Assembly: GCF_963676685.1 (NCBI RefSeq)
Contig: NC_092346.1
Span: forward strand, 6,572,001 to 6,636,000
Direction: 5' to 3'
Source: Mytilus edulis
Lineage: Eukaryota
Length of the DNA stretch: 64,000 bases
Shown here: piece after piece, positions 1-64,000 of the stretch
Layout: the number at the start of each line of letters is the position of its first letter
How positions within the stretch are numbered: the stretch's first letter is position 1
The notes under the pieces: model-generated
Seen by the model: only the letters and a program-made list of their open reading frames with translations
Databases searched by the model: none
Told to the model about the DNA's origin: nothing
Program-made: the position numbers and the translations under genes

Positions 1-373
1 GCACATACATGGAACTATAGGGAACTATATTTCAGTGTGAATACATTTAGTAATAGTAGCTAACCTGTCATGTTGTTAGGGAGGCCAGTGCCTAAGTAAA
101 GATGTAGAACAAGTTTTAATCTTTCCAAAAACCCATAACTCAGAAATATATAATATTAAATTTATAAAAAATAAATGTCAATAGATATAAACCATATACC
201 AAAATTTCCCACTTACTGTCTGACATGTCGAAGACGGAGGGACAGACGGACAGACAAAGGTATACCATACATGTAATACCCCCAGTAAAGGGGCATAAAA
301 AATTAACTTCTACTTAGTTTTTATACCAATGAGAAATTATAGGTGGCTCTGTTTCCACAAAATGGAGGCTTAA

Positions 374-762
374 GGATGTTTGCTTGTCATGTTTTGGAAT
401 TTTTGGCAGATTTTCAAAATCTTCTGGTTTTATCCATTTAATTGCCTTAAAAAAATTTGCCCATGAACCCCTATTTTTCTTTTTATAAATCTTTTACATG
501 TATAATTATAAGCCATTTGAAAAAGTCTTATAAAATCTAATTTATTTTTTAATAGTGTTTGGGAACTTTAACTGGTCAATGATAAAGCTGTAAAAAATCA
601 AGAGAGGACATTTTCCCGCCAAAATTCTGATGGCTTATATCTCGAAAAACAAGCACATTGACCCCTATGTTTTTCTTGTTTTTTTTATTCCTCAATTAAT
701 CCCCTATCAATATACTAGTTTTATGGAAAGTTATTTATTTTGAAACTGAGCAGCAAACATCC
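374..762. mobile_element. Kolobok-like MITE
   Basis: TTAA|GGATGTTTGCT...AGCAAACATCC|TTAA. Confidence 0.75.
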
Positions 763-1001
763 TTAAAGTTTGAAGTGAGTTCTTTATATTTAAACACATT
801 TATGCCATGCCGCTATACATTACATTATTACATATCACATTGCAGACTGTTGTTAGTGATGATAAAAACAAATTCTTAATAGCAAAATGTTTATCAATTC
901 AGGAAAATACTCAGCTGAACAAAATTCAAACCTGTTTTCTCAAAATTTAATTATCTTCAAGTTTGATTAGCGTTTGTTGTAGACAGATTGATAATACCTA
1001 C

Positions 1002-1231
1002 CCCAGATATAATGTCCCATGCTATGTTGAAGTATGTAGTTCCTACTTTTACATCATGCAGGTGAGCCAAGTAGTTCCTGTAGTATTTAATTCTAGCCAA
1101 ATCGGCTCCTGGTGTGGTTTCGATGTCAGTAGGTAAACAGTCAAATCCACCATGAGGATGGGTTATATTAGTGAAGTTTCTAAGAAGTGTTATCATCAAT
1201 TGAATGTCAAATGTCTTGGAATCTGGAACAT
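1002..1231 (-). CDS. HEPN(DZIP3-like) family gene, copy A, second coding exon (gene continues beyond the left edge)
   Basis: CAG acceptor at 1234-1232, phase matches exon 1. DVPDSKTFDIQLMITLLRN...DLARIKYYRNYLAH...WDIISG with intact HEPN R-N-x3-H motif, GT donor at 1001. Same 230-nt length as paralog exon 28615-28844. Confidence 0.85.
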
Positions 1232-1899
1232 CTGAAAAAATAATAATTTCAACATTGATGACTGGTAGTTTAAGGTCACAATGTAATGTTTATTAACAGT
1301 CATAAAAAATTCTAATCTAATAATATTAATCTAGTTATGTTAATCTAGTTATGCAATAATCTTTCGGTGTTTAATCTACTTTTCTTGTGGTTTATATTGC
1401 TCTTTTATTCACTTTTCTTGAATCTACTATTCATACAGCAAGAATGTAAATTTATATCATAATACTCCAAGAAGACTGCGTCCCTAGAAAAGCATTTAGG
1501 CATAACAAAAATGCAGGGTTTATTGTGCAAGAATTGAAATTTGAAATTCTATAAGAACAGAAAATGTTTAAATATTTAGCCTACACACATTACAAAAGAT
1601 GCTTTCTAAATATTAAGTTACATTTTAGTATGTTCAGTAATACTAGCGAAATGTTTTTATTTTAATAAAACATATTGAAAAATTCAAATTTTGACACACA
1701 ACAGCTTTGTTTTCCCCCCTTCTTTATTAACATTGACTTTTTTTTAATGGTAAGAGCAGGGATTTCAAAATCTTTCCCAAACTGTGGTATCTTTAAATTT
1801 GTGACGGAGACAGTGTACTGTGGATTCATTTTTTTTTTCATGGTTGCCAATTTTCCTGGGTTGATGAAAATGTATATTATTGTGGATACTTGAATTAAT

Positions 1900-2232
1900 G
1901 AGATAACTGTATTGTATTTTAAGCTCCGACGGCATCAATTGGGGATTTGATGGTCGTAAATTAAGTTTACTGGTGACGTGTTAGCGGAGACAGTAAACGT
2001 GTATTTGCAACCATCAAATCCATAATTGATGCAGTCGGAGCTTAAAATACAATATTGTTATCACCATCCTAATGAAACTGACAGAAAACAACGTTAAAAC
2101 ATGCATTTAAAATCTGTCATATGCTGTCTGCGCTTGCGCTTACGTCCCATAGCATCAATTGTCAATTGATGCCATGTATAAAAGTGACGTTATCCAATCA
2201 AAATTAACGTTACAAACGTTGTTGCATTAGAA
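1900..2232. repeat. Fold-back repeat (~165-bp palindromic head); second copy at 2623-2815
   Basis: gagataac...ttttaagctccgacggcatcaatt...gatggtcg mirrored by ccatcaaat...aattgatgc..tcggagcttaaaa...gttatc. Confidence 0.75.
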
Positions 2233-2849
2233 CTATGCTTTTACTTATCAAGCTTATGTCTGCAAACCTATAGAATATTTGAACTTCATTGAACATTTAA
2301 ATTTTAGAATTACCAAAGAAATTAAAAAAAAATGGTATCTAACTGTGTTTACACAAATAATAACAATTCCACAGTATTCACATGAAAAATATGGCACAAT
2401 GCCAAATAAGTGCAAATTTACATAGCATAGTGTAGATATGAATGTTTTTAATAGTGGAACATATAATTTTTGACTTGATAAATTTCATTGTAGTATGTCC
2501 TAAATAAACTCCAAACTGCACGACTGTCTTAGTTACTGTGATTACCTTTCAATGAAGTGACACCCAAAAAATGTCTTTAAAAATATAACAGTAGCCAAGA
2601 ATATTTCATGTGCATATATTTAGGAGATAACTGTATTGTATTTTAAGCTCCGACGGCATCAATTGGGGATTTGATGGTCGCAAATTAAGTTTACTGGCGA
2701 CGTGTTAGCGGAGACAGTAAATAGGTATTTGCGACCATCAAATCCCCAATTGATGCCGTCAGAGCTTAAAATACAATATTGTTATCTCCATTCTAATGAA
2801 ACTGACAGAAAACAACAGTAGGTTATAAGATTTGGCTTTCTGTACTAAC

Positions 2850-3066
2850 CAGGATATCTTGGGAACATGTGATTCCATTGTGATTGGTTGATTCTGTGTT
2901 TGCTTTTTAAGTCCTTCAAGTTGCAATGCTCTTTTTTCAGTGAGGCATATAAACATGTTGGATCAAATTCACTATCGAAGAAAGTTCTAGCTGCCCGTGG
3001 AGAAATTCCTGTTAGTAACAAACTCATTCTAACATAGTTTTCTTCCTCTGTTGAAAGCGAGGCCAT
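2850..3066 (-). CDS. HEPN(DZIP3-like)-nSTAND3-ankyrin family gene, copy A, first coding exon
   Basis: ATG at 3066, MASLSTEEENYVRMSLLLTGISPRAARTFFDSEF...QWNHMFPRYP, GT donor at 2849. Collinear with the paralogous exon at 29973-30184. Confidence 0.85.
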
Positions 3067-3577
3067 CCTGTTGGATGTGCTCATCAGAGGAATGAACTGG
3101 TATAACAAAGTTATAGACTGGCTCCTTTGGCACAGGAGATTGGATGAGCATTAGCTGATATTTAATTAACAGATACTGATCTATAATTGGCTGTCATGAT
3201 GAAAACTGTCTAGATGAACTGCACCCTTTATGATGACATCTGACAAAAATCTGGAACTATTCCTGAAAAAGAATGTTTTGAAATTACTTAACTGATGGCT
3301 ATATGATCTCCTTCATAATTTTTAAGTCTTCTTTTAATGGAAGTAGCTGTATAGACCATACATAAGGAGGTCTTATCCCAAAATCCTCAGTTTATCTTTG
3401 CTTTATCTCTAATTTTTTCAATTTTAATTCAAAATGTGCCCTCTTTAGGTTTGTGGTATGAGTGATCACTGCCACAGTGACTGGCATTATTCTGTAAATG
3501 AATTGCTGACGGACCTTGTTTCATTCGGTATTGTTTCTGTGTAAAAATATCCTCTGGTTTATTGATTTTTAATTTAA

Positions 3578-6565
3578 GGGCATCCGATACAGTTTCTCGA
3601 TATAATGTCATTTTTATAATTTTGAAATATGTTGTAGGCCTTGGCGAGTTATAAAATAAAACACAAAATAAAACATAGGTTACCGTGCTTGTTTTCGAGA
3701 AAATTGAGGCTGAAAATTGGGGATTTGTGCAATTTTGTAAAAAAATTAGGTAATGTTATAAAATTTTTGGAGCAGATATTCTTCGTCGTAAATTATTAAG
3801 ATCGGGTTCAATCTGAAGCTGTGATAAGTGGCAATAAGGAAAAAAATAAATCACTATACGAATAACTATAAAATTATTCAAGTCTTGCTTGACATTGCGG
3901 ACCAGATGCTCAAAGTGGTATTTTTCTAAACCTAAAAAAATGGAAAAAAACTGTTTCTGAAAATGTCATTTTTATCATTTTTCTGCATAAACTGCATTTT
4001 GTCATGCTTTCTCTAAATCTCAAATAAAAAAATATAGGTCACCGTGCTGGATTCCATGATAATCACGATTTATCCTAAAAAATTGCGTCACCCCTTTGTA
4101 ACCTCAACGTTAGCGCTAAAGTGCATGACGTGGCTGGCAGACAATTTCGACGTTATCGCTTCAAATTACCGGCGATATTTTTCAGATGTATAAATGTTAC
4201 TTGTAAAGTACTATCTATAAATTGGTAACATTGTTTTCGGAAGTAAAATCATGTGAATAACAAATACCTCTCTGTGTTTGTGGTCTAAGTGAGAAACTTC
4301 TCAAGAAAAGTTATTACGGACTGTTGATTATTTTTTACTGCTTTCAAAAATTTAAGACTCGGCAATTTAGAACATGACATACAGGTACATTTACTGTACA
4401 CACTCGTATATTATTTCATACTGTATGATGACCTCTAGATGTTGTTCTTTGTTTTGTTTTGTTTGGTTGGCTGCTGTTTCATTACACATACTCCTTAATT
4501 AATATCCTTTAATTCACGTTTTTATCACTGAGAAAATCCGTTTTTGTTGATACGAATTTTAAAAAAGTTAGCGTCGTTTGGACAGTAATCAAATTTGCCG
4601 TTTCTTTTCTCGTTTGAGTTGTTTTACCTTGTCATTTCGGGACCTTGTATAGCTGACTATGCGGTATGGGCTTTGCTCATTGTTGAAGACCTATAGTTGT
4701 TAATTTCTGTGTCATGTTTGTCTCTTGATGAGAGTTGTCTAATTGGCAATTATACCACATCTTCTGTTTTATGTGGTCAGAAAACAGAAGCAAAATCTTA
4801 CAAAGGAGAATCTTCAATTTGCTAATGGATGCTTTTGTCCAGACAGAAAAACTATAATTTTGAAATTTTTGATTTGGCAAAAAATGACTGAATTAATAGC
4901 GAGAGGACTGGATATATTACGGTTAGTTGCAATTAAAATCATTCTCTCATAGCGTAATTTTATTGGTAAATAACTATATATATTTTTCACCACAGCGCGT
5001 ACATAAAATACCGCATGTCCATTCCCCTGTCTGTCCTTCCGGACTTCTGGTTAATCAGATTTTTCAAATGTACAATTCTTGCCAACTTTCTATAAAACTG
5101 ATATCGTATGGACACGTTCGAAAATCAGTGCATATCAACTATTCTTTAAAAGAGTTATGCCATTCGGAAATATTAATTATATTGAAAATTGCATTGTATT
5201 TTCTGTCATTCCGTCATTTCTATAATATATCTATAAAAAAAAATAAAGAAAAAATAAACAGCTGCGCTAAGAGCGCATGATACGCCCTTCGTCTCATGAA
5301 AAAAAAAACCAACATAATATATGTTTTTAAAATATAACACGGGGGTTGTACGGAAGTCATGCTAGGTATATCCTGACTCATTCATTATTCTTGCTCAATA
5401 ATAAGTTTATATATCACAACATGTTTTATATGATCCCCAAATTGAAGCTCAATAAAAATTCAAGAACTCAAAAATGAATTAAAGAATCATCACAAAAAAG
5501 TATACAGATCTTAAGAATAATTTAACTAAAAAGTATGTGAAGTTCTATGCAATTATTATAGATAGTTTCTGAGATACGGCGCGACATGTGAACCCCCAGC
5601 CCCTTTTTGTCATAAACTCAATAACTCTAAAATCAAATTCTGAATCATTCTCAAAAGTATATACAAGTTCTTCAGAATTATATAACTAAGAAGTGCGTAA
5701 AGTTTAGAGCAATAGTCATAAAACGTTTTCTAGATGCAGCGCAAACTGTAAAAAAACCTGTTCTAGTTACAAAGTCCTGTAACTTATAAAGTTCACCAAA
5801 AATGATACAGACCGTTTGACCATCATGACTGAAAAAAACAACCATGTTCAGTTTAATGATAATATGATGTACCATATTTACGACGGACAGACGGACGCGG
5901 GCATTTCTATACCATTTTACGTCCCGTAAATTTTTTTACGGGTGCATAAACATATTGTTTGCTATTGCCTTTTGTTAGATAAACTACGTGCAACGTGGAG
6001 GAAATAGAAACTTTATTCTTTTATAAAAGTTGTATCATATTGTTTGTATTAGCGGCAGTCCATTATTTTTTGTTTACATAAATAAATTAAATAAATTTTT
6101 CAGAAAGGAAATTGACTTCTTCGTGTACATACATTTTCGGTATTAGTTTTTAAATATCATTGGTTTTCTGTGCTGTAATAAAAAATCGGATCCGGACCAA
6201 ATCCGATGCATGATAATAAAATTTTAATTGACATGCATGATATTAGGAACACCAAAAGGGTCAGTCGTCTTGAGATTGCTCACTATACGATATTTGTTGA
6301 AGATCTCAAGGAAACAGTAATGTGTTTTATTTCTTATTATGTTATTAGACTGTTATCCTGGTATAATCAAATGCACTGACTAATATTAATGGCGTAGAAA
6401 TTAGCATGCGGGAGAAACAGAAATTGGAGCATGGAAATTCCACATTACGTTTCGTATTACGGAAAATGACACGCATTACGTCCCGCAAAAAGTGACGTTT
6501 TGCGGGAATTCAAACGCTTAACGTCGCGCCAAGAGTTAACTCCCTTGAAACTGTATCGGATGCCC
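3578..6565. mobile_element. Non-autonomous TIR DNA transposon, Kolobok-like (3.0 kb, with nested repeats)
   Basis: 19-bp perfect TIR GGGCATCCGATACAGTTTC / GAAACTGTATCGGATGCCC, TTAA on both sides. Confidence 0.8.
5257..5950 (+). mobile_element. HINE-like element nested in the Kolobok-like transposon
   Basis: 5' palindrome gcgctaagagcgc, GACGGACAGACGGACG microsatellite, 3' hairpin cccgtaaa-tt-tttacggg. Confidence 0.55.
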
Positions 6566-8165
6566 TTAATGCTTTATTACATTTATAACTTTGATCAAGA
6601 TGTACAAAATTATCTTTGGAGTAATCCATAGACTATAAACCACAGCACACACAATGTTTGACAAAATAGAAAATAAAACACAAACTTTATACAAGATACC
6701 CTAAGGATCATTCGGCTCAAGTTTGGTTAGAATTGGTTAAGTAAGTAAGTAAGTTATGAAGTTATATAAAGAGGGTGACTCAATTACCATTCACTTTGAG
6801 GTCCTCACTAAGAACAAACAGTAAAAATATTATAAAGCTTAAAGTTTTTAACATATTTACAGATGCAATATTTATGCTAACTATACATGGTTTGTAGAAC
6901 AAGAGAAAATTTAATCACATATATAATCATAAAATACAAAATCATTAGAATATATATATTTATATGAGTGAGTAAATTGTTATAAATCATTAACAGTAAA
7001 GAAATCTACACATCTTTGTTTAAAAGTGTCAAGGTTTTCACAACATTTTATTTCAATTGGTAGTTTATCTCAAAGTATTGAGGAGCTATATCATGTATAT
7101 GCAAATGATTTCTTCATTGAATGTTTTTGGTCGCACAACAGCCAAATTATTATTTGCAGATGACCAAATATTTTTCCTATGTAGGCTAACAATTGGACAA
7201 CAGAGAACCTTTTATGAACAAGAAATTATAAGTTATGAAATTAAATTATAGATTTGAAATATAACCACTTTAGATCTAGGTATTAGTATTGGTGCATCAG
7301 GTATAATCCTTGCAGCTCTTTTCTTGATTTTAAGAATTTTTTAGAAGAGATTTCTTAAAAATTAGAAAACATGATAAACAAATATTTAAAATAGTCCTTA
7401 AAGGGCTATAACTCCTTAATGGGTCAATTGATAATTTTGACCATATAAATTCCACGAATTTAAAGAATTTGCAAAAAATGCTCCTCTGGCTGTGTTGAAG
7501 ATGAAATACATTTTTTAACTTCATGTGAAAAATTTGAGTCTGATAGGGATGATCTCTTTGATTTTGTTTGCCATAATATACCGAATTTTATTTTACTAAA
7601 CAATCAAGATTCGGATATTTTGACGAATCACAGTAAAATTAATCAATTTGACGCTAAATGTAGCCGAAAATGGCTGTTTGACGCCTGACGGTAAAGGGCA
7701 TTACTACCCTCCTATATGGTATGCGTTTTCTCATTATTGAAAGCCATAGAGTTGCAAATAGTTACAACTGGTTACATCCACTACATTGAAATTTGGAGGA
7801 TAGTTGTCTCACATCTCCTTGTTTTTATTTACTGGATTTTTTTATTTTTGCTGGGCAATATTTTCATTCCTACAGGTGCAAAGAGGTTTGAGATTTCCCC
7901 AAAAGTAGTGATATGAACAATGAGGGGGGATAGAACCTTGATCGGGACTCCAGAATCAGGTGTTTTTAAGCTTGGGATTTTGGGATTGACCCTTTTGGGA
8001 TCCAGGAGTTCTTTTTCAAATTTCGGGATGTCAGGATTTAAATTTATTTAACTTCGGGACCTCGGGATTTCATGTTAATAAGCCCAGGATTTCGGGATCA
8101 GGACTCCTCCTACCTCCTTTAACAATAGATAGAGGAAGGTTCATTGACTGATACAATTAGATCTA

Positions 8166-8308
8166 CAGTGGCGGATCCAGCCATTTTAAAAAGAGGGGTT
8201 CCCAACCCAGAGTAAAGGGGGGGTTCCAACTATAGGCTCCCATTCAAATGCATTGATCGGCCAAAAAAAAGGTTCCAACCCCCCGAACCCCCCCTGGATC
8301 CGCCACCG
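8166..8308. mobile_element. Short TIR element (CAGTGGCGGATCCAG ends, hAT-like)
   Basis: CAGTGGCGGATCCAG ... CTGGATCCGCCACCG; no clean TSD. Confidence 0.55.
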
Positions 8309-10512
8309 ATCTATATGACCTGGGAACAGAATAATTGGGGTGGGGGGTCAATCCCAATCTTAATCCCAATCCCAGACTTAAAAACATGAAATCCTGAGAT
8401 CTGAATTTAAAAATTAATTCTGACTCAGCCATTTGAACTTTTGATGCATACAACAATCACTTTTCCATTGGGGCGTCAGATATTTTGTTTTATGATGTCA
8501 AAATTTTATGGGGAACCTGTGTGATATTCAGTAATGGCAGACAAATAGCGATAAAATGTTTTATTTGGACTAGGGGTCAGTAGTTAACCGTATATAACGA
8601 ATTAATCGCAAACTGGATTTTTTCTGCTGCGTTTTGTTGTAAAATATACAATGAAACACAACAACATAAATAGATGACGTCACCATTAACGCATCATGAA
8701 CCCCCTTATGAAATTTACTAACCCCCTACGGTCTCATAGGGGGTCCCCACGTGACGGCTTTAAACCAATCACAATGTGATAATTTACCAGCAGTGCGATT
8801 GTAAAGCTAAATATTGTCCTCTGAAATATTGTACCACAAGACAATATTTCATAACTATGTATCATGAAATATTGTCCTTGTCTATGGAAAAATGTCCAGA
8901 GAAGGACAAATTTTCATAGTGAAATTTTGTCTGTATATAGACAATTTATTTCACAGATGAAAACTGTTGAACTTTGTCTTGTTAAAGGGAGGTTATATTT
9001 TGTGTGAATTGAGACAATATTTCACAGATGTATATTATGAAACTTTGTCCTGTTAGAGGGAGGTTATATTTTGTAAGTATTAAAACAATATTTCATACAG
9101 ATTGCATTGTCATGGAATTTTGTCACATGAAGGGGAGTTTATCAACATATATTCATGTTAGAGATTTTCTATAGGAATTTTTATGTATATATTTACAAAA
9201 TAAGTAATTGTCAGTATATTACTTATATTTGTTCAGTATAATGTAATATAATACAATGAAACATGCGATGGAGAGTTGTCTCATTGCCATTCATACCACA
9301 TCTTCCTTTATCTATTTGACAATTCTTTATTCTATAACATGTATTAATTCATTTGTAAAGTATCTATGCAAATTTGAAACTCACTATAAGTAATAATATA
9401 CATTCCTTACAAAACCATTTTAGTTATAAATGTAGAAATGTGCATGATGCATGCTTGTGTACTATTTCTAATTGTGTAAAAAATTCGATTAAAAAAGATT
9501 TTCAAAGCCAGAATTAATCAGTATTTCATAGTGAAGTATTGTCATGAACAGAATTTCATAGTGAAATATTGTCCAGAAGGAGGTGACAAAATTTCATGGA
9601 CAAGGACACTATATATAATCATAATAAAATATTGTCATATGAAATATCCGACAGACAATTTTTCATGGAGGACAATATTTTATGTTACACGATAACAACG
9701 TACAATCAAGGATTTGTATACTATACAAATCCTTGGTACAATATATATTTACTGACTGACAACAGTCTTTTTTATTTACACAGGTTGGACTTTGAACAAA
9801 TAAAAAAAAATCACTACGCTACAAAGGGTCTTCAAAGGTTATGATGAACCTTAAACCTACCAGAGCGTCTCCATTTCAATTTAAAATTATTTTGATAATT
9901 CCTTGAGACTCAGTGTTTTGTTAAAGTTCTCAAAAATATTATATAATCAATCAAACGACCTGGATAACGACATGTTTATTGTTACATAACATACGGGCCG
10001 TTACATAACATTTGATTTCCTCCTTTGTTTCGTCTCTGATCAAAATACCGAAAAGTAATAACAGACTACAATGCAACGTCACGATACCCAAATTACAGAG
10101 TACCCAAATTGCACTTTAATATTTAGCAAAAATAGCAGCAGACCGGCGATGGCGGAGTTAAAGTTATTATTCTTTTTTTCTAGAACAGTTACACCTTATC
10201 TTATTAATCAATTTAACTATTGTCAGTTTATTGTCTTAATTTTGTATGTCATAACCATTTAATGTAAAATAAATGTGTTTGTGCGAATAAAATATTGTCT
10301 ATTGTCTATATTGTCTATTGTCTATTTATTCTTTTTCTTTCTTTCAGAGACATCACTATTTTGTCCTTTGTTTGCATGTTTATATTTATTATGATTTTCA
10401 AGATATCAGAAAAAACCTGGTTTAAACAAAATTAAACATGAAACAAAGTCTCAGTTGGCCGGAGCAGCAGCAGTAGTTGGTCCGTAAAAAAGTCTGTTGT
10501 AGATAAAGTTGT

Positions 10513-10754
10513 TCTTCATCCTGTTGTTATAGGCTCTAGCATACTGATTGATCACTGCACTCAAGTTTTGTAAATTTCTGTGCTCCTATGAATATGCAAT
10601 AATATTAATGCAAGACCATTGAGTTTATCGCTTGTCATGGTTGATCGCAAATAGGTCTTAAGAGTTTGAGAGAGCTGAAAGACCTTTCACATTCTTTAAT
10701 TGTAACTGGTAGTATACATGAAATTTTAAGAAGCGCAAAAATGTTCGGATAAAA
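10513..10754 (-). pseudogene. hAT transposase C-terminal dimerisation-domain remnant
   Basis: Minus strand FYPNIFALLKISCILPVTIKECERSFSSLK (frameshift) KTYLRSTMTSDKLNGLAL..LHIH. Confidence 0.7.
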
Positions 10755-10949
10755 TCGGATAAAATCCCCAGTATTCTTATAGGAGTTTTTTTTTTACAAC
10801 TGAGTCTTATTCTCATTACAGGGTCGGCAGTGAAATTAAAGAAGATAAAGCCTTTAAGAACACAGTTCTTTCATCGGGATAGTTCTTACAATTGGCTTTC
10901 TTAGATATTGTTGCCACCTCTGAAGTCTTCTAATGACGCCCTTGAAAAC

Positions 10950-11915
10950 TCAGTACCAGAATCTATGACAAACGAGACGATTTTAATTTTTAAATTATCA
11001 ATAACCCCCACCTTAGGAGCAATATACCAACTTCACTAAGCTCACTTGTATATCCGATATATACTTCCAAACTTATTCGGTATTCAAGAGCTTGCAGTTG
11101 CTACTCAGACTTTGTTAAACGTAATTAGTGTCTGATCAGAAAATTGACAAACCAGGGGTAAGTCAAAGAACGTCTCGTCCTTTTTCTAGAAAAAAAATAT
11201 CGCCGGTACCAAGATTGTTTTGATAAATATTCTGTATCAACCTCACAAATAATACACGATGGTCTTGACGTAAAGATTCTGGGTACCAACATTATTTATT
11301 ATCTTAATAACGTGTTATAGTATTCTTTTATTTGTCTTTTTGAATATTACTTTTATTGTTTAGTCTGTTTTTGGTGCTATCCATTTGACGTGGTTCTGTA
11401 CTTATACTATGATACATCCCGTCATTGGGTTATTGTGCTATGGTTAATTGTGTATTCTGGTGTTTCATTTTAGCGTACATGCTTTGTCTATATGTATTTG
11501 TTTCTTTGTTACATACTTTTTGATTTTATAGAGATTAAGACTATGACACAATGTTGACTGATGTATCCATATTTTGACATGTTTACCAATAATGTCTGTT
11601 TGTTTTGATTACAGATCGATTTTACGTTTTCAATATAATAGAATTTTATGCGACTGTCATATAAGTGAGAGGTTTATGTTGCTATAAAACCAGGTTTAAT
11701 CCTCCATTTTCTACATAAGGAAATGCCTTTATCAAGTCAGGAATAAGACAGTTGTTTGATGTGTTTGAGCTTTTGATTTTGTCACTTGATTATAAGAAAC
11801 TCTTCATTTTAAATTTTCCTCGGAGTATTTTTCGTGGTTTAACATTTTTCTCAGTTGTCAGTTTATTTTAGATCTATGAATTTGAAAGTCCCCCTCGTAT
11901 CTTTCGCCCCTTTTT
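10950..11915 (+). mobile_element. Degenerate fragment of the same Penelope family as 58.5-60.1 kb
   Basis: ctcagtaccagaatctatgacaaacgagacgattttaatttt matches ~58850-58890; similarity continues through the RT 3' end. Confidence 0.75.
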
Positions 11916-12191
11916 TACTATAACTCACATGTAAAAACTTTCAAATATTTTTTTTATGCATATTTACATCATGTAAGACTACCATGACTATCGTGGTAAT
12001 AGTTGTCATCAGCCAAGGCCTCTATGACTTTAATTTGAACTGCTCTCTCCAACAAAAAACTTTAGAATGACTTTTATAATTGTTCTCAATATTAATTATT
12101 CTCAATCGATTTATGAATTGCGAACAGCGGTATACTACTGTTGCCTTTATTTATAATATTCTTATTGGAATTTTTCACACCAATAAATATA

Positions 12192-12503
12192 GAAAAGAAG
12201 ATGTGGTATGATTACCAATGAGACAACTGTCCACAAGAGACCAAAATAACACAGACATTAACAACTATATGTCACCGTAAGGCCTTCAACAATGAGCAAA
12301 GCCCATACCGCATAGTCAGCTATAAAAGGCCCCGATATGACAATGTAAAACAATTCAAACGAGAAAACAAACGGCCTATTTGTGTACAAAAAATGAATAA
12401 AAACAAATATGTAACACATAAACAAACGACAACCAATGAATTACAGGCTCCTGACTTGGGACAGGCACATACATAGATAATGGGGCGGGGTTAAACATGT
12501 TAG
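12192..12503 (-). repeat. Distal 3' tail of the Penelope-like element / high-copy dispersed repeat
   Basis: gaagatgtggtatgatt(a/g)ccaatgagacaact...acaggctcctgacttgggacagg motif; related pieces at ~4600-4765, 29320-29450, 42955-43262 and 43895-44200. Confidence 0.7.
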
Positions 12504-13276
12504 TTGATGCAAACGTTCCGAGAGGCCACGAGGAGACCTTTCGGATACCTTCTGGTGGATCTGAAGGCCGCTACATCCGAACACTTGAGATTACGTAGCG
12601 ACGTCTTGGGCGGAGGCGAGGACGACGCCGAAGCCGAGGACGAAGACGTCGATTCCACCGGAAGCGAATCGAACACCATGGAACTCGGGGAAGAAGACGT
12701 CGGAAGCGAATTGGACCTGATGGCTTGCCGCGCATGCGGACTGGTATTTGCGCACGCCCGGGGACTCGAGATCCATCAAGAGAGGGACTGTGGCGACGAA
12801 CCATCCGCCAAACGATGCAGAACGGAAGACGACGGCGTGGAGGGAACCTACGTATACGAACTGGAGTGTTATCTCGAAGACCTGCCGGCAACCGTGTGTT
12901 GTATCGATGAACTGCCGGATGAAGTTTCGAACAGGCCCCGCAGTTTCGTCGTCAACACGGACGACTGCGACGGCAAGGGCATTCACTGGGTGGCGTTCCA
13001 CTTCCCGCGAGAGGGACCCGTCGAATTTTTCGATTCGTTCGGACGTTCTCCGGAGTATTACCTTCGTCGCTTCAGGAACGTGCTCATCGCCAATGGACCT
13101 AAATACAGATTCAGTACGACTCAAGTGCAACCGGGATCATCCGATACGTGCGGACTCTATTGTGTACATTTCGTGAAGATGAGACATAGAACCATTAGCA
13201 TGGAAGACATTGTGAAAGATTTTCGTCTAGAGACTTGATGAGTAACGACGACAAACTGCTTGCATTGTACGAATGA
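12504..13276 (+). pseudogene. Packaging ATPase C-terminus + acidic linker + CxxC/H zinc finger + adenain-like cysteine protease (fusion ORF, 3' part)
   Basis: ATRRPFGYLLVDLK (Polinton ATPase C-terminal motif), CRAC...H...C, NTD..GIHW..FFDSFG..VQ..TCGLYC. A 1-nt deletion near 13222 shifts the end; the true stop is 13274-13276 by comparison with the copy ending at 19501. Confidence 0.85.
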
Positions 13277-13464
13277 ATGTAATAAATATATATGAAACTG
13301 ACATCTGCGTTGGTATTTTTTCTATTTGCCCCGAACACGATACGATTAATCGGTGATTGATGTTCACATCATGAAGAGTTGCTTCCCTTTTTTGTATCAG
13401 AGTTCCTCGATACGATCACGTGACCTTGCCTCGTTGAATTGTCACTCCACGAGAGATATATATA

Positions 13465-14998
13465 TGTTACAGGCATTTTTCTAAATTTAGGCATTTTGTA
13501 AAATGACTGAAATTTTTAGGCATTTTCTAAAATGCCTGCATGATTTAGGCATTTTACAAATTGACTATTTTTTTCAGGCATTTTATAAAATGCCTGAAAA
13601 AAATGTAAGGCATTTTACAAAATGCCTAAAAGACTAAAAACTGAATGGAATGCACTCAAAATTTAACGACTTGAAATATCAAATAGATAATTCTATTATA
13701 TCATTTAATATAGCATGCAATTTAAACAGTTGCAGTTTTATAATTGTAATTAAATCATTTACATAAACACTGAAGATGACAATTAGTGTTGCTACATGTA
13801 ATGTTTGGGTGACAGCGACTGTTACATATTTGTTCTGACTTTTTGCAAAGACAACTCTTAGTGTTACATCTAGTCTAACCACTAGCACTACAGCCACATT
13901 TTGTGTAACCCTGACCATCACACAAAGAAACTTTACTGAAAGCTTTTTTAAAGGATATTTCATTATCATAATTGCAGATTGAATAGCAATAAAGTTCCTG
14001 CCAGACAGTTCAAACTGAATCCTGGTGTAACTTGAGTCCACGTAGTATTCCCAGTTCAATGAATTGGTGCATGCTAAATTTCCAGTGGCAAATATGTCAT
14101 GCATATTCAATAGGCCTATGAGACAACTTAATGGTAAAAGAAGTTGTTAACTCATTTTTTATGTGATTATGTCCTTGTTTTTACTTGACCAATTGTTAAA
14201 ATATTACTTGAGTGCATCATATTTTTATTTTCAATATTTTGCAAGATGAGCAATTCAGGAGTAGTTTCACAAAAAAATTACGACTAAGATTGATCGTAGG
14301 TCATGAACAATCCAGTATACTTACGATCAATCTTATTAATAAGTTTTTTGGTTGTGAAACCGACTCCTGGCTCCTAGGAGTCTACAGAATTGACACTTGT
14401 TTTGAAAACTTTTAAATAAGTTATAGCTCAAGAGAAGAAATGCACCTATTTTTGCATATGATAATAATCCGAGGAATGTCCTTTTATTCCAATCTTAACT
14501 TTGTTCAAAATAGTTTCATATTTTTCTCTGTTCCATATAACACGTTTCAATTAGTTGGTTTATAAATCTTTGTTCTGGTGTAAGAACAACATGCCCTTCT
14601 GTCATAATGAAAGAAGATCATTAATGAAATACAGAGTGAGTACTAACTCATAGTTGTTGCTCTATGGAGTTTCTAATTACAGACATTAAAACTAATAAAA
14701 CATGAAAATTTAACCTGCAGACTACATTTTTAAAGAATAATCTTAACTTTATTTTACTCAACCCTTCTTTGTAGCTTTACAATATATTTCTATCATCTAT
14801 TTCATGTATTTCATATTTACACAATTTGGTTGGATAAGGCAATTTGTGAAATTTTCATTAAAAATTTCAGGCATTTTACAAAATGACTAGTTTTTTTTAG
14901 GCATTTTCTAAAATGCCTGTCAACTTTAGGCATTTTAGAAAATGCCTGAAAATTCAGTCATTTTACAAAATGCCTAAATTTAGAAAATGCCTGTAACA
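13465..14998 (-). mobile_element. Ginger/KRBA2-type DNA transposon remnant inserted in the Polinton terminal repeat
   Basis: TIRs TGTTACAGGCATTTT...AAAATGCCTGTAACA with subterminal AGGCATTTT repeats, inserted in a TA run and absent from the sister repeat at ~19680. Minus-strand remnant GQGYTKCGC...C..KSCLCKK....CNSRCH. Confidence 0.75.
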
Positions 14999-15836
14999 TA
15001 TATATACAGAGTTGCTTTCCTTGTTTTGTACCAGAGTTAACGTTCCTCGATACGATCACGTGACCTGCTGTCCATATATGGTCATATATGTTTATTTTGA
15101 TTTTTGAGTGAAAATAAAAGTGTTTTTTTCCAAATTTGGTCATCATTTCCATATATGATCATAGGGTATCTGGTCGGTTTCCATATATGGTCATGTATTT
15201 TATTTTGATTTTTCAACGGAAATAAGGTTTTTACCAAATTTGGTCATGATTTCCATATATGGTCATAGGTCGTTTTGTCGATTTCCATATATGGTCATGT
15301 ATGTTTATTTTGAGTGAATATAAGGTTCTTACCAAATTTGGTCATAATTTCCATATATGGTCATAGGGTATTGTGGTCGCTTTCCATATATGGAATTCAT
15401 CATATGGTGTCCAAGAGTCATAATCCGACATCTGGTGCTTCCGTTTTGATATATAGCCCTTCATACTAGAATTGGCAAAGATCTACGTGAGTCATACTGT
15501 TCATATGACGTCAGCGCCTTAGCGCCTTGCGTTTTTGTGGTTGCATAAAACATCATAACGAACAGAAAAAATACTTCTCGAATTTTCATACGTACATCAT
15601 GGTATTGTCATGTAGTGAGTCATGTCCTGATCTTGCATCCTGATGATTCATGGTTGCGTCATGACCAAATATGACCGGCGTCCATCCGTCGTGATTCATC
15701 TTCCTTACTTCCGCTGACGTTATTAGGGCTAGTATATGCCCATATATCATATTGGGGGCGGGGCATGCGCATATGACGTCAGCGCCCTAGCGCCCTGTGT
15801 TTTTGGGGTGGCTCAAACTGAACCGTCCCTACTACT

Positions 15837-17352
15837 TGTGATGAGATGATTGAAGCTGTTAATTTTCTCCTTGTTAATATTTATGTACCTTTCGGCAACA
15901 AAGTTAATTGACAGGTTGTAGGTATCCCCATGGGCACTAATTGTGTCCCTTTAATAGCAGACTTGTTTTTGTACAGTTTATGACTTAACTCAGTAAAGAC
16001 CCGTAAAAAAGGCATTTAATTGATAAATTCAACAACATTTACCGTTATCTTGATATTTTTTCGTTAAATATTCAAGAATTTTCTCAATATACCGCTAAAA
16101 TTTACCCCAAGGAACTTACTTTAAGTAAATCAAATTTATACGGGAATAACTGTCCTTTCCTTGATTTCGATATTTCGGTTTTAAACGGGAAACTCAACAC
16201 TAAAATTTACGACAAAAGGGACGATTTTTCGTTCCCTATTGTTAGTTTTCCAATTTTAGATGGTGATGTTCCTTTGGCACCATTTTACGGTGTTTATATT
16301 TCACAGCTCGTTCGCTATGCCTGTGTCTGTTGTGACGTTTTTGATTTTAACGAACGCAATCTATGTATTACTCGTAATCGATATTGGATATCGTTACCAA
16401 TAAATTACTTAAAACTTTACTAAATTTTTCAATAGATATAAAGATTTGGTTTTGAAGTTTGGTTGTACCTGTAGAAAACTTATTTCAAACGGGATAGCAC
16501 AACCTCATTTTTACGGAAATGATGCTAACCGTGCCCGGAAATTTAGAAATGATCCTTGTAAACTTATCGCTTTTTAAAATAAACTTATTCTTAAAGGTTA
16601 TCAATCCAACACTGTAATAAGATCATTGAATATTTTTTTTATTGGTATATATATTGATTTTGTTAGGGACGACATCAAAAGTTCAATGTAGGATAAAAAA
16701 AAAAACTTAATTCACATAGTTTTTTCACTGACCCCCCCCCCCCCCCCCCCCCCACCACACCCCCTTCTTAACTTAATTTGGGAAAAATTGATTTACCAAT
16801 AGGGATATATGTATAAATCGATTTTAGATATACAAAACAGAATTTTACCCCCCCCCCCCCCCCACCCCCAAACTATTTGATTTAAAGTTTTTTTTATATT
16901 TCATCGATCTTTTGATGTCGTCCCTTATCAGTAAATTGAAAGCAAACTAAATCTTACTAGTATGTTATATGCATATACACATTCATGGATCTACAGTCTG
17001 TCGATACCTGTCACTTGGCATTGTACAAGGTCATGTTTTTCTCTGAATATTTATGACGTCTTTACACTAAATCAATTGGATGTTGGATGTGTACCTATTG
17101 ATAGTTTAGTCTTAGATGCATGATTTTTTTATTAGTTGTTAGTGGCTTTGAACTAGCTGTCAGATAACTGCGAACACTCTCAGATCTGTTCCTAGTGTCT
17201 TTTTGTTGTCGGGATGTACAAGTACCAGGCCACGTCCAATTGTATTTTTGTCATTCTGATGAGGTAAGCCTTTTCAACTGATTTTTATAGTTCGTTTTTA
17301 TGTTGTACTGTTATACCACTGTCCCAGGTTAGGGGAGGGTTGAGATCCCACT
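15837..17352 (+). mobile_element. Penelope-like retroelement, 3' part of RT and 3' tail (inverted continuation of 20520-21960)
   Basis: Begins TGT GAT GAG ATG ATT = CDEMIEAVNFLL.NIYV...QVVGIPMGTNC.PLIADLFL...YDK.DDFSFPI...SQLVRYA, with several frameshifts and stops. Confidence 0.85.
16666..16924. mobile_element. PIF/Harbinger-type MITE inserted in the Penelope 3' part
   Basis: 16-bp perfect TIR GGGACGACATCAAAAG / CTTTTGATGTCGTCCC, TTA target duplication, internal poly-C runs. Confidence 0.8.
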
Positions 17353-18192
17353 CGGATATATCTGTCTACCTAGCGTGGCGACGGGCTGGCGATCGACCAC
17401 AAATATAATATAATACAACTATAAGAACTAAACTACATAAAGAAAGTAATTAGTGGTAAGGAGAGGGACTCTTTTCTATGCGCATGATATTACTTTCAAT
17501 TATACACTTCGTGTTATTTTGGTTTTATTTTTATATTATAAGTTTTTATAAAAGATTTTAAAAATACAAACAATTATAAATCAAATTCTAACAATTCATT
17601 CTACTGTCTAGTTTAAATTGAGTTTCAAATATCATTCTTTAACAAAATCTATATTATCATACATATAAAGCAAGTTATTTGGGGTGAGGAAAGGGGACTC
17701 TCAATTCATATGCTATGTTTTTTTAATTATTAACGCCACGCCATTTTCTAAACTCATAAAAAATACTAGGTTTATAAAGTTGTTATAAATATTATAAAAA
17801 AATAAAGATTCAATTGTAATTAAAGTTCTTTCCACCATTGATATGAAAATATTAAATTTTGGATTTAAAATATTAATTTCAGCGTCAAATGATAACTTTC
17901 CAAAAAATATAAGGTGTCTATACAAAAAGATATAAATAACGGAGATAATTTTCTACTTCCGGTTTAAAATATGTTACTTCCGGTTCTGTCTTATAGTTTA
18001 CTTGACGCCGATTCCAAAAATATATGGTTTTACATACTTTTACAATAATTTATTACAACAATTAGCTACTTCCGGTTTACAAAAGGTCACTTCCGGTTAG
18101 ATTTTTCAACGTCATATTGCTTGCAATCTAATCCTACATGCCTTACACGTGTTGCTTAGTTCGTCTCCAAAACTATGTTTGACAGTTTCCCA

Positions 18193-18737
18193 GAGGACCA
18201 GGTAGTGACAGTTTCTCCTCTGAGTCGGATCTTTCCCGAAATACAGGTTCTGATTCACAGCCACCACCGACAGGTTCTAATGATGCGATCCTTCCGTGAA
18301 CAAGTCGTTGATGCGACGGTCTTTGGCCGAGGTCGACATCAGGTCGTCCAGCACGAGTAAGTTTCTGGTCCGTGCATCGAAGAAGTGGTCGGCTTCCAAC
18401 TTGGTCGGGATACCGCGAACGAATTCCACGGTGGGCACCACCGTCTTTCGAATCTCGTCGTAGAGGGGTTGCCATCGTCGGTACAGCCAGACGATCCTCT
18501 CCGGCACCGGGTTGCACATGGATCTTCGCAATGCTTCCTTCACGAAAAACGTCTTGCCGCAGGAAGTCGGACCGGAGACGATCATGGTGAACGGGTGTTG
18601 AAAACGAAATATTTCTTGCGTCGCATTTTGCGGTGGCGGCGGCGGCGGTGGTGGTTCGCCAGTACCATGCTTATTTCGATGATGTCTCAACATGACGTCT
18701 CTTTCGAAAACATTCTTTGACAGTTAGGACACTCCAT
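18193..18737 (-). pseudogene. C2H2 zinc finger + poly-Pro + A32/FtsK-like packaging ATPase (fusion ORF, 5' part)
   Basis: MECPNC...(frameshift)...MLRHHRNKH, Walker A GPTSCGKT, Walker B LLVLDD, FTEGSHH*NLS..QNLY..QRRNCHYLVL, then an abrupt break at ~18193. Confidence 0.85.
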
Positions 18738-18765
18738 CCTCACTTCAAGGGTGGAACTTTCCCTC

Positions 18766-19187
18766 TTATAACTTTTGTCGGAAATGAAGCAAGCAGAACA
18801 CGTGATCATCTTTCAACGGCACACGCGAAGTCGATCGTCTCTCAAGGTGATTTCCAATATTTCCGTCTCGCCTCCCCTCGACGCGAGGTAGAGCGGTCTC
18901 TCGAAAATTATCTCCGTGGTCTCTTCTTTTCTGATGGCTACGGATTGAAGCAGGGGCAGGTAAGTGTCTCTGACGTAAGATTCATCCCTTACCAGATCGC
19001 AACACACGTACATCCTCTGCGTAGACGTTTCAAAAGCCGGTACAAAGGTCATCTCCAACAGAGCACACTCCCACGTTCCTTTCATTAAGTGTGATCTAGG
19101 TAAACGTATTCTGAACTGTCCTCCCCTATTCTGGGGGAAAAGTTGGAGCGAGTCTCCACTATTGACGAATAAGTAAAACTCGTCCAT
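18766..19187 (-). pseudogene. Compact Polinton/adintovirus-type minor capsid (penton)-like protein
   Basis: N-terminal FYL..NS.DS...FP.N...F.I.LP....G.WE.AL.E and C-terminal YVCCDLV...PLL...PLY...EILEITLRD motifs. A frameshift near 18815 restores a terminal ...CLLHFRQKL*. Confidence 0.7.
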
Positions 19188-19262
19188 GGTTTTGATTAAG
19201 CATTCGATCCTCTTCCTCTTATAACCATCGCCGCCGCCGCCGCCGCAACCGCCGCAGCCACC

Positions 19263-20519
19263 TCGGACGTTCTCCGGAGTATTACCTTCGTCGCTTCAGG
19301 AACGTGCTCATCGCCAATGGACCTCAATACAGATTCAGTACGACTCAAGTGCAACCGGGATCATCCGATACGTGCGGACTCTATTGTGTACATTTCGTGA
19401 AGATGAGATATAGAAACATTAGCATGGAAGACATTGTGAAAGATTTTTCGTCTAGAGACTTGATGAATAACGACGACAAACTGCTTGCATTGTACGAATG
19501 AATGTAATAAATATATATGAAACTGACATCTGCGATGGTATTTTTTCTATTTGCCCCGAACACGATACGATTAATCGGTGATTGATGTTCACATCGTGAA
19601 GAGTTGCTTCCTTTTTTTGTATCAGAGTTCCTCGATACGATCACGTGACCTTGCCTCGTTGAATTGTCACTCCACGAGAGATATATATACAGAGTTGCTT
19701 CCCTTGTTTTGTACCAGAGTTAACGTTCATCGATACGATCACGTGACCTGCTGTCCATATATGGTCATATATGTTTATTTTGATTTTTGAGTGAAAATAA
19801 AAGTTGTTTTCCAAATTTGGTCATCATTTCCATATATGATCATAGGGTATCTGGTCGGTTTCCATATATGGTCATGTATTATATTTTGATTTTTCAACGT
19901 CAATAAGGTTTTTACCACATTTGGTCATGATTTCCATATATGGTCATAGGTCGTTTTGTCGATTTCCATATATGGTCATGTATGTTTATTTTGAGTGAAA
20001 ATAAGGTTCTTACCAAATTTGGTCATAATTTCCATATATGGTCATAGGGTATTGTGGTCGCTTTCCATATATGGAATTCATCATATGGTGGTCCAAGAGT
20101 CATAATCCGACATCTGGTGCTTCCGTTTTGATATATAGCCCTTCATACTAGAATTGGCAAAGATCTACGTGAGTCATACTGTTCATATGACGTCAGCGCA
20201 TTAGCGCCTTGCGTTTTTGTGGTTGCATAAAACATCATAACGAACAGAAAAAAATACTTCTCGAATTTTCATACGTACATCATGGTATTGTCATGTAGTG
20301 AGTCATGTCCCCGATCTTGCATTCTGATGACTCATGGTTGCGTCATGACCAAATATGACCGGCGTCCATCCGTCGTGACTCATCTTCCTTACTTCCGCTG
20401 ACGTCATTAGGGCTAGTATATGCCCATATATCATATGGGGGCGGGGCATGCGCATATGACGTCAGCGCCCTAGCGCCCTGTGTTTTTGTGGTGCCTCAAA
20501 CACCTCACTCCCTACTACT
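19263..20519. repeat. ~1.26-kb terminal repeat of the mini-Polinton (second copy 13039-15836); includes the 3' end of the protease gene
   Basis: Near-identical sequence from TCGGACGTTCTCCGG to CCCTACTACT in both copies. Confidence 0.93.
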
Positions 20520-21960
20520 ATCACACCTCCAGTAAGTATATCTACCATATTTACCTTTCTCATTAGAGAAGAAGGCTTTAAATGAGTTGCAGCAAATATA
20601 TTTGCATTCAGATTTACCAAACGACCATTTAATTAAATAGGAAAACTTTTGTGTAATAAGATAGTGTGGAATTGCAGTGTAAAGAGTAGAAAAATCAAAA
20701 CTGTCAACCGAACAAAAAGGACCATCAAAAACACGTAATTTATCTAAAACATCCAAAGATTTTTTTACACTCCAAAAAAGGTTTATATCACTATGTTCAT
20801 ATATTTTTGCTCTTCTACTTCGCACTTTATTTGACCTTTTTAACTTTTTTGGATTCGAGCGTCACTGGTGAGTCTTTTGTAGACGAAACGCGCGTCTGGC
20901 GTATATACTTAATTTAGTCCTGGTATCTATGATGAGTTTATTTATTACAATAGTTTATGATAAGCTCTTTAATAGTAGTTAATGAACTTGTTAAAAGCAC
21001 TGAAAGATTAGTTGTAGATAAAGGCAACAGTAGTATACGGCTGTTCAAAACTCGCGTAAACGATGGACAAAAAATAAAATCGGGGTAACAAACTAAAACT
21101 GAGGAAAACGCATTAAATATAAGAGGAGAACAACGACACAACATTAAAATCAAACACACACAGAAACGGACTAAGCATTAGACAAAATCCGATGTAGAAC
21201 ACTTACTAGAGGCCGAGATGAAACGATATTTAAATGGTTTTTTGTTGTTGTGTAGTTTAGGTAGCCAATACATAGTAGAAACCTTCAAATGTTCAGAAGA
21301 AGTCTTAAGCTTTGATGTGGTTGTGATATGTTTGTTTACTATATGACTCTCTGTGGAGCGGATGGACTTCAATGTAGATAAATTTGAAATTTCATTCTTA
21401 AGAACGTCCGTGTAGTAATTACGGCATACCACCACATTGTTGTCTGCTTGGTAGGCCGGTACAAACACAACCCGCTTTGAAATTTCTTTAAGTTTATTTC
21501 TTATTCTGGAAATCGGTGTATTATGTACTCTATTATTTAATTCTAAATTATTTTCAAAATGTAATATTCTCTTATCTACCACATTCATACATTTATTTAA
21601 ATAAGAATCGAGAGGTTTTTTTTTATCAGATTTTCCTTGTTTACACCACTTTTTACAAAACGAGGAAAGAGCATCGTTGGTGACTTGACTACACTCTTTC
21701 CAATCTATTTTAGATGGAAAACGATATTTTGGTCCTTTTTTCAAAACGTTTTTAACCTCTCTGTCCTGGACGATATTGAGATCCCCTGTAATAACATGGC
21801 CATAAGGGACATATCTAAATTTCGACAATTCACAGTTTCAAGTTAAGGGAGTATTATTATCTATATTCACGTCTGATGTAACCGATGTATAATTAAAAAT
21901 TAAACTTCTGCTGGTTTTTTTTGTATGTGTATAAAATTATAGGTGGTTCATCAAACAACT
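20520..21960 (-). mobile_element. Penelope-like retroelement, degenerate, 5' part of RT ORF
   Basis: ORFs 21178..21828 (GHVITGDL, KGPKYR, YWLPKLH..P.KYRFI) and 20505..20825 (DSFDFSTLYTAIPH), interrupted by small insertions; ends at ...YTYWRCD (TGTGAT). Confidence 0.85.
20857..20902 (+). ncRNA. Hammerhead ribozyme copy with core mutation (CUGGUGA)
   Basis: gagcgtca-ctggtga-gtcttttgtagac-gaaa-cgcgcg-tc-tggcgt; lies in a short insertion inside the Penelope RT. Confidence 0.65.
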
Positions 21961-22009
21961 TTAGTCCTTGTTATAATAGTTATCAAAGTTACCAGGATTA
22001 TAATTTAGT

Positions 22010-22055
22010 ACGCCAGACGCGCGTTTCGTCTACACAAGACTCATCAGTGACGCTC
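22010..22055 (-). ncRNA. Minimal type I hammerhead ribozyme
   Basis: Minus strand GCGUCA-CUGAUGA-GUC(UUGUGUA)GAC-GAAA-CGCGCG-UC-UGGCGU: complete core, stem I, stem II and a short palindromic stem III. Confidence 0.8.
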
Positions 22056-22796
22056 ATATCAAAATAGTTATAAAGCCAAACAAATACAAAGTTGAAGAGC
22101 ATTGAGGATCCAAAATTCCAAAAAGTTGTGCCAAATACGGCTAAGGTAATCTATGACTAACATTGGAATTACTCTCATTACAGAAGACCTTATGGAAACT
22201 CAAAGGATAATTTCTAATGAAAAAAGACCTCACCATTACCCTTATAAAGGGCTTATAATGACTGGTGCCAGTGCTACATATATATCTACATTTCCCCTAT
22301 ATTCATATATTGGAACAAACATAAAAAAATCTTTCTCAAAATAAGAAAAGTACAAATATTTTACTGATAAGACAACAAATACATAGTAATATATGCTTGA
22401 CATAATAACATAAATAATGTGATCATTGAATACGTTAAACATTTACAGGACAACTATATTTTTGAAAACTATTCCCTCCTCTGTTTCAAAATAAGAAGCT
22501 TGATAAAAGACTTTTAACACTGGAAGGTCGTCAGTATCATTGTTTTTGCGATAAAACTAATTGAAAATTTGGCGGGAAAAGATTATCTCTGGATTTTTTC
22601 ATTCATTTGATAATGGCACTTATTTTCTTTCAAACACAATGATTAGTTGGTCTTTTGAAAAGTGGCGGTATTTCCCTTCCATTTTTTTCAACAGCAATAT
22701 AATCCTGTTTAACCACAGGTATCTATAGTTTCTACACAATTTTGCCTGTAAAATAGGAGATTATTTGCAACTTCCACCTGATCGAAAGACATTATT

Positions 22797-25290
22797 TCAC
22801 ATTTTTTTCTGACTTGAATGTTGATTAATAATATTAACTATATCTTTGTAACCTTTTCTAGTAGCAAAAGTTAAAGCTGATTGACCCTCAGAGTCACATC
22901 TATTATAGTTTATCCCTCTTTCTAGCAACAACTTTACTATGTCTTCATGTCCGAGCTCACAAGCCTTCATTAAAAGAGACGCACCCTCATCATCAAATAA
23001 ATTCTGGTCTCCACCTCTATCTAATAATATTGATACTACTTCTGCATGACCATTATCACATGCCTGCAATATATGTGATTGGCTTATCCTCTCACATTTA
23101 TTATAATCTGTGCCTCTGTCTAACAACAACTTTACTATTTCTATATGTCCCTGTTCACAAGCTATCATTAACGGCGACTCATGCCAATCATCACATTTAT
23201 TATAGTCTGCTCCTCTGTCTAATAGCAACGTTACTATTTCTGAATAATCATTTTCACAAGCCACCATTAAAGGTGATTTACCGCCCCTGTCACATTCATT
23301 ACAGTCTGCTCCCTTGTCTAACAATATCTTTACTATGTCTGAATGATCATTTCCACATGCCTTCATTATAGGTGACTCAGCCCACATGTTACATCCATCA
23401 CAGTCTGATCCTCTGTCTAACAACATCATAACTATTTCTGTCTGACCATGTTCACATGCCTTAAGTAAGAGAGACTCACCATCATCGTCCCATATATTAT
23501 GGTCAGCTCCTCTGTCCAATAACATCATAACTATTTCTGTATGGCCTTGCTCATAGGCGATCATTATCGGAGATTGACCCAACCTGTCACATTTGTCATA
23601 GTCGGCTCCTTTGTCTAACAACATTTTGGCTACTTCTATTTCACCACGTTCACAAGCTTTCACTAAAGTTGGCTCTTCCGAACTGTTACATTTATTATAG
23701 TCTGCTCCTCTATCAACCAACATCTTCACTATTTCGGTATGACCATGTTCAAACGCTTTCCTTATAGGTGACTTATTAATATCATCGCATTTATTAAAGT
23801 CTGCTCCTCTGTCCAACAACATTTTTACTATTTCTGTGTGACCATATTCACAAGCCTTCATTAAAGGTGACTCGCCGTCATTATCACACTTAGTATAGTC
23901 TGCTCTTTTGTTCAACATTATCTTTACAATTTCTGTATGACCATTTTTGCAAGCTGTCATTACGGGTGACTCGCCATATAAACTGCATCGTTGACTGTCT
24001 GCTCCACTGTCTAACAACATCATTACTATTTTTGTATGCCCATTTTTACAAGCTTTCATTGCAAGTGACTGACCATAATCATCATATTTATTGTAGTCTG
24101 CTCCTCCTTTTAACAACATTTTTGCGATTTGCGTATGACCATATTCACACGCCACCATCAAAGGCGACTGTCCCCATATATCACATTCGTTACAGTCAGC
24201 TCTTTTGTCTACCAATTTCTTTACTATTTCTGTATGACCAAGTACACAGGCCTTCATTAATAGTGACTGGGCCAAGTTATCACATCTAATAAAGTCTGCT
24301 CCTCTATCCAACAGTAACTTTATTATTTCTGTATGACCATGCTCACAAGCCTTCATAACAGGTGACTTCCCATCATTATCACGCACATTACAGTCTGCTC
24401 CTGTGTCTAATAACATCCGTACAATTTTTGTATAACCACGCTCACAAGCCTTCATTACAGGTGACTCATTTTCACCATATGTATTATAGTCTACTCCCCT
24501 GTTTAACAATATCTGTACTATTTCAGCATGATTATGTTCACAAGCTTTCAATAAAGGTGAATGACTATAATCATCTGTTTTATTACCGTCTGCTCCTCTT
24601 TCTAACAAGATCTTTACTATTTCTGTATGACCGTGTTCACATGCTTTCATTAAAGGTGACTGGCTATCATAATCGCATATATTAAAGTTTGCTCCTCTTT
24701 CTAACAAGATCTTTACTATTTCTGTATGACTGTGTTCACAGGCTTTCATTTAAGGTGACTGGTTATCATAACTGCATCTATTAAAGTCTGCTCCTCTTTC
24801 TAACAAGATCTTTACTATTTCTGTATGACCGTGTTCACATGCTTTCATTAAAGGTGACTGGCTGTCATAATCGCATATATTAAAGTCTGCTCCTCTTTCT
24901 AACAAGATCTTTACTATTTCTGTATAACTGTGTTCACAGGCTTTCGTTAAAGGTGACTGGTTATCATAACTGCATCTATTAAAGTCTGCTCCTCTTTCTA
25001 TCAAGATCTTTACTATTTCTGTATGACCATGTTCACAAGCCTTCATTACGGGTGACGCACTTTCATCATCACATCTATTAAAGTCTGCTCCTCTTTCAAA
25101 CAAGATCTTGACTATTTCTGTATGCCCGTGTTCACAGGCTTTCATTAAAGGGGACTCATCAAAATAAATATAGTTGTTAACATCCACACCCAAATCACAA
25201 CACCATAAAACCAAAGAAATGTCACCCATAATGCAGCATTTTAAAAGAACATCATAACCGTCATCATGAAGAATATTTGTTTTAAGTTTA
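22797..25290 (-). repeat. Ankyrin-repeat coding array (99-bp units, ~25 repeats)
   Basis: Repeated SP(L/V)MKACEHGHTEIVK(I/M)LL(E/D)RGAD motif in ORFs 22797..24749 and 24750..26048. Confidence 0.95.
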
Positions 25291-28200
25291 GGCTGATCAC
25301 AAATATGTGCTAGCTGTCTCTGGTGAGTTATATCTAATGTATCTAAATGAAGCATAAAGTGTCGTCTGAATTGTTGCATCTTCATATTGATGTTACTAAA
25401 TACATCTTGAACTTTCCCTTTTGACCAGTCATCAATCATTCTCTGTATGTACATTTGGTGATATGTTGGTGGTATAATAGTTAAAAACTGATCCATCTCA
25501 TCGGTGCATGCTAATAAAAACCTCTCCTGGATCAGACTACTATCTGCATTCTTTATCAAACATTGTATTATTTTCTGTCCAAAGAAGTAAGCAAGAAAGT
25601 CAAATATTTTATCATGTATTATCTTGTACATGTTTCCGACTTTCCTGATGAATGTATCTTTAAGCGAGTTCAGTTCATGCCGTAATAAAAGCCTTGGTGT
25701 TGTCCTATCCAGTCTACATGCTTCACATGTGTCTTCAATAATAATCCTAGTTTCTACATTTACCTCATCTACCAATATTTCATCGTTCAATTTGTTGTTA
25801 AATATGACACATAAAGCCAGAGCACAATATTTAGTGTAATGCCCTTTCTTGAGTAGCTGGTCAATTTCTGCTTCATAAACTGTAAATGGATTCTGGAAGA
25901 AATCTTTAACGTTAGGTCTAGGACTATCATGGTATAATTTACATAAAAGAGGAAAACAATCATATAAATCACTATATCCAGTAATCTCAGGAACTTTCGT
26001 GTTTAGATATAAATCTGCTATTGATTGTTTTTCAGTTTTAACAAACATATATTTTCTGACAAGAGGTTACATTCACATGACTTGAAAACTGACAAAGATT
26101 CAAATTGTTTATCCTTATATACGTGTAAGTGACAAGCAGCAATAATTCTTGTTCGTTTATTTCCAAGAAGCTTTTTGATATCCTCCATGACAGGTTCCCA
26201 ACGTTTAATGTCACGCTGTTTAACAGAAAAGTTTCCGCAGAAATCATCAATAACAAACAATATTTTTTCTCTAGGATTGTAAAACCTCACAATGTCACAT
26301 GGCTCTGTAACCAGAAGAACATTAAACTCTTCCTCGGCCATTTGTAAAGCTACATGTCGGAGAATGGCTGTTTTTCCTACACCAGAGCTAGCAGTAATCG
26401 TGACACAGTTGTGTTCCTTTATACATTTGAATACAAGCTTGGCAGCTCTTGTTTTTATAAACATCTTATCATCATTTTCCTTCCAGGCTTTAAGCGTTTC
26501 TTTAAATCTTGCTAAAATATGAACAAGGAACATTTCCTTATAATTTTCATTTATACAAGTAATAGCCCGAGATTAAAATATTTGTATTGACATATTCATG
26601 TGCCAAAAAAAACCCTTAAATAATCAATGTCGTTCAAAAAATAATCTTCTAACAATTTCAAAACATTAGCACATTAAGTTAAAACATCTAACATTCAAAA
26701 TATTAACCTGTTTGACTGTTTACGTTTAACAGTTTATTCTCTTAGCGTTAACCTTCGACATTCAAAAAGATAATATGTTCTCACAAAGTCTACCTTTATA
26801 GCTCCTTCATTATTACCCGACTTGAATTTAAAAGAAGTAAATCACCTAAAACTATACTATTTTATTTCTTGTAAGACTTCATAGAACCTGCAAATTCAAC
26901 CTTCATTTTTTTATATATATAAAACACATGTCATAAAAATAATCTCAAACTTACCTCTTATATTACAAGGAACTGTATCATCGTAGGACGTTTTCAACCT
27001 TTTAATTTCATCTGTCATTTCAGTATGATCCTCTTGGAGTTCTTCATAAGATCTTTTCAGTTCTCTATGGTCTCCTTCGAGTAGAAGTTCATGATATATT
27101 TTCAAACTGTTTAGTGACTCTTTTAGATTCTTAATTTCATCGTTAGAGCATTTAATATCCTCTATTATTTCTTTGTTTGTTTGATCCAGTGTTCTGATTC
27201 TTAGATGATCACAGTCCTGTTTTATTTTCTGTCCACCTAATCTCCCAATGGCCTATAAAAATAGAATCCAAAAAAATACTGAACTCCGACGAAAATTGAA
27301 AAAGGAAGTCACTTATCAAATGGCAAAATCAAAAGCTCAAACACATCAAACGGATTGATAACAACTGTCATATTCCTGACTTCGTACAGGCATTTTCTTA
27401 TGAAGAAAATGTGGGATTCTTCCTGGTTTTATAGCTAGCTAAACATCCCACTTGTATGACAGTCGCATCGAATTCCATTATATCGATAACAATGTGTAAA
27501 CAAAACAAGCAGACATAAATAAATGGGTAACAATGTAAAATAATAGGCATATAGCAGTCAACATTGTGTTATAAACTTAATCACTGTGAAAACAAACAAA
27601 TATGTAACAAAAGAGCACATAAAGGCATATAGACAAAGCACATAAGCAAACATTAAAGATTAGAATACAAAAATAAATCTAAAGTACAATAACACAATGA
27701 CGGGATGTATGAGTAGTTTGTGGGGTTCGTATTGCTTATTCTTTAGTTTTCTATGTTGTGTCATGTGTTCTATTGTTTATCTGTTTGTCTTCTTTCATTT
27801 TTAGCCAGGCGTGATCAGTTTATTTTCGATTTATGAGTTTGACTGTCCTTCTGGTATCTTTCGTCTCTCTTTTATTAATCTATAATTTTCACAAAAAATA
27901 AAAACTGTCTTTGCATGTCCTATTACTAATAATAAATTTCATGTCAATTTATAGACAATTTAAATGCATGATACAACTCCGTATATGTCTTTTTTTGTAC
28001 ATCTGTAAATAAAAAGTTCATTGCATTGTTTTGTATACAAGAGTATATATAAACAAAAAAACGATTTAGTATATCTTTCCTTTATGAATAAAAGTATAAC
28101 AAAAGTTTATGAGAAACTGGTGTTAATGCTGGTATCACATAAAGTAAAACTTCACATTATTAATAATCTATAAAAACGAGGCCAGGGTCAAAAACGCATT

Positions 28201-30184
28201 TTAGCGACAGTAAGTGCATACGTCTATTTACTGTGGGTTCATTTCTTTTGGTGGATAGAGGAAAAACTTGCATGTTCGTGGATATTTGATTACGTGGTTT
28301 TGGCGAAATCTGCATTCACACCGTCAGCAAATTTGTAATTCGTTGAACTTTTAAATTCGTAGTTTCCCTATATACACGAAATCCACGAAAACTGGTATCC
28401 AACGAATACTTCTAGTACAATTAATCCACAGTAGATCCCAGCAGTTGGCATCATAATTGTTATCCAGTTGAAAAAAATAATTCTGAAAACCTGTATTTGC
28501 AATCAAGAAAAACAAATGTTTAATCATGAACAAACTGGAAACTTGTCTATAACAGAGCAGATCTGATAGCTTTAATAGCACTTAATGGAAACAGGTTTCA
28601 CTAATATATCTTACTCCAGTTATAATGTCCCACGCAGCGTTGAAGTCTATGCTTCTTACTTTCCCACCATCCAGTTGAGCCAGGTAGTTCCGATAGTATT
28701 CGATTCTAGCTAAATCTGTACCTGGTGTGGTTTCCATGGCAGTGGGTAAACAGCCAAATCCACCCTGATGATTGGTTATGTTCTTCATGTGTCATAGAAG
28801 TGTAATCATTAATGTAATGTCAAATGTCTTGGATTTCGGATCATCTGAAAAAAATCAATAATTACATCATTCATAAGTGTTTGTTCTTTGTATTGATGAA
28901 TTAAGTATTTACCAACTGATTTTTTTTTTGGTTTGTTGTTATGTTGTGCTGTTACACTACTGTCCGGGGGTTGATTGCTCCACACATGTTTAACCCCACT
29001 ACGTTCTATATGTGTCTGTCCCAAGTCTGTAGTTTGGTCGTTGTCATAGGTTCATGTTTGTCATATTCGCTTTTCGTTAATTGTTTTATTGTTCAATTAT
29101 GCCGTTATATAAAACATGATTTTAGCATGATTAAATAATTTCTCTTTCGATCATACTACTGACTCAGTGGTAATTGTAATTGTATGAGCTCTTATCTAGT
29201 TTATTTGTTCATGCTAATACAATAGAGCATTATTCATTTGTTGAGCTAAGTAAATCTCTTACTTGAAATTCAAAATAATGAAAACAGGAAGTAGGCGTCT
29301 AAAAGGCTTTTTTTTTATAGCTGACTCTGCGGTATGGGCTTTGCTCATTTTTAAAGGCTGTACGGTGACCTATATTTGTTAATTTCTGTGTCATTTTGGT
29401 CTCTTCTGGAGGGTTGTATCATTGGCAATCATACCACATCTTCTTTTTTTTATATCTCCATCAAAGTCACAATGTATCAAAGGTTGACAATTACAGGATA
29501 AAGTGCGGTCGTCAACTCAAGCCTTAACTCACACCGAACAGCAACGTTTAAAGGGTCCCAAAATTGAGATTCTTACACAAGATCTTATAAAAAAGTAAAA
29601 TCACAAAAATAACTTCCAGGAAAATTCAACAGGAAAGTCTCTAATCAAATGGTAAAATCAAAAGCTCAAACACATCAAACGAATGGACAACAACTGTCAT
29701 ATTCCTGACTTGGTACCGGTATTTTCTTGCATAGAAAATGATGGATTAAACCTGATTTTATAGCTAGTTAAACTTCTCACTTGTATTACAGTCAAATTAA
29801 ATCCCATTATATAGATAACAATGTGTGAACATACAGACACAATAGGTTAAAATGTCAATACTAGGGACCCGAACAGCAGTCAACATTGTGTTATTGTCTT
29901 ATTCACTTTTAAAACAAAAAAAAGATATTAACAAACATTAAAAAGGTGATTAATCTTGCTTTGTGAACTTACGAGGATATCTTGGAAACAGGAGGTTCCA
30001 CTGTGATCGGTTAATAAGGTGTTTCGTTTTTAAGAAAAGCAATTTGTTGTACTCTCAATGAAGCAGATAAATATCTTGGAGAAAATTCACTATCAAATAA
30101 TTTTCTAGCTGCTCGTTTAGAAATTCCTGTTAGTAATAAACTCATTCGAATATAGTTTTCTTCCTCTACAGAAAGGGAGGCCAT
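22797..30184 (-). pseudogene. HEPN(DZIP3-like) - coiled coil - nSTAND3-like NTPase - ankyrin repeat NLR-like gene, copy B; exons 30184-29973, 28844-28615, 27252-26955, 26511-22797
   Basis: Canonical GT/AG sites with consistent phases. Walker A ASSGVGKT, Walker B ILFVIDD, ~25 ankyrin repeats. Lesions: 5-nt deletion frameshift near 30056 (relative to copy A), in-frame TGA 28794-28792, HEPN His>Gln (RNYLAQ), frameshift near 26040, TAA 24752-24750. Confidence 0.85.
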
Positions 30185-33100
30185 CCTGTTTGAGAAATGA
30201 GTTAGATCAAGAGATGGTATATTTAACTATGGTAGGTACTCGGTTAACAGTTTTGGATTTATATTTGACTTTCATGCCAAAAAACAATTAAATTACTGTC
30301 CATTTCATGATGACATCTGATCAAATCTGGAATATTTCCTGAAAAAGATTGAAAAAATCTAAGTAATTAAGGTTAATGTGAACACACCTTCTTTATTTAC
30401 TTCATATGGAAATGGTTGTAGAGCCTAAAGTATATCAAAAGTTTCCTCTAAACTAGCTGATTTAAAAATAAAATAATGGAGTGCCTTCGTACAAAATTTT
30501 AATCAAGCTAAATACTGTTTTAAATGTTAATTTGAGCTTAGTATGGTTGATTCTAACGAGTTTTATGTAATACAAAAACCTCTTATTCTCAGAATATCGT
30601 CTATGAAAAGTTAAAGATGACTGAATAAATTATATGCAGAAAATATGTGATAAAAACTACACGTACCAAACTAACAGAGGGAGTTAGCTATGGCATATAC
30701 CAAACAATACTATTTTTTCTGAATATTTCACAGCTTCACAGCAATCTCCTCCCTCCCCCCTCCCAAAAAAATCACATTATCAAACAAACAAGGGTCTAAA
30801 AGTTTTTACCAAACAATTGATATAAAAACTTAGGAAAAACAATAAAATAGAACTCTGAGATCTTTGATTCTACAAATTAAGATTGTGTTTTAATCTACTC
30901 CTCTTCAACTATAACTTATTAGACAAAATTGATATTTAAGAGACAATTGAAAAACCAAAAACCTTTGAAGCAATTTGTGAGAAGTTATCTTTGATTTAGT
31001 TATACAGGGACAAAAATACATTTGGTTTAAATCACCTTAAATTCCTGTTTTCTATTCTTTAGAAAAAAGAGGACTCTATAGATTCTTTATACCTACAAAA
31101 TATAATTAGAATTGCATAATTATTCTCTAAGAAGATTTTTTAATAAAAATGACGATTTTCTCAAGGAGCTGTATATGGTTAGTCTTTTTTGTATTTATTC
31201 TATTTCTAAGATATCTTATAAACTAATAGTATGCTTTATACTGGAAGATGAACAGTACTCAGAAGTTGACATTTTTGCAATTAATCTGATTTCGTCAATA
31301 AACAATGCTGCTTAGGGAACATGCATAAACATGACACCAACACTTTATGACATATGTATCTATATATTTAGCGATCAAACATTAAACTTCAATGGGAAAA
31401 GAGGGGGGTATGTTTTTTTTTCTCTCGCCAAAAGCGGGAACGTATTTTTTTAAAATTTTCAATGCTATCCATCAAATTACAAAAATATAATACTTTAATG
31501 TATGATGAAAATCTGGATTCAGAATATTTTTTATGGCTTGAACAGAATATTTTTTTTTCAATTTGGAATCAAAATATTTTTTTAGAAAACACAATACCCC
31601 CACTACTTTTAAAGTTAAATGGTTGTTGCCTTACTATTTACAGACAAAGTTATCATAATATAACCATTAAAGGTATTTACACCAATTGTATCATACATCA
31701 AGATAAAAACGAAAAATGTTAAGATAGGTAAAAGTCTTCATTTGTTGGCAAATAAAATTCCAAACAGAAATCAGTCTTGGAGAGATCTTGTATTGCTACT
31801 GAATAATTGGAGTATAGCCTATTTACTTTTTCTGTTCCCCTTTTATACTTTCCATGATAAACCCAAAAGCATTTAAATTTTTTGTTTACTCTGCTTATTA
31901 TCCCCCCTTTTTACCCACTTGCAACCAAGGATTTCCACTGTATAATGGCTTATCCAGTGAGATGGTTCTTGTTTTAATCCCCCGTTTTTACGATCATTGC
32001 TTTGGCATGGGTACATTTGGTTGAAGCCCCCATTTTTTATCTTTAGTTTGAACACCCATGCAGCTCCCTTCTTTTTTTTTAAAGTATAAATCCTTGTTGC
32101 AACCCAACCAAACAACAAAAGGCCACTTGTGTTTTGAGAGATTGTTAAAATTTATCAATAAAGCTAAACACATACAGATAACAGTAAACTTAGTCTTCAA
32201 TCAATTCGATCGACTGACCATACATACATATTAAATAAACTGCATTCCTAGTGCATTCCTATACCGTACACTGCACTTCAGTCAAAGAATAAAATCCCCC
32301 AAGAATGTTTCCATTTGAAGCTTATTTCTATTCTAATCATTCCTAGAAAATAAGTGTTTTATTAACATAAAAACTGGAAATATAGTAAGCACAGTGGATT
32401 GCGAAATCCTTTGTTTATCTTAGTTACATTTCCTACTTTCGTTTCTGATGGTCCGTTCGCCCTAATTACACGTTCGCCCTAGATCTGTTCGTCCATAGAA
32501 TCCGTTCGCCCCATGAAATAAAATATGTATATTAAGAAATACCTAAGTATCATATGCAAATTTATTTTGTAAATATCAAAGAAAATACCAATAGTTTTAA
32601 GCATAGTGTTTGTTAGCGGACAATGCACGACTATGCAATTGTTACATTTTTTTTTAAATTTAAAATTAATTTTGAATAATGTTGATCTTTAACGCTGATT
32701 TATAGCCAGAGACATGTATTTATATGTCTCTGTTTATAGCTAAACATTTTTTTTTTTAAATTATTTTGACATCGATAGTAGGTGTGATTATGTCTGTAAA
32801 TGTGTGGGGTGACACGCTTTTAGTTTTGGGGATGTGGTCTATGTGTTTTCTGAGCACTGTTTTAAACTTAGTATGGTTTCGAGACGTTTCGCTCTGGCAT
32901 TTCAATTATATTTATGTAACTTTATTGTTTTGCGAGAACTAGTAATGCATTCAATAAATAGGGCTCCTTGGCTCCTTCACAAATTAAGTTTCAATTGTAA
33001 AGTAGCATTTCGTTTCAAAGTCATTTCGTTTACTTTAAAACTTTATTTAAATCAAACTTAATAAGCATGTGACAACAGTAGTTTGATATTTCCGTAAACT

Positions 33101-36100
33101 AAAAGATATTGGCTTTCAGTTTATTAAACAATATAATAAAAAAAGCTCTTTGTACCGCATGATCTTAATAAATTGTGGCAGAGATATTTCATGCGAATTA
33201 TCTATATAATGCCTCTCCCTTTTCTATTTCAAAGTTGTGTTCACTGAATAATTCTCGTTTTAAGTGATTGTTTTCCCTACATTTAAAAGTGAGTGGGTCT
33301 TCCGCATCTTTCAAATTAGAGTTGTCTCTCTTTACACATTTTACCAACCTTGACGAGACAACCCCCCCCCCCTTTTTCCATCTTTCCATTACAACCCGTT
33401 TATATATAATATAGATAATATGTATAAGATTAGATTTCAGATGTGTGCAAATTAGTGTGAATCAGTGATATTTCAGTTCCATGACATGATGAAAAAAGAC
33501 GACGACATCACAAACACTACATCTTTTTATTCATTAGACCAAAGATCCTTTGATGAAGAACTCACTCATTTAGGACCTGCCTGGGTCGCAAGAGATAGCT
33601 TACATCTATTGACAGCAATATGCTTAGCCTACTGGTATGTTAGAAATCGTGGATTCTTGCATCGTTATTTTGACGGCTATGTCATGTGCTCTTTGTTGTT
33701 GTTTGGGGTTAGTGTGGTCAATTCACGATGTTGTCAATCCCCCCGACTAAAATTGTAATTTTAGTTATGTACAACCAGTGGTCAAAACGTGTTGCACCGT
33801 TCGCAAATTCTAATATATTTTTGATATAAAATACATGCATTTTTAAATAAGATTGCAATGAACTTTTAAAAGTGTCTTAAGATGTTTATAGTCATATTAT
33901 ATTTAATTAAACTCCGAAAGTATCATTTCAAACAAAAAATGAAATAAAATGTATGCCGTTTTCATATTGACAAGTGTGGACACAAATCAGTGTGTATAGT
34001 ATGGTAAGATGTTTGACAGTGTGTTCTGACTAAAAGAGTTCTCTATTTCCCCCATAGGTTTTTTTTTAAACTGGTTTGCTCAGTGACAGTCAGCCTGTTC
34101 CAAATACTCAATAGCAGTGTGGTGAATATAATATTTAGTTACAATGTTCATTTTTGTAATAGTGGATGATATAACAATTGCATTTGTTACCAAATGATTC
34201 TGATAGATATGTTCGACAACTTTGAATTTGGTTAGCAGCAAAATCTTAAAATAAGGAGAGGAACACATTGGGTACATGATCACACATTTCTGCCTGATGT
34301 GATTTTAATATGAGTGATAGTATCTGCGTGAATGTACTATTTGTATGGCTCTATCTATGTTCCTTCGTGGTGGTCATTTCTAACTTAGTTTGTTCACAAA
34401 AACTGTAAATTAGGTCTCCCCAATTTGATTCCTAGTTACTTGCATTTTTTTATATGTAACGATGCATATTGATTTGTGCAGAAGTTCCCTTAAGATTAAA
34501 TCAAACAAGCAATGACAGAAGGAGAAGATCCAGATACATGCCAACATCATTGACTTCAGATCTGACGTTTATAAAGCATTTTAATCTTGAATCTAAAAGT
34601 ATAAAACATGACCCAATAAAGGAAGTATCAGTGACAAGAATATTTCACCCTTTTGAGTGCATTATGATATGACCTAACATAATAGTCGAAAAGGTTCACT
34701 TCAAGCAAATTTTAATGCAATGTGTATTTTGAACTTTTGTGTAGGAGCTCTACGGATTGACACATGGCGACAATAGAGAGGCGGAGTTTCAGTCTGAAAA
34801 CATGGTAAACATAATAACGCCCTGAAATTATATCAATTCATTGATATGATTTGATCTTGAAAACTTTTAGGATTGTTTTGTAAGAAACGATTTGAATTTT
34901 CGTGATATTAGAAATTACGTGGTTTGTAATGTTAACATGGTATGTGCAGAATAGCAGAAAAAAGGAAAGGAGGAAGATATCAAACGGACACTAATAAGTC
35001 CTAGACAAACTGACGGTGTCATAGAAGAAAATCATGATACCAAAAGACAAACCCATTAACATGAGCAAGTCAAAATATAAATAAAAATCCACAAGTGATA
35101 TTATCATGAAGACAAAATTTTGTCACATCAAATTAGAAATGACGAAGTATTTACTCCTTACGTATGCATTGTTTGCGTTGGAACGTTTGGTCAAATTTTG
35201 TATAACTCTTAACAGTTTTTAGCATAATTTACTTTGGCCGTCACTCATGATCTAGAAAGTTTGGGTTTCTATGGATTCAATATCATCATTGACAACTTTT
35301 GGTTATGAAACATTTTGGATCCTAGGTTGCGACATTTAAGGGTTTTCTCGAGCGTTTAGGTTAGAAAAATGCACAACATTATAGTATTTTGACAAGATCT
35401 AAAACAAATGTGCTGATTTTGAAGACACGAACGTTCTTACGAAGATATTTATTAAACCAAGAAGTAGGGCTCAGTTTGAAATAGGTCCATTTTAGAACCA
35501 AATTCTAGCCACTTTGAAATATTCTGATAAAGTTGAAATTCCAAGCCTTACTAGGCCTAAAGTGAACCTTGTCCTTTAAACCATCGGTCATTTACATTTT
35601 CTAATCTTAAAACCTGACCGATTGTGAAATTTTTAGATACAAGCACATTTAGCATGACAAAGGATACACAAGACTTTTCAGGTTGTAAACAAAACCGACA
35701 TTAAGAAAACTAAAACCAAAACACACACACACACAATTGAAAAACAATACTAAAGCTAAGCCAACACGAACAGCTCTTAAAAAACAGGGGTCGTGTCAGG
35801 CGCTACGGAATGGTGAGCAGAACATGCTCCACATATGTCACCTGTCGTGTTTCTCATGGAAATACACATCCGCGGTGATCGGTCTCGGCAAAATTCGGTT
35901 GTATTTTTTGTCAAGGTAACTGTAGTTGTCGTCTGCAATAGTTAAAGTGATAAAGGACAATTTCCAACAAATCTGAGACTAACTTGACAAATTATTTTCC
36001 ATATAGGATATATGTGGTTTTAATAGGGTATTTATCATTAAAAAGAAAGCAAATTTAATTAATTTGACGTCATCAGATTTCAAATAAAAAAATGCCCCTG

Positions 36101-36401
36101 CTTTAAATTGTTAGTCACATGCACTTGACTCTGAAGGTTGTTTTAATTCCATAGTCACAACTGTATGTTTTTTTTTAAATAATTATTATTACTGCAGGAA
36201 TCTAAATTATATATTTTTCTTTTATTTTTATACATTTTCTTCTCATAATTATCCACTGTCACATCTTCAATGTACATGTATATCTGCATATGTTATTGTA
36301 GTATTTCTGTAATTTGTTGCCATAACCATCTATTCACTCACGTTAATGTGTTAGATATGTCAGATACTGCTAATAGATGGTCATAGATCATATCCTAATA
36401 A

Positions 36402-36828
36402 GAGGGTGGTAAAGGGTTATTTTCGTGCAACGTGATCGTCGTTTTTTATTTCACGTTCAACGTGTTTTCACTTTTTTATTTGACGTTCAACGTGTTCTGC
36501 TTATTTAATTTTACGTGCATCGTGATTTTTAAAGTCTTATTTTGCGTGCTCGGTATTTTTCAAATAAAATTCAAACACTTGGCAGGGATCGTCAAGAAAT
36601 AATTTTTTAAAAGCCGTAAACCAATTATGTCATAAATGTGTATACTAAATCGGGAATATCAAGTAAAACAAAGAGTTAATATATACAAGAAGACAGTGAC
36701 TCAGTCACCAAAGGTTCAAATAAAAGTATTTATTTTTCGTGCAACGTTCATTACAGAAATTATTTCACGTTCAACGTGAAATTATGTTTTATTTCACGTT
36801 TTTTTCGTGCCCCCCCTTTACCACCCTC
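36402..36828. mobile_element. PIF/Harbinger-type MITE upstream of SGPP
   Basis: TAA|GAGGGTGGTAAAGGG...CCCTTTACCACCCTC|TAA; internal repeats cacgttcaacgtg. Confidence 0.8.
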
Positions 36829-37197
36829 TAATAAGTTATCTTAGCTATAAATTTGGAAAATAAAAATATTGTATTGTATTGTATTGTATAAAGCCTTTCA
36901 ACCCTTTAAGTATGTTTTAAAACTAATTAGTTTGTGAAATACATATCTTTTTTATTGTGCACATAAAATCATCGATAAGAGTTTAACACGTTAAAGATCG
37001 TTAAAGATTCATATTAATATTGAACCACTAACTGAGCACAACGCGCTGTAAAATTGAATGCCCCGATTATCAAACAGAGTTATCTCCCATATTTATGAAT
37101 TGTCGCTGTTGCTTGGGTCAAGATTAGTCACATCGGGACCTACACACAGTTTACATTGTACACTCCTGCAAGGGAAGTATATATTTACAAAGTGAAA

Positions 37198-37860
37198 ATG
37201 GGTTCCGTTATAAAATATTTATTAGGACTGAAAAACCCATCTCTTGTGGCTAATTTTCAGAAATTTTGTCAAATAGAAATTTTACCTGGAACTGAGTCTG
37301 AAAAAAAGGATTCTGAGTCTGACTACCTGTCATCCTCATCTCATGACAGTCATGTGCCCAATGGAGATTTACACCAAAGACTTGCCAAAACCAATGGGTT
37401 TGTTCAGAATAATAGCAATAGTGTCATTAATAACGAACACTGTAGTCAAAATGGCTCTATACACTCAAATAATGTTGACCACATGGAAAATGTGCAAAAA
37501 GACTGTATACAATCAGAGGATAAACAAGAGACCAAGTATATTGTGCATAGCAAATTTCTATATTGGACTTTTCGATTGGGAGCAGGATTTGGAAATGAAT
37601 TCTTTTATTTGACATTTTTCACATTCTGCTTATGGAATCTCAACAGCTTAGTAATGCGACAAATGGTCATTATTTGGAACGCCGGAATGTATTTAGGGCA
37701 AGCAGCAAAAGATATAATTGAATGGCCTCGTCCATCTTCACCACCATGTGCCAGGTTAGAGAATAGATACTTGGAAGAATATGGAATGCCGTCAACCCAT
37801 GCGACTGTTGGGGTTATAATTCCCTTTGGACTAATTATTATTGGCCATAGACATTATGAG
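37198..37860 (+). CDS. SGPP: Sphingosine-1-phosphate phosphatase (SGPP1/2-like, PAP2 family), exon 1
   Basis: ATG at 37198, GFGNEFFY, KDIIEWPRP (PAP2 motif 1), EYGMPSTH (motif 2), GT donor at 37861; 221 codons. Confidence 0.93.
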
Positions 37861-40765
37861 GTAACTATAGACAACTTTCAAGTTTGTGCACTTTCCTATA
37901 TAAATTTCCTACATGCATGTCACAATGCATATGTTATTAGGTTACAGTAAGAACATGAAGAACGTTCAACGTGTTCAATGACGTTGTTTTTGCCGATTAA
38001 CATGATTAAGTTGTAAATCATTCATAAAAAACAACTCGAGATCGGTCATGGTAAAAATGTACAAAATGTAGCTATGCATACTTTAAACATGTGTAACTTA
38101 CAAATGTAGCAACCTTAATTGCATGTATTGAGTAAAAGCCCAGAACATCATAAAATGGCCAGCACTTTAGTTTAGAATTTCCTTAACATTATGTCGTTAT
38201 GAACCAATTCAACTACATTTTTGTACAATGAAACATACATTGTGCATCAGTATGTATATATATAAAGACCAATTAGGCAACACATCTTTGTGAACAATAT
38301 CATTACATGTAGGTAAGGTCTAAAAGCCCAAAAGTGGGCTTAGTATAAAAAAAAGTAGCTACAACGTACATGTACATGTACAAGTATTTTGTTTTTATGA
38401 GCTGCTGATTTATATATAATATATAGGTGTCTTCAGAGAAGTGTCTATTTTTCTTGATACATAACCTACAACTGCAACTGTAATGTGTTTTTCTAGGATG
38501 TGGAAATTTCTTTTCACCAATTGTCATGGAGTCGATTCTTAAGTTGCTGAAATGTCTAAAGAAAACGTGCTAAAAAACACATTACCTCCAGCATTTGTAC
38601 ATGTTCTTACATGTACAAAATGTACAATATACATGTACTTTACATAAATTTGTAATGAATTAAATATTACAGGTCAAAACATACATATGTACATGTATGC
38701 TACAGTTTCATTTTTTAATTACTCAATGTCCATGATGTCTGTTGCAGATTTACAAAATGTATACATGTTACAAATTGTATGTATCAGAAAACAAGTTATT
38801 AATCATACTACATGTACATGTACATTTATATAAATTTTGTTTAGAGGCCAGCTGAAGCCCAACTCAACATGCTCAAGGTGTTGGATTTTCTTGCTGTGTT
38901 GAAGACCCATTGGTAGCTTTCAAGGCCTTTTTAGGGCCTTTGGTCAGATTAATGTTGTTTCTTAGACCCATTCTCCATTTCCATTCTCAATTTTAAGGCA
39001 ACTACAATGTGTACTGATCTTATTCTTGATTTTTAACATTTTCAAAGGTCTTCTAAATGAACATTGTAATTAAAAGACCTGTCAAATTAGATGCAAAGTT
39101 GCCTGTAAAAAAACCATGGTCCTCAGGTCCTAGATTGGATTTGACCATCATGATGTTTATGATGTTGGAGTCTCATTATTGTTTGAGGAAAGATTTCTTC
39201 AGTCATTTGTTTTTCAGTGTTTCTTAAAAATAGCACTAATAAATCATGTTCAATGATGTAGACTAAAGATTGTTCAGTGAATGGGATAAGACCATTGGTT
39301 TTCCAGTTTGAATGGTTTTACACTAGTAAATTTTTTAAGCCCTTTATACATTTTGTAGCTTGCTGTTAGTTGTGAGCCAAGGCTGCGTGTTGAAAACTTA
39401 ACTTTGACCTATAATGGTTTACTTTTACAAATTGTGACCTGGATCATGTGGATAGAAGGTTGTCTTGTTGGCACTCATACGTCATCTTCTTAAATATCTA
39501 ATTTATAGATATTTAAATTTCATTTCATGGCTCAAAATTTCTTCAAGCCTTCAAAAAAAAGATTAATTTTTGTTGAAAATTCAAATGCATAAATTCTTTG
39601 TTGACTTGTGACCCATCAAATCCCCAAAAATTGGTATCCCATGAAAAATAAGGAATCAACAGTCATGACAGTCCTGCATCATTATTTTGATATACTGTTG
39701 TAGAAAATCTTAAATAAAAAGCAGAACACTGACTGTCATGACTGGAGAACAAGATTTCCCACTTGTTGAGGAAATAACAGAAAGTTTTGTCATCCACTAT
39801 ACCTAAAGGGTTTAACATCCTCTTCCTATAATAATGGAAATTACATATAGTTTTCTGATTTGTAATGCAATCACAACAAATCTCCTTATTTTGATATTCA
39901 AAGAAACCAAAGTAAAAGATTGCTTGTTAATTCAATTCAAAACTGGAAAATAAATACTGAACGGTCTGACCCAAGTTTTAAATGCAAGACAAACAAACAA
40001 AGAATTATGAAGAAAGTAAGGCAGTCACACATGTTATGCATGTAGAAAATTTTCTTTCATGGGTTATCGGTATGTCCATACATAACAATATTAGGTATAC
40101 ATGTTCTAACATTAAATGTGAAGGATAAACTCTCTGAAGTGTAGCATGCTGTAAGAGTACAAAATCTTCAGGAAAAACTTTGTCACAAAATATTCATAAA
40201 AATTAGTAGTAATATTTCAAACACCCACATGGGGGATGATACAATGCACTTGTATAAGTACAACATATGAATAGTACTAGGAATTAAATGTGAAATAATG
40301 TCAACATAATTTAAATGCCACAGACAGTATTAGCATTTTTATCATTGTGATCAATATGGTGAATTTTAAACCCATGATTGATCAAATTTTATTGATAACA
40401 ATATATCGATGTTTTGTCCTTGGTGGTTCTTTATACATGTATTTGCTTTCTTTGAAAAAAAGAAGTGCATGAATATTTTATTCAGGTCATACCCTCTCTT
40501 TTGTGTTACAACTGACACAATTTTTGATAATGAAATAAAAAGTAGGAAACCAATGTAGAACCCTAGTTTACAGACACTTAATATACATATTTTATACCTG
40601 TAGACAGTTGACATAGATTTTGTACAAATGTATATATAACTGTGTATACAAACAATATAAACAATTGATATAGATTTTACATATAGGTTAGCATAATTAA
40701 TTTAATTTTCCATTTGAACATGTTATAAACCACTTTCAATAATTGATTGATACTTGAGTATATTT

Positions 40766-41615
40766 AATAGTTATCCCTTAAGGACGCGGTGTGTCAGTGT
40801 AAGATCACCCCGATGGCCGGAGGCCAGAGGGTGATCTAACACTGACACACCAAGTCCGAGTGGGATAACTATTTTACATCCCAGCTGTTTTAGATTAGAC
40901 GAAAAAACATTTACAATTCATAAAATCTAGTTTAGAACGCCACACAACCATTAAAAAATACTTTCTATATTACTTTATGATGTATACCCGTTATGACCCC
41001 AAAACACGATGAGTAGATATCAAACAATATCAACTCGCCCCACTTGCCAATTGGCCCACACTGTATCGCCACTTTATAAAAAAAAATCTCCCCACTCTTG
41101 TTTACCGACTCGCCCCACTTTTGAAAAAGTGTAAAATTAAATTGAACAATCAGTCTGAAAACTCACTTATTAACGAAAAAGGTTAAAACCCCACTGAATA
41201 AAGGTATGACAACTCGCCTCACTTAGAAAAAGATATTGCTTCCTTTAAGTATGTCAAATTACTATTAGTTCGTATCCAGTCGTCCTGGTTTAGTGGTATG
41301 TGTCGTGGCTTGATATGCTAAAGGTCTTGAGTTCGAATCCCAGCATATACACTGGATTTTTTCTACGTGAATTTTGATAGATAGACTGTTCCGTGTAGTT
41401 GTATGTTTAATTATAAGTTTTATAGTGGATTTGACATTCCCGCCAAAATGTTACAGAACAAAGGAAAGCATGCATAACAAAGAAACTCAAACTGGGGTGA
41501 TCTGGTAGGGGTGATCCGGCTCAGATCACCCCTGTTAGAACAAAGGAGCTGGGATGTAAAAATAGATATCATCAGGCTGTCTGTGGGTGATGACCAACTT
41601 CTGTTCACACAAAAT
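40766..41615. repeat. Fold-back element with ~108-bp palindromic head (40766-40873) and a probable nested insertion
   Basis: aatagttatccc...gtgtgtcagtgt.agatcaccc / gggtgatct.acactgacacac...gggataactatt; ctattttacatcccagc recurs inverted near 41550. Confidence 0.55.
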
Positions 41616-42828
41616 TAATCATGATATATATACAACATAATATTTACAAACAGGGTCAAGGATTAAAGTCTTCTATTAGAGTATATAATAACATTATATA
41701 TATATATAAATTGAAATTATAATCATGATAATACATTTTAGTCCACAGAAGAACATGTATAAATCTGCTTTTGCAGTTGGGTGCTCTGGAATTGGGTACA
41801 TGTACATGATGTGAATATCGTTTTTGTCAATTTTAGCCTAAAATATTAAATTTTCTATGCTTAAACCACATTATCAATTTTGGGAATGTACATGAATCAC
41901 CTAGTTTCAAGTAATTTTACTATCTCTGATCGATACAAACCCTTATTTTACTACATTTGTTCATGCACATCCATAATGATATTTTTTATAAATAAGGTTG
42001 TATCAGAGTTGGTAGATTCACCTAAAACTACATATGTCATGTATGTAGGTGAGGCATGCACATTAGTGATAGATACATACATGTACATGTACATGCTTGT
42101 TGCTACTTTACATGACAGTATTTGTCATTAGCTGGGCCAGATGGGCAGCGGTAGAGATCTCTAGAGTTCTCTGTCTATTCCCTAAATGCAGTGTTTACTA
42201 ATTATTGGTCCTGAATTGTGCTAGATAGGTTTCTATAGCTAAAGGGGTTCCCTATTTTGCTTATGTGGAGTTTTTACTGAATTTGGTATATATCAAGTTC
42301 GTAACCCTTAGCTAGCAAAAATGCCATATATGTAGCTTCATAATGGACATGATGGAGGGGAACTTCCCCTAAGCCCCTTTAAATTCACCTCTGGTATACT
42401 GTAAATTCAGAAATTGTTGCATGGCGTCAGAGTTGTAAACACAATAATTTAAACTCGCATTTTCAAATATTTTGTATGAATTAAACAGGATTTTTCTCAA
42501 ATTTGTAAAATTAAAATCACCTTTAACTCTAAAATGACAAAATCGCAATAATAAATGCACACAATATTTTCAAAATTTTAGAGTATATTATCAAGTAATT
42601 TCAACAGTTCCACAAAAAATAGAAAATTTCAAACAAAAACAACTATAGGAAACAACATTGATTAGGTCAAAGACTCTAAGGTGATATTGACTTCTCAAAA
42701 ACTGTAGAGTACATGTATGTTTAGTTAGAAACAATGTGTTTATATGAAATTGAATGTTTTATAAATTTATGTTATCATAGTTGTAAAAGTTAAAAATAAT
42801 CTAATTGCATGTGTTGTTTTTTTTTCAG

Positions 42829-42918
42829 TTTGATTTCCCCCTTCCATTAATAGTTGCATTTTTTTGGGCAACAGTTTGTGGACTGAGCAGAATTTATTTG
42901 GGAATGCATTCAGTTTTG
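42829..42918 (+). CDS. SGPP: SGPP exon 2 (not in the ORF track)
   Basis: tttttcag acceptor, 90 nt FDFPLPLIVAFFWATVCGLSRIYLGMHSVL containing PAP2 motif 3 (SRxxxxxH), gtaagt donor. Confidence 0.93.
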
Positions 42919-44702
42919 GTAAGTTTCTGGTCAAATAACAAGTAATAAAATAAGTAGTTGTGGTATGATTGTCAATGAGACAACTATCCACCAATTTGAA
43001 AGTTAAAATGAAGTGGATGTAGGCAATTAAAGGCAACGGTATGGCCTTCAGAAAAATTCCGATATGGTATAGTTGCCTATAAAAGGCCCTGACAGGAAAA
43101 AAAAAAGAACAAGTCAACATGTTCAACTGAGAAAACTAATTTTATGAAAAACAAATATGATGGACCTAAACCAATGACAACAGCTGAACTACAGGCTCCT
43201 GTCTTTGGCACATAAAGAATGTTGCAGGGATAAACATGTATGTGAGTGGTCAACCCTCCCCTTTCATTATTATTAATATTGTGTTAGGAATCCAAAATTA
43301 TTAGACAGCAATAATTAATAATAATGGTGTAATTTTGTATATGTTTAAAAAGAAGAATAAAGTAACATACTTTCCCTTATGAATAAAAGAATGAGTTGGG
43401 AATTCGCCAGTGAGAGAGCATAAAGTACCTGTGCATACATGTATCATATGCAGCTTCTATACATATTCTGTCACAGTGTTTGTGAGTTCCAACCCTGAAC
43501 ATGGCAGGTGGGAATGACTCCAAACAAGATAGAGTAGTTTTCTAGCCTAGGGTTACTTTTTCTCTCCTTGCATTCTGGCTTCCCTCATCAATAAGAAACC
43601 ACCAAATATTCAAAAGTAGTGTAAAACACCAATAAGGAAATGTGGTATTATTTTCATTGAGACATGCAAACACATGTCTGTTTGGTTTGTTGGTGTTGTT
43701 AAGTTACTGCCTTATGACACCATATAGTTTGCCTTATAATTGTAATAGGATACATGTGAAAGCATAAGAATATAGTGTGCCAATGTAGATTTAGGACCCT
43801 AGTTGTGTGTGGCGTTTTATACATACATGAAATGATTAGTGTTTGTTCATGAGAGGCTTTAATAATTAGCATAATTTTTGAACAATTTAACATAGATAGG
43901 AAGATGTGGTGTGAGTGCCAATGAGACAACTCTCCATCCAAATAACAATTTAAAAAAATAAACCATTATAGGTCAATGTACGGCCTTCAACACGGAGCCT
44001 TGGCTCACACCGAACAACAAGCTATAAAGGGCCCCAAAATTACTAGTGTAAAACCATTCAAACGGGAAAACCAACAGTCTTATCTATATAAATAAACGAG
44101 AAACACTTATAAACTACATAAACAGACGACAACTACTGTAAATTAGATTCCTGACTTAGGACAGGTGCAAAGATTTGCAGCGGGATTAAACCTTTTAACA
44201 TGTTTAATGGTACCAAACCTTCTCCCTTTTTCTGAAACAATAGCATAACATCACAACATAGAAAAACACACGATAAAATATCAATTGTCAGGCTTAACTC
44301 AATCAAAAAACGTAAATTAATACATTATGAACGAATAAATTTGATCTGTGATATCTGAATGCAAATGCACAGTTAATAAAATATTAGGGACAAACATTCA
44401 AGGCCAAAAACCAAACAAACAAGTCCAAAAAAAGCCATGGCAAGACACCACTGCGAAATATTTAACCCTTCGAAGTTTTCACTTTTGTTTTAATAATACA
44501 GGTTAATCTTGAAGTTTATACAAATGAAGTAAGAGAGAATTAGAAGATATTCCAAATAATCAAAGCTGGTATATAGACAAGATCCATATTACATGTATTA
44601 ATATAAAATATGCCTAGAATTTTTCTCTACAATTATACACAATTGCCATACCATTGACTTTTGACTATTTAAAAGTCTGTAAACATTTGTATTTGTTTTC
44701 AG

Positions 44703-45278
44703 GATGTCATTGTTGGAGCAGCCATTGGAATAATCCTGATCCCACTCATGTTACCATATGTAGAAGCCCTGGATAATTTCCAGGTTACCAGCATGTATAG
44801 CCCTCTAGTTGTGGTGGGAGGAGAAATATTTTTATTGTACATATACCCAAATGCAACAATTTGGAACACAGCCAAGGGGGATACGGCTACAGTGGTCGGC
44901 ATCGGAGCAGGTATAGCGGTTGCCACATGGTTGAACTATCAACTAGGTTTTATGATCCCGTCGGAGGTGGCTAAACCATATCATATACCATCGCTATTTA
45001 CAATAATTTCAATGATACCTTTAGCTGAAGTCAGACATTTAATAGGTATCCTAGTTCTAGTCATTACAAGGGCTGTTGCCAAGCCAATCACTCACAAACT
45101 ATTCTGTCTATATTATAATGTAGATAGCAAAGACGAAGAAACACAGAGGAAAATAGGCATGGAAAAACCACAAAAATTTGTTGCCTACTTTTGTGTGGGT
45201 TTCGCCGCTATATTTATAGTCCCTAATCTGTTGCGGCCTTTGGGCTTAATGAGAATGTCATTTTATACAGAAATGTAA
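44703..45278 (+). CDS. SGPP: SGPP exon 3 (terminal coding exon)
   Basis: ttttcag acceptor, DVIVG... completes motif 3 (HxxxD), multiple TM segments, TAA at 45276-45278. Spliced protein is 442 aa. Confidence 0.92.
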   Translation, partial: DVIVGAAIGIILIPLMLPYVEALDNFQVTSMYSPLVVVGGEIFLLYIYPNATIWNTAKGDTATVVGIGAGIAVATWLNYQLGFMIPSEVAKPYHIPSLFTIISMIPLAEVRHLIGILVLVITRAVAKPITHKLFCLYYNVDSKDEETQRKIGMEKPQKFVAYFCVGFAAIFIVPNLLRPLGLMRMSFYTEM

Positions 45279-45589
45279 ATGTGTATTGAAACAGTGCAAT
45301 CAATTAGTTTGTGTTTTTATTTTTTACTTGTAGACTTAGCTGTTTATATATTTGCATTAATTTTTTAATGTTTTATAATTATCTAGAGCCCTGATATTAA
45401 TGCATGATTAATGTTGGACTACTGTGACTACCCTTATAGGAATGATCAAACTGTGGATTCATTTATTTGTGGATTCAGGAAAATTTACAATTGTGGCTAA
45501 AAGTAAATTAATTTAGTGGTTCACCTTTATCATGTTTACCAGCAAAATCCATAAAAAGAGGACTCTCATGATAAATAATAAATCCATAC

Positions 45590-48500
45590 TATAAGTTGTT
45601 TAGCTTTTCCTGGGTAATCCACTAACAATTGATATCCCCTGAAAAGAATGCACATTGTACAAATGTTGTATTAGACGTAATGGCTAGCACCATTTGATAC
45701 TTATATTATACCCTGACAGAAGGGTTTCATATTCAAATTTGTTAAAGAAATTTTACCTCATCTGCACCAGTTGTGGTACAAAGTCCATTTAATTTAGAAT
45801 AACGATGATAAAGACAATAATCAGACTTGAGGTACAATTTCACAGATAATCTCTGAAATTTTTTTGGAGAACCAATTTAAAGTGGATTGACATGATTGAA
45901 GAAAATTTTCTTTGATGTCCTGGTTTTGCAAATATAGCCTTAAAAAAATTGTGTACGTCCTTTATCAATTGAATTCATAGTTCACCTTTTACCCTCCATT
46001 TCTGTGAAAATAGGGTATCATAGGAATAATAAGGAATCCCCAGAACAAGTAATTGAAATGGTGATTTATCATTTTGAAAAATTTTGGACGAGCTAAAAGG
46101 GAGTTTTCTATGTTGAAAACACTCAAATGCTGCATGCCCAAGGCCAGTATATTCATGTCATGTTTTAATAGGATTTATGACTAGTAAAATTAAATTCATT
46201 TTAATTCATCAGATCAAGGATTTCATACAAAGTATCTGTTAATGATCCTTTGTAAATTATTGTATATACTCAACACAGTACACACAAGTGTAGTAGAGCA
46301 TTGAACATATTTTTCATAAATAAAGACTTATTTTTAGAATATATGATAACGGGATACTTTGTATAATTATAAGTTATTTTTCAAACATGAAAAAGTACTG
46401 TAATGAAATAAAAAAATTAAAAATAAATTGAAATCCCAAATTCAAAGTTCCATTTAAGAAATTTCTGTTTTACAATAACAACATGAAAGAGCTAACATAA
46501 AAGTCTTCAAAGTTAAACAGAAAGAGATCATTTTCCTGGTAATACTCAACAAGTTCATGGTTACCTGGCTTGTACAATGAATTGGAACAGTTATGTGATA
46601 TTAATCAATTTAAAATGATCTGGTTTAAAGACCTTCAAATAGTACTACCTGAACTTTGAGTTTAGATTATTACAAAAACTGTTTTAAATTTCTTCCTGTT
46701 ATTTAATAAACTTATATAAGACAGTTGAGTAATTTCTTTGTAAAGGTAACGTTCTTTCAATGAATACTTCCTTTCAATGCTAAGTAGCTTGATTTGATAA
46801 TTTTTTCAACAATATATACATGTACAAAACTGTCACAAATACTATGAAAATTTTATATAAAATCATAAATAAATATACACATGTATCAAACTGTAATATA
46901 CTGTGATAATTTTTATGTTTAAATTCATGAAGAACTAGATACTGGTATAAAATTTTCAAAAATTAATTAAATCTGGAGGTAGATGCTGGTTATTCAAAAA
47001 TTTGATTATTTTGTGAGCCATTTTTATACTACATTCCTTCTGTTCTGATAGCAATTGATATTTCACACTGTCCTTTTTCTAGATGTGTCAATTGTTGACT
47101 TAGATTTTGTTCAATAAATGTGATATAATGTTTCTCATTTGTGTATTATATACATGTACATTTGTACCATGACCTCATAAACTTGATCACATGCTTAATC
47201 CTGAAAAAAAATAAAGAACTGCATTAACATTTATAAGTTATTTTTTATGTTGCTTGTACTTATAAGGTCATATATATTTAACACAAAACACATTAAATTA
47301 AATATTAAAATATATTTTCCTCAAGTAACTGTAAGATGTATTTTACATTTTTTTAGTCTGGTTGCTGTCTAATAGATATATAATTAACTATACAACCCAT
47401 TTACTTGGCACAATGGTGCCATTATATGTATTTGAATATCATGCATTTGTCATGCTTTAATCATAATATCAGGTAAAATTGCTATAAGCACCCCCTTCAA
47501 AATTAAATGGATCATTCTGTTTTCAAATAAAAAAAAAATTATATTGAATATCTCTGTCATAAAAGTTAATGTCACCTTGGATTTTAAATTGGTTTTATTC
47601 ACCCAATGTACTGATAAAAAGTTACAACAGGTGAGGTACTATGGGCTGACTTTAGTAACCCAGTTTTGTAATCAAAACTGTTATAAACTTTGCACATGGT
47701 GTCATTACTTAACTTATTGAACTTTGAACCTTTGTATGTAAGCTTTGATTTGCTATGATCAGGTGATATTCAACACAGGTATTTGCCTCACCTTTGACCT
47801 TTAGGTTATATAACATGACATGATATATTTCTGTGTTATATTGTTATAGATAATAGAAAGTAGGTCTATTGGAAACATCGGAAATCTGATTAAAACAATT
47901 TTGATTTGATTATTGTAAAAACTCATTCATAAGTACATTTAATAAAACCTATTAGAGAAATGTTTTGCATGTCCATAATTCCTAAATATTCATTAGATAA
48001 TTATGCAGTTTGTGATCTTCCGGTGATTATTCCTATAGACATGATAGATATGCATGTGTACATAAAAATTAGGACCATATATATTTGCCTGATAGATAAG
48101 TGTCATGAAACATGGACAAAAGATTGTATTCGACCAATTTGTTCTTGATAAAGAAGAGCCATAAAAAGAAGCATCTCATGAAAAATACTGAATCCACATT
48201 ATAAGTTGTTTATCTTTACCTGGGAAATCCACTAACAATACACCTTATCGCTATTTGTCCGCCATTACTGGATATCACAAAGGTTCCCGTAAAATTTTGA
48301 CGTCATAAAACAAAATATCTGACACCACAATGGAAGAGTGATTGTTGTATGACGTTAAAAGTTCAAGCGGCCGGGTCAGTCGGGATTAGCGATAAGGTGT
48401 ATTGATATCCCCTGAAAAGAATGCACATTGTATTAGACGTAATGTCTAGCACCATTTGATACTTATATTATACCCCGACAGAAGGGTTTCATATTCAAAT

Positions 48501-48992
48501 TTGTAAGAAATTTTACCTCATCTGCACCAGTTGTGGTACAAAGTCCATTTAATTTAGAATAACGATGATAAAGGCAATAATCAGACTTGAAGAACAATTT
48601 CACAGATAATCTCTGAAATTTTTTTGGAGAACCAATTTAAAGTGGATTGACATGATTGAGGAAAATTTTGTTTGATGTCCTGATTTTGCAAATATAGCCT
48701 TTAAAAAAAATTGTGTACGTCCTTTATCAATTAAATTCATAGTTCACCTTTTACCCTCCATTTCTGTGAAAATAGGGTATCATAGGAATAAGAAGGAATC
48801 CCCAGAATATTCCTAAATATTCATTAGATAATTATGCAGTTTGTGATCTTCCGGTGATTATTCCTATAGACATGATAGATATGCATGTGTACATAAAAAT
48901 TAGGACCATATATATTTGCCTGATAGATAAGTGTCATGAAACATGGACAAAAGATTGTATTCGACCAATTTGTTCTTGATAAAGAAGAGCCA
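45590..48992 (+). repeat. Local duplication: A (45590-46045) ... B (47978-48161) A' (48200-48807) B' (48809-48992)
   Basis: Near-identical direct copies read from the sequence. Confidence 0.85.
48239..48401. mobile_element. Short MITE
   Basis: TIR TACACCTTATCGCTA / TAGCGATAAGGTGTA; absent from the duplicate at ~45628; partial inverted relative at ~8435-8555. Confidence 0.75.
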
Positions 48993-51900
48993 GTGTAACA
49001 ATAGTTGTATGGTCAAATTAGACTTGTATCTTTTATGTAACATATAAGCTCCTTATAGAGATTTTATGTATTAATGAGGTCAGGTGATAAATGGACAAAA
49101 GATTATATTTGACTAATTATTTACTGAGAAATAAGAGCTAGTAGACGGACTTAGATGTATCTTTTCCGTAAGAATTAAGCTTCTTATAGAGATTGTGTTT
49201 TGAGGCCATGTGAAATTAGTTCCTTGATTTTTTTCTAACTCATCAATGATGTAAAATTTTAAAATAAGAACAATTTTTTTTTCAAGCATAAAAGTGAATA
49301 ATTGATAAATACACATTACTTTTTTTGGGGACGCCTGTTTGCGTTGAAGGATAAGTTTCTCATAAATGATTTTAAAGAAGAGGTTATAATGAACAAGTAG
49401 TGAACTGGAATTTTATTTTAAAAAGGTATTATTCCATGAAATTATACATGCATATATATATATATATGGATTTAAGGCATTATTGAACATGTTGAATGAA
49501 ATATAAAAAGACCTCTCCCAATTTTTAATTCTTTGAAATAATTTTCACTTAAGAACAAATAACAGACATGAACTATTAAAACATATACATATATTATAGA
49601 ATATATTGATGTAAAGTCTTTCAGTCAGAAGATACTCATTATAAATTCATCATTAATAATTTTTGCTTTGAACCATGTCTTATTTATGGATTTCTTTTTT
49701 ACATGTTTGTTTTGCTATACAAAATGTAAATATATGAAGTAAGACGGGAATGTTTCAGTTTCAGCAAGTATACATTCAAATGTTTGATTGATAAATAGCT
49801 TAACAAGATGGCTGCCATCAAGGTTAATGGAGGCCAGAGAGTTTGTGATAGGAAAAAGGGAGGGAAAACAAAAGCTTGCTTTACGGTTAGATGCTTATTG
49901 TCCAGGTACACATGTTACATCGTAACATGGTAATTTCCAATCAAAACCTTTGTTTCCAATTACAGGGTATATGAAGAGCATATAAGGTCCACTGGAAGAA
50001 AATGTTACCCAACATGTTCACATTATTTTAAAGCCTCCAAGTTTTTGGCAAAGAAATAGCTAATTTTAAAATCTTAAATGTGATCCTCAAAGTTTGCAAA
50101 CAACAGCCTCCTTGCACTTGAGTTAAGCAGGCTATCACAAAACCAAAGAAGCAGTTCATAGATAAATCTGCTTTGTTTGATACCTTGTTTATTGCCAGTA
50201 TTTTAAAGTAAAAAATGCTTGAAGCTTTTCATTACTATCAATTGATCAACTTAAGTCAAACCTATATATAAAGTTCATCCTTGGGACAAGAGAAAATTGA
50301 CATGTCCATGTGATTGAGGTTCAAATGTATAAAGATTACTACAGCGGGACAAGGAGAGTATGACCTGACAAAACAAGTTTCAACTATATGTTAAAAGAAA
50401 TTGAAGTAATTTCATTCTTTATAAGAATTTCCTTCTTCCCAAAGAAAGAAAACCCAGTTGATATTGAGTGTGTTTTTGCTTGTTATGATCTTGACCAGTT
50501 ATTATATATGTATGTGAAAGTCTATTGTATGTAAATTTTACATTGTATATTGTTCAGGCTTATGATTGTACAAATTCATATGGTTAATTCATTTATTTAT
50601 TTTTGTCTCTGTCAAAAAATGTCTCATTGATTTTTCATTCCCAAAATAACCTTGTGTTTATGTCAATTTTTTTATGAAAAGAAAATGAGTTGTTATATTT
50701 AGAATTATTAAAGTCTAACACAGGAAGTAGATATCAGATAATTTTTTTACGGTTTTAAGTGCAACAAAGGAAGTTAACATTGATAAGGCCGTTCTAAATT
50801 ATTTCTAGGTTTAAAAGTTGACACGGCAATACCCGCAATTAAAGGTAGAAGCTAAACAATTTATAAAAAATATTAAATCTGGAAAGAATGACAAAATTAA
50901 CTGTTGAATGACATTACTTTTCATTTTTTAATTTGAATAAAACCCAAGTAAAATAGTTTTTAAATGAAATATAAATGGATTTTTTTGTGTTTTTATGTTT
51001 TTAATATTTAACCTTTTTTTTAAAGTCTAAAAATTGAATTTATTAAGTGACATTTTAAACTATTATGACTGTGTAAACAAGTAATTAGATATAAATAGTT
51101 CGACCTTATTTAAGTTCAACATAATATCATTTTTTCTTTCTTTCTGAACCCTATTATGACAGGATTTTAAACATAGAATTATTTTTGGGTGATAATAATT
51201 ATTAGGTAATAGTATGTGAACCTTATCCTTCATTGTTTACATACAACATTAGTACATATAACTCCCAATATTTAAGTCAATCAGGACACTGACAGGGAAA
51301 AGGACATCCTAAATAGGTTTATATGTTTTAGATCAACATATTTCTTTTCTGTTATTTCTTTTTTTTTTAATTTTTTTTTGGTACATGCAGCATTATGCAT
51401 GATCAGGATAAACAGTAAAATTTTGAAAAGCAAAATAAAATGTCTATATCTTAATGAATTTTGATTGGCTATTTTCCTGCTGAAAGTTTGGGTGTCGCCT
51501 ACCAGTACTCGAGCATCCTCCATTAATAAAATCTTCCCACCATAATAGACAAGAGTGCAATAAATTGTGTTAAACTCCAAAAATCAATCAATCAAGCAAG
51601 TAAACCAGTTACTTTTAAATTGTAAATGTTAGTCTTCAAATGGAGGTTTTTGAATTTTCTGCTAAGCAAGGAGGATAAATGTCTGTGTAAACAAGTCTAT
51701 TATATAATGTATAGCTTGAAAGGCAAAAGTTAAATGACAATTATTTTTTTTTTTGATTTCAAAAGCGTAATAAAGTTGTTAAAATGAGACGTTTTTTAAA
51801 TTTTAGAATTGTGTGGTTTCATGACGGCATTGAAAAAACCAAAGAACATAAAAATGAAATATTAGATCTTGAAAAAAAGATGAGATTAAGATCCTAGAGG

Positions 51901-53372
51901 TGCCCTCTATGATGGGCAAATAACCTTTGGATATTTTTGTGGTGAGAATAGCATGATTGTGAAATAGATGATGTTCCTGAAAGAGAGTGGCAAGAAGAAA
52001 AATAAAAAAAGAAAAAAGTTGATTTAAATATTAATGAAAAACAGTTTAAGGTTGAATGATACTTTTGTAATTATTGGCAATCAAAATATGCTATAAACAT
52101 TAAGCTTTACCATCCTAGTATTAAAATCAGAACACAATTATTTTCTTTTTAAATATTATTTGACTTGGTCAAAGTTCATAATTTAAAATTTATTGTACAT
52201 TGTTTCATTTAAATAAATTATACTATAAGGAACAACAGACACTATAGAGAGGTTATGTATATATATAAGAAATCCTTTGTAGTAAAAATGCCTTGAAGAA
52301 GTAAGAAAGATATGTCAATACTTCTTGCTGTGATATGTGTGACTGGCAATGTATTTGTTTTTACTGTGAACAAAGTTAATAAAATTCATATCGTTGTTTC
52401 TTACTTGATTATTCTTTTCGCCATGAATGAGATATGATAGAAAAGTAGAAAGATAGTGATGATGAATTTGATGTCCTGATGAGAACATGTTATTGTCATA
52501 TAAATATTGACCCAACAGACAGCATCAGTGTTCTCTCCAGGCTGTCGCTCATCCAGATTTTTAACATGCTAGTTTACAAAATACAGTCTGTAAGAAGACA
52601 TGCAACCTACGAGGTGGAGTTGTTATGACTGAGCCTCAACCACCTTTAATCTTATCATTAATTGCTGTATGCTTAGCTCATAAGAGGCAAACACCAATTT
52701 TCAAGTTTTTTTTTAATTTTCACTTCAGTGATGCTGAAGTCTGAAATATTTGAAAGTCCAAAACCTATTACATGTTGGAAAGCTTATAAGATTCTTATAA
52801 AACTTAAACAGACCAAAAGTAAGGCCAAACTCAAACAAGGAATCAGAGCTATGCGTAAGAGAGATACATTCCTTTATTTAAAAGGTTTTGAAATTTTATA
52901 AAAGCAAATCTATATAGAACACAATATCCATAGTTTGAAGACTGTACCAAAAAAATAATATATGTGCCTCATTGGGGGACATTGGGATGTTGTTCCTTTA
53001 TATGTTTAATAGTGAAAGATGGTCAAAATCAAAACCCTGAATTTACTGCATTTAAAAATCTTGTAAGTTATGAATTTATCTACATCGGGAAAATATGGAG
53101 CAAATCTTTGAAGATGTCTTTATGAACGAATACATAATGAACAAAGGGATCCACAGAATTTTTTTAAAAGGTCTCAATGCCATTAATTAAGTTTTCTTGT
53201 CCTCTTGACATGCATGAAATATTTGCAACTGGACATTAAGGAAAGCTTCAATAAAATTGAAACTATTAGACCACTCCTTGATCTTCTCATGCCTTTGGTA
53301 AATTATATTCCTAATTGCACTCATACCACTTCAGCTTCATACTTTATTTGGCCTTTTAACTTTTTTTTATTT

Positions 53373-53410
53373 GAGCGTCGCTGATGAGTGATGAAACACA
53401 TGCCTGGCAT
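53373..53410 (+). ncRNA. Degenerate hammerhead relic (stem II deleted)
   Basis: gagcgtcgctgatgagtgatgaaacacatgcctggca, with the same flanks (actttatttgg/acctttt...) as the 20857 copy. Confidence 0.45.
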
Positions 53411-55835
53411 ACACAATTTTAATCCTGGTTACAGGTATCGATGATCATCTTATTTAACCACATTTCTGTCATGCAATGAAGAAAGACACATAATAAGTAT
53501 TTTAAATATTTTATTTCAACAAGAACAACTTATTTATTAAAATAAGAATTTAAAATGTGTATTACACAGTAAAACAAGATCTAGCACCATAAATCAATTA
53601 TGTTTTGCATGAATAAAGCATATATCTACACATGTGTAAAGCTTAATAAAAAACGTTTATACAAATAAAATAGTATATTGGAATAAAAAATCTATATACA
53701 ATTACAACCTATTACAAGTTCTTGTCGTGACCTTCATTACCGAAAATCTACTGGCCTTGACCTTCATTACTGAAAATCTAAGGCCTGAAATAAGAATCTT
53801 TTAGTACCGGTATGTATTTTGCTTGTCAGGCTAGACATTCAACCTTTTTTTCTCTCTCAAAAATAAATTCTATGTGAAAAATATATAAATATTTACAATT
53901 ACTGACCATAGATGAATGTACAATACAATTGTGCAAGAACTAAAATACATATTGAGTACATTTGTTAGTCAAAATTTATATATAATTTAATTTCAAAACC
54001 ATTTCACCCTCGAAATAAAGTTTACTGGTGGTATATATATATTTCTTTAGAAAAGATAAACACATGTTATATATATAAACACTATAAGTAAAGAGCTCTT
54101 GGCACTAAAAGCCATGTATTCCATGAAAAATTGCATACAATCAAATGGACTCATATATGTTTTCAGTGTTTTAAAATTGATTGTTGTATTGTATATAATT
54201 GAACCCTTTGCCGTCTATCAACTACACATTCTTATTTCAGGTGAAGAAAAAGTAAAAATACAAAATAAACAAGAATGTGTCCATTATACATGGATGCCCA
54301 ATTGGTGCTTTCATTTTCTATGTTCAGTGGACCATGAAAAACTCTTATTTGGAATTAAAATTGAAAAGATCATATCATAGGGAACATGTGTACTAAGTTT
54401 CAAGTTGATTGGACTCCAACTTCATCAAAAACTACCTTGACCAAAAACTTTAACCTGAAGAGGGACAGACGGATAAAAGAACAGATGGATGAACGGATGC
54501 ACAAACCAAAAAACAATGCCCCTCTACTTTCGTAGGTGGGGCATAAAAAAAATGTAACAATTAAACTAAGTATCACATTTCTCGCACTGTTTGCTTGAAC
54601 ATGGATATATCACATTCTTTTCTTACCCAAATAACTATACTTGCTGAACGTTAGACAAGAATGTAAAATTAATTCAAGACATTTTGGAAATTACACAAAA
54701 ACATAATGATATCAGCTGAGCATTACAATGCATTCCTTTTTAAAGAAACCTTTCCAGACACAATTTCTGCAGTCATCAAAATGATCTCAAAAAATTTATA
54801 AATTTACAGTATAGATTATATTCTATGCCTCTGAAAGTAGTAAATGCTAAATACAATACAAGCTGTTGCCCTGATAGCATCATTTCAAATATGTAACCAG
54901 TTATCTAAGATATAATGCTGATACTAAAGGATGTAACAAACTGAAAGTTCAACATGAAAAAGAGTCAAGGTTTCTTGCTACATTGAAGACCCATTGGTGG
55001 CCTTCGGCTGTTGTCGGCTCTATGTTCGGTTTGTTTTGTCACTTTGACACATTCCCCATTTTCATTCTCAATTTTATCATAGAAAATATACATATAGAGA
55101 TTATAATGGAAATGCACAACATAATCATTCATATATATAGTAGTAATAAAAAAACATTTAAAAATTTAGACAGCTTAGAGATTCATTCAATAGCATGAAT
55201 ATCTATAATATTTTTAAATTATTATGACCTCTTGACCTCTGACAAAAATGCGAAATATACTTAATGTGATTGCAATATTTTATGAAGCAAAATCACTTCT
55301 GAAATCATAAATGCCAATTCTTTTTATTGTAAAACCGTTAGTCACATCTTATCCTTAATAAAAACATCAACAAATTTCTGAATTTACAGTAATTTTAAAA
55401 ATGTCATTTCTGTTTGTAACTGCAGTGATTAATTCTTGTAAATGTCTAAATCAATGTTGATAAATTTAAGACTTTTTGTGACGATTTATATATGTCATTT
55501 CTATTATTCTATAATATTAAAAAAAATGAATTGCTTACAAATTTTAAATTTTTTTTTTTTTTACAGTACTAGCTTCCTTACAAGCTAAGTTCCAGTGGGT
55601 GCCTTTATGTCAATGCTAAATAATCCAATTATACGAAAAACAAATCCAAGACTACATGATTATTTTCCACGTATTGTATTTACCTTCTCCAACATTATGA
55701 GGTTGTTCTTTCTAGTTTAATGTATGGAGTATAAATTCTATATATTATCACTGGCTTAGATCAGATCGATGATTTAATTTATGGAATTTTAATCTTCCAT
55801 TGTAAACACCATAGTAAATGTTTTATACAAATGTC

Positions 55836-56418
55836 TCAAATCAACCTTGTGTTTTTAAGGTACTGTATTAATGTTTTATGTATAAAATTATATTGTCCTA
55901 AAGTCTGCACCATGAACATTCTTTGGTTTCGGATTCCTGCAAGGGCTTTTGGCAAATCAATATCCTGAAAAAAATAATTTATACAAAATATAAAATTAAG
56001 TTGCATATCTTTACAATGTACCTTTTTTCTTAATAAACTACAGTCAGAGTATTTTAAAATTATTAACACAAATTCCCTGCAACAACTAATAAATTATTTC
56101 ATACATCTTTCAGTTAAGCAGATAGTTTTTTGCCATACTATAAATAAGGTAATACATTTTTATCCATGTAAAATTACCAATTTAATTTAAATTTTATCAA
56201 ACAAGAATGTGTCCTCAGTACACGAATGCCCCACTCGCACTATCATTTTCTATGTTCAGTGGACCGTGAAATTCAGGTAAAATCTCTAATTTGGCATTAA
56301 AATTAAAAAGATCATATCATAGGGAACATGTGTACCAAGTTTGAAGTCAATTGGACTTCAACTTCATCAAAAACTACCTTGACCAAAAACTTTAACCTGA
56401 AGCGGGACAGACGGACGA

Positions 56419-56472
<54 letters not shown>

Positions 56473-59400
56473 GGACGGACGAACGGACGGACGAACGGAC
56501 GCACAGACCAGAAAACATAATGCCCCTCTACTATCGTAGGTGGGGCATAAAAATTTATTCAAATTCAAATGTATATCAAACATTCAGCTTTATATACATA
56601 TCTAAAGACATCAGAGGATTATTTGTGGACCCTCCATACCCCTTTCTATCTCTGTTCACAGATTAACATCAAGTTTGAAGTATTATTCTTTTTTTTTTAA
56701 ATACAGTCTACTAGTTAAATGATAGGTTTTCAATCTTCCTACCATTTCACTGGACATATATCAATTCAATCATTATTTAGAATAATGACTGAAAATGGCT
56801 AAACAATTTTTTCTAATTTCTGAAATACTTTTTTAATGAGATAGGGGAGATAATCATAACATTTTTTTTTCTCCAAAATTCTGTTTTAACATACAGTCGA
56901 CTCTCGTTATGTCGAAGTCAGCCGGACCAGAGAAATATTTCGAGATACACGTAGTTCGACTCAAACGAACACCGGAAGTTCGACAATCTAAGGGACACAA
57001 CTCTTGCTTAGCTTGGTAAAGCTAAAATAAATCCGGGTGAATATGACAAGGGGATCGATATCCTAGTATCGGATCGATGTATTTGTATGTCACAGTCTTT
57101 TATTATTATAATGACTGTTATTTTTACTTATTCAATTGTTTCAATTAAAAAAAAATCCTATGGCTTTTCCAAGAGAGTAATTTCCAATCGACAGTTTCGT
57201 AATTCAGGTCGCTAATAGCTGACAAAATTGTTTATTCTCGGATACAAGAGATTTAAGAAAATTTTGATTTCTATTCATTTTGTTTTATCTCACTCTTTGT
57301 TTTCAAAAGAACATATAATAAGATTAAAGACGCCGTTTGAGTAGTTTTTAGGTGATCATCAACGGAAGCCATAATCCTCACTTTATACACACCCAAGCTC
57401 ATTAGTGTAAATCACAAATTAATTGTTTTGTAAACAATTTAAATACTTTTTCATGAACATTAACAATTTATCACTAATTATTTATAAAAATTCTATAAAA
57501 GATAATCTTAGGTAAACACTCATGGAAATAGCATGTCATAAATCAATACAGTGGTCAGTGACCGGAAATTTAATTACACGTGTATTGTCAGATTAACTCT
57601 TCAATCCATTTAAATCCCGGAGGTCATGTTTTGACATATGTGTATTAGTTCGAGATAAAAAATGAATTTGAATGCTTTTGTTAACCTTGGGACCGTAAAT
57701 TTAGTTCGACTCAACCGAAATTTCGACTCATCCAATTTCGACTCATCAGGAGTCGAATTACATACTTTTGTATGGAATAAAGTTTGGGACCACGTGAAAA
57801 CTTCGACTCATCCGAAATTTCGAGTCAACCGAGTTCGAGACAACGAGAGTTAACTGTATCTCAACATCTTGAGGCAAACTGAAGTAACAAAATGGAAACT
57901 ATAACTTTTGCAATTTTTCCATTTATAAAGGGGCATTACTCTAAAACAATTAAAGTGACACCACCAAAATTCAAACTTGATTTGTGTTTTGCAGTAATAA
58001 GCATTGTGTATCAGTTTCGTAACATTTAGTCAAGGCATACTCAAGTTAAAGAACCGAAACCAATTTTTCGGACAAATGTATGTACAGACAGAAAAGGGTA
58101 AAACGTAATGCCCCCTTCGCTACAGTGGGGGCATAAAAATTCAAACATTGAATGTAAACTTACATGATTATGTTCTAAGCACCACTTCATAACCTGTGTA
58201 AGTATGACCACGCCTGTTCTCCCTACTCCAGCACTACAATGTACCACTATGGGGGATTTTTTACCACTACCCTCCTCACTTTCTGCTAATCTTTGTACTG
58301 AGTCAACTTCATCTAAGAATCCTGTAATAAAGACAAGAAAATGATATTTTTCTCTAATTATCTCCCCTGAATTTTACCTGTCAGCAAAACACTTGGAGAC
58401 CAATGCTTATAGGGTATATGTAGAAAATAACAACAGCATTGCTGTATGCAATGTTTTTTTATGGAATTCAAAGAAAACAAAAACATACATAACTTCATCA
58501 ACAATAAATACTCATTTATATTTGTTGAGTTTGGAGGTAGACTTTTCCAACAAATTGTCGGCATTCCTATGGAAACAAACTGTGCGCCTCTTCTTGCCGA
58601 CCTCTTCTTATTTTCATATGAATCGGAGTTCCTCCAGACACTTGTAAAAAACAAGAGAATCAAAGAAGCCAGATTATTTAATTTCACTTTCAGATATATT
58701 GATGATGTTCTTTCCATAAACAATCCGAACTTTTCTGATTGGGTTCCATTAATATATCCCCCAGAACTAGAGATTAAAGAAACAACAGACACGGCTTCCT
58801 CCGCCTCATTTTTAGACTTATATATCGAATTTGACTTACACAGTCATCTCAGTACCAGAATCTATGACAAACGAGACGATTTTAATTTTGAAATCATAAA
58901 TTTCCCCCACCTTAGTAGCAATATACCAACTTCACCTATGGGATATATATTTCCCAACTTATTCGATATTCTAGAGCTTGCAGCTCCTACTCAGACTTTG
59001 TAATACGTCATCAGTGTCTGAGTAGAAAGTTGATGAAACAGGGGTATGTCAAAGAACGTCTCGTTCTTTTTCTAAAAAAGTTCATCGGAAGGTACCAAGA
59101 CCTTGTTGATAAATATTCCGTATCAACTTCTAAAATAATACACAATGGTCTTGATGTATAGATTCTTTGTACTGATGTTGTTTATCATCTTAACAATGTG
59201 TTTTATAGTTCTTTCATTTGTCTTTGTTCTATTATTAATATTACTTTTACTGTTGAATGGTTTCATGTGATATCCGTTTCACGTGGCTCGGTACTTATAC
59301 ATCTCATCAATGTGTTTGTATTGGCTTTCATTTTTTTGTGGTTTGTTTTGTATTTGCGACTTTTTGTATTTCTTTTGTTCTTATAACGTGACTCTGTACT

Positions 59401-62400
59401 TTAAAAGATCCCGTCAGTATGATATTGTTCTATTATATGTCATTATGATATATTTCTATTATGAATTACAACATACGTTGAACCACAAACGTCAAAATCA
59501 TTCAATCGCGTAGTGGAATTAACTATTTTTGGATTCTTATAAATTCTATATATAACTTTTGGACTAGTTTAAATCTCGGTCTATTTCTTAAATTTATTCT
59601 TACATACTTTTGATTTTTTAACCCTGTATGCTAACATTCCCATGAAAATTTTAAAATTGTTTGTACGCACATTGAACGACAAATTTATGTGACGTATAAA
59701 ATTTTCTGACGTCAGACACTCAAATCAATAAATGTGTTCGTAGATAGTAGATGTTTTTGTGTTCTGTTAAATTGTTCCTTTTTAAATTGTTAAACGATGA
59801 TGACTGATGTACCCATATTTTGACTATTATATTTATTGTGTCTGTTTATTTAACGCATCAATGTAAAAATATCGGAAATTGATGAGACTGTCATTAAAGT
59901 GAGAGGGTTAGCGCTATAGAACCAGGTTTAATCCACCATTTTCTACATTTGAAAATGCCTGTACCAAGTCAGGAATATGACAGTTTTTGTCCATTCGTTT
60001 TTGATGGGTTTTGTTATTTGATTTTGCCATGTGATTATGGACTTTCCCAATTGATCTTCCTCTAAGTTCAGTATTTTTGTGATTTTACTTTTTCATGGAA
60101 TATATGTTGACAGTTTTTGCTTTAAATAGCAGAGATAAGAAAACCTTTAGTTGATAACTTCTACCTCATTTGATCTCTGGTGAAGATTTGTCTCATAAGC
60201 AATCATACCACATCTTATTATTTTTAAATAGAAACTTAATGCATGGACAGTAATTACAATTATTTACCCCCTATTCTCAACCTAATAAATGGGATTTGTA
60301 TTCTATCTTTTGGTGTGTCAGTTACTTTTTGGTTTCTAGTTGGTTTTTAGTACTGTGTGACTAGGTATTTTGAATTCATGTCACATCCCATACATCTTCA
60401 CCACAAAATCATTTGACCACTAACATGAAGAAGTTAGATAAACATGCAAGATTTGTCTCCCCTTACTTCACTTACCCAGAAATCCATACATATCGTCAGG
60501 ACAACCATGATCTGGCCAATCAGTGTACTGTAAATGCCATATCTGCCTTTCCTTTTTAGAATTAGTATGGACTACAGAAATTCTGTTTGTGATATAACAC
60601 AAGGAATCATTGCAAAACAACAGGGTCACCTCAAACTGAAAAAAATAAAACAGCTCATTATAAGTTTTGTTTTCAAATATTATTGAAACCTTTTCATGTA
60701 CAATGTATTTATTTTAAAAGCAATCCTTTAAAGTCATTTTAATTTGTTTTGTTAGATTGTAAATGTTTAATGCAATATTAAACTCTAGAAAAATAATCAG
60801 ATTGACTGAGCAAACCAACCATGCCGAATCAAATAGTTGAAAAAGTAAAGAACATCAGCAGTGGTTCAGACTAATCATGTCATAATTATAGTATTTGTCA
60901 GTCTAAGATATCCTGGATAATGAATAATATTCACAATGTTGTGTCCAAACAAGAATGTGTCCATAGTAAACGGATGCCCCACTCCCACTATCATTTTCTA
61001 TGTTCAGTGGACCATGAAATTGGGGTCAAAACTTTAATTTGGAATTAAAATTAGAAAGATCATATCATAGGGAACATGTGTACTAAGTTTCAAGTTGATG
61101 TAACTTTAACTTCATCAAAAACTACCTTGACCAAAAACTTTAACCTGAACTTTGCACTATCATTTTCTATGTTCAGTGGACCATGAAATTGGGGTCAAAA
61201 CTATAATTTGGCATTAAAATTAGAAAGATCATATCATGGGGAACATGTGTATTAAGTTTCAAGTTGATTGGACTTCAGCTTCATCAAAAACTACCTCAAC
61301 CAAAAACTTTAACCGGACGGACGAATGGAGGCACAGACCAGAAAACATAATGCCCCTCTACTATCGTAGGTTGGGCATAAAAAAATGACTATAAAGCATA
61401 ACCTATTAATGTTGTATACATGTCTACTGTGGAGAGTTGTCTCATTGGCAATAATACCACATCTTCTTATTTTTATATAACCTTAAAATTTTTAACTGTA
61501 AATCATATTTTATATCAAATCAGTATTAGTAATCATAACTTACAGGTCCAAATGTAATTGTATGCTCTGGTCCAACCTCTTGTGGCCAGTAAGGAAAACA
61601 TTTCTGTCTACCCATCTCCTGCAAAAAAGTTAAATACTTTATTTTAATTTATGCAGAGGGCAGAACATTGATTTGGGAGTATAGATAATAGACTAGAGTT
61701 ATAACGACCAGGCTGTTCAAGAATTGAATGCATTTAGGAGAAGGCTTTTTTTTGTTTTTTTTATCATTATCAAATTTATATTACATAATTCTATTTTACT
61801 TACACTATTTTAACCAAATTTGATTGAAAATGCAACCATTCACAATTAATCTACTTGAGTGTCTCCAAACAACCCCAACAATGAATTTGGAAAAAACCCT
61901 TATGAAAATTGGTCTAAAGTATTATTTGTAGAATATGCAACCATAATATGAAATTTTAAAATATTACTGATTAGGTCAGCTCAACCTGTGTCCATAAATG
62001 GAACAAATCACAAGAGATAAAATTGCAGACTTACATGTATAAAGGAGTTTGCCGGAAAATTTTATTTACAGCGCTAAGACATACATATTCTGCACATGCA
62101 ATTTTTTTTTAAGAATCATAATTCATATAAAAAGGTTTAAAAAAAAATTCTCCACTGCATAAATGTGAAAATCAATCAGCTTACCACTAAATCTGTCAGC
62201 ATGGCTATTACATCAACTTCTTGTTCCCAAATCAGCTGCCAGAAATCTATACAGGTGTTCGGAAGTGGTGCTTGTGTGGCTATATACCACCAGACACGAT
62301 CCCCAACTGAAAGCTGAAACATAACACAAATTTGTTATAACTTGTGTGGAACTTCATGTAATGATATATGAAACAGAAATAACATAGTCAAAACAACTGA

Positions 62401-63235
62401 AGTCCACAAATTTTTCAAACATGAGTTGAACTGTCTTCGACTGCTACATTGGACAGAAAAAGTTATTAACTGACCTCTGATTGGTAAATTAAACATAACT
62501 TTATATAGTGTTATTAAAATTAGCTGTTACAAAATGATAGCAATTATTATAAATTACAGAATGTATCTCCCTCATGCAAAGCTCTGATTCCTTTTACGGA
62601 TTTGGCTATACTTTTTGGACCTTTTGGATTATAGCTCTTCATCTTTTATATAAGCTTTGGATTTCAAATATTTTGGCCACGAGCATCACTGAAGAGACAT
62701 GTATTGTCGAAATGTGCATCCTGGTGCAAGAAAATTGGTACCGTTAATTTTATTGCATTCATAAGACTTGTTGTTTTGTTTGCTTTATCCATACTATGCA
62801 TATCACATAACAAGGATATAAATTTTAGCATGAAAATTCATTCTCTGTAAGAAAGAATACTATTGTTTTCCCCATCATATCATCACTTTTTTATGAAGTT
62901 TTTCCTTTGATCTTACTGACTGACAATTTCCTTTCTCAGCAGAGTAGAGTGATATGAAAAATTATCGCTACAAACTAAGGACACATGTGTAGTTGTCAAT
63001 GTTAACATGTTTTTACCTTTATATGAGAACCATTAACATATCCAGAGTGATTGTCTTTCCTTGGAGCAAGTTTTACACGGGATGCATCATAAGGTAGAAC
63101 ATCTTTAAACCGATTTCTTGGCCCATTTTCTGGAAGTTTGGCCACAGAACAATCATTGTTTGGATTTTTCTTCGGAATTTCCTCAAATTCTTTAAAAACT
63201 AAATTTTCAGATAATTTTGTTTCCAAAAGTTTTCT
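55836..63235 (-). CDS. PTPN14/21: Non-receptor protein tyrosine phosphatase, PTPN14/PTPN21 (Pez)-like, 3' exons 63235-63017, 62313-62185, 61618-61544, 60635-60476, 58321-58164, 55964-55836 (5' part beyond the right edge)
   Basis: Splices in frame to a full PTP domain: [59 protein letters not shown]-terminus ...[10 protein letters not shown] resembles the SRLI end of PTPN14/21. Confidence 0.88.
56199..56551 (+). mobile_element. Helentron-associated (HINE/DINE-1-like) non-autonomous element; relatives at 54268-54548 and 60948-61381
   Basis: aacaagaatgtgtcc 5' end, ~150-bp core unit (two units in the 60948 copy), (GACA)n/(GACG)n microsatellite, 3' stem-loop atgcccc-tctactatcgtagg-tggggcat then an A-run. 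Confidence 0.7.
56894..57856. mobile_element. Tc1/mariner-type non-autonomous element
   Basis: TA|CAGTCGACTCTCGTT...AACGAGAGTTAACTG|TA, subterminal TTCGAC repeats. Confidence 0.75.
58490..60095 (+). mobile_element. 5'-truncated Penelope-like retroelement in a PTP intron
   Basis: ORF 58446..59003 [23 protein letters not shown]...FRYIDD...FLDL...[10 protein letters not shown], followed by a long repeat tail. Confidence 0.85.
62681..62727 (+). ncRNA. Minimal hammerhead ribozyme, second family
   Basis: gcatca-ctgaaga-gaca(tgtat)tgtc-gaaa-tgtgca-tc-ctggtgc: CUGANGA/GAAA core, perfect 4-bp stem II, stem I complementarity. Confidence 0.65.
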
Positions 63236-63620
63236 CTGTAAAAAAAGCAGAATTCATTAACATTTAAATGGCATTTCCACATTAAATAAGTCTACAAATG
63301 AAGTTAATATAGTTTAACCATAATTTAAATGTTCTACATATATAGATTTGCATGCAGATTTTGGAAAACAATAAAATAAAATATTAACAAACATATAATT
63401 TTTGCTCAATCTCTCTAAATTGCACCAATGATAGGAAAATAATTTTATACAGTGTAATTTAATTTATTACTTATTACACTAAATAAACCCGAACTTTTCG
63501 GGGAAAAAGAGATTCAATAATTTATGAAAATATTTAACATAAATCTACTGTAGATACATGTATTTTCGTGTGTACCAATTTCAAGGATTACACAAAATTT
63601 GCATGTTCATGGATACTTAA

Positions 63621-64000
63621 GGAAATTGGCTTGGCATGTTTTGGAATTTTGGTCAGATTTTCTGAATCCTCTGGTTTTATCCATTTTAATGCCTTAACAA
63701 ATTTTGTCCAGTGACCCCCATTTTTCTTTTTATAATTCTTTTAAATGTATAATGATAAGCTGTCTGATAAAAACTTGTAGAATTTTTATTATTTTTTGAT
63801 AGTTTTTGAGGACTTAAACTTGTCAATGATAAAGCTATGAAAAGTAGAGAGAGAACATTTTCCTGCCAAAATTTCAATGGCCAATATATCAAAAACAAGC
63901 ACGGTGACCTGTATTTTTTTTATCTCTTTGTATTCCTTTATTAATCTCCTATCAGTATAAACTAGTGTTTTGAAGAGTTAATTACTTTGAAACTGAGAAG
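63621..64000. mobile_element. Diverged copy of the 374-762 MITE (cut by the right edge)
   Basis: TTAA then collinear similarity (catgttttggaatttt...tctggttttatccatt...tgaaactgag). Confidence 0.65.

Follow-up and report, generated by a model that had tools for sequence, protein, structure and literature searches.

A ~4.2-kb Polinton derivative within a Naiad retroelement of Mytilus edulis, probably a copy-back-like unit mobilised in trans

A short element in the mussel Mytilus edulis, framed by Polinton ends and carrying virion-assembly genes alone, probably belongs to a non-autonomous, copy-back-like lineage of mini-Polintons, a polintovirus/adintovirus derivative mobilised in trans. We show that one such unit, or its progenitor, entered a Naiad reverse transcriptase (RT) gene with a 6-bp duplication and decayed afterwards; protein-level evidence from other records suggests that it was already short when it integrated and was mobilised in trans. 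Positions below are those of the window, the whole 64,000-nucleotide stretch that was analysed.

At one end of the element, ACTACT (15831-15836) is followed by TGTGAT (15837..15842, plus strand); at the other, ACTACT (20514-20519) is followed by ATCACA, the reverse complement of TGTGAT, and the second copy of the target-site duplication accordingly reads TGTGAT on the minus strand (20520..20525). This direct reading bears out the report in an earlier note, made from the sequence alone, that AGTAGT/ACTACT ends abut one shared hexamer; given the base composition, the probability of a 6-bp chance match between the two ends is about 5e-4. The left flank stops at ...RYTYWR at 20526 (minus strand) and the right flank opens with EMIEAVNFLL at 15843 (plus strand), while Naiad-Amil reads ...RYTYFSCRELCLAIVFLIDNIYVRFG over the same stretch, leaving space for exactly two residues, that is, the hexamer read once (compared by eye, PMC8557442 Fig. 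S1). Rejoining the flanks thus restores a Penelope RT frame as had been claimed, and the same hexamer at both ends, together with the continuous Naiad frame, confirms a single integration with a 6-bp duplication.

The target is a decayed Naiad (Penelope-like) RT gene, whose 5' part lies at 20526..21837 (minus strand) and whose 3' part, with the retroelement tail, lies at 15843..17349 (plus strand). By eye, its RT3-IFD-RT4 region matches the Naiad alignment (PMC8557442 Fig. S1). The tail continues across an inversion at 12169..12501 (minus strand), and an independent repeat copy at 28894-29074 covers both sides of the inversion break within it. The retroelement pieces of the target matched no Pfam family, the PDB sequence search and the Atlas gave no name for the RT piece, and another RT copy elsewhere in the window, at 58431-59003, matches the right flank only and does not bridge the insertion site. 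The Naiad copy appears to be 5'-truncated near 21837.

The inversion covers ~4.8 kb (12504-17349), with its left break at 12502..12504 and its right break at 17350..17352, where the two share a 3-bp AGT microhomology; the earlier reconstruction had put the right edge of the rearrangement at 18193. Two insertions also disrupt the element. One is a foreign, unclassified, AT-rich segment of ~795 bp (17398..18192, about 27% GC) that splits the ATPase gene and shows no target duplication. The other, in the right arm at 13465..15006, is a Ginger2-like non-autonomous DNA transposon with TGTTA...TAACA ends, a TA-rich target, ~170-bp inverted repeats and a decayed Cys-rich coding remnant at 13901-13878 (minus strand), classified by the end and target pattern given in PMC2836005. 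Subtracting both insertions leaves 3,170-795 + 3,333-1,542 = 4,166 bp, in agreement with the ~4.2 kb first proposed.

A composite or assembly artefact would have brought together halves of separate elements or haplotypes and would make the inversion a misjoin. The abundance of repeats in this region lends the idea some encouragement, but it is very unlikely. One 6-bp duplication sits at both ends and the RT frame runs on unbroken across it, the pieces of the ATPase on either side of the inversion are colinear with, and 95-96% identical to, a single relative (P0017), the breaks fall in unique sequence with 3-bp microhomology and a reciprocally continuous retroelement tail, and both arms share one substitution that is absent from five relatives.

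The element is bounded by long terminal arms, which make up 60% of it. The left arm, with the (AGT)2 end, spans 1,257 bp (19263..20519, minus strand); the right arm consists of an inner part (13039..13464, plus strand), overlapping the 3' end of the protease gene, and an outer part (15007..15836, plus strand) with the ACTACT end. The two stand in direct orientation today because of the inversion. They are 97.7% identical, with 29 substitutions over 1,253 aligned bases (2.3%) and six indel events of 1-2 bp in the same 1,253 bp (98.1% for 13039-13464 against 19263-19689, 96.7% for 14998-15836 against 19681-20519). The earlier note mentioned neither their 1.26-kb length and share of the element nor the fact that each carries the 3' part, the last ~78 codons, of the protease gene. 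In the left arm this 78-codon fragment (19265..19501, plus strand) runs antisense to the penton gene, with no start and without the catalytic His. The left arm further holds a poly(A)-like AATAAA (19506), ~109-bp subrepeats and motifs of CArG type (8), CRE type (3) and AP-1 type (4). The idea that the arm region is merely the conserved part of the protease was ruled out, controls giving 54% inside it against 64-66% upstream.

From the left arm to the penton ATG there are only 75 bp (19188..19262, minus strand), comprising a GGC run at the arm junction and, at 19223, a TATA-like TATAAGAG that may act as a promoter. The gene for the minor capsid protein, a single jelly-roll penton of ~140 codons, occupies 18766..19187 (minus strand) and has a frameshift near 18813. 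Its ORF matched no Pfam family. The fold was searched with a model of a natural homologue, P0010 (67% identical; pLDDT 64). The top rows were chain 6ncl_a6 of the PBCV-1 capsid (Z 9.9, rmsd 4.2, 138 aligned), Sputnik 3j26_N (Z 7.8) and the mavirus penton 6g41 (Z 7.7, rmsd 3.9, 122 aligned); 6ncl_a6 and 3j26_N are pentons as well. The best viral match of the model was a Drosophila-associated adintovirus 2 protein (E 3.7e-8, TM 0.68), and the nearest named Atlas cluster was Sputnik minor capsid V18/19. The homologue model thus supports the penton-like assignment made earlier.

The packaging ATPase follows in pieces. Its 5' part (18193..18737, minus strand) encodes a C2H2 finger, a Pro run, Walker A (18573-18550) and Walker B (18360-18343), and is damaged by a frameshift near 18700-18708 and an in-frame stop at 18277-18279. 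Some 25 codons had been thought missing at the break, but 16 of ~24 survive at 17397-17350 (minus strand); about four are truly absent at each of two breaks, and a deletion of ~25 codons at the inversion is rejected. Across the inversion, a single frame at 12504..13276 (plus strand) contains the ATPase C-terminal tail, an acidic linker, a C2H2 finger (12726-12776) and an adenain-type protease (His 12984, Gln/Cys motifs 13122-13163), with a frameshift near 13220-13226. In Pfam the protease passed the curated cut-off for adenain (PF00770, E 2.4e-6), whereas the ATPase piece matched Adeno_IVa2 (E 5.7e-4) and Pox_A32 (E 0.007) under the cut-off; PF04665 is present in many ATPase homologues, and the adenovirus proteinase 1avp matches P0017 (E 0.0019).

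Domain matches and intact natural homologues uphold the ATPase-protease fusion, with the order C2H2-ATPase-C2H2-adenain. Judged from predicted proteins, the fusion is natural, recurring at 95-96% identity in a 19-member Mytilus galloprovincialis cluster, and its ORFs are intact, with catalytic residues conserved, across lineages 57-70% identical; 11 of the 120 listed ATPase relatives are fused with the protease in this screen. Self-cleavage after the ATPase domain may be considered as a lead only. The predicted model of P0017 was unusable (pLDDT 39.6). Of 117 proteins, 34 could not be parsed; among the rest, a GxG/GG motif after the ATPase occurs in 5 of 6 fused proteins, in 4 of 4 truncated members of the clade and in 8 of the 73 others, and it fits the adenain consensus in only 2 of the 6 fused ones.

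Every gene in this copy is broken, and by its reading frames the copy is predicted to yield no functional protein. Since the element inserted, each arm has changed by ~1%, the genes have acquired frameshifts and a stop codon, two further insertions have landed, and the inversion with its 3-bp microhomology has arisen. Rfam gave no match over 11800-22200.

The (AGT)2//(ACT)2 inverted-repeat ends, 6-bp duplication, single jelly-roll penton, A32/IVa2-like ATPase and adenain-type protease all support the Polinton/Maverick call, although the ~4.2 kb falls short of the 13-25 kb of autonomous elements, whose ends are of either the (AGT)2//(ACT)2 or the (AG)3//(CT)3 kind. The proposed gene content, with penton, ATPase and protease alone between the ends, also stands. 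There is neither an ORF nor space between the arms for a protein-primed family B polymerase, nor space for an RVE integrase, and 23 polymerase- or integrase-region queries against the window gave no match at E<=0.01, including the polymerase-region frames of a distant relative, L001, and the integrase-bearing tails of P0082 and P0075. By accounting alone, with no capsid query, a double jelly-roll major capsid protein has no room, the inter-arm DNA being fully used by penton, ATPase and protease. L001 is the one locus to which 576 pattern matches in a scan of prokaryotic genome contigs reduced; its ATPase is 51% identical and unfused, it has no matching arm DNA, and its polymerase lies next to the ATPase on one molecule, with the ATPase pointing away and no penton between. 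Since the penton-ATPase adjacency recurs in P0008 and P0003, and the ATPase-protease fusion in P0017 and P0001, lost genes could only have sat at the junction of left arm and penton.

To account for this arrangement, we propose a full-size parent whose right end would have held the penton, the ATPase-protease fusion and the terminal repeat. A template switch, or panhandle repair, in the course of protein-primed strand-displacement replication would then have put an inverted copy of the parent's right end in place of everything left of the penton leader; the left arm would start mid-protease and antisense because the right end was copied inverted. The resulting ~4.2-kb unit would retain both (AGT)2 origins/integrase sites, so that a full-size element could provide the polymerase and RVE integrase that copy and insert it in trans. 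Some copies may have had the left arm trimmed of its useless inner end, and the arms may have been swapped with a divergent subfamily as far as the arm boundary.

It is less likely, though a serious contender, that we are looking at an ordinary decayed Polinton, full-length and with protease-bearing repeats, which lost its polymerase, integrase and major capsid in one post-insertion deletion that removed all between the left repeat's inner edge and the penton leader and ended in the GGC run. In full-length Pieris polintons, adenain and hexon lie within ~2-kb repeats (10.1101/2025.02.07.637071), and the arm protease alone is therefore no proof of copy-back. Known repeats measure 46-1,447 bp, a range that takes in the 1,257 bp found here, and this locus has been rearranged several times besides. 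The intact, conserved fusion ORFs imply that selection has acted in an element of some kind, the simplest candidate being a full-length one. Decay is moreover the usual fate to judge from vertebrate Maverick loci, 96% of which are degraded (PMC8097293). Against this, the deletion must start, by coincidence, within 1-2 bases of the A/B-type identity boundary described below, and the predicted protein P0007 demands a second coincidence, an A-type arm that extends ~170 bp further and has three gaps.

For other copies the evidence consists of predicted proteins alone, without DNA context. The family is multi-copy in sequences named M. galloprovincialis, with clusters of 19, 3, 5 and 1 members (A type) and 3, 1, 1 and 1 (B type). 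P0007, from a five-member cluster on a 397-kb contig, begins with antisense A-type protease (12968-12869) interrupted by gaps of 13, 8 and 10 nt, and continues into the GGC run and penton, a junction of the type found in this copy; the antisense match scores 39 against <=6 in 22 control segments, and the arm endpoint lies ~170 bp deeper than in this copy. With three gaps in ~100 bp, P0007 has more indels than the rate between the arms of this copy would predict (P about 0.013), and this excess fits an older vestige, not decay of this insertion. Its penton is 100% identical to ours over 122 residues, and P0007 may stem from another allele of this very insertion, which would suit the decayed-Polinton reading, or an oddly spliced gene model. 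That reading also draws on P0006 (922-bp contig), which has the same penton behind a different, non-arm leader. No arm sequence could be read upstream in the B-type P0003 and P0009, and antisense arm/protease sequence was found in one of 280 screened proteins; both results weigh against the copy-back reading.

The boundary itself is sharp. P0017 and P0001 are identical at 37 of 56 positions upstream of it and at 76 of 78 from it onward (Fisher p 7.7e-7), and their last difference is the codon at which the left arm of this copy ends; in control pairs the same test gave no significant change four times (p 0.11-1.0) and a fall once (0.008). At the protein level, sharp exchange of termini between divergent subfamilies thus appears to be a real feature. 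Near-identical ends on divergent internal modules would also be expected of a divided (multipartite) polintovirus, with penton, ATPase and protease on this segment and polymerase, integrase and major capsid on mutually needed, same-ended ones. The intact fusion ORF in many copies (the 19-member cluster), which pure parasites do not need, and the weak clustering of fused forms (SH-aLRT 86, quick tree, 71 of 117 rows) point the same way, but we regard this reading as very unlikely: no complementary segment was seen, L001 has polymerase beside ATPase on a single molecule, and Fig. S2 of PMC8502044 lists a map for a full-size adintovirus of Mytilus. A bolder reading is rather unlikely: a mussel family of ~4-kb copy-back Polinton units with a selected penton and ATPase-protease polyprotein and with termini swapped between divergent subfamilies, acting either as gene-bearing satellites of an animal polintovirus that return morphogenesis proteins to the helper or as one segment of a divided genome.

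If the short copies turn out to have inserted independently, they would directly show Polinton polymerase and integrase acting in trans on an ends-only unit, confine the cis-acting needs to a 1.26-kb arm, and record the panhandle-type end repair so far assumed from adenovirus analogy. Such units escape standard surveys because of filters on size (elements under 10 kb excluded in PMC4028283), on core proteins (all five required in PMC10748475) and on PolB (required in PMC8502044). The fusion clade and the sharp terminus exchange are real features whatever the answer on mini-elements; for neither did we find a published description in a search of openly readable papers, which did not extend to Kapitonov and Jurka 2006 or to Repbase.

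With Polintons/Mavericks (Polintoviricetes; 'adintovirus', Starrett et al. 2021, PMC8502044), the element shares (AGT)2//(ACT)2 ends, a 6-bp duplication, long inverted arms, penton, packaging ATPase and adenain-type protease. It differs in its ~4.2 kb (intact vertebrate Polintons measure 12.7-24.6 kb, Polintons generally 13-25 kb), in having no polymerase, integrase or major capsid, and in its fused ATPase and protease, compact ~140-residue penton and part-protease in the arms. Tlr1 of Tetrahymena, once termed a non-autonomous Polinton, is Polinton-related and likewise lacks pPolB, but it encodes an integrase, a helicase and a major capsid protein of its own and now counts as a Polinton-like virus (PMC5499653, PMC4028283). 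The Pieris/Euchloe polintons (10.1101/2025.02.07.637071) also have adenain in their terminal repeats, and polB-lacking relatives are apparently still mobile; those variants are at least 12 kb long, duplicate hexon and adenain whole and have lost only polB, whereas here three core genes are absent, the protease is duplicated only partly and no cargo is carried. Bivalve Polinton ATPases (Mytilus, Mya, Mercenaria, Pecten, Pinctada, L001) have the same C2H2-Pro-run-ATPase-C2H2 layout at 41-65% identity to P0001, but unlike the fusion here, 109 of the 120 listed had no detected protease domain. Some entries in Repbase are non-autonomous Polintons. Copy-back defective genomes, panhandle-repaired adenovirus mini-genomes and MITE-like non-autonomous transposons keep both ends, one copied from the other, and obtain their enzymes in trans; the unit described here differs from them in that it integrates and retains morphogenesis genes.

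The element is a real feature of the window, which is eukaryotic, repeat-rich and gap-free DNA with a GC content of 32.7%. Its paired ends, claimed in the earlier note, lie at 15831-15842, where ACTACT runs into TGTGAT, and at 20514-20525, where ACTACT runs into ATCACA; the probability of the hexamers matching by chance is about 5e-4. The commonest Maverick termini are (AGT)2//(ACT)2 ends with 6-bp duplications (PMC8097293). The flanks, described as an interrupted Penelope reverse transcriptase frame, are indeed two halves of a single RT gene of Naiad, a Penelope-like retroelement, and in an alignment by eye with Naiad-Amil (PMC8557442 Fig. S1) the gap between them is exactly two residues, that is, the hexamer read once. 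The shared hexamer, together with flanks that form one Naiad RT gene, implies one integration, as had been proposed; we consider it highly improbable that the element is a composite or a misassembly.

The surroundings hold further repeats and genes. The Naiad frame is interrupted by 20860-21170, and an inverted host repeat (20808-20933 and 21982-22101, 82%) lies within and beside the Naiad 5' part. Two more divergent Penelope-like RT fragments occupy 58431-59300 and 10946-11407. At 22797-26572 (minus strand), 1 kb away from the Naiad copy that was the target, lies an nSTAND3 NTPase gene followed by a long ankyrin array (PF20720, E 2.8e-24); it is spread over three frames and resembles the STAND genes of bivalve immunity. 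An open frame of 283 codons (37099-37950, plus strand) has a weak PAP2 match as its sole hit (E 0.031), and recent local duplications join 45745-45948 to 48505-48708 (97% identical) and 47978-48161 to 48809-48992 (100% identical).

Best protein matches to the element carry the name Mytilus galloprovincialis, at 95-100% identity, which makes a Mytilus mussel the probable host. In the 244-codon frame from 12504, the tail of the ATPase is followed by an acidic linker, then by a C2H2 finger and finally by a protease of the adenain type (PF00770). The fusion of ATPase and protease, proposed earlier, is natural, since the 413-aa protein P0017 (19 member sequences) matches both large window pieces (128/133 and 230/241 identical) and the protease is present in 11 of the 120 ATPase relatives listed, the best 120 of 326 matches to a fused query. 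The fused relatives among these 120 come from M. galloprovincialis, M. coruscus and ENA/JGI records, and those with a full core cluster on the tree with weak support (SH-aLRT 86; 71 of 117 rows). A Gly-rich motif right after the ATPase domain (12594-12617, plus strand), common in the fused clade, might conceivably be a polyprotein self-cleavage site. The ORF at 19187 encodes a compact penton with 2,551 homologous representatives at E<=0.001; a Pfam search with it returned no match, and the penton-like call agrees with a fold search in which the predicted model of a 67%-identical homologue came closest to jelly rolls of the viral vertex type and to a protein of an adintovirus. Across the window, 23 queries found no polymerase- or integrase-like remnants. 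That the element is one segment of a divided genome seems to us very unlikely.

The terminal arms (left, 19263-20519, minus strand; right, 13039-13464 and 15007-15836, plus strand) are 1,257 bp each, and make up 60% of the element DNA; between them there are 29 substitutions (1,253 bases compared) and six indels, each of 1-2 bp. Arm positions 19642-20457, and the matching right arm, are dense in animal transcription-factor-like sites (8 CC(A/T)6GG, 3 TGACGTCA and 4 TGA(C/G)TCA), counts reached in 0 of 200 shuffles; the sites are not independent, because many sit within internal subrepeats, and this part of the arm is possibly an enhancer.

Each arm contains the last ~78 protease codons; those of the left arm are in antisense orientation and lie 75 bp away from where the penton starts, with a GGC run at the joint. 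The penton also adjoins the ATPase in P0008 and P0003, so the junction of left arm and penton is the only possible site of core-gene loss. One further penton record, P0007, bears on the timing of such a loss: its opening stretch is antisense sequence of this protease, broken by gaps of 13, 8 and 10 nt (match score 39, against <=6 for 22 controls), and it enters the same penton leader ~170 bp further into the protease than here. We think it reasonably probable that the short unit was born from a full-size element by copying of its right end over its left, and that a helper's polymerase and integrase would have replicated and inserted it; the present copy has since died. A less probable course, to which we nevertheless give some weight, is that a full-length element with protease-bearing repeats inserted and afterwards suffered an internal deletion: full-length Pieris polintons have adenain inside ~2-kb repeats (10.1101/2025.02.07.637071), P0007, the only one of 280 proteins screened with the antisense signal, could be allelic or reflect an odd gene model, and the record P0006 joins the penton to a different leader.

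On the copy-back reading, the arms may also have been exchanged between units. A second comparison also bears on the timing of core-gene loss. The B-type subfamily (P0001, P0003, P0004 and P0005), whose ATPase branches far away from that of the A type, matches the protease of P0017 at 37 of 56 residues upstream of the arm boundary and at 76 of 78 from the boundary on (p 7.7e-7), with no comparable rise in five control pairs. This switch coincides with the codon that ends the left arm of the present copy, and homogenisation ending exactly there would be expected if two such arms, equally long, had paired during replication. Panhandle repair of the adenovirus type provides a model for such pairing.

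The copy was later rearranged. A Ginger2-like non-autonomous transposon of 1,542 bp (13465-15006) interrupts the right arm; its TGTTA ends, ~170-bp inverted repeats and TA-rich target follow the Ginger2 pattern (PMC2836005). The TA run is duplicated over 8 bp, the value reported there for Ginger2 being 4 bp. An inversion spans 12504-17349, as located by a repeat copy at 28894-29074: one side of this copy corresponds to 17257-17324, its other side to 12399-12500 in reverse. Both breaks share AGT (12502-12504 and 17350-17352), the triplet of the element's end motif, probably by chance. Some 25 ATPase codons had been thought missing at the break; most are not, since homologues reveal 16 of them at 17397-17350, beyond ~795 bp of foreign AT-rich DNA that follows the ATPase 5' part, leaving about four absent at each break. 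The element DNA sums to about 4.17 kb, in keeping with the earlier ~4.2 kb. Penton and protease carry frameshifts; the ATPase is frameshifted too, and in addition it contains a stop and an insertion and is cut by the inversion.

Inversion has also made Polinton repeats direct in C. elegans (10.1101/2024.01.15.575659). In the literature searched, with Repbase and Kapitonov and Jurka 2006 outside its scope, neither a gene-bearing Polinton of ~4 kb nor a fusion of ATPase and adenain is described, and phrases for non-autonomous Polintons or Mavericks appeared in one paper only, on Tlr1. A Mytilus adintovirus map is shown in PMC8502044 Fig. S2. The only relative with DNA context, a 5.7-kb contig filed in the genome record of a Bathymodiolus symbiont (probably DNA of the host that entered the symbiont bin), carries a frameshifted Polinton polymerase and an ATPase at 1140-5687; as the polymerase adjoins an unfused ATPase with no penton between, its arrangement differs and it is not the helper. 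PolB-less relatives of the Pieris polintons apparently remained mobile (10.1101/2025.02.07.637071). Whereas autonomous Polintons have a polymerase, an integrase, a major capsid protein and a larger size, the element has none of the four and thus lies outside the autonomous family; it would behave as a non-autonomous Polinton.

Follow-up and report, generated by a model that had tools for sequence, protein, structure and literature searches.

Non-autonomous Polintons are known from fish, and adenovirus variants with extended ITRs also occur. The closest described relatives of the locus reported here are the Polintons/Mavericks, which likewise have AGT-repeat termini, a 6-bp target site duplication (TSD), terminal inverted repeats (TIRs), a packaging ATPase and an adenovirus-like protease; the relevant parts of two accounts give TIR ranges of 46-1,447 bp and 100-1,500 bp (PMC8097293; bioRxiv 10.1101/2023.08.22.554363). 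A further likeness is to copy-back or snap-back defective viral genomes (PMC13506859) and AAV snapback genomes (PMC10924063), in which one end is also the reverse complement of the other. The portions of these two sources used here describe them mainly for negative-strand RNA viruses and one parvovirus vector, and mention three more traits that recur below: a graded panhandle-to-palindrome series, helper dependence and a preferred break sequence. For adenovirus and phage PRD1, the displaced strand has been proposed to pair intra- or intermolecularly via the ITRs, restoring end homology, and the part of a 2025 account that treats this model states that direct evidence for a panhandle is lacking even in these two systems (PMC11886824). 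The replication of Polintons via a displaced single strand that pairs through its TIRs is so far a model. A literature search, in which subscription and older work was thinly covered, yielded no account of a Polinton derivative whose mirrored arms form a graded series, and the relevant portion of a bivalve transposable element survey names Mavericks only in passing.

The stretch of DNA that was analysed (64,000 nucleotides of the Mytilus edulis contig NC_092346.1; hereafter, the window) contains a 1.26-kb repeat, which the first-pass annotation had described as a terminal repeat opening in the middle of a protease gene. Comparison within the window bore out this opening: 19263-19689 is 98.1% identical to 13039-13464 and 19681-20519 is 96.7% identical to 14998-15836 on the same strand, both far above chance, and the left copy holds exactly 78 sense codons of the protease 3' end, from GRSPEYY (13039/19263) to the stop. 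The (GCC)n tract said to adjoin the left copy is indeed seen there (Table 1). The protease part of the repeat is antisense to a 140-aa ORF and the ATPase, both on the minus strand. The terminal nature of the repeat held in that both copies end in an AGTAGT Polinton-type terminus and have a 6-bp TSD in common; however, the right copy is interrupted, the termini are not identical (8 of the 32 outer bases differ), and the arms are direct, not inverted, in the window, where an inverted-repeat scan gave no inverted pair for 19263-20519. The direct orientation arose because the segment 12504-17349 was inverted after insertion, and the arms become an inverted pair only when this inversion is undone. 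Once it is allowed for, the window copy has the copy-back trait of one end being the reverse complement of the other into unique sequence. Its TIR falls within the Polinton range given in the above accounts, so far as they go, and the length alone is ordinary.

The protease was recognized as Pfam Peptidase_C5, of the adenovirus type (E 2.4e-6, above the cut-off), and the ATPase gave Pox_A32/IVa2 matches below the cut-off. Across the family to which the element belongs, the conserved cassette consists of the 140-aa ORF and one ~490-aa ORF that joins a zinc finger, an A32-like ATPase and the protease. The nearest database proteins carry Mytilus protein names. Full-length elements have, next to their capsid gene, a 140-aa ORF to which that of the family is 43% identical; the family ORF received no firm name from Pfam or from the Atlas (recognition 1820, below threshold), and we take it to be minor-capsid-like from a familiar motif. 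No tblastn match to the polymerase-like ORF or the integrase of the full-length elements (the helpers, see below) was found in window 11001-22000, and the helper 420-aa DJR-like ORF, a major capsid candidate, had no match in the element. The element is not an autonomous Polinton; it is a member of a 3-5 kb non-autonomous, Polinton-derived family. On the minus strand, TATAAGA boxes lie at 19217-19223, upstream of the 140-aa ORF and with the GCC tract just upstream of the box, and near 18770 in the ATPase 5' region.

Table 1 Features of the window copy and loci of the second palindromic family
Feature	Position	Strand	Basis
Mirrored left arm, 1257 bp, copy of right end; terminus at 20519	19263..20519	+	Sequence match
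Last 78 protease codons and stop, promoterless, antisense to gene cassette	19265..19501	+	Pfam, translation
(GCC)n tract; left edge of conserved cassette, junction hotspot of the family	19230..19262	+	Sequence, junction survey
(GGC)n tract encoding poly-proline of ATPase N-terminus, complementary to GCC tract	18627..18655	+	Fold prediction
140-aa Polinton-type ORF, frameshifted near end	18769..19187	-	Comparison with full-length elements
5' part of zinc finger-ATPase-protease fusion gene, broken here	18192..18809	-	Pfam, tblastn
Later insertion of 794 bp inside ATPase	17398..18191		Absent from other copies examined
ATPase fragment of 48 bp adjoining inversion breakpoint	17350..17397	-	Sequence comparison
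3' part of fusion gene: ATPase C-terminus, acidic linker, zinc finger, protease; frameshift near end	12504..13238	+	Pfam, translation
Right arm, source of mirror, split by insertion; terminus at 15836	13039..15836	+	Repeat match
TIR-bounded host insertion of ~1.54 kb in TA run, inside right arm	13457..15006		Repeat comparison
TSD TGTGAT	15837..15842	+	Sequence
TSD, reverse-complement copy	20520..20525	-	Sequence
3' half of host RT-like retroelement (insertion target)	15843..16658	+	Protein comparison
5' half of same host RT-like retroelement, turned round	20526..21288	-	Protein comparison
Segment inverted after insertion; breaks in ATPase (~12 bp lost) and in host repeat	12504..17349		Split features, contigs
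Second-family loci	L078:1641-9428; L084:1499-9335; L080-L081; L109; L110		Palindromes and shorter-armed forms

The locus is one insertion with one TSD that was rearranged afterwards. The inversion is marked by TSDs that are reverse complements of each other, by a host RT-like frame that was cut at the insertion and whose halves now face opposite ways (query residues 54-146 at 20807-20523, minus strand; residues 142-428 at 15825-16658, plus strand), and by the division of both a host repeat and the ATPase between ~12503 and 17349. The RT-like target is presumably a Penelope-type element, judging from a known motif. Two separate insertions, considered as a candidate history, were ruled out by the single TSD and by ATPase pieces that abut across the breakpoints. 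The intact TSD had been taken to place the copying event before integration, but this dating falls away: the same TSD outlived the inversion and two insertions and therefore cannot date internal changes, and this locus is the only one in the genome with the exact junction. An inversion that left Polinton TIRs as direct repeats has also been reported at C. elegans eri-6/7, where, in the part of that report considered here, several insertions are invoked and a host gene was reshaped (bioRxiv 10.1101/2024.01.15.575659); the window, in contrast, shows a single insertion, with an inversion that runs from the ATPase to a host repeat, and no effect on a host gene was seen.

Searches of the genome, in which 80 stretches were examined, revealed about 38 independent cassette-bearing copies of 2.5-5.6 kb without insertions, and these counts are lower bounds since several searches scored the best 40-87 candidates each. 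The copies have AGTAGT termini, and 19 of the 21 two-ended ones have a perfect 6-bp TSD. Compared with the Polintons of the above accounts, as far as these describe them, the family is short (3-5 kb versus 13-25 kb) and without pPolB, integrase and major capsid; it further differs in the fusion of ATPase and protease and in a TIR length that varies from copy to copy (about 0.26 to 2.45 kb) and reaches into coding sequence. As proposed, the left arm copies sequence from the right end, and mirrored arms are found again in many TSD-flanked copies, each at its own locus. One family copy, L058/L059 (G000 C2:6528468-6585024), has matching TSDs 56.5 kb apart; the insert, sampled at its ends, consists there of tandem copies of a repeat that L038 has acquired as well.

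The same terminal motif is also found on three full-length elements, a pair of 18.6 kb each and a third of 15.1 kb. The 18.6-kb elements carry an integrase (Pfam), a 420-aa ORF for which the Atlas gives a DJR-like lead, and a 1379+-aa ORF that contains a VSR domain, has no PF03175 match and is taken, partly from a familiar motif, to be polymerase-like. A VSR domain is likewise described in mollusc pPolB2 in the portion of the report used (bioRxiv 10.1101/2023.08.22.554363). These two elements (L071-L074; G000 C6 and C10) have TIRs that are 99-100% identical and TBP-like and PC4-like genes. Full-length relatives with TIRs that begin at the same point inside the protease had been named beforehand as refuting the copy-back proposal. 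This was not seen: the TIRs of the 18.6-kb pair are 339-340 bp with the protease more than 5 kb from the end, and the TIRs of six short-TIR family members likewise exclude it. The full-length elements are helpers rather than direct parents because their protease is only 46-47% and their 140-aa ORF only 43% identical to those of the family, so that descent straight from a full-length Polinton is not borne out; no full-length element carrying the family cassette appeared among the best 87 of 1551 candidates.

The earlier suggestion that a lost arm had held pPolB, integrase or major capsid is not supported either. No polymerase-like, integrase or capsid match was found in any of the six short-TIR copies or at 20 further cassette-adjacent loci. 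A divergent ~5-kb family with the same cassette, 50-58% protein identity and 496-bp TIRs gave no such match within 10-kb stretches either, which argues that the loss of these genes is old. The fusion gene is open in many copies and in this divergent family (L044:3133-4605; L091, L093), that is, in elements without a capsid gene. The short-TIR form was considered as a simple ancestor and doubted: helper DNA accounts for 68% of its left arm, and its right end has been exchanged at four or more different points. It is not usable as an ancestor because it is itself a mosaic with helper DNA.

Another important point is where the mirrored arms begin. Among the 27 copies that retain its inner edge, the GCC tract meets at least 10 different partners. 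The commonest junction, found in 11 copies from two subfamilies, joins the tract to the element's own ATPase GGC tract in inverted orientation, and fold-back copies with both arms intact have mirrors of 1.7-2.45 kb. The tract is joined to right-end sequence in 5 copies (at 13039, ~13093, ~12830, 13240 and 13421), to a helper-derived arm in 6, to other end types in 4 and to unrelated DNA in 1. Since these 27 were chosen for reaching the tract, and about 11 of the 38 cassette-bearing copies break elsewhere, the survey indicates many partners at one site, not that all breaks occur there. Everything to the left of the GCC tract is exchangeable, and one cassette is kept across the family. The recurrence of the 19262/19263 junction at independent loci, raised in the first-pass annotation, was thus seen for the kind of junction but not for the exact one, which has a single match genome-wide with up to one mismatch allowed and no clear microhomology.

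A GCC/GGC stem is predicted in the window by both the MFE and the centroid fold (z -3.19, with none of 20 shuffles as good), and a contig of sequencing run X3 carries an opposite-strand GCC/GGC joint. Four runs compared with a short-TIR copy yielded no new opposite-strand joints by a method that skips simple-repeat tracts. Young copies, with arms 98-99.7% identical and perfect TSDs, already have many different inner edges. In a tree of 559 spacer columns, from which L033/L034 (the same insertion as L032) and overlapping stretches were omitted, 1 of 23 branches was starred; the window grouped weakly with the long-mirror copy L036 (92/82, not starred), and the short-mirror copies L047 and L059. 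Judged by these sequences, the 11 fold-back copies may go back to a single origin or to two.

The two ends of a copy usually match. In 19 of 21 two-ended copies, the outermost 32 bases of the two termini show no more than 2 differences, so the copy-back trait of identical termini is found there, whereas between copies they are this close in only 15 of 210 pairs, and 31 distinct terminal 30-mers occur among 54 ends. Of 18 two-armed copies, the young 9 have arms more closely related to each other than to any other arm; in the other 9, which include the window, this is not so. Helper DNA is captured as well: both arms of L031, a 99.7% mirror, contain 870 bp from the interior of a helper (98.7%), L067 has the entire TIR of a helper, and L038, L042 and L057 have the first 126-135 bp of a helper TIR at 98-100%. 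Overall, the TIR shared with helpers reaches 92-100% identity in some copies, compared with ~80% over 82 bp in the window. End matching and mirrored helper DNA fit intramolecular pairing of a displaced strand and co-replication with helpers, in line with the model for protein-primed replicons (PMC11886824). The terminal ~30 bases (for example, 20488-20519 and 15805-15836 in the window) are hypervariable in combinatorially mixed small blocks, with the first 8 constant; this mixing possibly reflects origin swapping among co-replicating elements.

The window copy departs from this pattern. Its terminal mismatch is as large as that between the ends of unrelated copies, and its arms are 2.3% apart, mostly through private changes. 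Both arms have the same base at site 19952, which none of the 34 other arms covering that site shares. Over its distal 230 bp, the left arm shows higher identity to L051/L052 (96.5% and 96.1%) than to the copy's own right arm (93.5%), and the same part of the right arm is nearest to L053/L054; the two ends derive from different lineages. L047 resembles the window copy in its mismatched ends. The window copy is a degenerate, chimeric and atypical example of its family.

A second Polinton-related family, encoding a 534-aa ATPase and a 369-aa integrase, supports the fold-back mechanism. It exists as 7.8-kb palindromes at three loci (98-99.8% self-identity, with exact TSDs read at two), as a form with 2.05-kb arms and as a form with 183-bp TIRs. 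In the C2 copy, an intermediate form, the start of the single ATPase coincides exactly with the loop of the palindrome, a position that speaks for a fold-back with later trimming. By coordinates only, seven relatives (92-93%) lie 2-3 kb from pPolB matches, on the side that is mirrored in the palindromes; a 5.6-kb short-TIR relative gave no match to the helper polymerase-like ORF. The idea that a pPolB arm gave way to the palindrome has only partial support. A hairpin repeat that is abundant in the host matches the centre of the palindrome and may have set off the fold-back.

These data raise the question of how the mirrors formed. As far as sequence comparison can tell, the family offers good support for a fold-back linked to replication, and a long fold-back that was trimmed afterwards explains the data no worse than a single direct copy-back. 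We consider it probable, if by no means certain, that a long fold-back arose when the template was switched at the GCC tract during helper-driven, protein-primed strand-displacement replication, and that it was later trimmed or re-switched to 13039 and acquired a sibling end. In a displaced single strand, the GCC tract would pair with the ATPase GGC tract ~570 nt away, and the polymerase would fold back at this GCC/GGC stem to give a long mirror with 1.7-2.4-kb arms. More switching or trimming, anchored at the same tract, would then move the inner edge to 13039, and the outer ~200 bp of one arm would be taken from a sibling molecule before a helper integrase inserted the product with a 6-bp TSD; the inversion and the two insertions would follow integration. 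We infer the enzyme, the timing and the order of mirror formation, as well as formation by a viral polymerase and amplification by helpers, from the structure of the family alone. A clean copy-back on a single molecule, as initially envisaged, does not agree with ends that differ as those of unrelated copies do, and as a last step it is unsupported because 8 of the 32 terminal bases are mismatched and each arm is closest to a different lineage over its distal 230 bp.

The same locus could have been shaped after integration. If a long-mirror copy of the L031/L036 type was inserted first, a chromosomal deletion in the unstable palindrome might have made the 19262/19263 junction; its uniqueness, the inversion and two insertions sustained behind an intact TSD and the weak grouping of the window spacer with L036 (not starred) all point this way. 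We nevertheless regard such trimming as unlikely, given that young copies with perfect TSDs already vary in their inner edges, untrimmed long mirrors survive at several loci, a fold-back is needed for the mirror anyway and the mismatched termini are left unexplained. Those termini, and the mirrored arm itself, might instead have been built by ectopic recombination or gene conversion between dispersed chromosomal copies, performed by host repair without episomal replication; in favour of this, the distal 230 bp of each window arm are nearest to other copies. Simple GCC repeats are plausible hotspots of host repair. This explanation is nonetheless improbable: random exchange would hardly give L031 identical stretches of captured helper DNA in its two arms, or matching ends within 19 of 21 copies despite the diversity of terminal 30-mers.

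Somewhat less probable again is the literal initial model, in which one intramolecular copy-back on a full-length Polinton replaced the polymerase/integrase/capsid arm just before integration. It can draw on the short full-length TIRs with the protease outside, on the one private base common to both window arms and on the second-family relatives near pPolB matches (coordinates only), but it is largely contradicted by the absence of these genes from all six short-TIR copies, the 20 further loci and the 10-kb stretches around the divergent family and by the difference between the window termini. Finally, the junction and the direct orientation might be assembly artefacts around a long repeat, in a family that is multi-copy and near-identical and with no single run contig covering the entire rearranged stretch. 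This is very improbable, since the breakpoints lie in unique host/element joints outside the repeat and sequencing runs carry the joints: both inversion joints in run X1 (56 and 30 letters), one in run X6 from a different sample (27 letters) and the joint of the private 794-bp insertion in run X5. Contigs of run X1 also cross 19262/19263 with the strand switch, with only 30 letters on the short side, one below the bridging threshold, and X1 is possibly the assembly's own sample.

Returning to helper-driven fold-back, we tentatively suggest a broader picture, to which we give slightly less than even weight: mussel Polintons may carry defective-interfering satellites, small genomes that would retain a packaging ATPase-protease cassette, fold back recurrently at GCC/GGC, steal and homogenize helper origins in each round and integrate as panhandles or palindromes. 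Unlike the copy-back genomes, the family is double-stranded DNA, integrated with TSDs and with ends swapped with helpers; unlike the adenovirus and PRD1 panhandle, its evidence is fossil and comes from an integrating animal element. If this picture is true, the genome would preserve, as fossils, direct traces of how an animal Polinton replicated through a single-stranded panhandle. Dozens of integrated copies match the predictions of the displaced-strand model in their end pattern, mirrored helper DNA and arms from the predicted hairpin. The mechanism would have a countable, population-testable footprint, suggesting defective-interfering genomes in an endogenous DNA virus lineage, and the value lies in the family rather than in the single window copy.

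Elsewhere in the window, long ankyrin-repeat frames with about 23 copies of 99-bp units occupy 22797-26533 on the minus strand, and before them comes an NTPase-like frame that contains a Walker A motif; they are apparently intronless and broken up into several ORFs. Exon-like ORFs at 37198-37950 and 44748-45278 belong to a membrane phosphatase gene, presumably sphingosine-1-phosphate phosphatase-like.

Follow-up and report, generated by a model that had tools for sequence, protein, structure and literature searches.

A four-exon gene of Mytilus edulis, found in a window of 64,000 nucleotides (the whole stretch of DNA analysed, from whose first letter positions are counted), raises the question of whether mussels possess NLR-like receptors armed with a ribonuclease, and whether this copy can still encode one. 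A sequence-only reading had proposed an intact gene joining a HEPN ribonuclease, a STAND NTPase and an ankyrin sensor. On balance, the best explanation is that the focal locus is a broken copy of a large Mytilus family, the intact members of which probably act inside cells as immune receptors, with a predicted RNase as effector.

Domain Organization of the Focal Locus

The four exons lie on the minus strand and every intron is bounded by GT..AG (Table 1); together with the domain matches they agree with the proposed order of HEPN, coiled coil, NTPase, helical region and ankyrins. All three expected profiles were matched: HEPN_DZIP3 (PF18738) in P0001, a truncated RefSeq model of the focal locus (E 2.5e-11, 44 bits against a cut-off of 27), and in an exon of the neighbouring paralog (E 1.5e-19); nSTAND3 (PF20720) in the focal NTPase, which belongs to that family (E 2.8e-24, 86 bits against a curated cut-off of 27.2); and ankyrin repeats (Pfam E 1.6e-163). 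The array had been read as about 25 repeats; its presence is borne out, and its count is 24 units, with TRF giving 22.9 copies of 99 bp. The predicted coiled-coil exon is supported by a heptad signal in exon 3 stronger than in shuffled sequences (P=0.014) and by a long helix (170-227), of low confidence, in a paralog model. Exons 3 and 4 of the neighbouring tandem paralog sit 4.3-20 kb left of the window.

Table 1. Features of the focal gene and of the adjacent paralog, in window coordinates.
Feature	Position	Strand	Remarks
Exon 1: ATG and N-terminal half of HEPN_DZIP3	29973..30184	-	212 nt versus 217 nt in paralog
Exon 2: HEPN core	28615..28844	-	
Exon 3: HEPN end and coiled-coil linker	26955..27252	-	
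Exon 4, overall	26511-22797	-	
Exon 4 start: nSTAND3 NTPase	26033..26511	-	Pfam PF20720
Helical and winged-helix part of STAND module, then helical linker	25155..26032	-	FPLLC (25958-25941) and IHDK (25619-25599) conserved
Ankyrin array, 24 repeats	22797..25154	-	Natural stop 22799-22797
Tandem paralog, exons 1 (3066-2850) and 2 (1231-1002)	1002..3066	-	R-N-Y-L-A-H intact

The nSTAND3 Switch

The focal NTPase carries the P-loop signature of STAND proteins, with Walker A (ASSGVGKT) at 26392-26369 and Walker B (LFVIDD) at 26260-26243. The first Gly of Walker A, present in 81 of 98 distant members, is replaced by Ala in the focal subclade (112 of 117 members). The helical and winged-helix landmarks of the class are also present; the Pro of FPLLC is found in 92 of 92 sequences and the winged-helix His in 78 of 92, and the Pro of FPLLC and His of IHDK are taken here to be the equivalents of GxP and MHD in STAND proteins. 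The exception is sensor 1 (26131-26129), where the focal copy has His for an Arg that is conserved in 115 of 116 close relatives and in 93 of 98 distant ones. This His is found in the window, in P0002 (the ortholog model from M. galloprovincialis) and in sequencing runs X4 and X9.

Structure comparison, like the profile score, confirms the assignment of the NTPase to the STAND class. A predicted structure of a paralog switch (pLDDT 94) ranks by TM closest to ADP-bound NOD2 (0.50), followed by NLRP7 (0.48) and by NLRP3 and Dark (both 0.46). Non-STAND AAA+ proteins score only 0.31-0.39, yet are among the top matches by E-value; these E-value matches, and a TM of 0.50 at most, are counted against the best explanation. 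Outside molluscs, the predicted structures that come nearest belong to bacterial nSTAND3 proteins (TM no higher than 0.70 over 376 residues), and sequence searches recovered no bacterial relatives. Profile searches of the focal locus and P0001 gave no match to NACHT, NB-ARC or LRR, the marks of canonical NLRs, nor in profile searches to a kinase or KEN domain as in RNase L/Ire1; no Avs model appeared among the PADLOC matches, the best NTPase match being PDC-S73 (E 7.6e-14). The family would function like an NLR without being one in the strict sense.

The HEPN Domain and its Predicted Activity

The HEPN fold is recovered in predicted models, with paralog P0018 at TM 0.88 to the HEPN_DZIP3 cluster. 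The R-x4-H motif relied on by the sequence-only reading is absent from the focal copy, which reads R(28692)-N-Y-L-A-Q(28677-28675), that is R-x4-Q; the catalytic His is gone, and no His lies within six residues in the focal domain, where the R-x4-6-H pattern of active HEPN RNases would call for one. The motif does hold for intact members of the family: the His is present in 72 of 73 annotated relatives, R-x4-H in 68 of 73 genomic copies of exon 2, and R-N-x3-H is near-invariant among distant relatives (87 of 96 covered domains). A Lys is also changed to Glu at 28701-28699, a change found in P0281 (a public model of the locus) as well, and the focal HEPN deviates at 9 of 73 conserved columns, against a median of 2. 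Omega on its branch is 0.49 (0.26-1.79) versus 0.17 in paralogs, as estimated from 160 codons and 6 sequences.

The HEPN-fold RNase of RNase L/Ire1 is switched on by dimerisation. By analogy with NLR, Avs and HEPN biology, intact mussel proteins would rest as closed monomers with ADP bound; docking of a ligand on the ankyrin array would trigger exchange of the nucleotide, followed by oligomerisation; HEPN domains, drawn together by the coiled coil, would then pair into a composite R-x4-H site able to cut RNA, and the outcome may be a stop to translation or death of the infected cell. An improbable alternative holds that the family is not one of RNase-effector immune receptors, the HEPN binding RNA or partners but cleaving nothing, or the proteins serving in transposon control, allorecognition or stress signalling. 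Consistent with it, the available parts of the literature yielded no demonstration of RNase activity for any DZIP3-type HEPN and no assay of the clade, non-immune members of STAND clades are described (PMC13581612, as far as available), and members of the P0137 cluster are at least 90% conserved over four Mytilus species. The near-invariant R-N-x3-H argues against it, as do tandem expansion, null alleles, a diversifying ankyrin face, the replacement of HEPN by CARD (5 of 37 distant proteins scanned) and the bacterial nuclease-nSTAND3 look-alikes.

Lesions and Alleles of the Focal Copy

Two frameshifts and two nonsense codons interrupt the focal frame. Exon 1 is shifted near 30052, being 5 nt short of its counterpart in the paralog; exon 2 contains an in-frame TGA (28794-28792); the NTPase ends in a frameshift near 26035, inside a short A run; and ankyrin repeat 5 has a premature TAA (24752-24750), followed by 650 open codons. 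With four breaks, and without the His of the active site or the Arg of sensor 1, the gene is not in the intact state that had been supposed, and the focal copy cannot encode the full HEPN-coiled coil-nSTAND3-ankyrin protein. All three public models of the locus (P0001, P0002 and P0281) are fragments without a complete HEPN. The focal haplotype thus shows no open spliced frame, and RNA reads over exons 3-4 are near zero in three runs from one study, which is weak evidence on expression.

Three of the lesions differ between animals and are therefore alleles, not assembly errors. At 30052, five extra nucleotides are present in runs X4 and X11 and absent from X1 and X8; the TGA is an Arg codon in X4, X8 and X11; and one extra base is found at 26035 in X4, X8, X11 and X9. 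Run X11 has its own 2-nt deletion at 26955. An intact, active gene obscured by assembly errors is accordingly a very remote prospect, already largely refuted. The A run at 26035 and the lack of three of the four lesions in other animals would fit it, but the short-read contigs of X1 (which may be the window's source animal) do not differ from the window at the three lesions that they cover, X8 has the 5-nt deletion in common with the window, and P0002 ends at the same residue as the focal ankyrin stop. The losses of His and Arg, moreover, are substitutions, and that of Arg is common to several animals.

A more serious alternative, though still an unlikely one, is that some animals retain a working gene for a pseudo-enzyme: a four-ankyrin protein, RNase-dead and altered at sensor 1, that would serve active paralogs as decoy, brake or sensor partner, with the window holding a null allele of it. 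The active-site changes are more widespread than the frame lesions, and the Gln codon is presumably kept in X4, as no change there is among the differences listed for that run. X4 shows no lesion between the ATG and 24971, and is open across exons 1-3 and over most of the switch, so that there may be an open allele of some 835 codons or more. The raised HEPN omega, drawn from few codons and sequences, accompanies a helical part that shows no decay (deviation at 4 of 88 conserved columns, median 3), and omega on the focal switch is 0.27 (0.17-0.45), indistinguishable from the paralogs' 0.24. Variants between animals (13 nonsynonymous, 10 synonymous) lie nearer purifying selection than neutrality, with P 0.006 without and 0.09 with a fourfold transition bias, and P 0.07-0.30 once four X8-only variants are removed. 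The X4 open stretch, the 13:10 variants and the switch omega are counted against the best explanation. Against the pseudo-enzyme stand several independent null alleles (window/X1, X8, X11 and probably those haplotypes from which P0002 and P0281 derive), the scarcity of RNA reads, and the fact that none of the 120 proteins listed is an ortholog from M. californianus, M. coruscus or M. trossulus with identity above 73%. Under the favoured reading of a broken copy, long purifying selection would have been followed by loss of catalytic residues, and different null alleles would now be accumulating in different animals through birth-and-death turnover.

A Large Family in the Mussel Genome

The family comprises well over a hundred tandemly expanded genes. 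A genome-wide count gives at least 97 HEPN exons that are followed downstream by an nSTAND3 exon, and at least 156 distinct nSTAND3 matches from 449-604 candidates; NACHT gives 7 (113 of 162 candidates scored). For the best 98 HEPN exons, an NTPase lies within 50 kb downstream in 84 and upstream in 22. The exons are indeed spliced together in intact paralogs, which join HEPN, NTPase and ankyrins, including on intron-free Logan contigs, and in 20 of 23 paralogs the reading frame stays open across the switch. Judged by its codons, the family switch is under purifying selection. The ankyrin binding face has a pN/pS of 1.27 (1.07-1.56) versus 0.46 for the framework; it exceeds 1 in only 13 of 23 genes and is 0.82 in the focal gene, and both of these values are counted against the best explanation.

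Relation to Known Systems

DZIP3-type HEPN domains fused to NACHT or ankyrin, HEPN-NLR expansions in bivalves and corals, and the RNase hypothesis itself are described in the available portions of earlier reports (PMC3710099, PMC9646362, PMC8260672, PMC8662601). The invertebrate HEPN-NLRs of pearl oyster and cnidarians (DZIP3/hRUL138-like HEPN with NACHT and LRR, TPR or WD40; PMC9646362, PMC8260672, PMC8662601) share with the mussel family an N-terminal PF18738, a STAND switch, a repeat sensor, tandem expansion, haplotype variation and a putative RNase. The mussel family differs in having nSTAND3 rather than NACHT, an ankyrin sensor and a coiled-coil linker, and its focal copy lacks the His. 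No published account of an nSTAND3-ankyrin version was found. That variant is what is new here; the HEPN-NACHT receptors of oysters and corals, with the identical hypothesis, were known already, and novelty is smaller than first implied, SAMD9 being a tested animal analogue of Avs (PMC12680541, as far as available).

SAMD9/SAMD9L and Avs9 resemble the predicted mussel plan in that an RNA nuclease forms the N-terminus of an animal STAND protein; SAMD9/SAMD9L differ in their AlbA_2 nuclease, SIR2, TPR and OB domains, and in numbering 1-2 genes versus more than 100 (PMC12680541, PMC10246899, in the parts available). Bacterial Avs5 (Sir2-nSTAND3-TPR; bioRxiv 10.1101/2025.07.08.663546), which according to the accessible text needs Walker A, Walker B and a conserved Arg, and Mrr-nuclease-nSTAND3 clusters have the same Pfam NTPase and effector-switch-sensor order. 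The mussel gene is a spliced animal gene with HEPN instead of Sir2 or REase and ankyrin instead of TPR, and TM between the Avs5 structure 9jap and a mussel paralog model is only 0.40. RNase L/Ire1, whose KEN is a HEPN family (PMC3710099, in part), likewise have an ankyrin sensor and HEPN-fold RNase, but in reversed order, with a kinase or pseudokinase for STAND and another HEPN family. Fungal NLRs whose internal repeats are highly conserved are similar in their homogenised arrays, frequent pseudogenes and intact or broken alleles by strain, and differ in their NACHT or NB-ARC switches and other effectors (PMC13449251, available portions).

Significance

Experiments are better directed at an intact paralog (the neighbour at window 1002-3066, or the P0137 cluster) than at the focal copy, and the family allows the 2013 prediction of RNase activity in DZIP3-type HEPN to be tested directly. 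More speculatively, hundreds of nSTAND3-ankyrin receptors, not NACHT, may be the main NLR-like repertoire of mussels, with a switch nearest bacterial nuclease-nSTAND3 defence proteins and maybe bacterial in origin, ankyrins diversifying like a binder library, HEPN as a ligand-gated suicide RNase, and the focal locus a catalytically dead regulator being lost. A transcriptome survey, in its accessible part, reported that M. edulis lacks NLRs, and raised the speculation that intracellular receptors of other kinds replace them (PMC3308963). With 7 NACHT against at least 156 nSTAND3 matches, the nSTAND3-ankyrin family is a concrete candidate for these replacements. Surveys based on NACHT would overlook it, and the family likely supplies intracellular immune receptors of the mussel that earlier surveys missed.

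Architecture of the Focal Gene

The window occupies G000:C3:6572001-6636000 of the 1.37-Gb Mytilus edulis genome. The focal gene comprises four exons on the - strand, with all introns GT..AG and intron phases of 1, 0, and 1 if exon 1 is given the length of its paralog's. The domains named in the sequence-only reading (HEPN, coiled coil, NTPase, and ankyrins) are borne out. Pfam scans yielded an nSTAND3 match (E 2.8e-24) and ankyrin matches in the window reading frames, and a HEPN_DZIP3 match in P0001 (XP_071159028.1), the M. edulis RefSeq model, which is letter-for-letter identical to the locus. Exon 3 shows heptad periodicity (P=0.014), and the ankyrin array contains 24 units. The intactness presumed in that reading did not hold, the copy being broken by frameshifts and stops and devoid of R-x4-H.

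Lesions of the focal gene and other features of the window
Feature	Position	Strand	Basis or remarks
Exon 1 frame change	near 30052	-	window sequence
Exon 2 nonsense TGA	at 28794	-	window sequence
Exon 4 frame change	near 26035	-	window sequence
Ankyrin repeat 5 nonsense TAA	24752-24750	-	window sequence
Interspersed repeats, introns 1 and 2	27315-27880; 29188-29750		very high copy (summed contig depth up to millions)
Short scattered virus-like fragments	12504-13238; 18277-19295	+; -	Peptidase_C5 adenovirus-type protease, E 2.4e-6; IVa2/A32-like packaging ATPase, sub-threshold at E 5.8e-4
Local duplications around these fragments	13039-13464 / 19263-19689; 14998-15836 / 19681-20519		90-100% identical; include 104-bp tandem array
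Reverse-transcriptase-like fragment	21178-21837		adjoins hammerhead match; no Pfam match in window scan
Type I hammerhead ribozyme match	22010-22053	-	E 3.3e-4, 32.6 bits, just below gathering score 34
Exons of ordinary gene	37099-45278	+	no Pfam match at E 0.01
Protein-tyrosine phosphatase catalytic exon	58041-58373	-	Y_phosphatase E 1.1e-9

Elsewhere in the window, the virus-like fragments resemble a Polinton/adintovirus-type element, and the hammerhead with its neighboring fragment is taken to fit a Penelope-like element. The ordinary gene, judged from its translation, looks like a sphingosine-1-phosphate phosphatase.

Loss of Conserved Residues and Frame

The R-x4-H of RNases, on which the earlier claim of nuclease activity relied, reads R-N-Y-L-A-Q in the focal HEPN domain. 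It is kept in 72 of the 73 motif-covering proteins among 120 listed, the focal locus being the sole exception. Of 150 scored genomic matches to exon 2 (334 candidates), 73 from the best 74 were compared, and 68/73 retain it; besides the focal copy four lack the R or the H, and only the focal copy carries a stop within the aligned stretch. The Lys preceding the motif is replaced by Glu (Lys in 72/72 relatives), the sensor-1 Arg by His (Arg in 115/116), and the Gln two residues past sensor-1 also by His (Gln in 116/116). Measured against 43 relatives of full length, the focal gene differs at 9/73 conserved HEPN columns (relatives' median 2; 1/43 equally high), 7/71 NTPase columns (median 3; 2/43), and 4/88 helical columns (median 3; 19/43). 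The predicted catalytic residues of this copy are lost.

Three of the four lesions vary between animals among the differences listed for five DNA runs and their contigs. Agreement with the window at all three lesions that it covers is seen in X1, which may be the source animal. Five nucleotides absent from focal exon 1 are present in X4 and X11 and absent in X8, the exon 2 stop position encodes Arg in X4, X8, and X11, and relative to the window an extra base occurs at 26035 in X4, X8, X9, and X11. In X11, exon 3 ends with a private 2-nt loss. None of the contig pieces listed spans the ankyrin stop, but the M. galloprovincialis ortholog model P0002 (NTPase 98% identical) terminates at that very residue; 650 codons without a further stop lie downstream, which argues that this stop is recent. 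Each of the three public gene models here is a fragment: P0001 starts within HEPN, P0002 lacks exons 2-3, and P0281 has a splice just ahead of the His position and ends after exon 3.

Selection History and Possible Remaining Function

For the switch (377 codons, 21 sequences, excluding three paralogs broken in that region), dN/dS is 0.27 (0.17-0.45) on the focal branch vs. 0.24 for pooled paralogs. For HEPN (160 codons, 6 sequences) the values are 0.49 (0.26-1.79) and 0.17 (0.10-0.24), respectively. Variants between animals comprise 13 nonsynonymous or stop-related and 10 synonymous changes, so neutrality is not clearly shown. Together these patterns indicate constraint for most of the focal branch, with HEPN relaxed first and the frame lesions arising last. 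The main rival to a wholly defunct gene is that some animals may still encode a catalytically dead protein of ~835 residues, the X4 allele being free of lesions from the ATG to 24971 among the differences listed. In RNA (three runs of a single study, ~6% of each read), X22 gave zero cover on focal exons 3-4, and X23 and X24 gave few reads there (mean depth <=1.7, limited to one or two bins out of 30); such low cover is weak evidence.

The Family and Its Putative Ankyrin Sensor

Family counts are lower bounds. HEPN exons were paired with same-strand nSTAND3 exons lying <=50 kb downstream, with upstream as control. Among the best 98 HEPN exons, 84 are so paired vs. 22 upstream; among all 150, at least 97 vs. 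24. Fourteen HEPN exons are grouped within 2.6 Mb around the window, 130/156 NTPase matches sit in frames of >=500 aa, and 20/23 paralogs examined are open through the switch (frames 526-2686 aa). A profile search gave 462 clusters with E below 1e-30. The architecture is present in five Mytilus species and the ark clam Tegillarca. That its parts are joined in paralogs is upheld by two Logan contigs in which HEPN, nSTAND3, and ankyrins share a single contig-filling frame (882 aa/2748 nt; 790 aa/2514 nt); these point to spliced transcripts of distant paralogs, although an intronless copy is also possible.

CARD without HEPN occurs in 5/37 distant proteins scanned. P0150, P0167, P0176, P0189, and P0201 are CARD-nSTAND3 variants, most with ankyrins, and P0154 has two HEPN domains; by their predicted domains, these are effector swaps on one chassis. 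A paralog ~65 kb left of the window (L016:3256-5502, G000:C3) has a 1240-aa frame in which the second half of the NTPase and the helical region are duplicated internally without loss of frame.

Across 284 spanning-tree repeat pairs from 23 genes (gene bootstrap), pN/pS is 1.27 (1.07-1.56) on the predicted ankyrin binding face vs. 0.46 in the framework, values without multiple-hit correction for a ten-position face chosen after inspecting the data and a search pattern that constrains framework positions. At six positions, taken to be those randomized in DARPins, it is 1.35 (1.17-1.60). Face pN/pS exceeds 1 in only 13/23 genes, and is 0.82 in the focal gene. The family ankyrins look like a sensor. 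Paralogs L030, L028, L037, and L031 carry strongly homogenized arrays (up to 62 units detected; face pN/pS 3-6), resembling fungal NLRs with highly conserved repeats.

Switch Structure and Proposed Mechanism

A paralog switch modeled from 333 aa and 92 sequences (pLDDT 94, pTM 0.86) contains P-loop, helical, and winged-helix domains. The highest TM scores among the rows listed belong to ADP-bound NOD2 (0.50), NLRP7 (0.48), and NLRP3 and Dark (both 0.46), with Avs5 at 0.40; values for RuvB, DnaA, ORC, and the clamp loaders are 0.31-0.39, yet by E-value these are intermixed with the top matches. As modeled, the family switch is STAND-class, as had been proposed. Outside molluscs, the predicted structures in the Atlas that come closest belong to bacterial nSTAND3 proteins (TM up to 0.70), many of them carrying an Mrr nuclease; this likeness is no proof of transfer.

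Architecture, motif conservation, expansion, and selection pattern are shown for the family. The proposed mechanism draws on what is known of NLRs, Avs proteins, and HEPN domains. The protein would rest in a closed ADP-bound state; ligand would engage the ankyrins, an oligomer would form, the coiled coil would bring HEPN domains into pairs, and paired HEPN would cleave RNA. The Avs5 requirements used here are those given in bioRxiv 10.1101/2025.07.08.663546.

Relation to Published Work

PMC3710099 catalogs fusions of DZIP3 HEPN with ankyrin, CARD, NACHT, and LRR, describes an oyster expansion, and suggests that HEPN-NACHT proteins play a role like that of RNase L. PMC9646362 gives >50 HEPN-NACHT genes in pearl oyster and the motif in 194/202 HEPN proteins; other molluscs have 5-20 NACHT genes. 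Reports of HEPN-NLRs in cnidarians and other invertebrates term their function hypothetical (PMC8260672, PMC8662601), and related architectures are shown for bivalves and Aplysia (PMC8195603, PMC9334734). SAMD9 is presented as the tested animal analog of Avs in PMC12680541. Excerpts of general STAND accounts (PMC13581612, PMC13449251, bioRxiv 10.1101/2022.07.19.500537) contain no mollusc nSTAND3, and an M. edulis transcriptome study reports no NACHT (PMC3308963). The M. edulis genome gave 7 NACHT matches (113/162 candidates scored), and introns may hide some. An immune receptor with an RNase effector, as proposed, is the likely reading of the family but fails for the focal copy, and the interest of the finding rests on the family.
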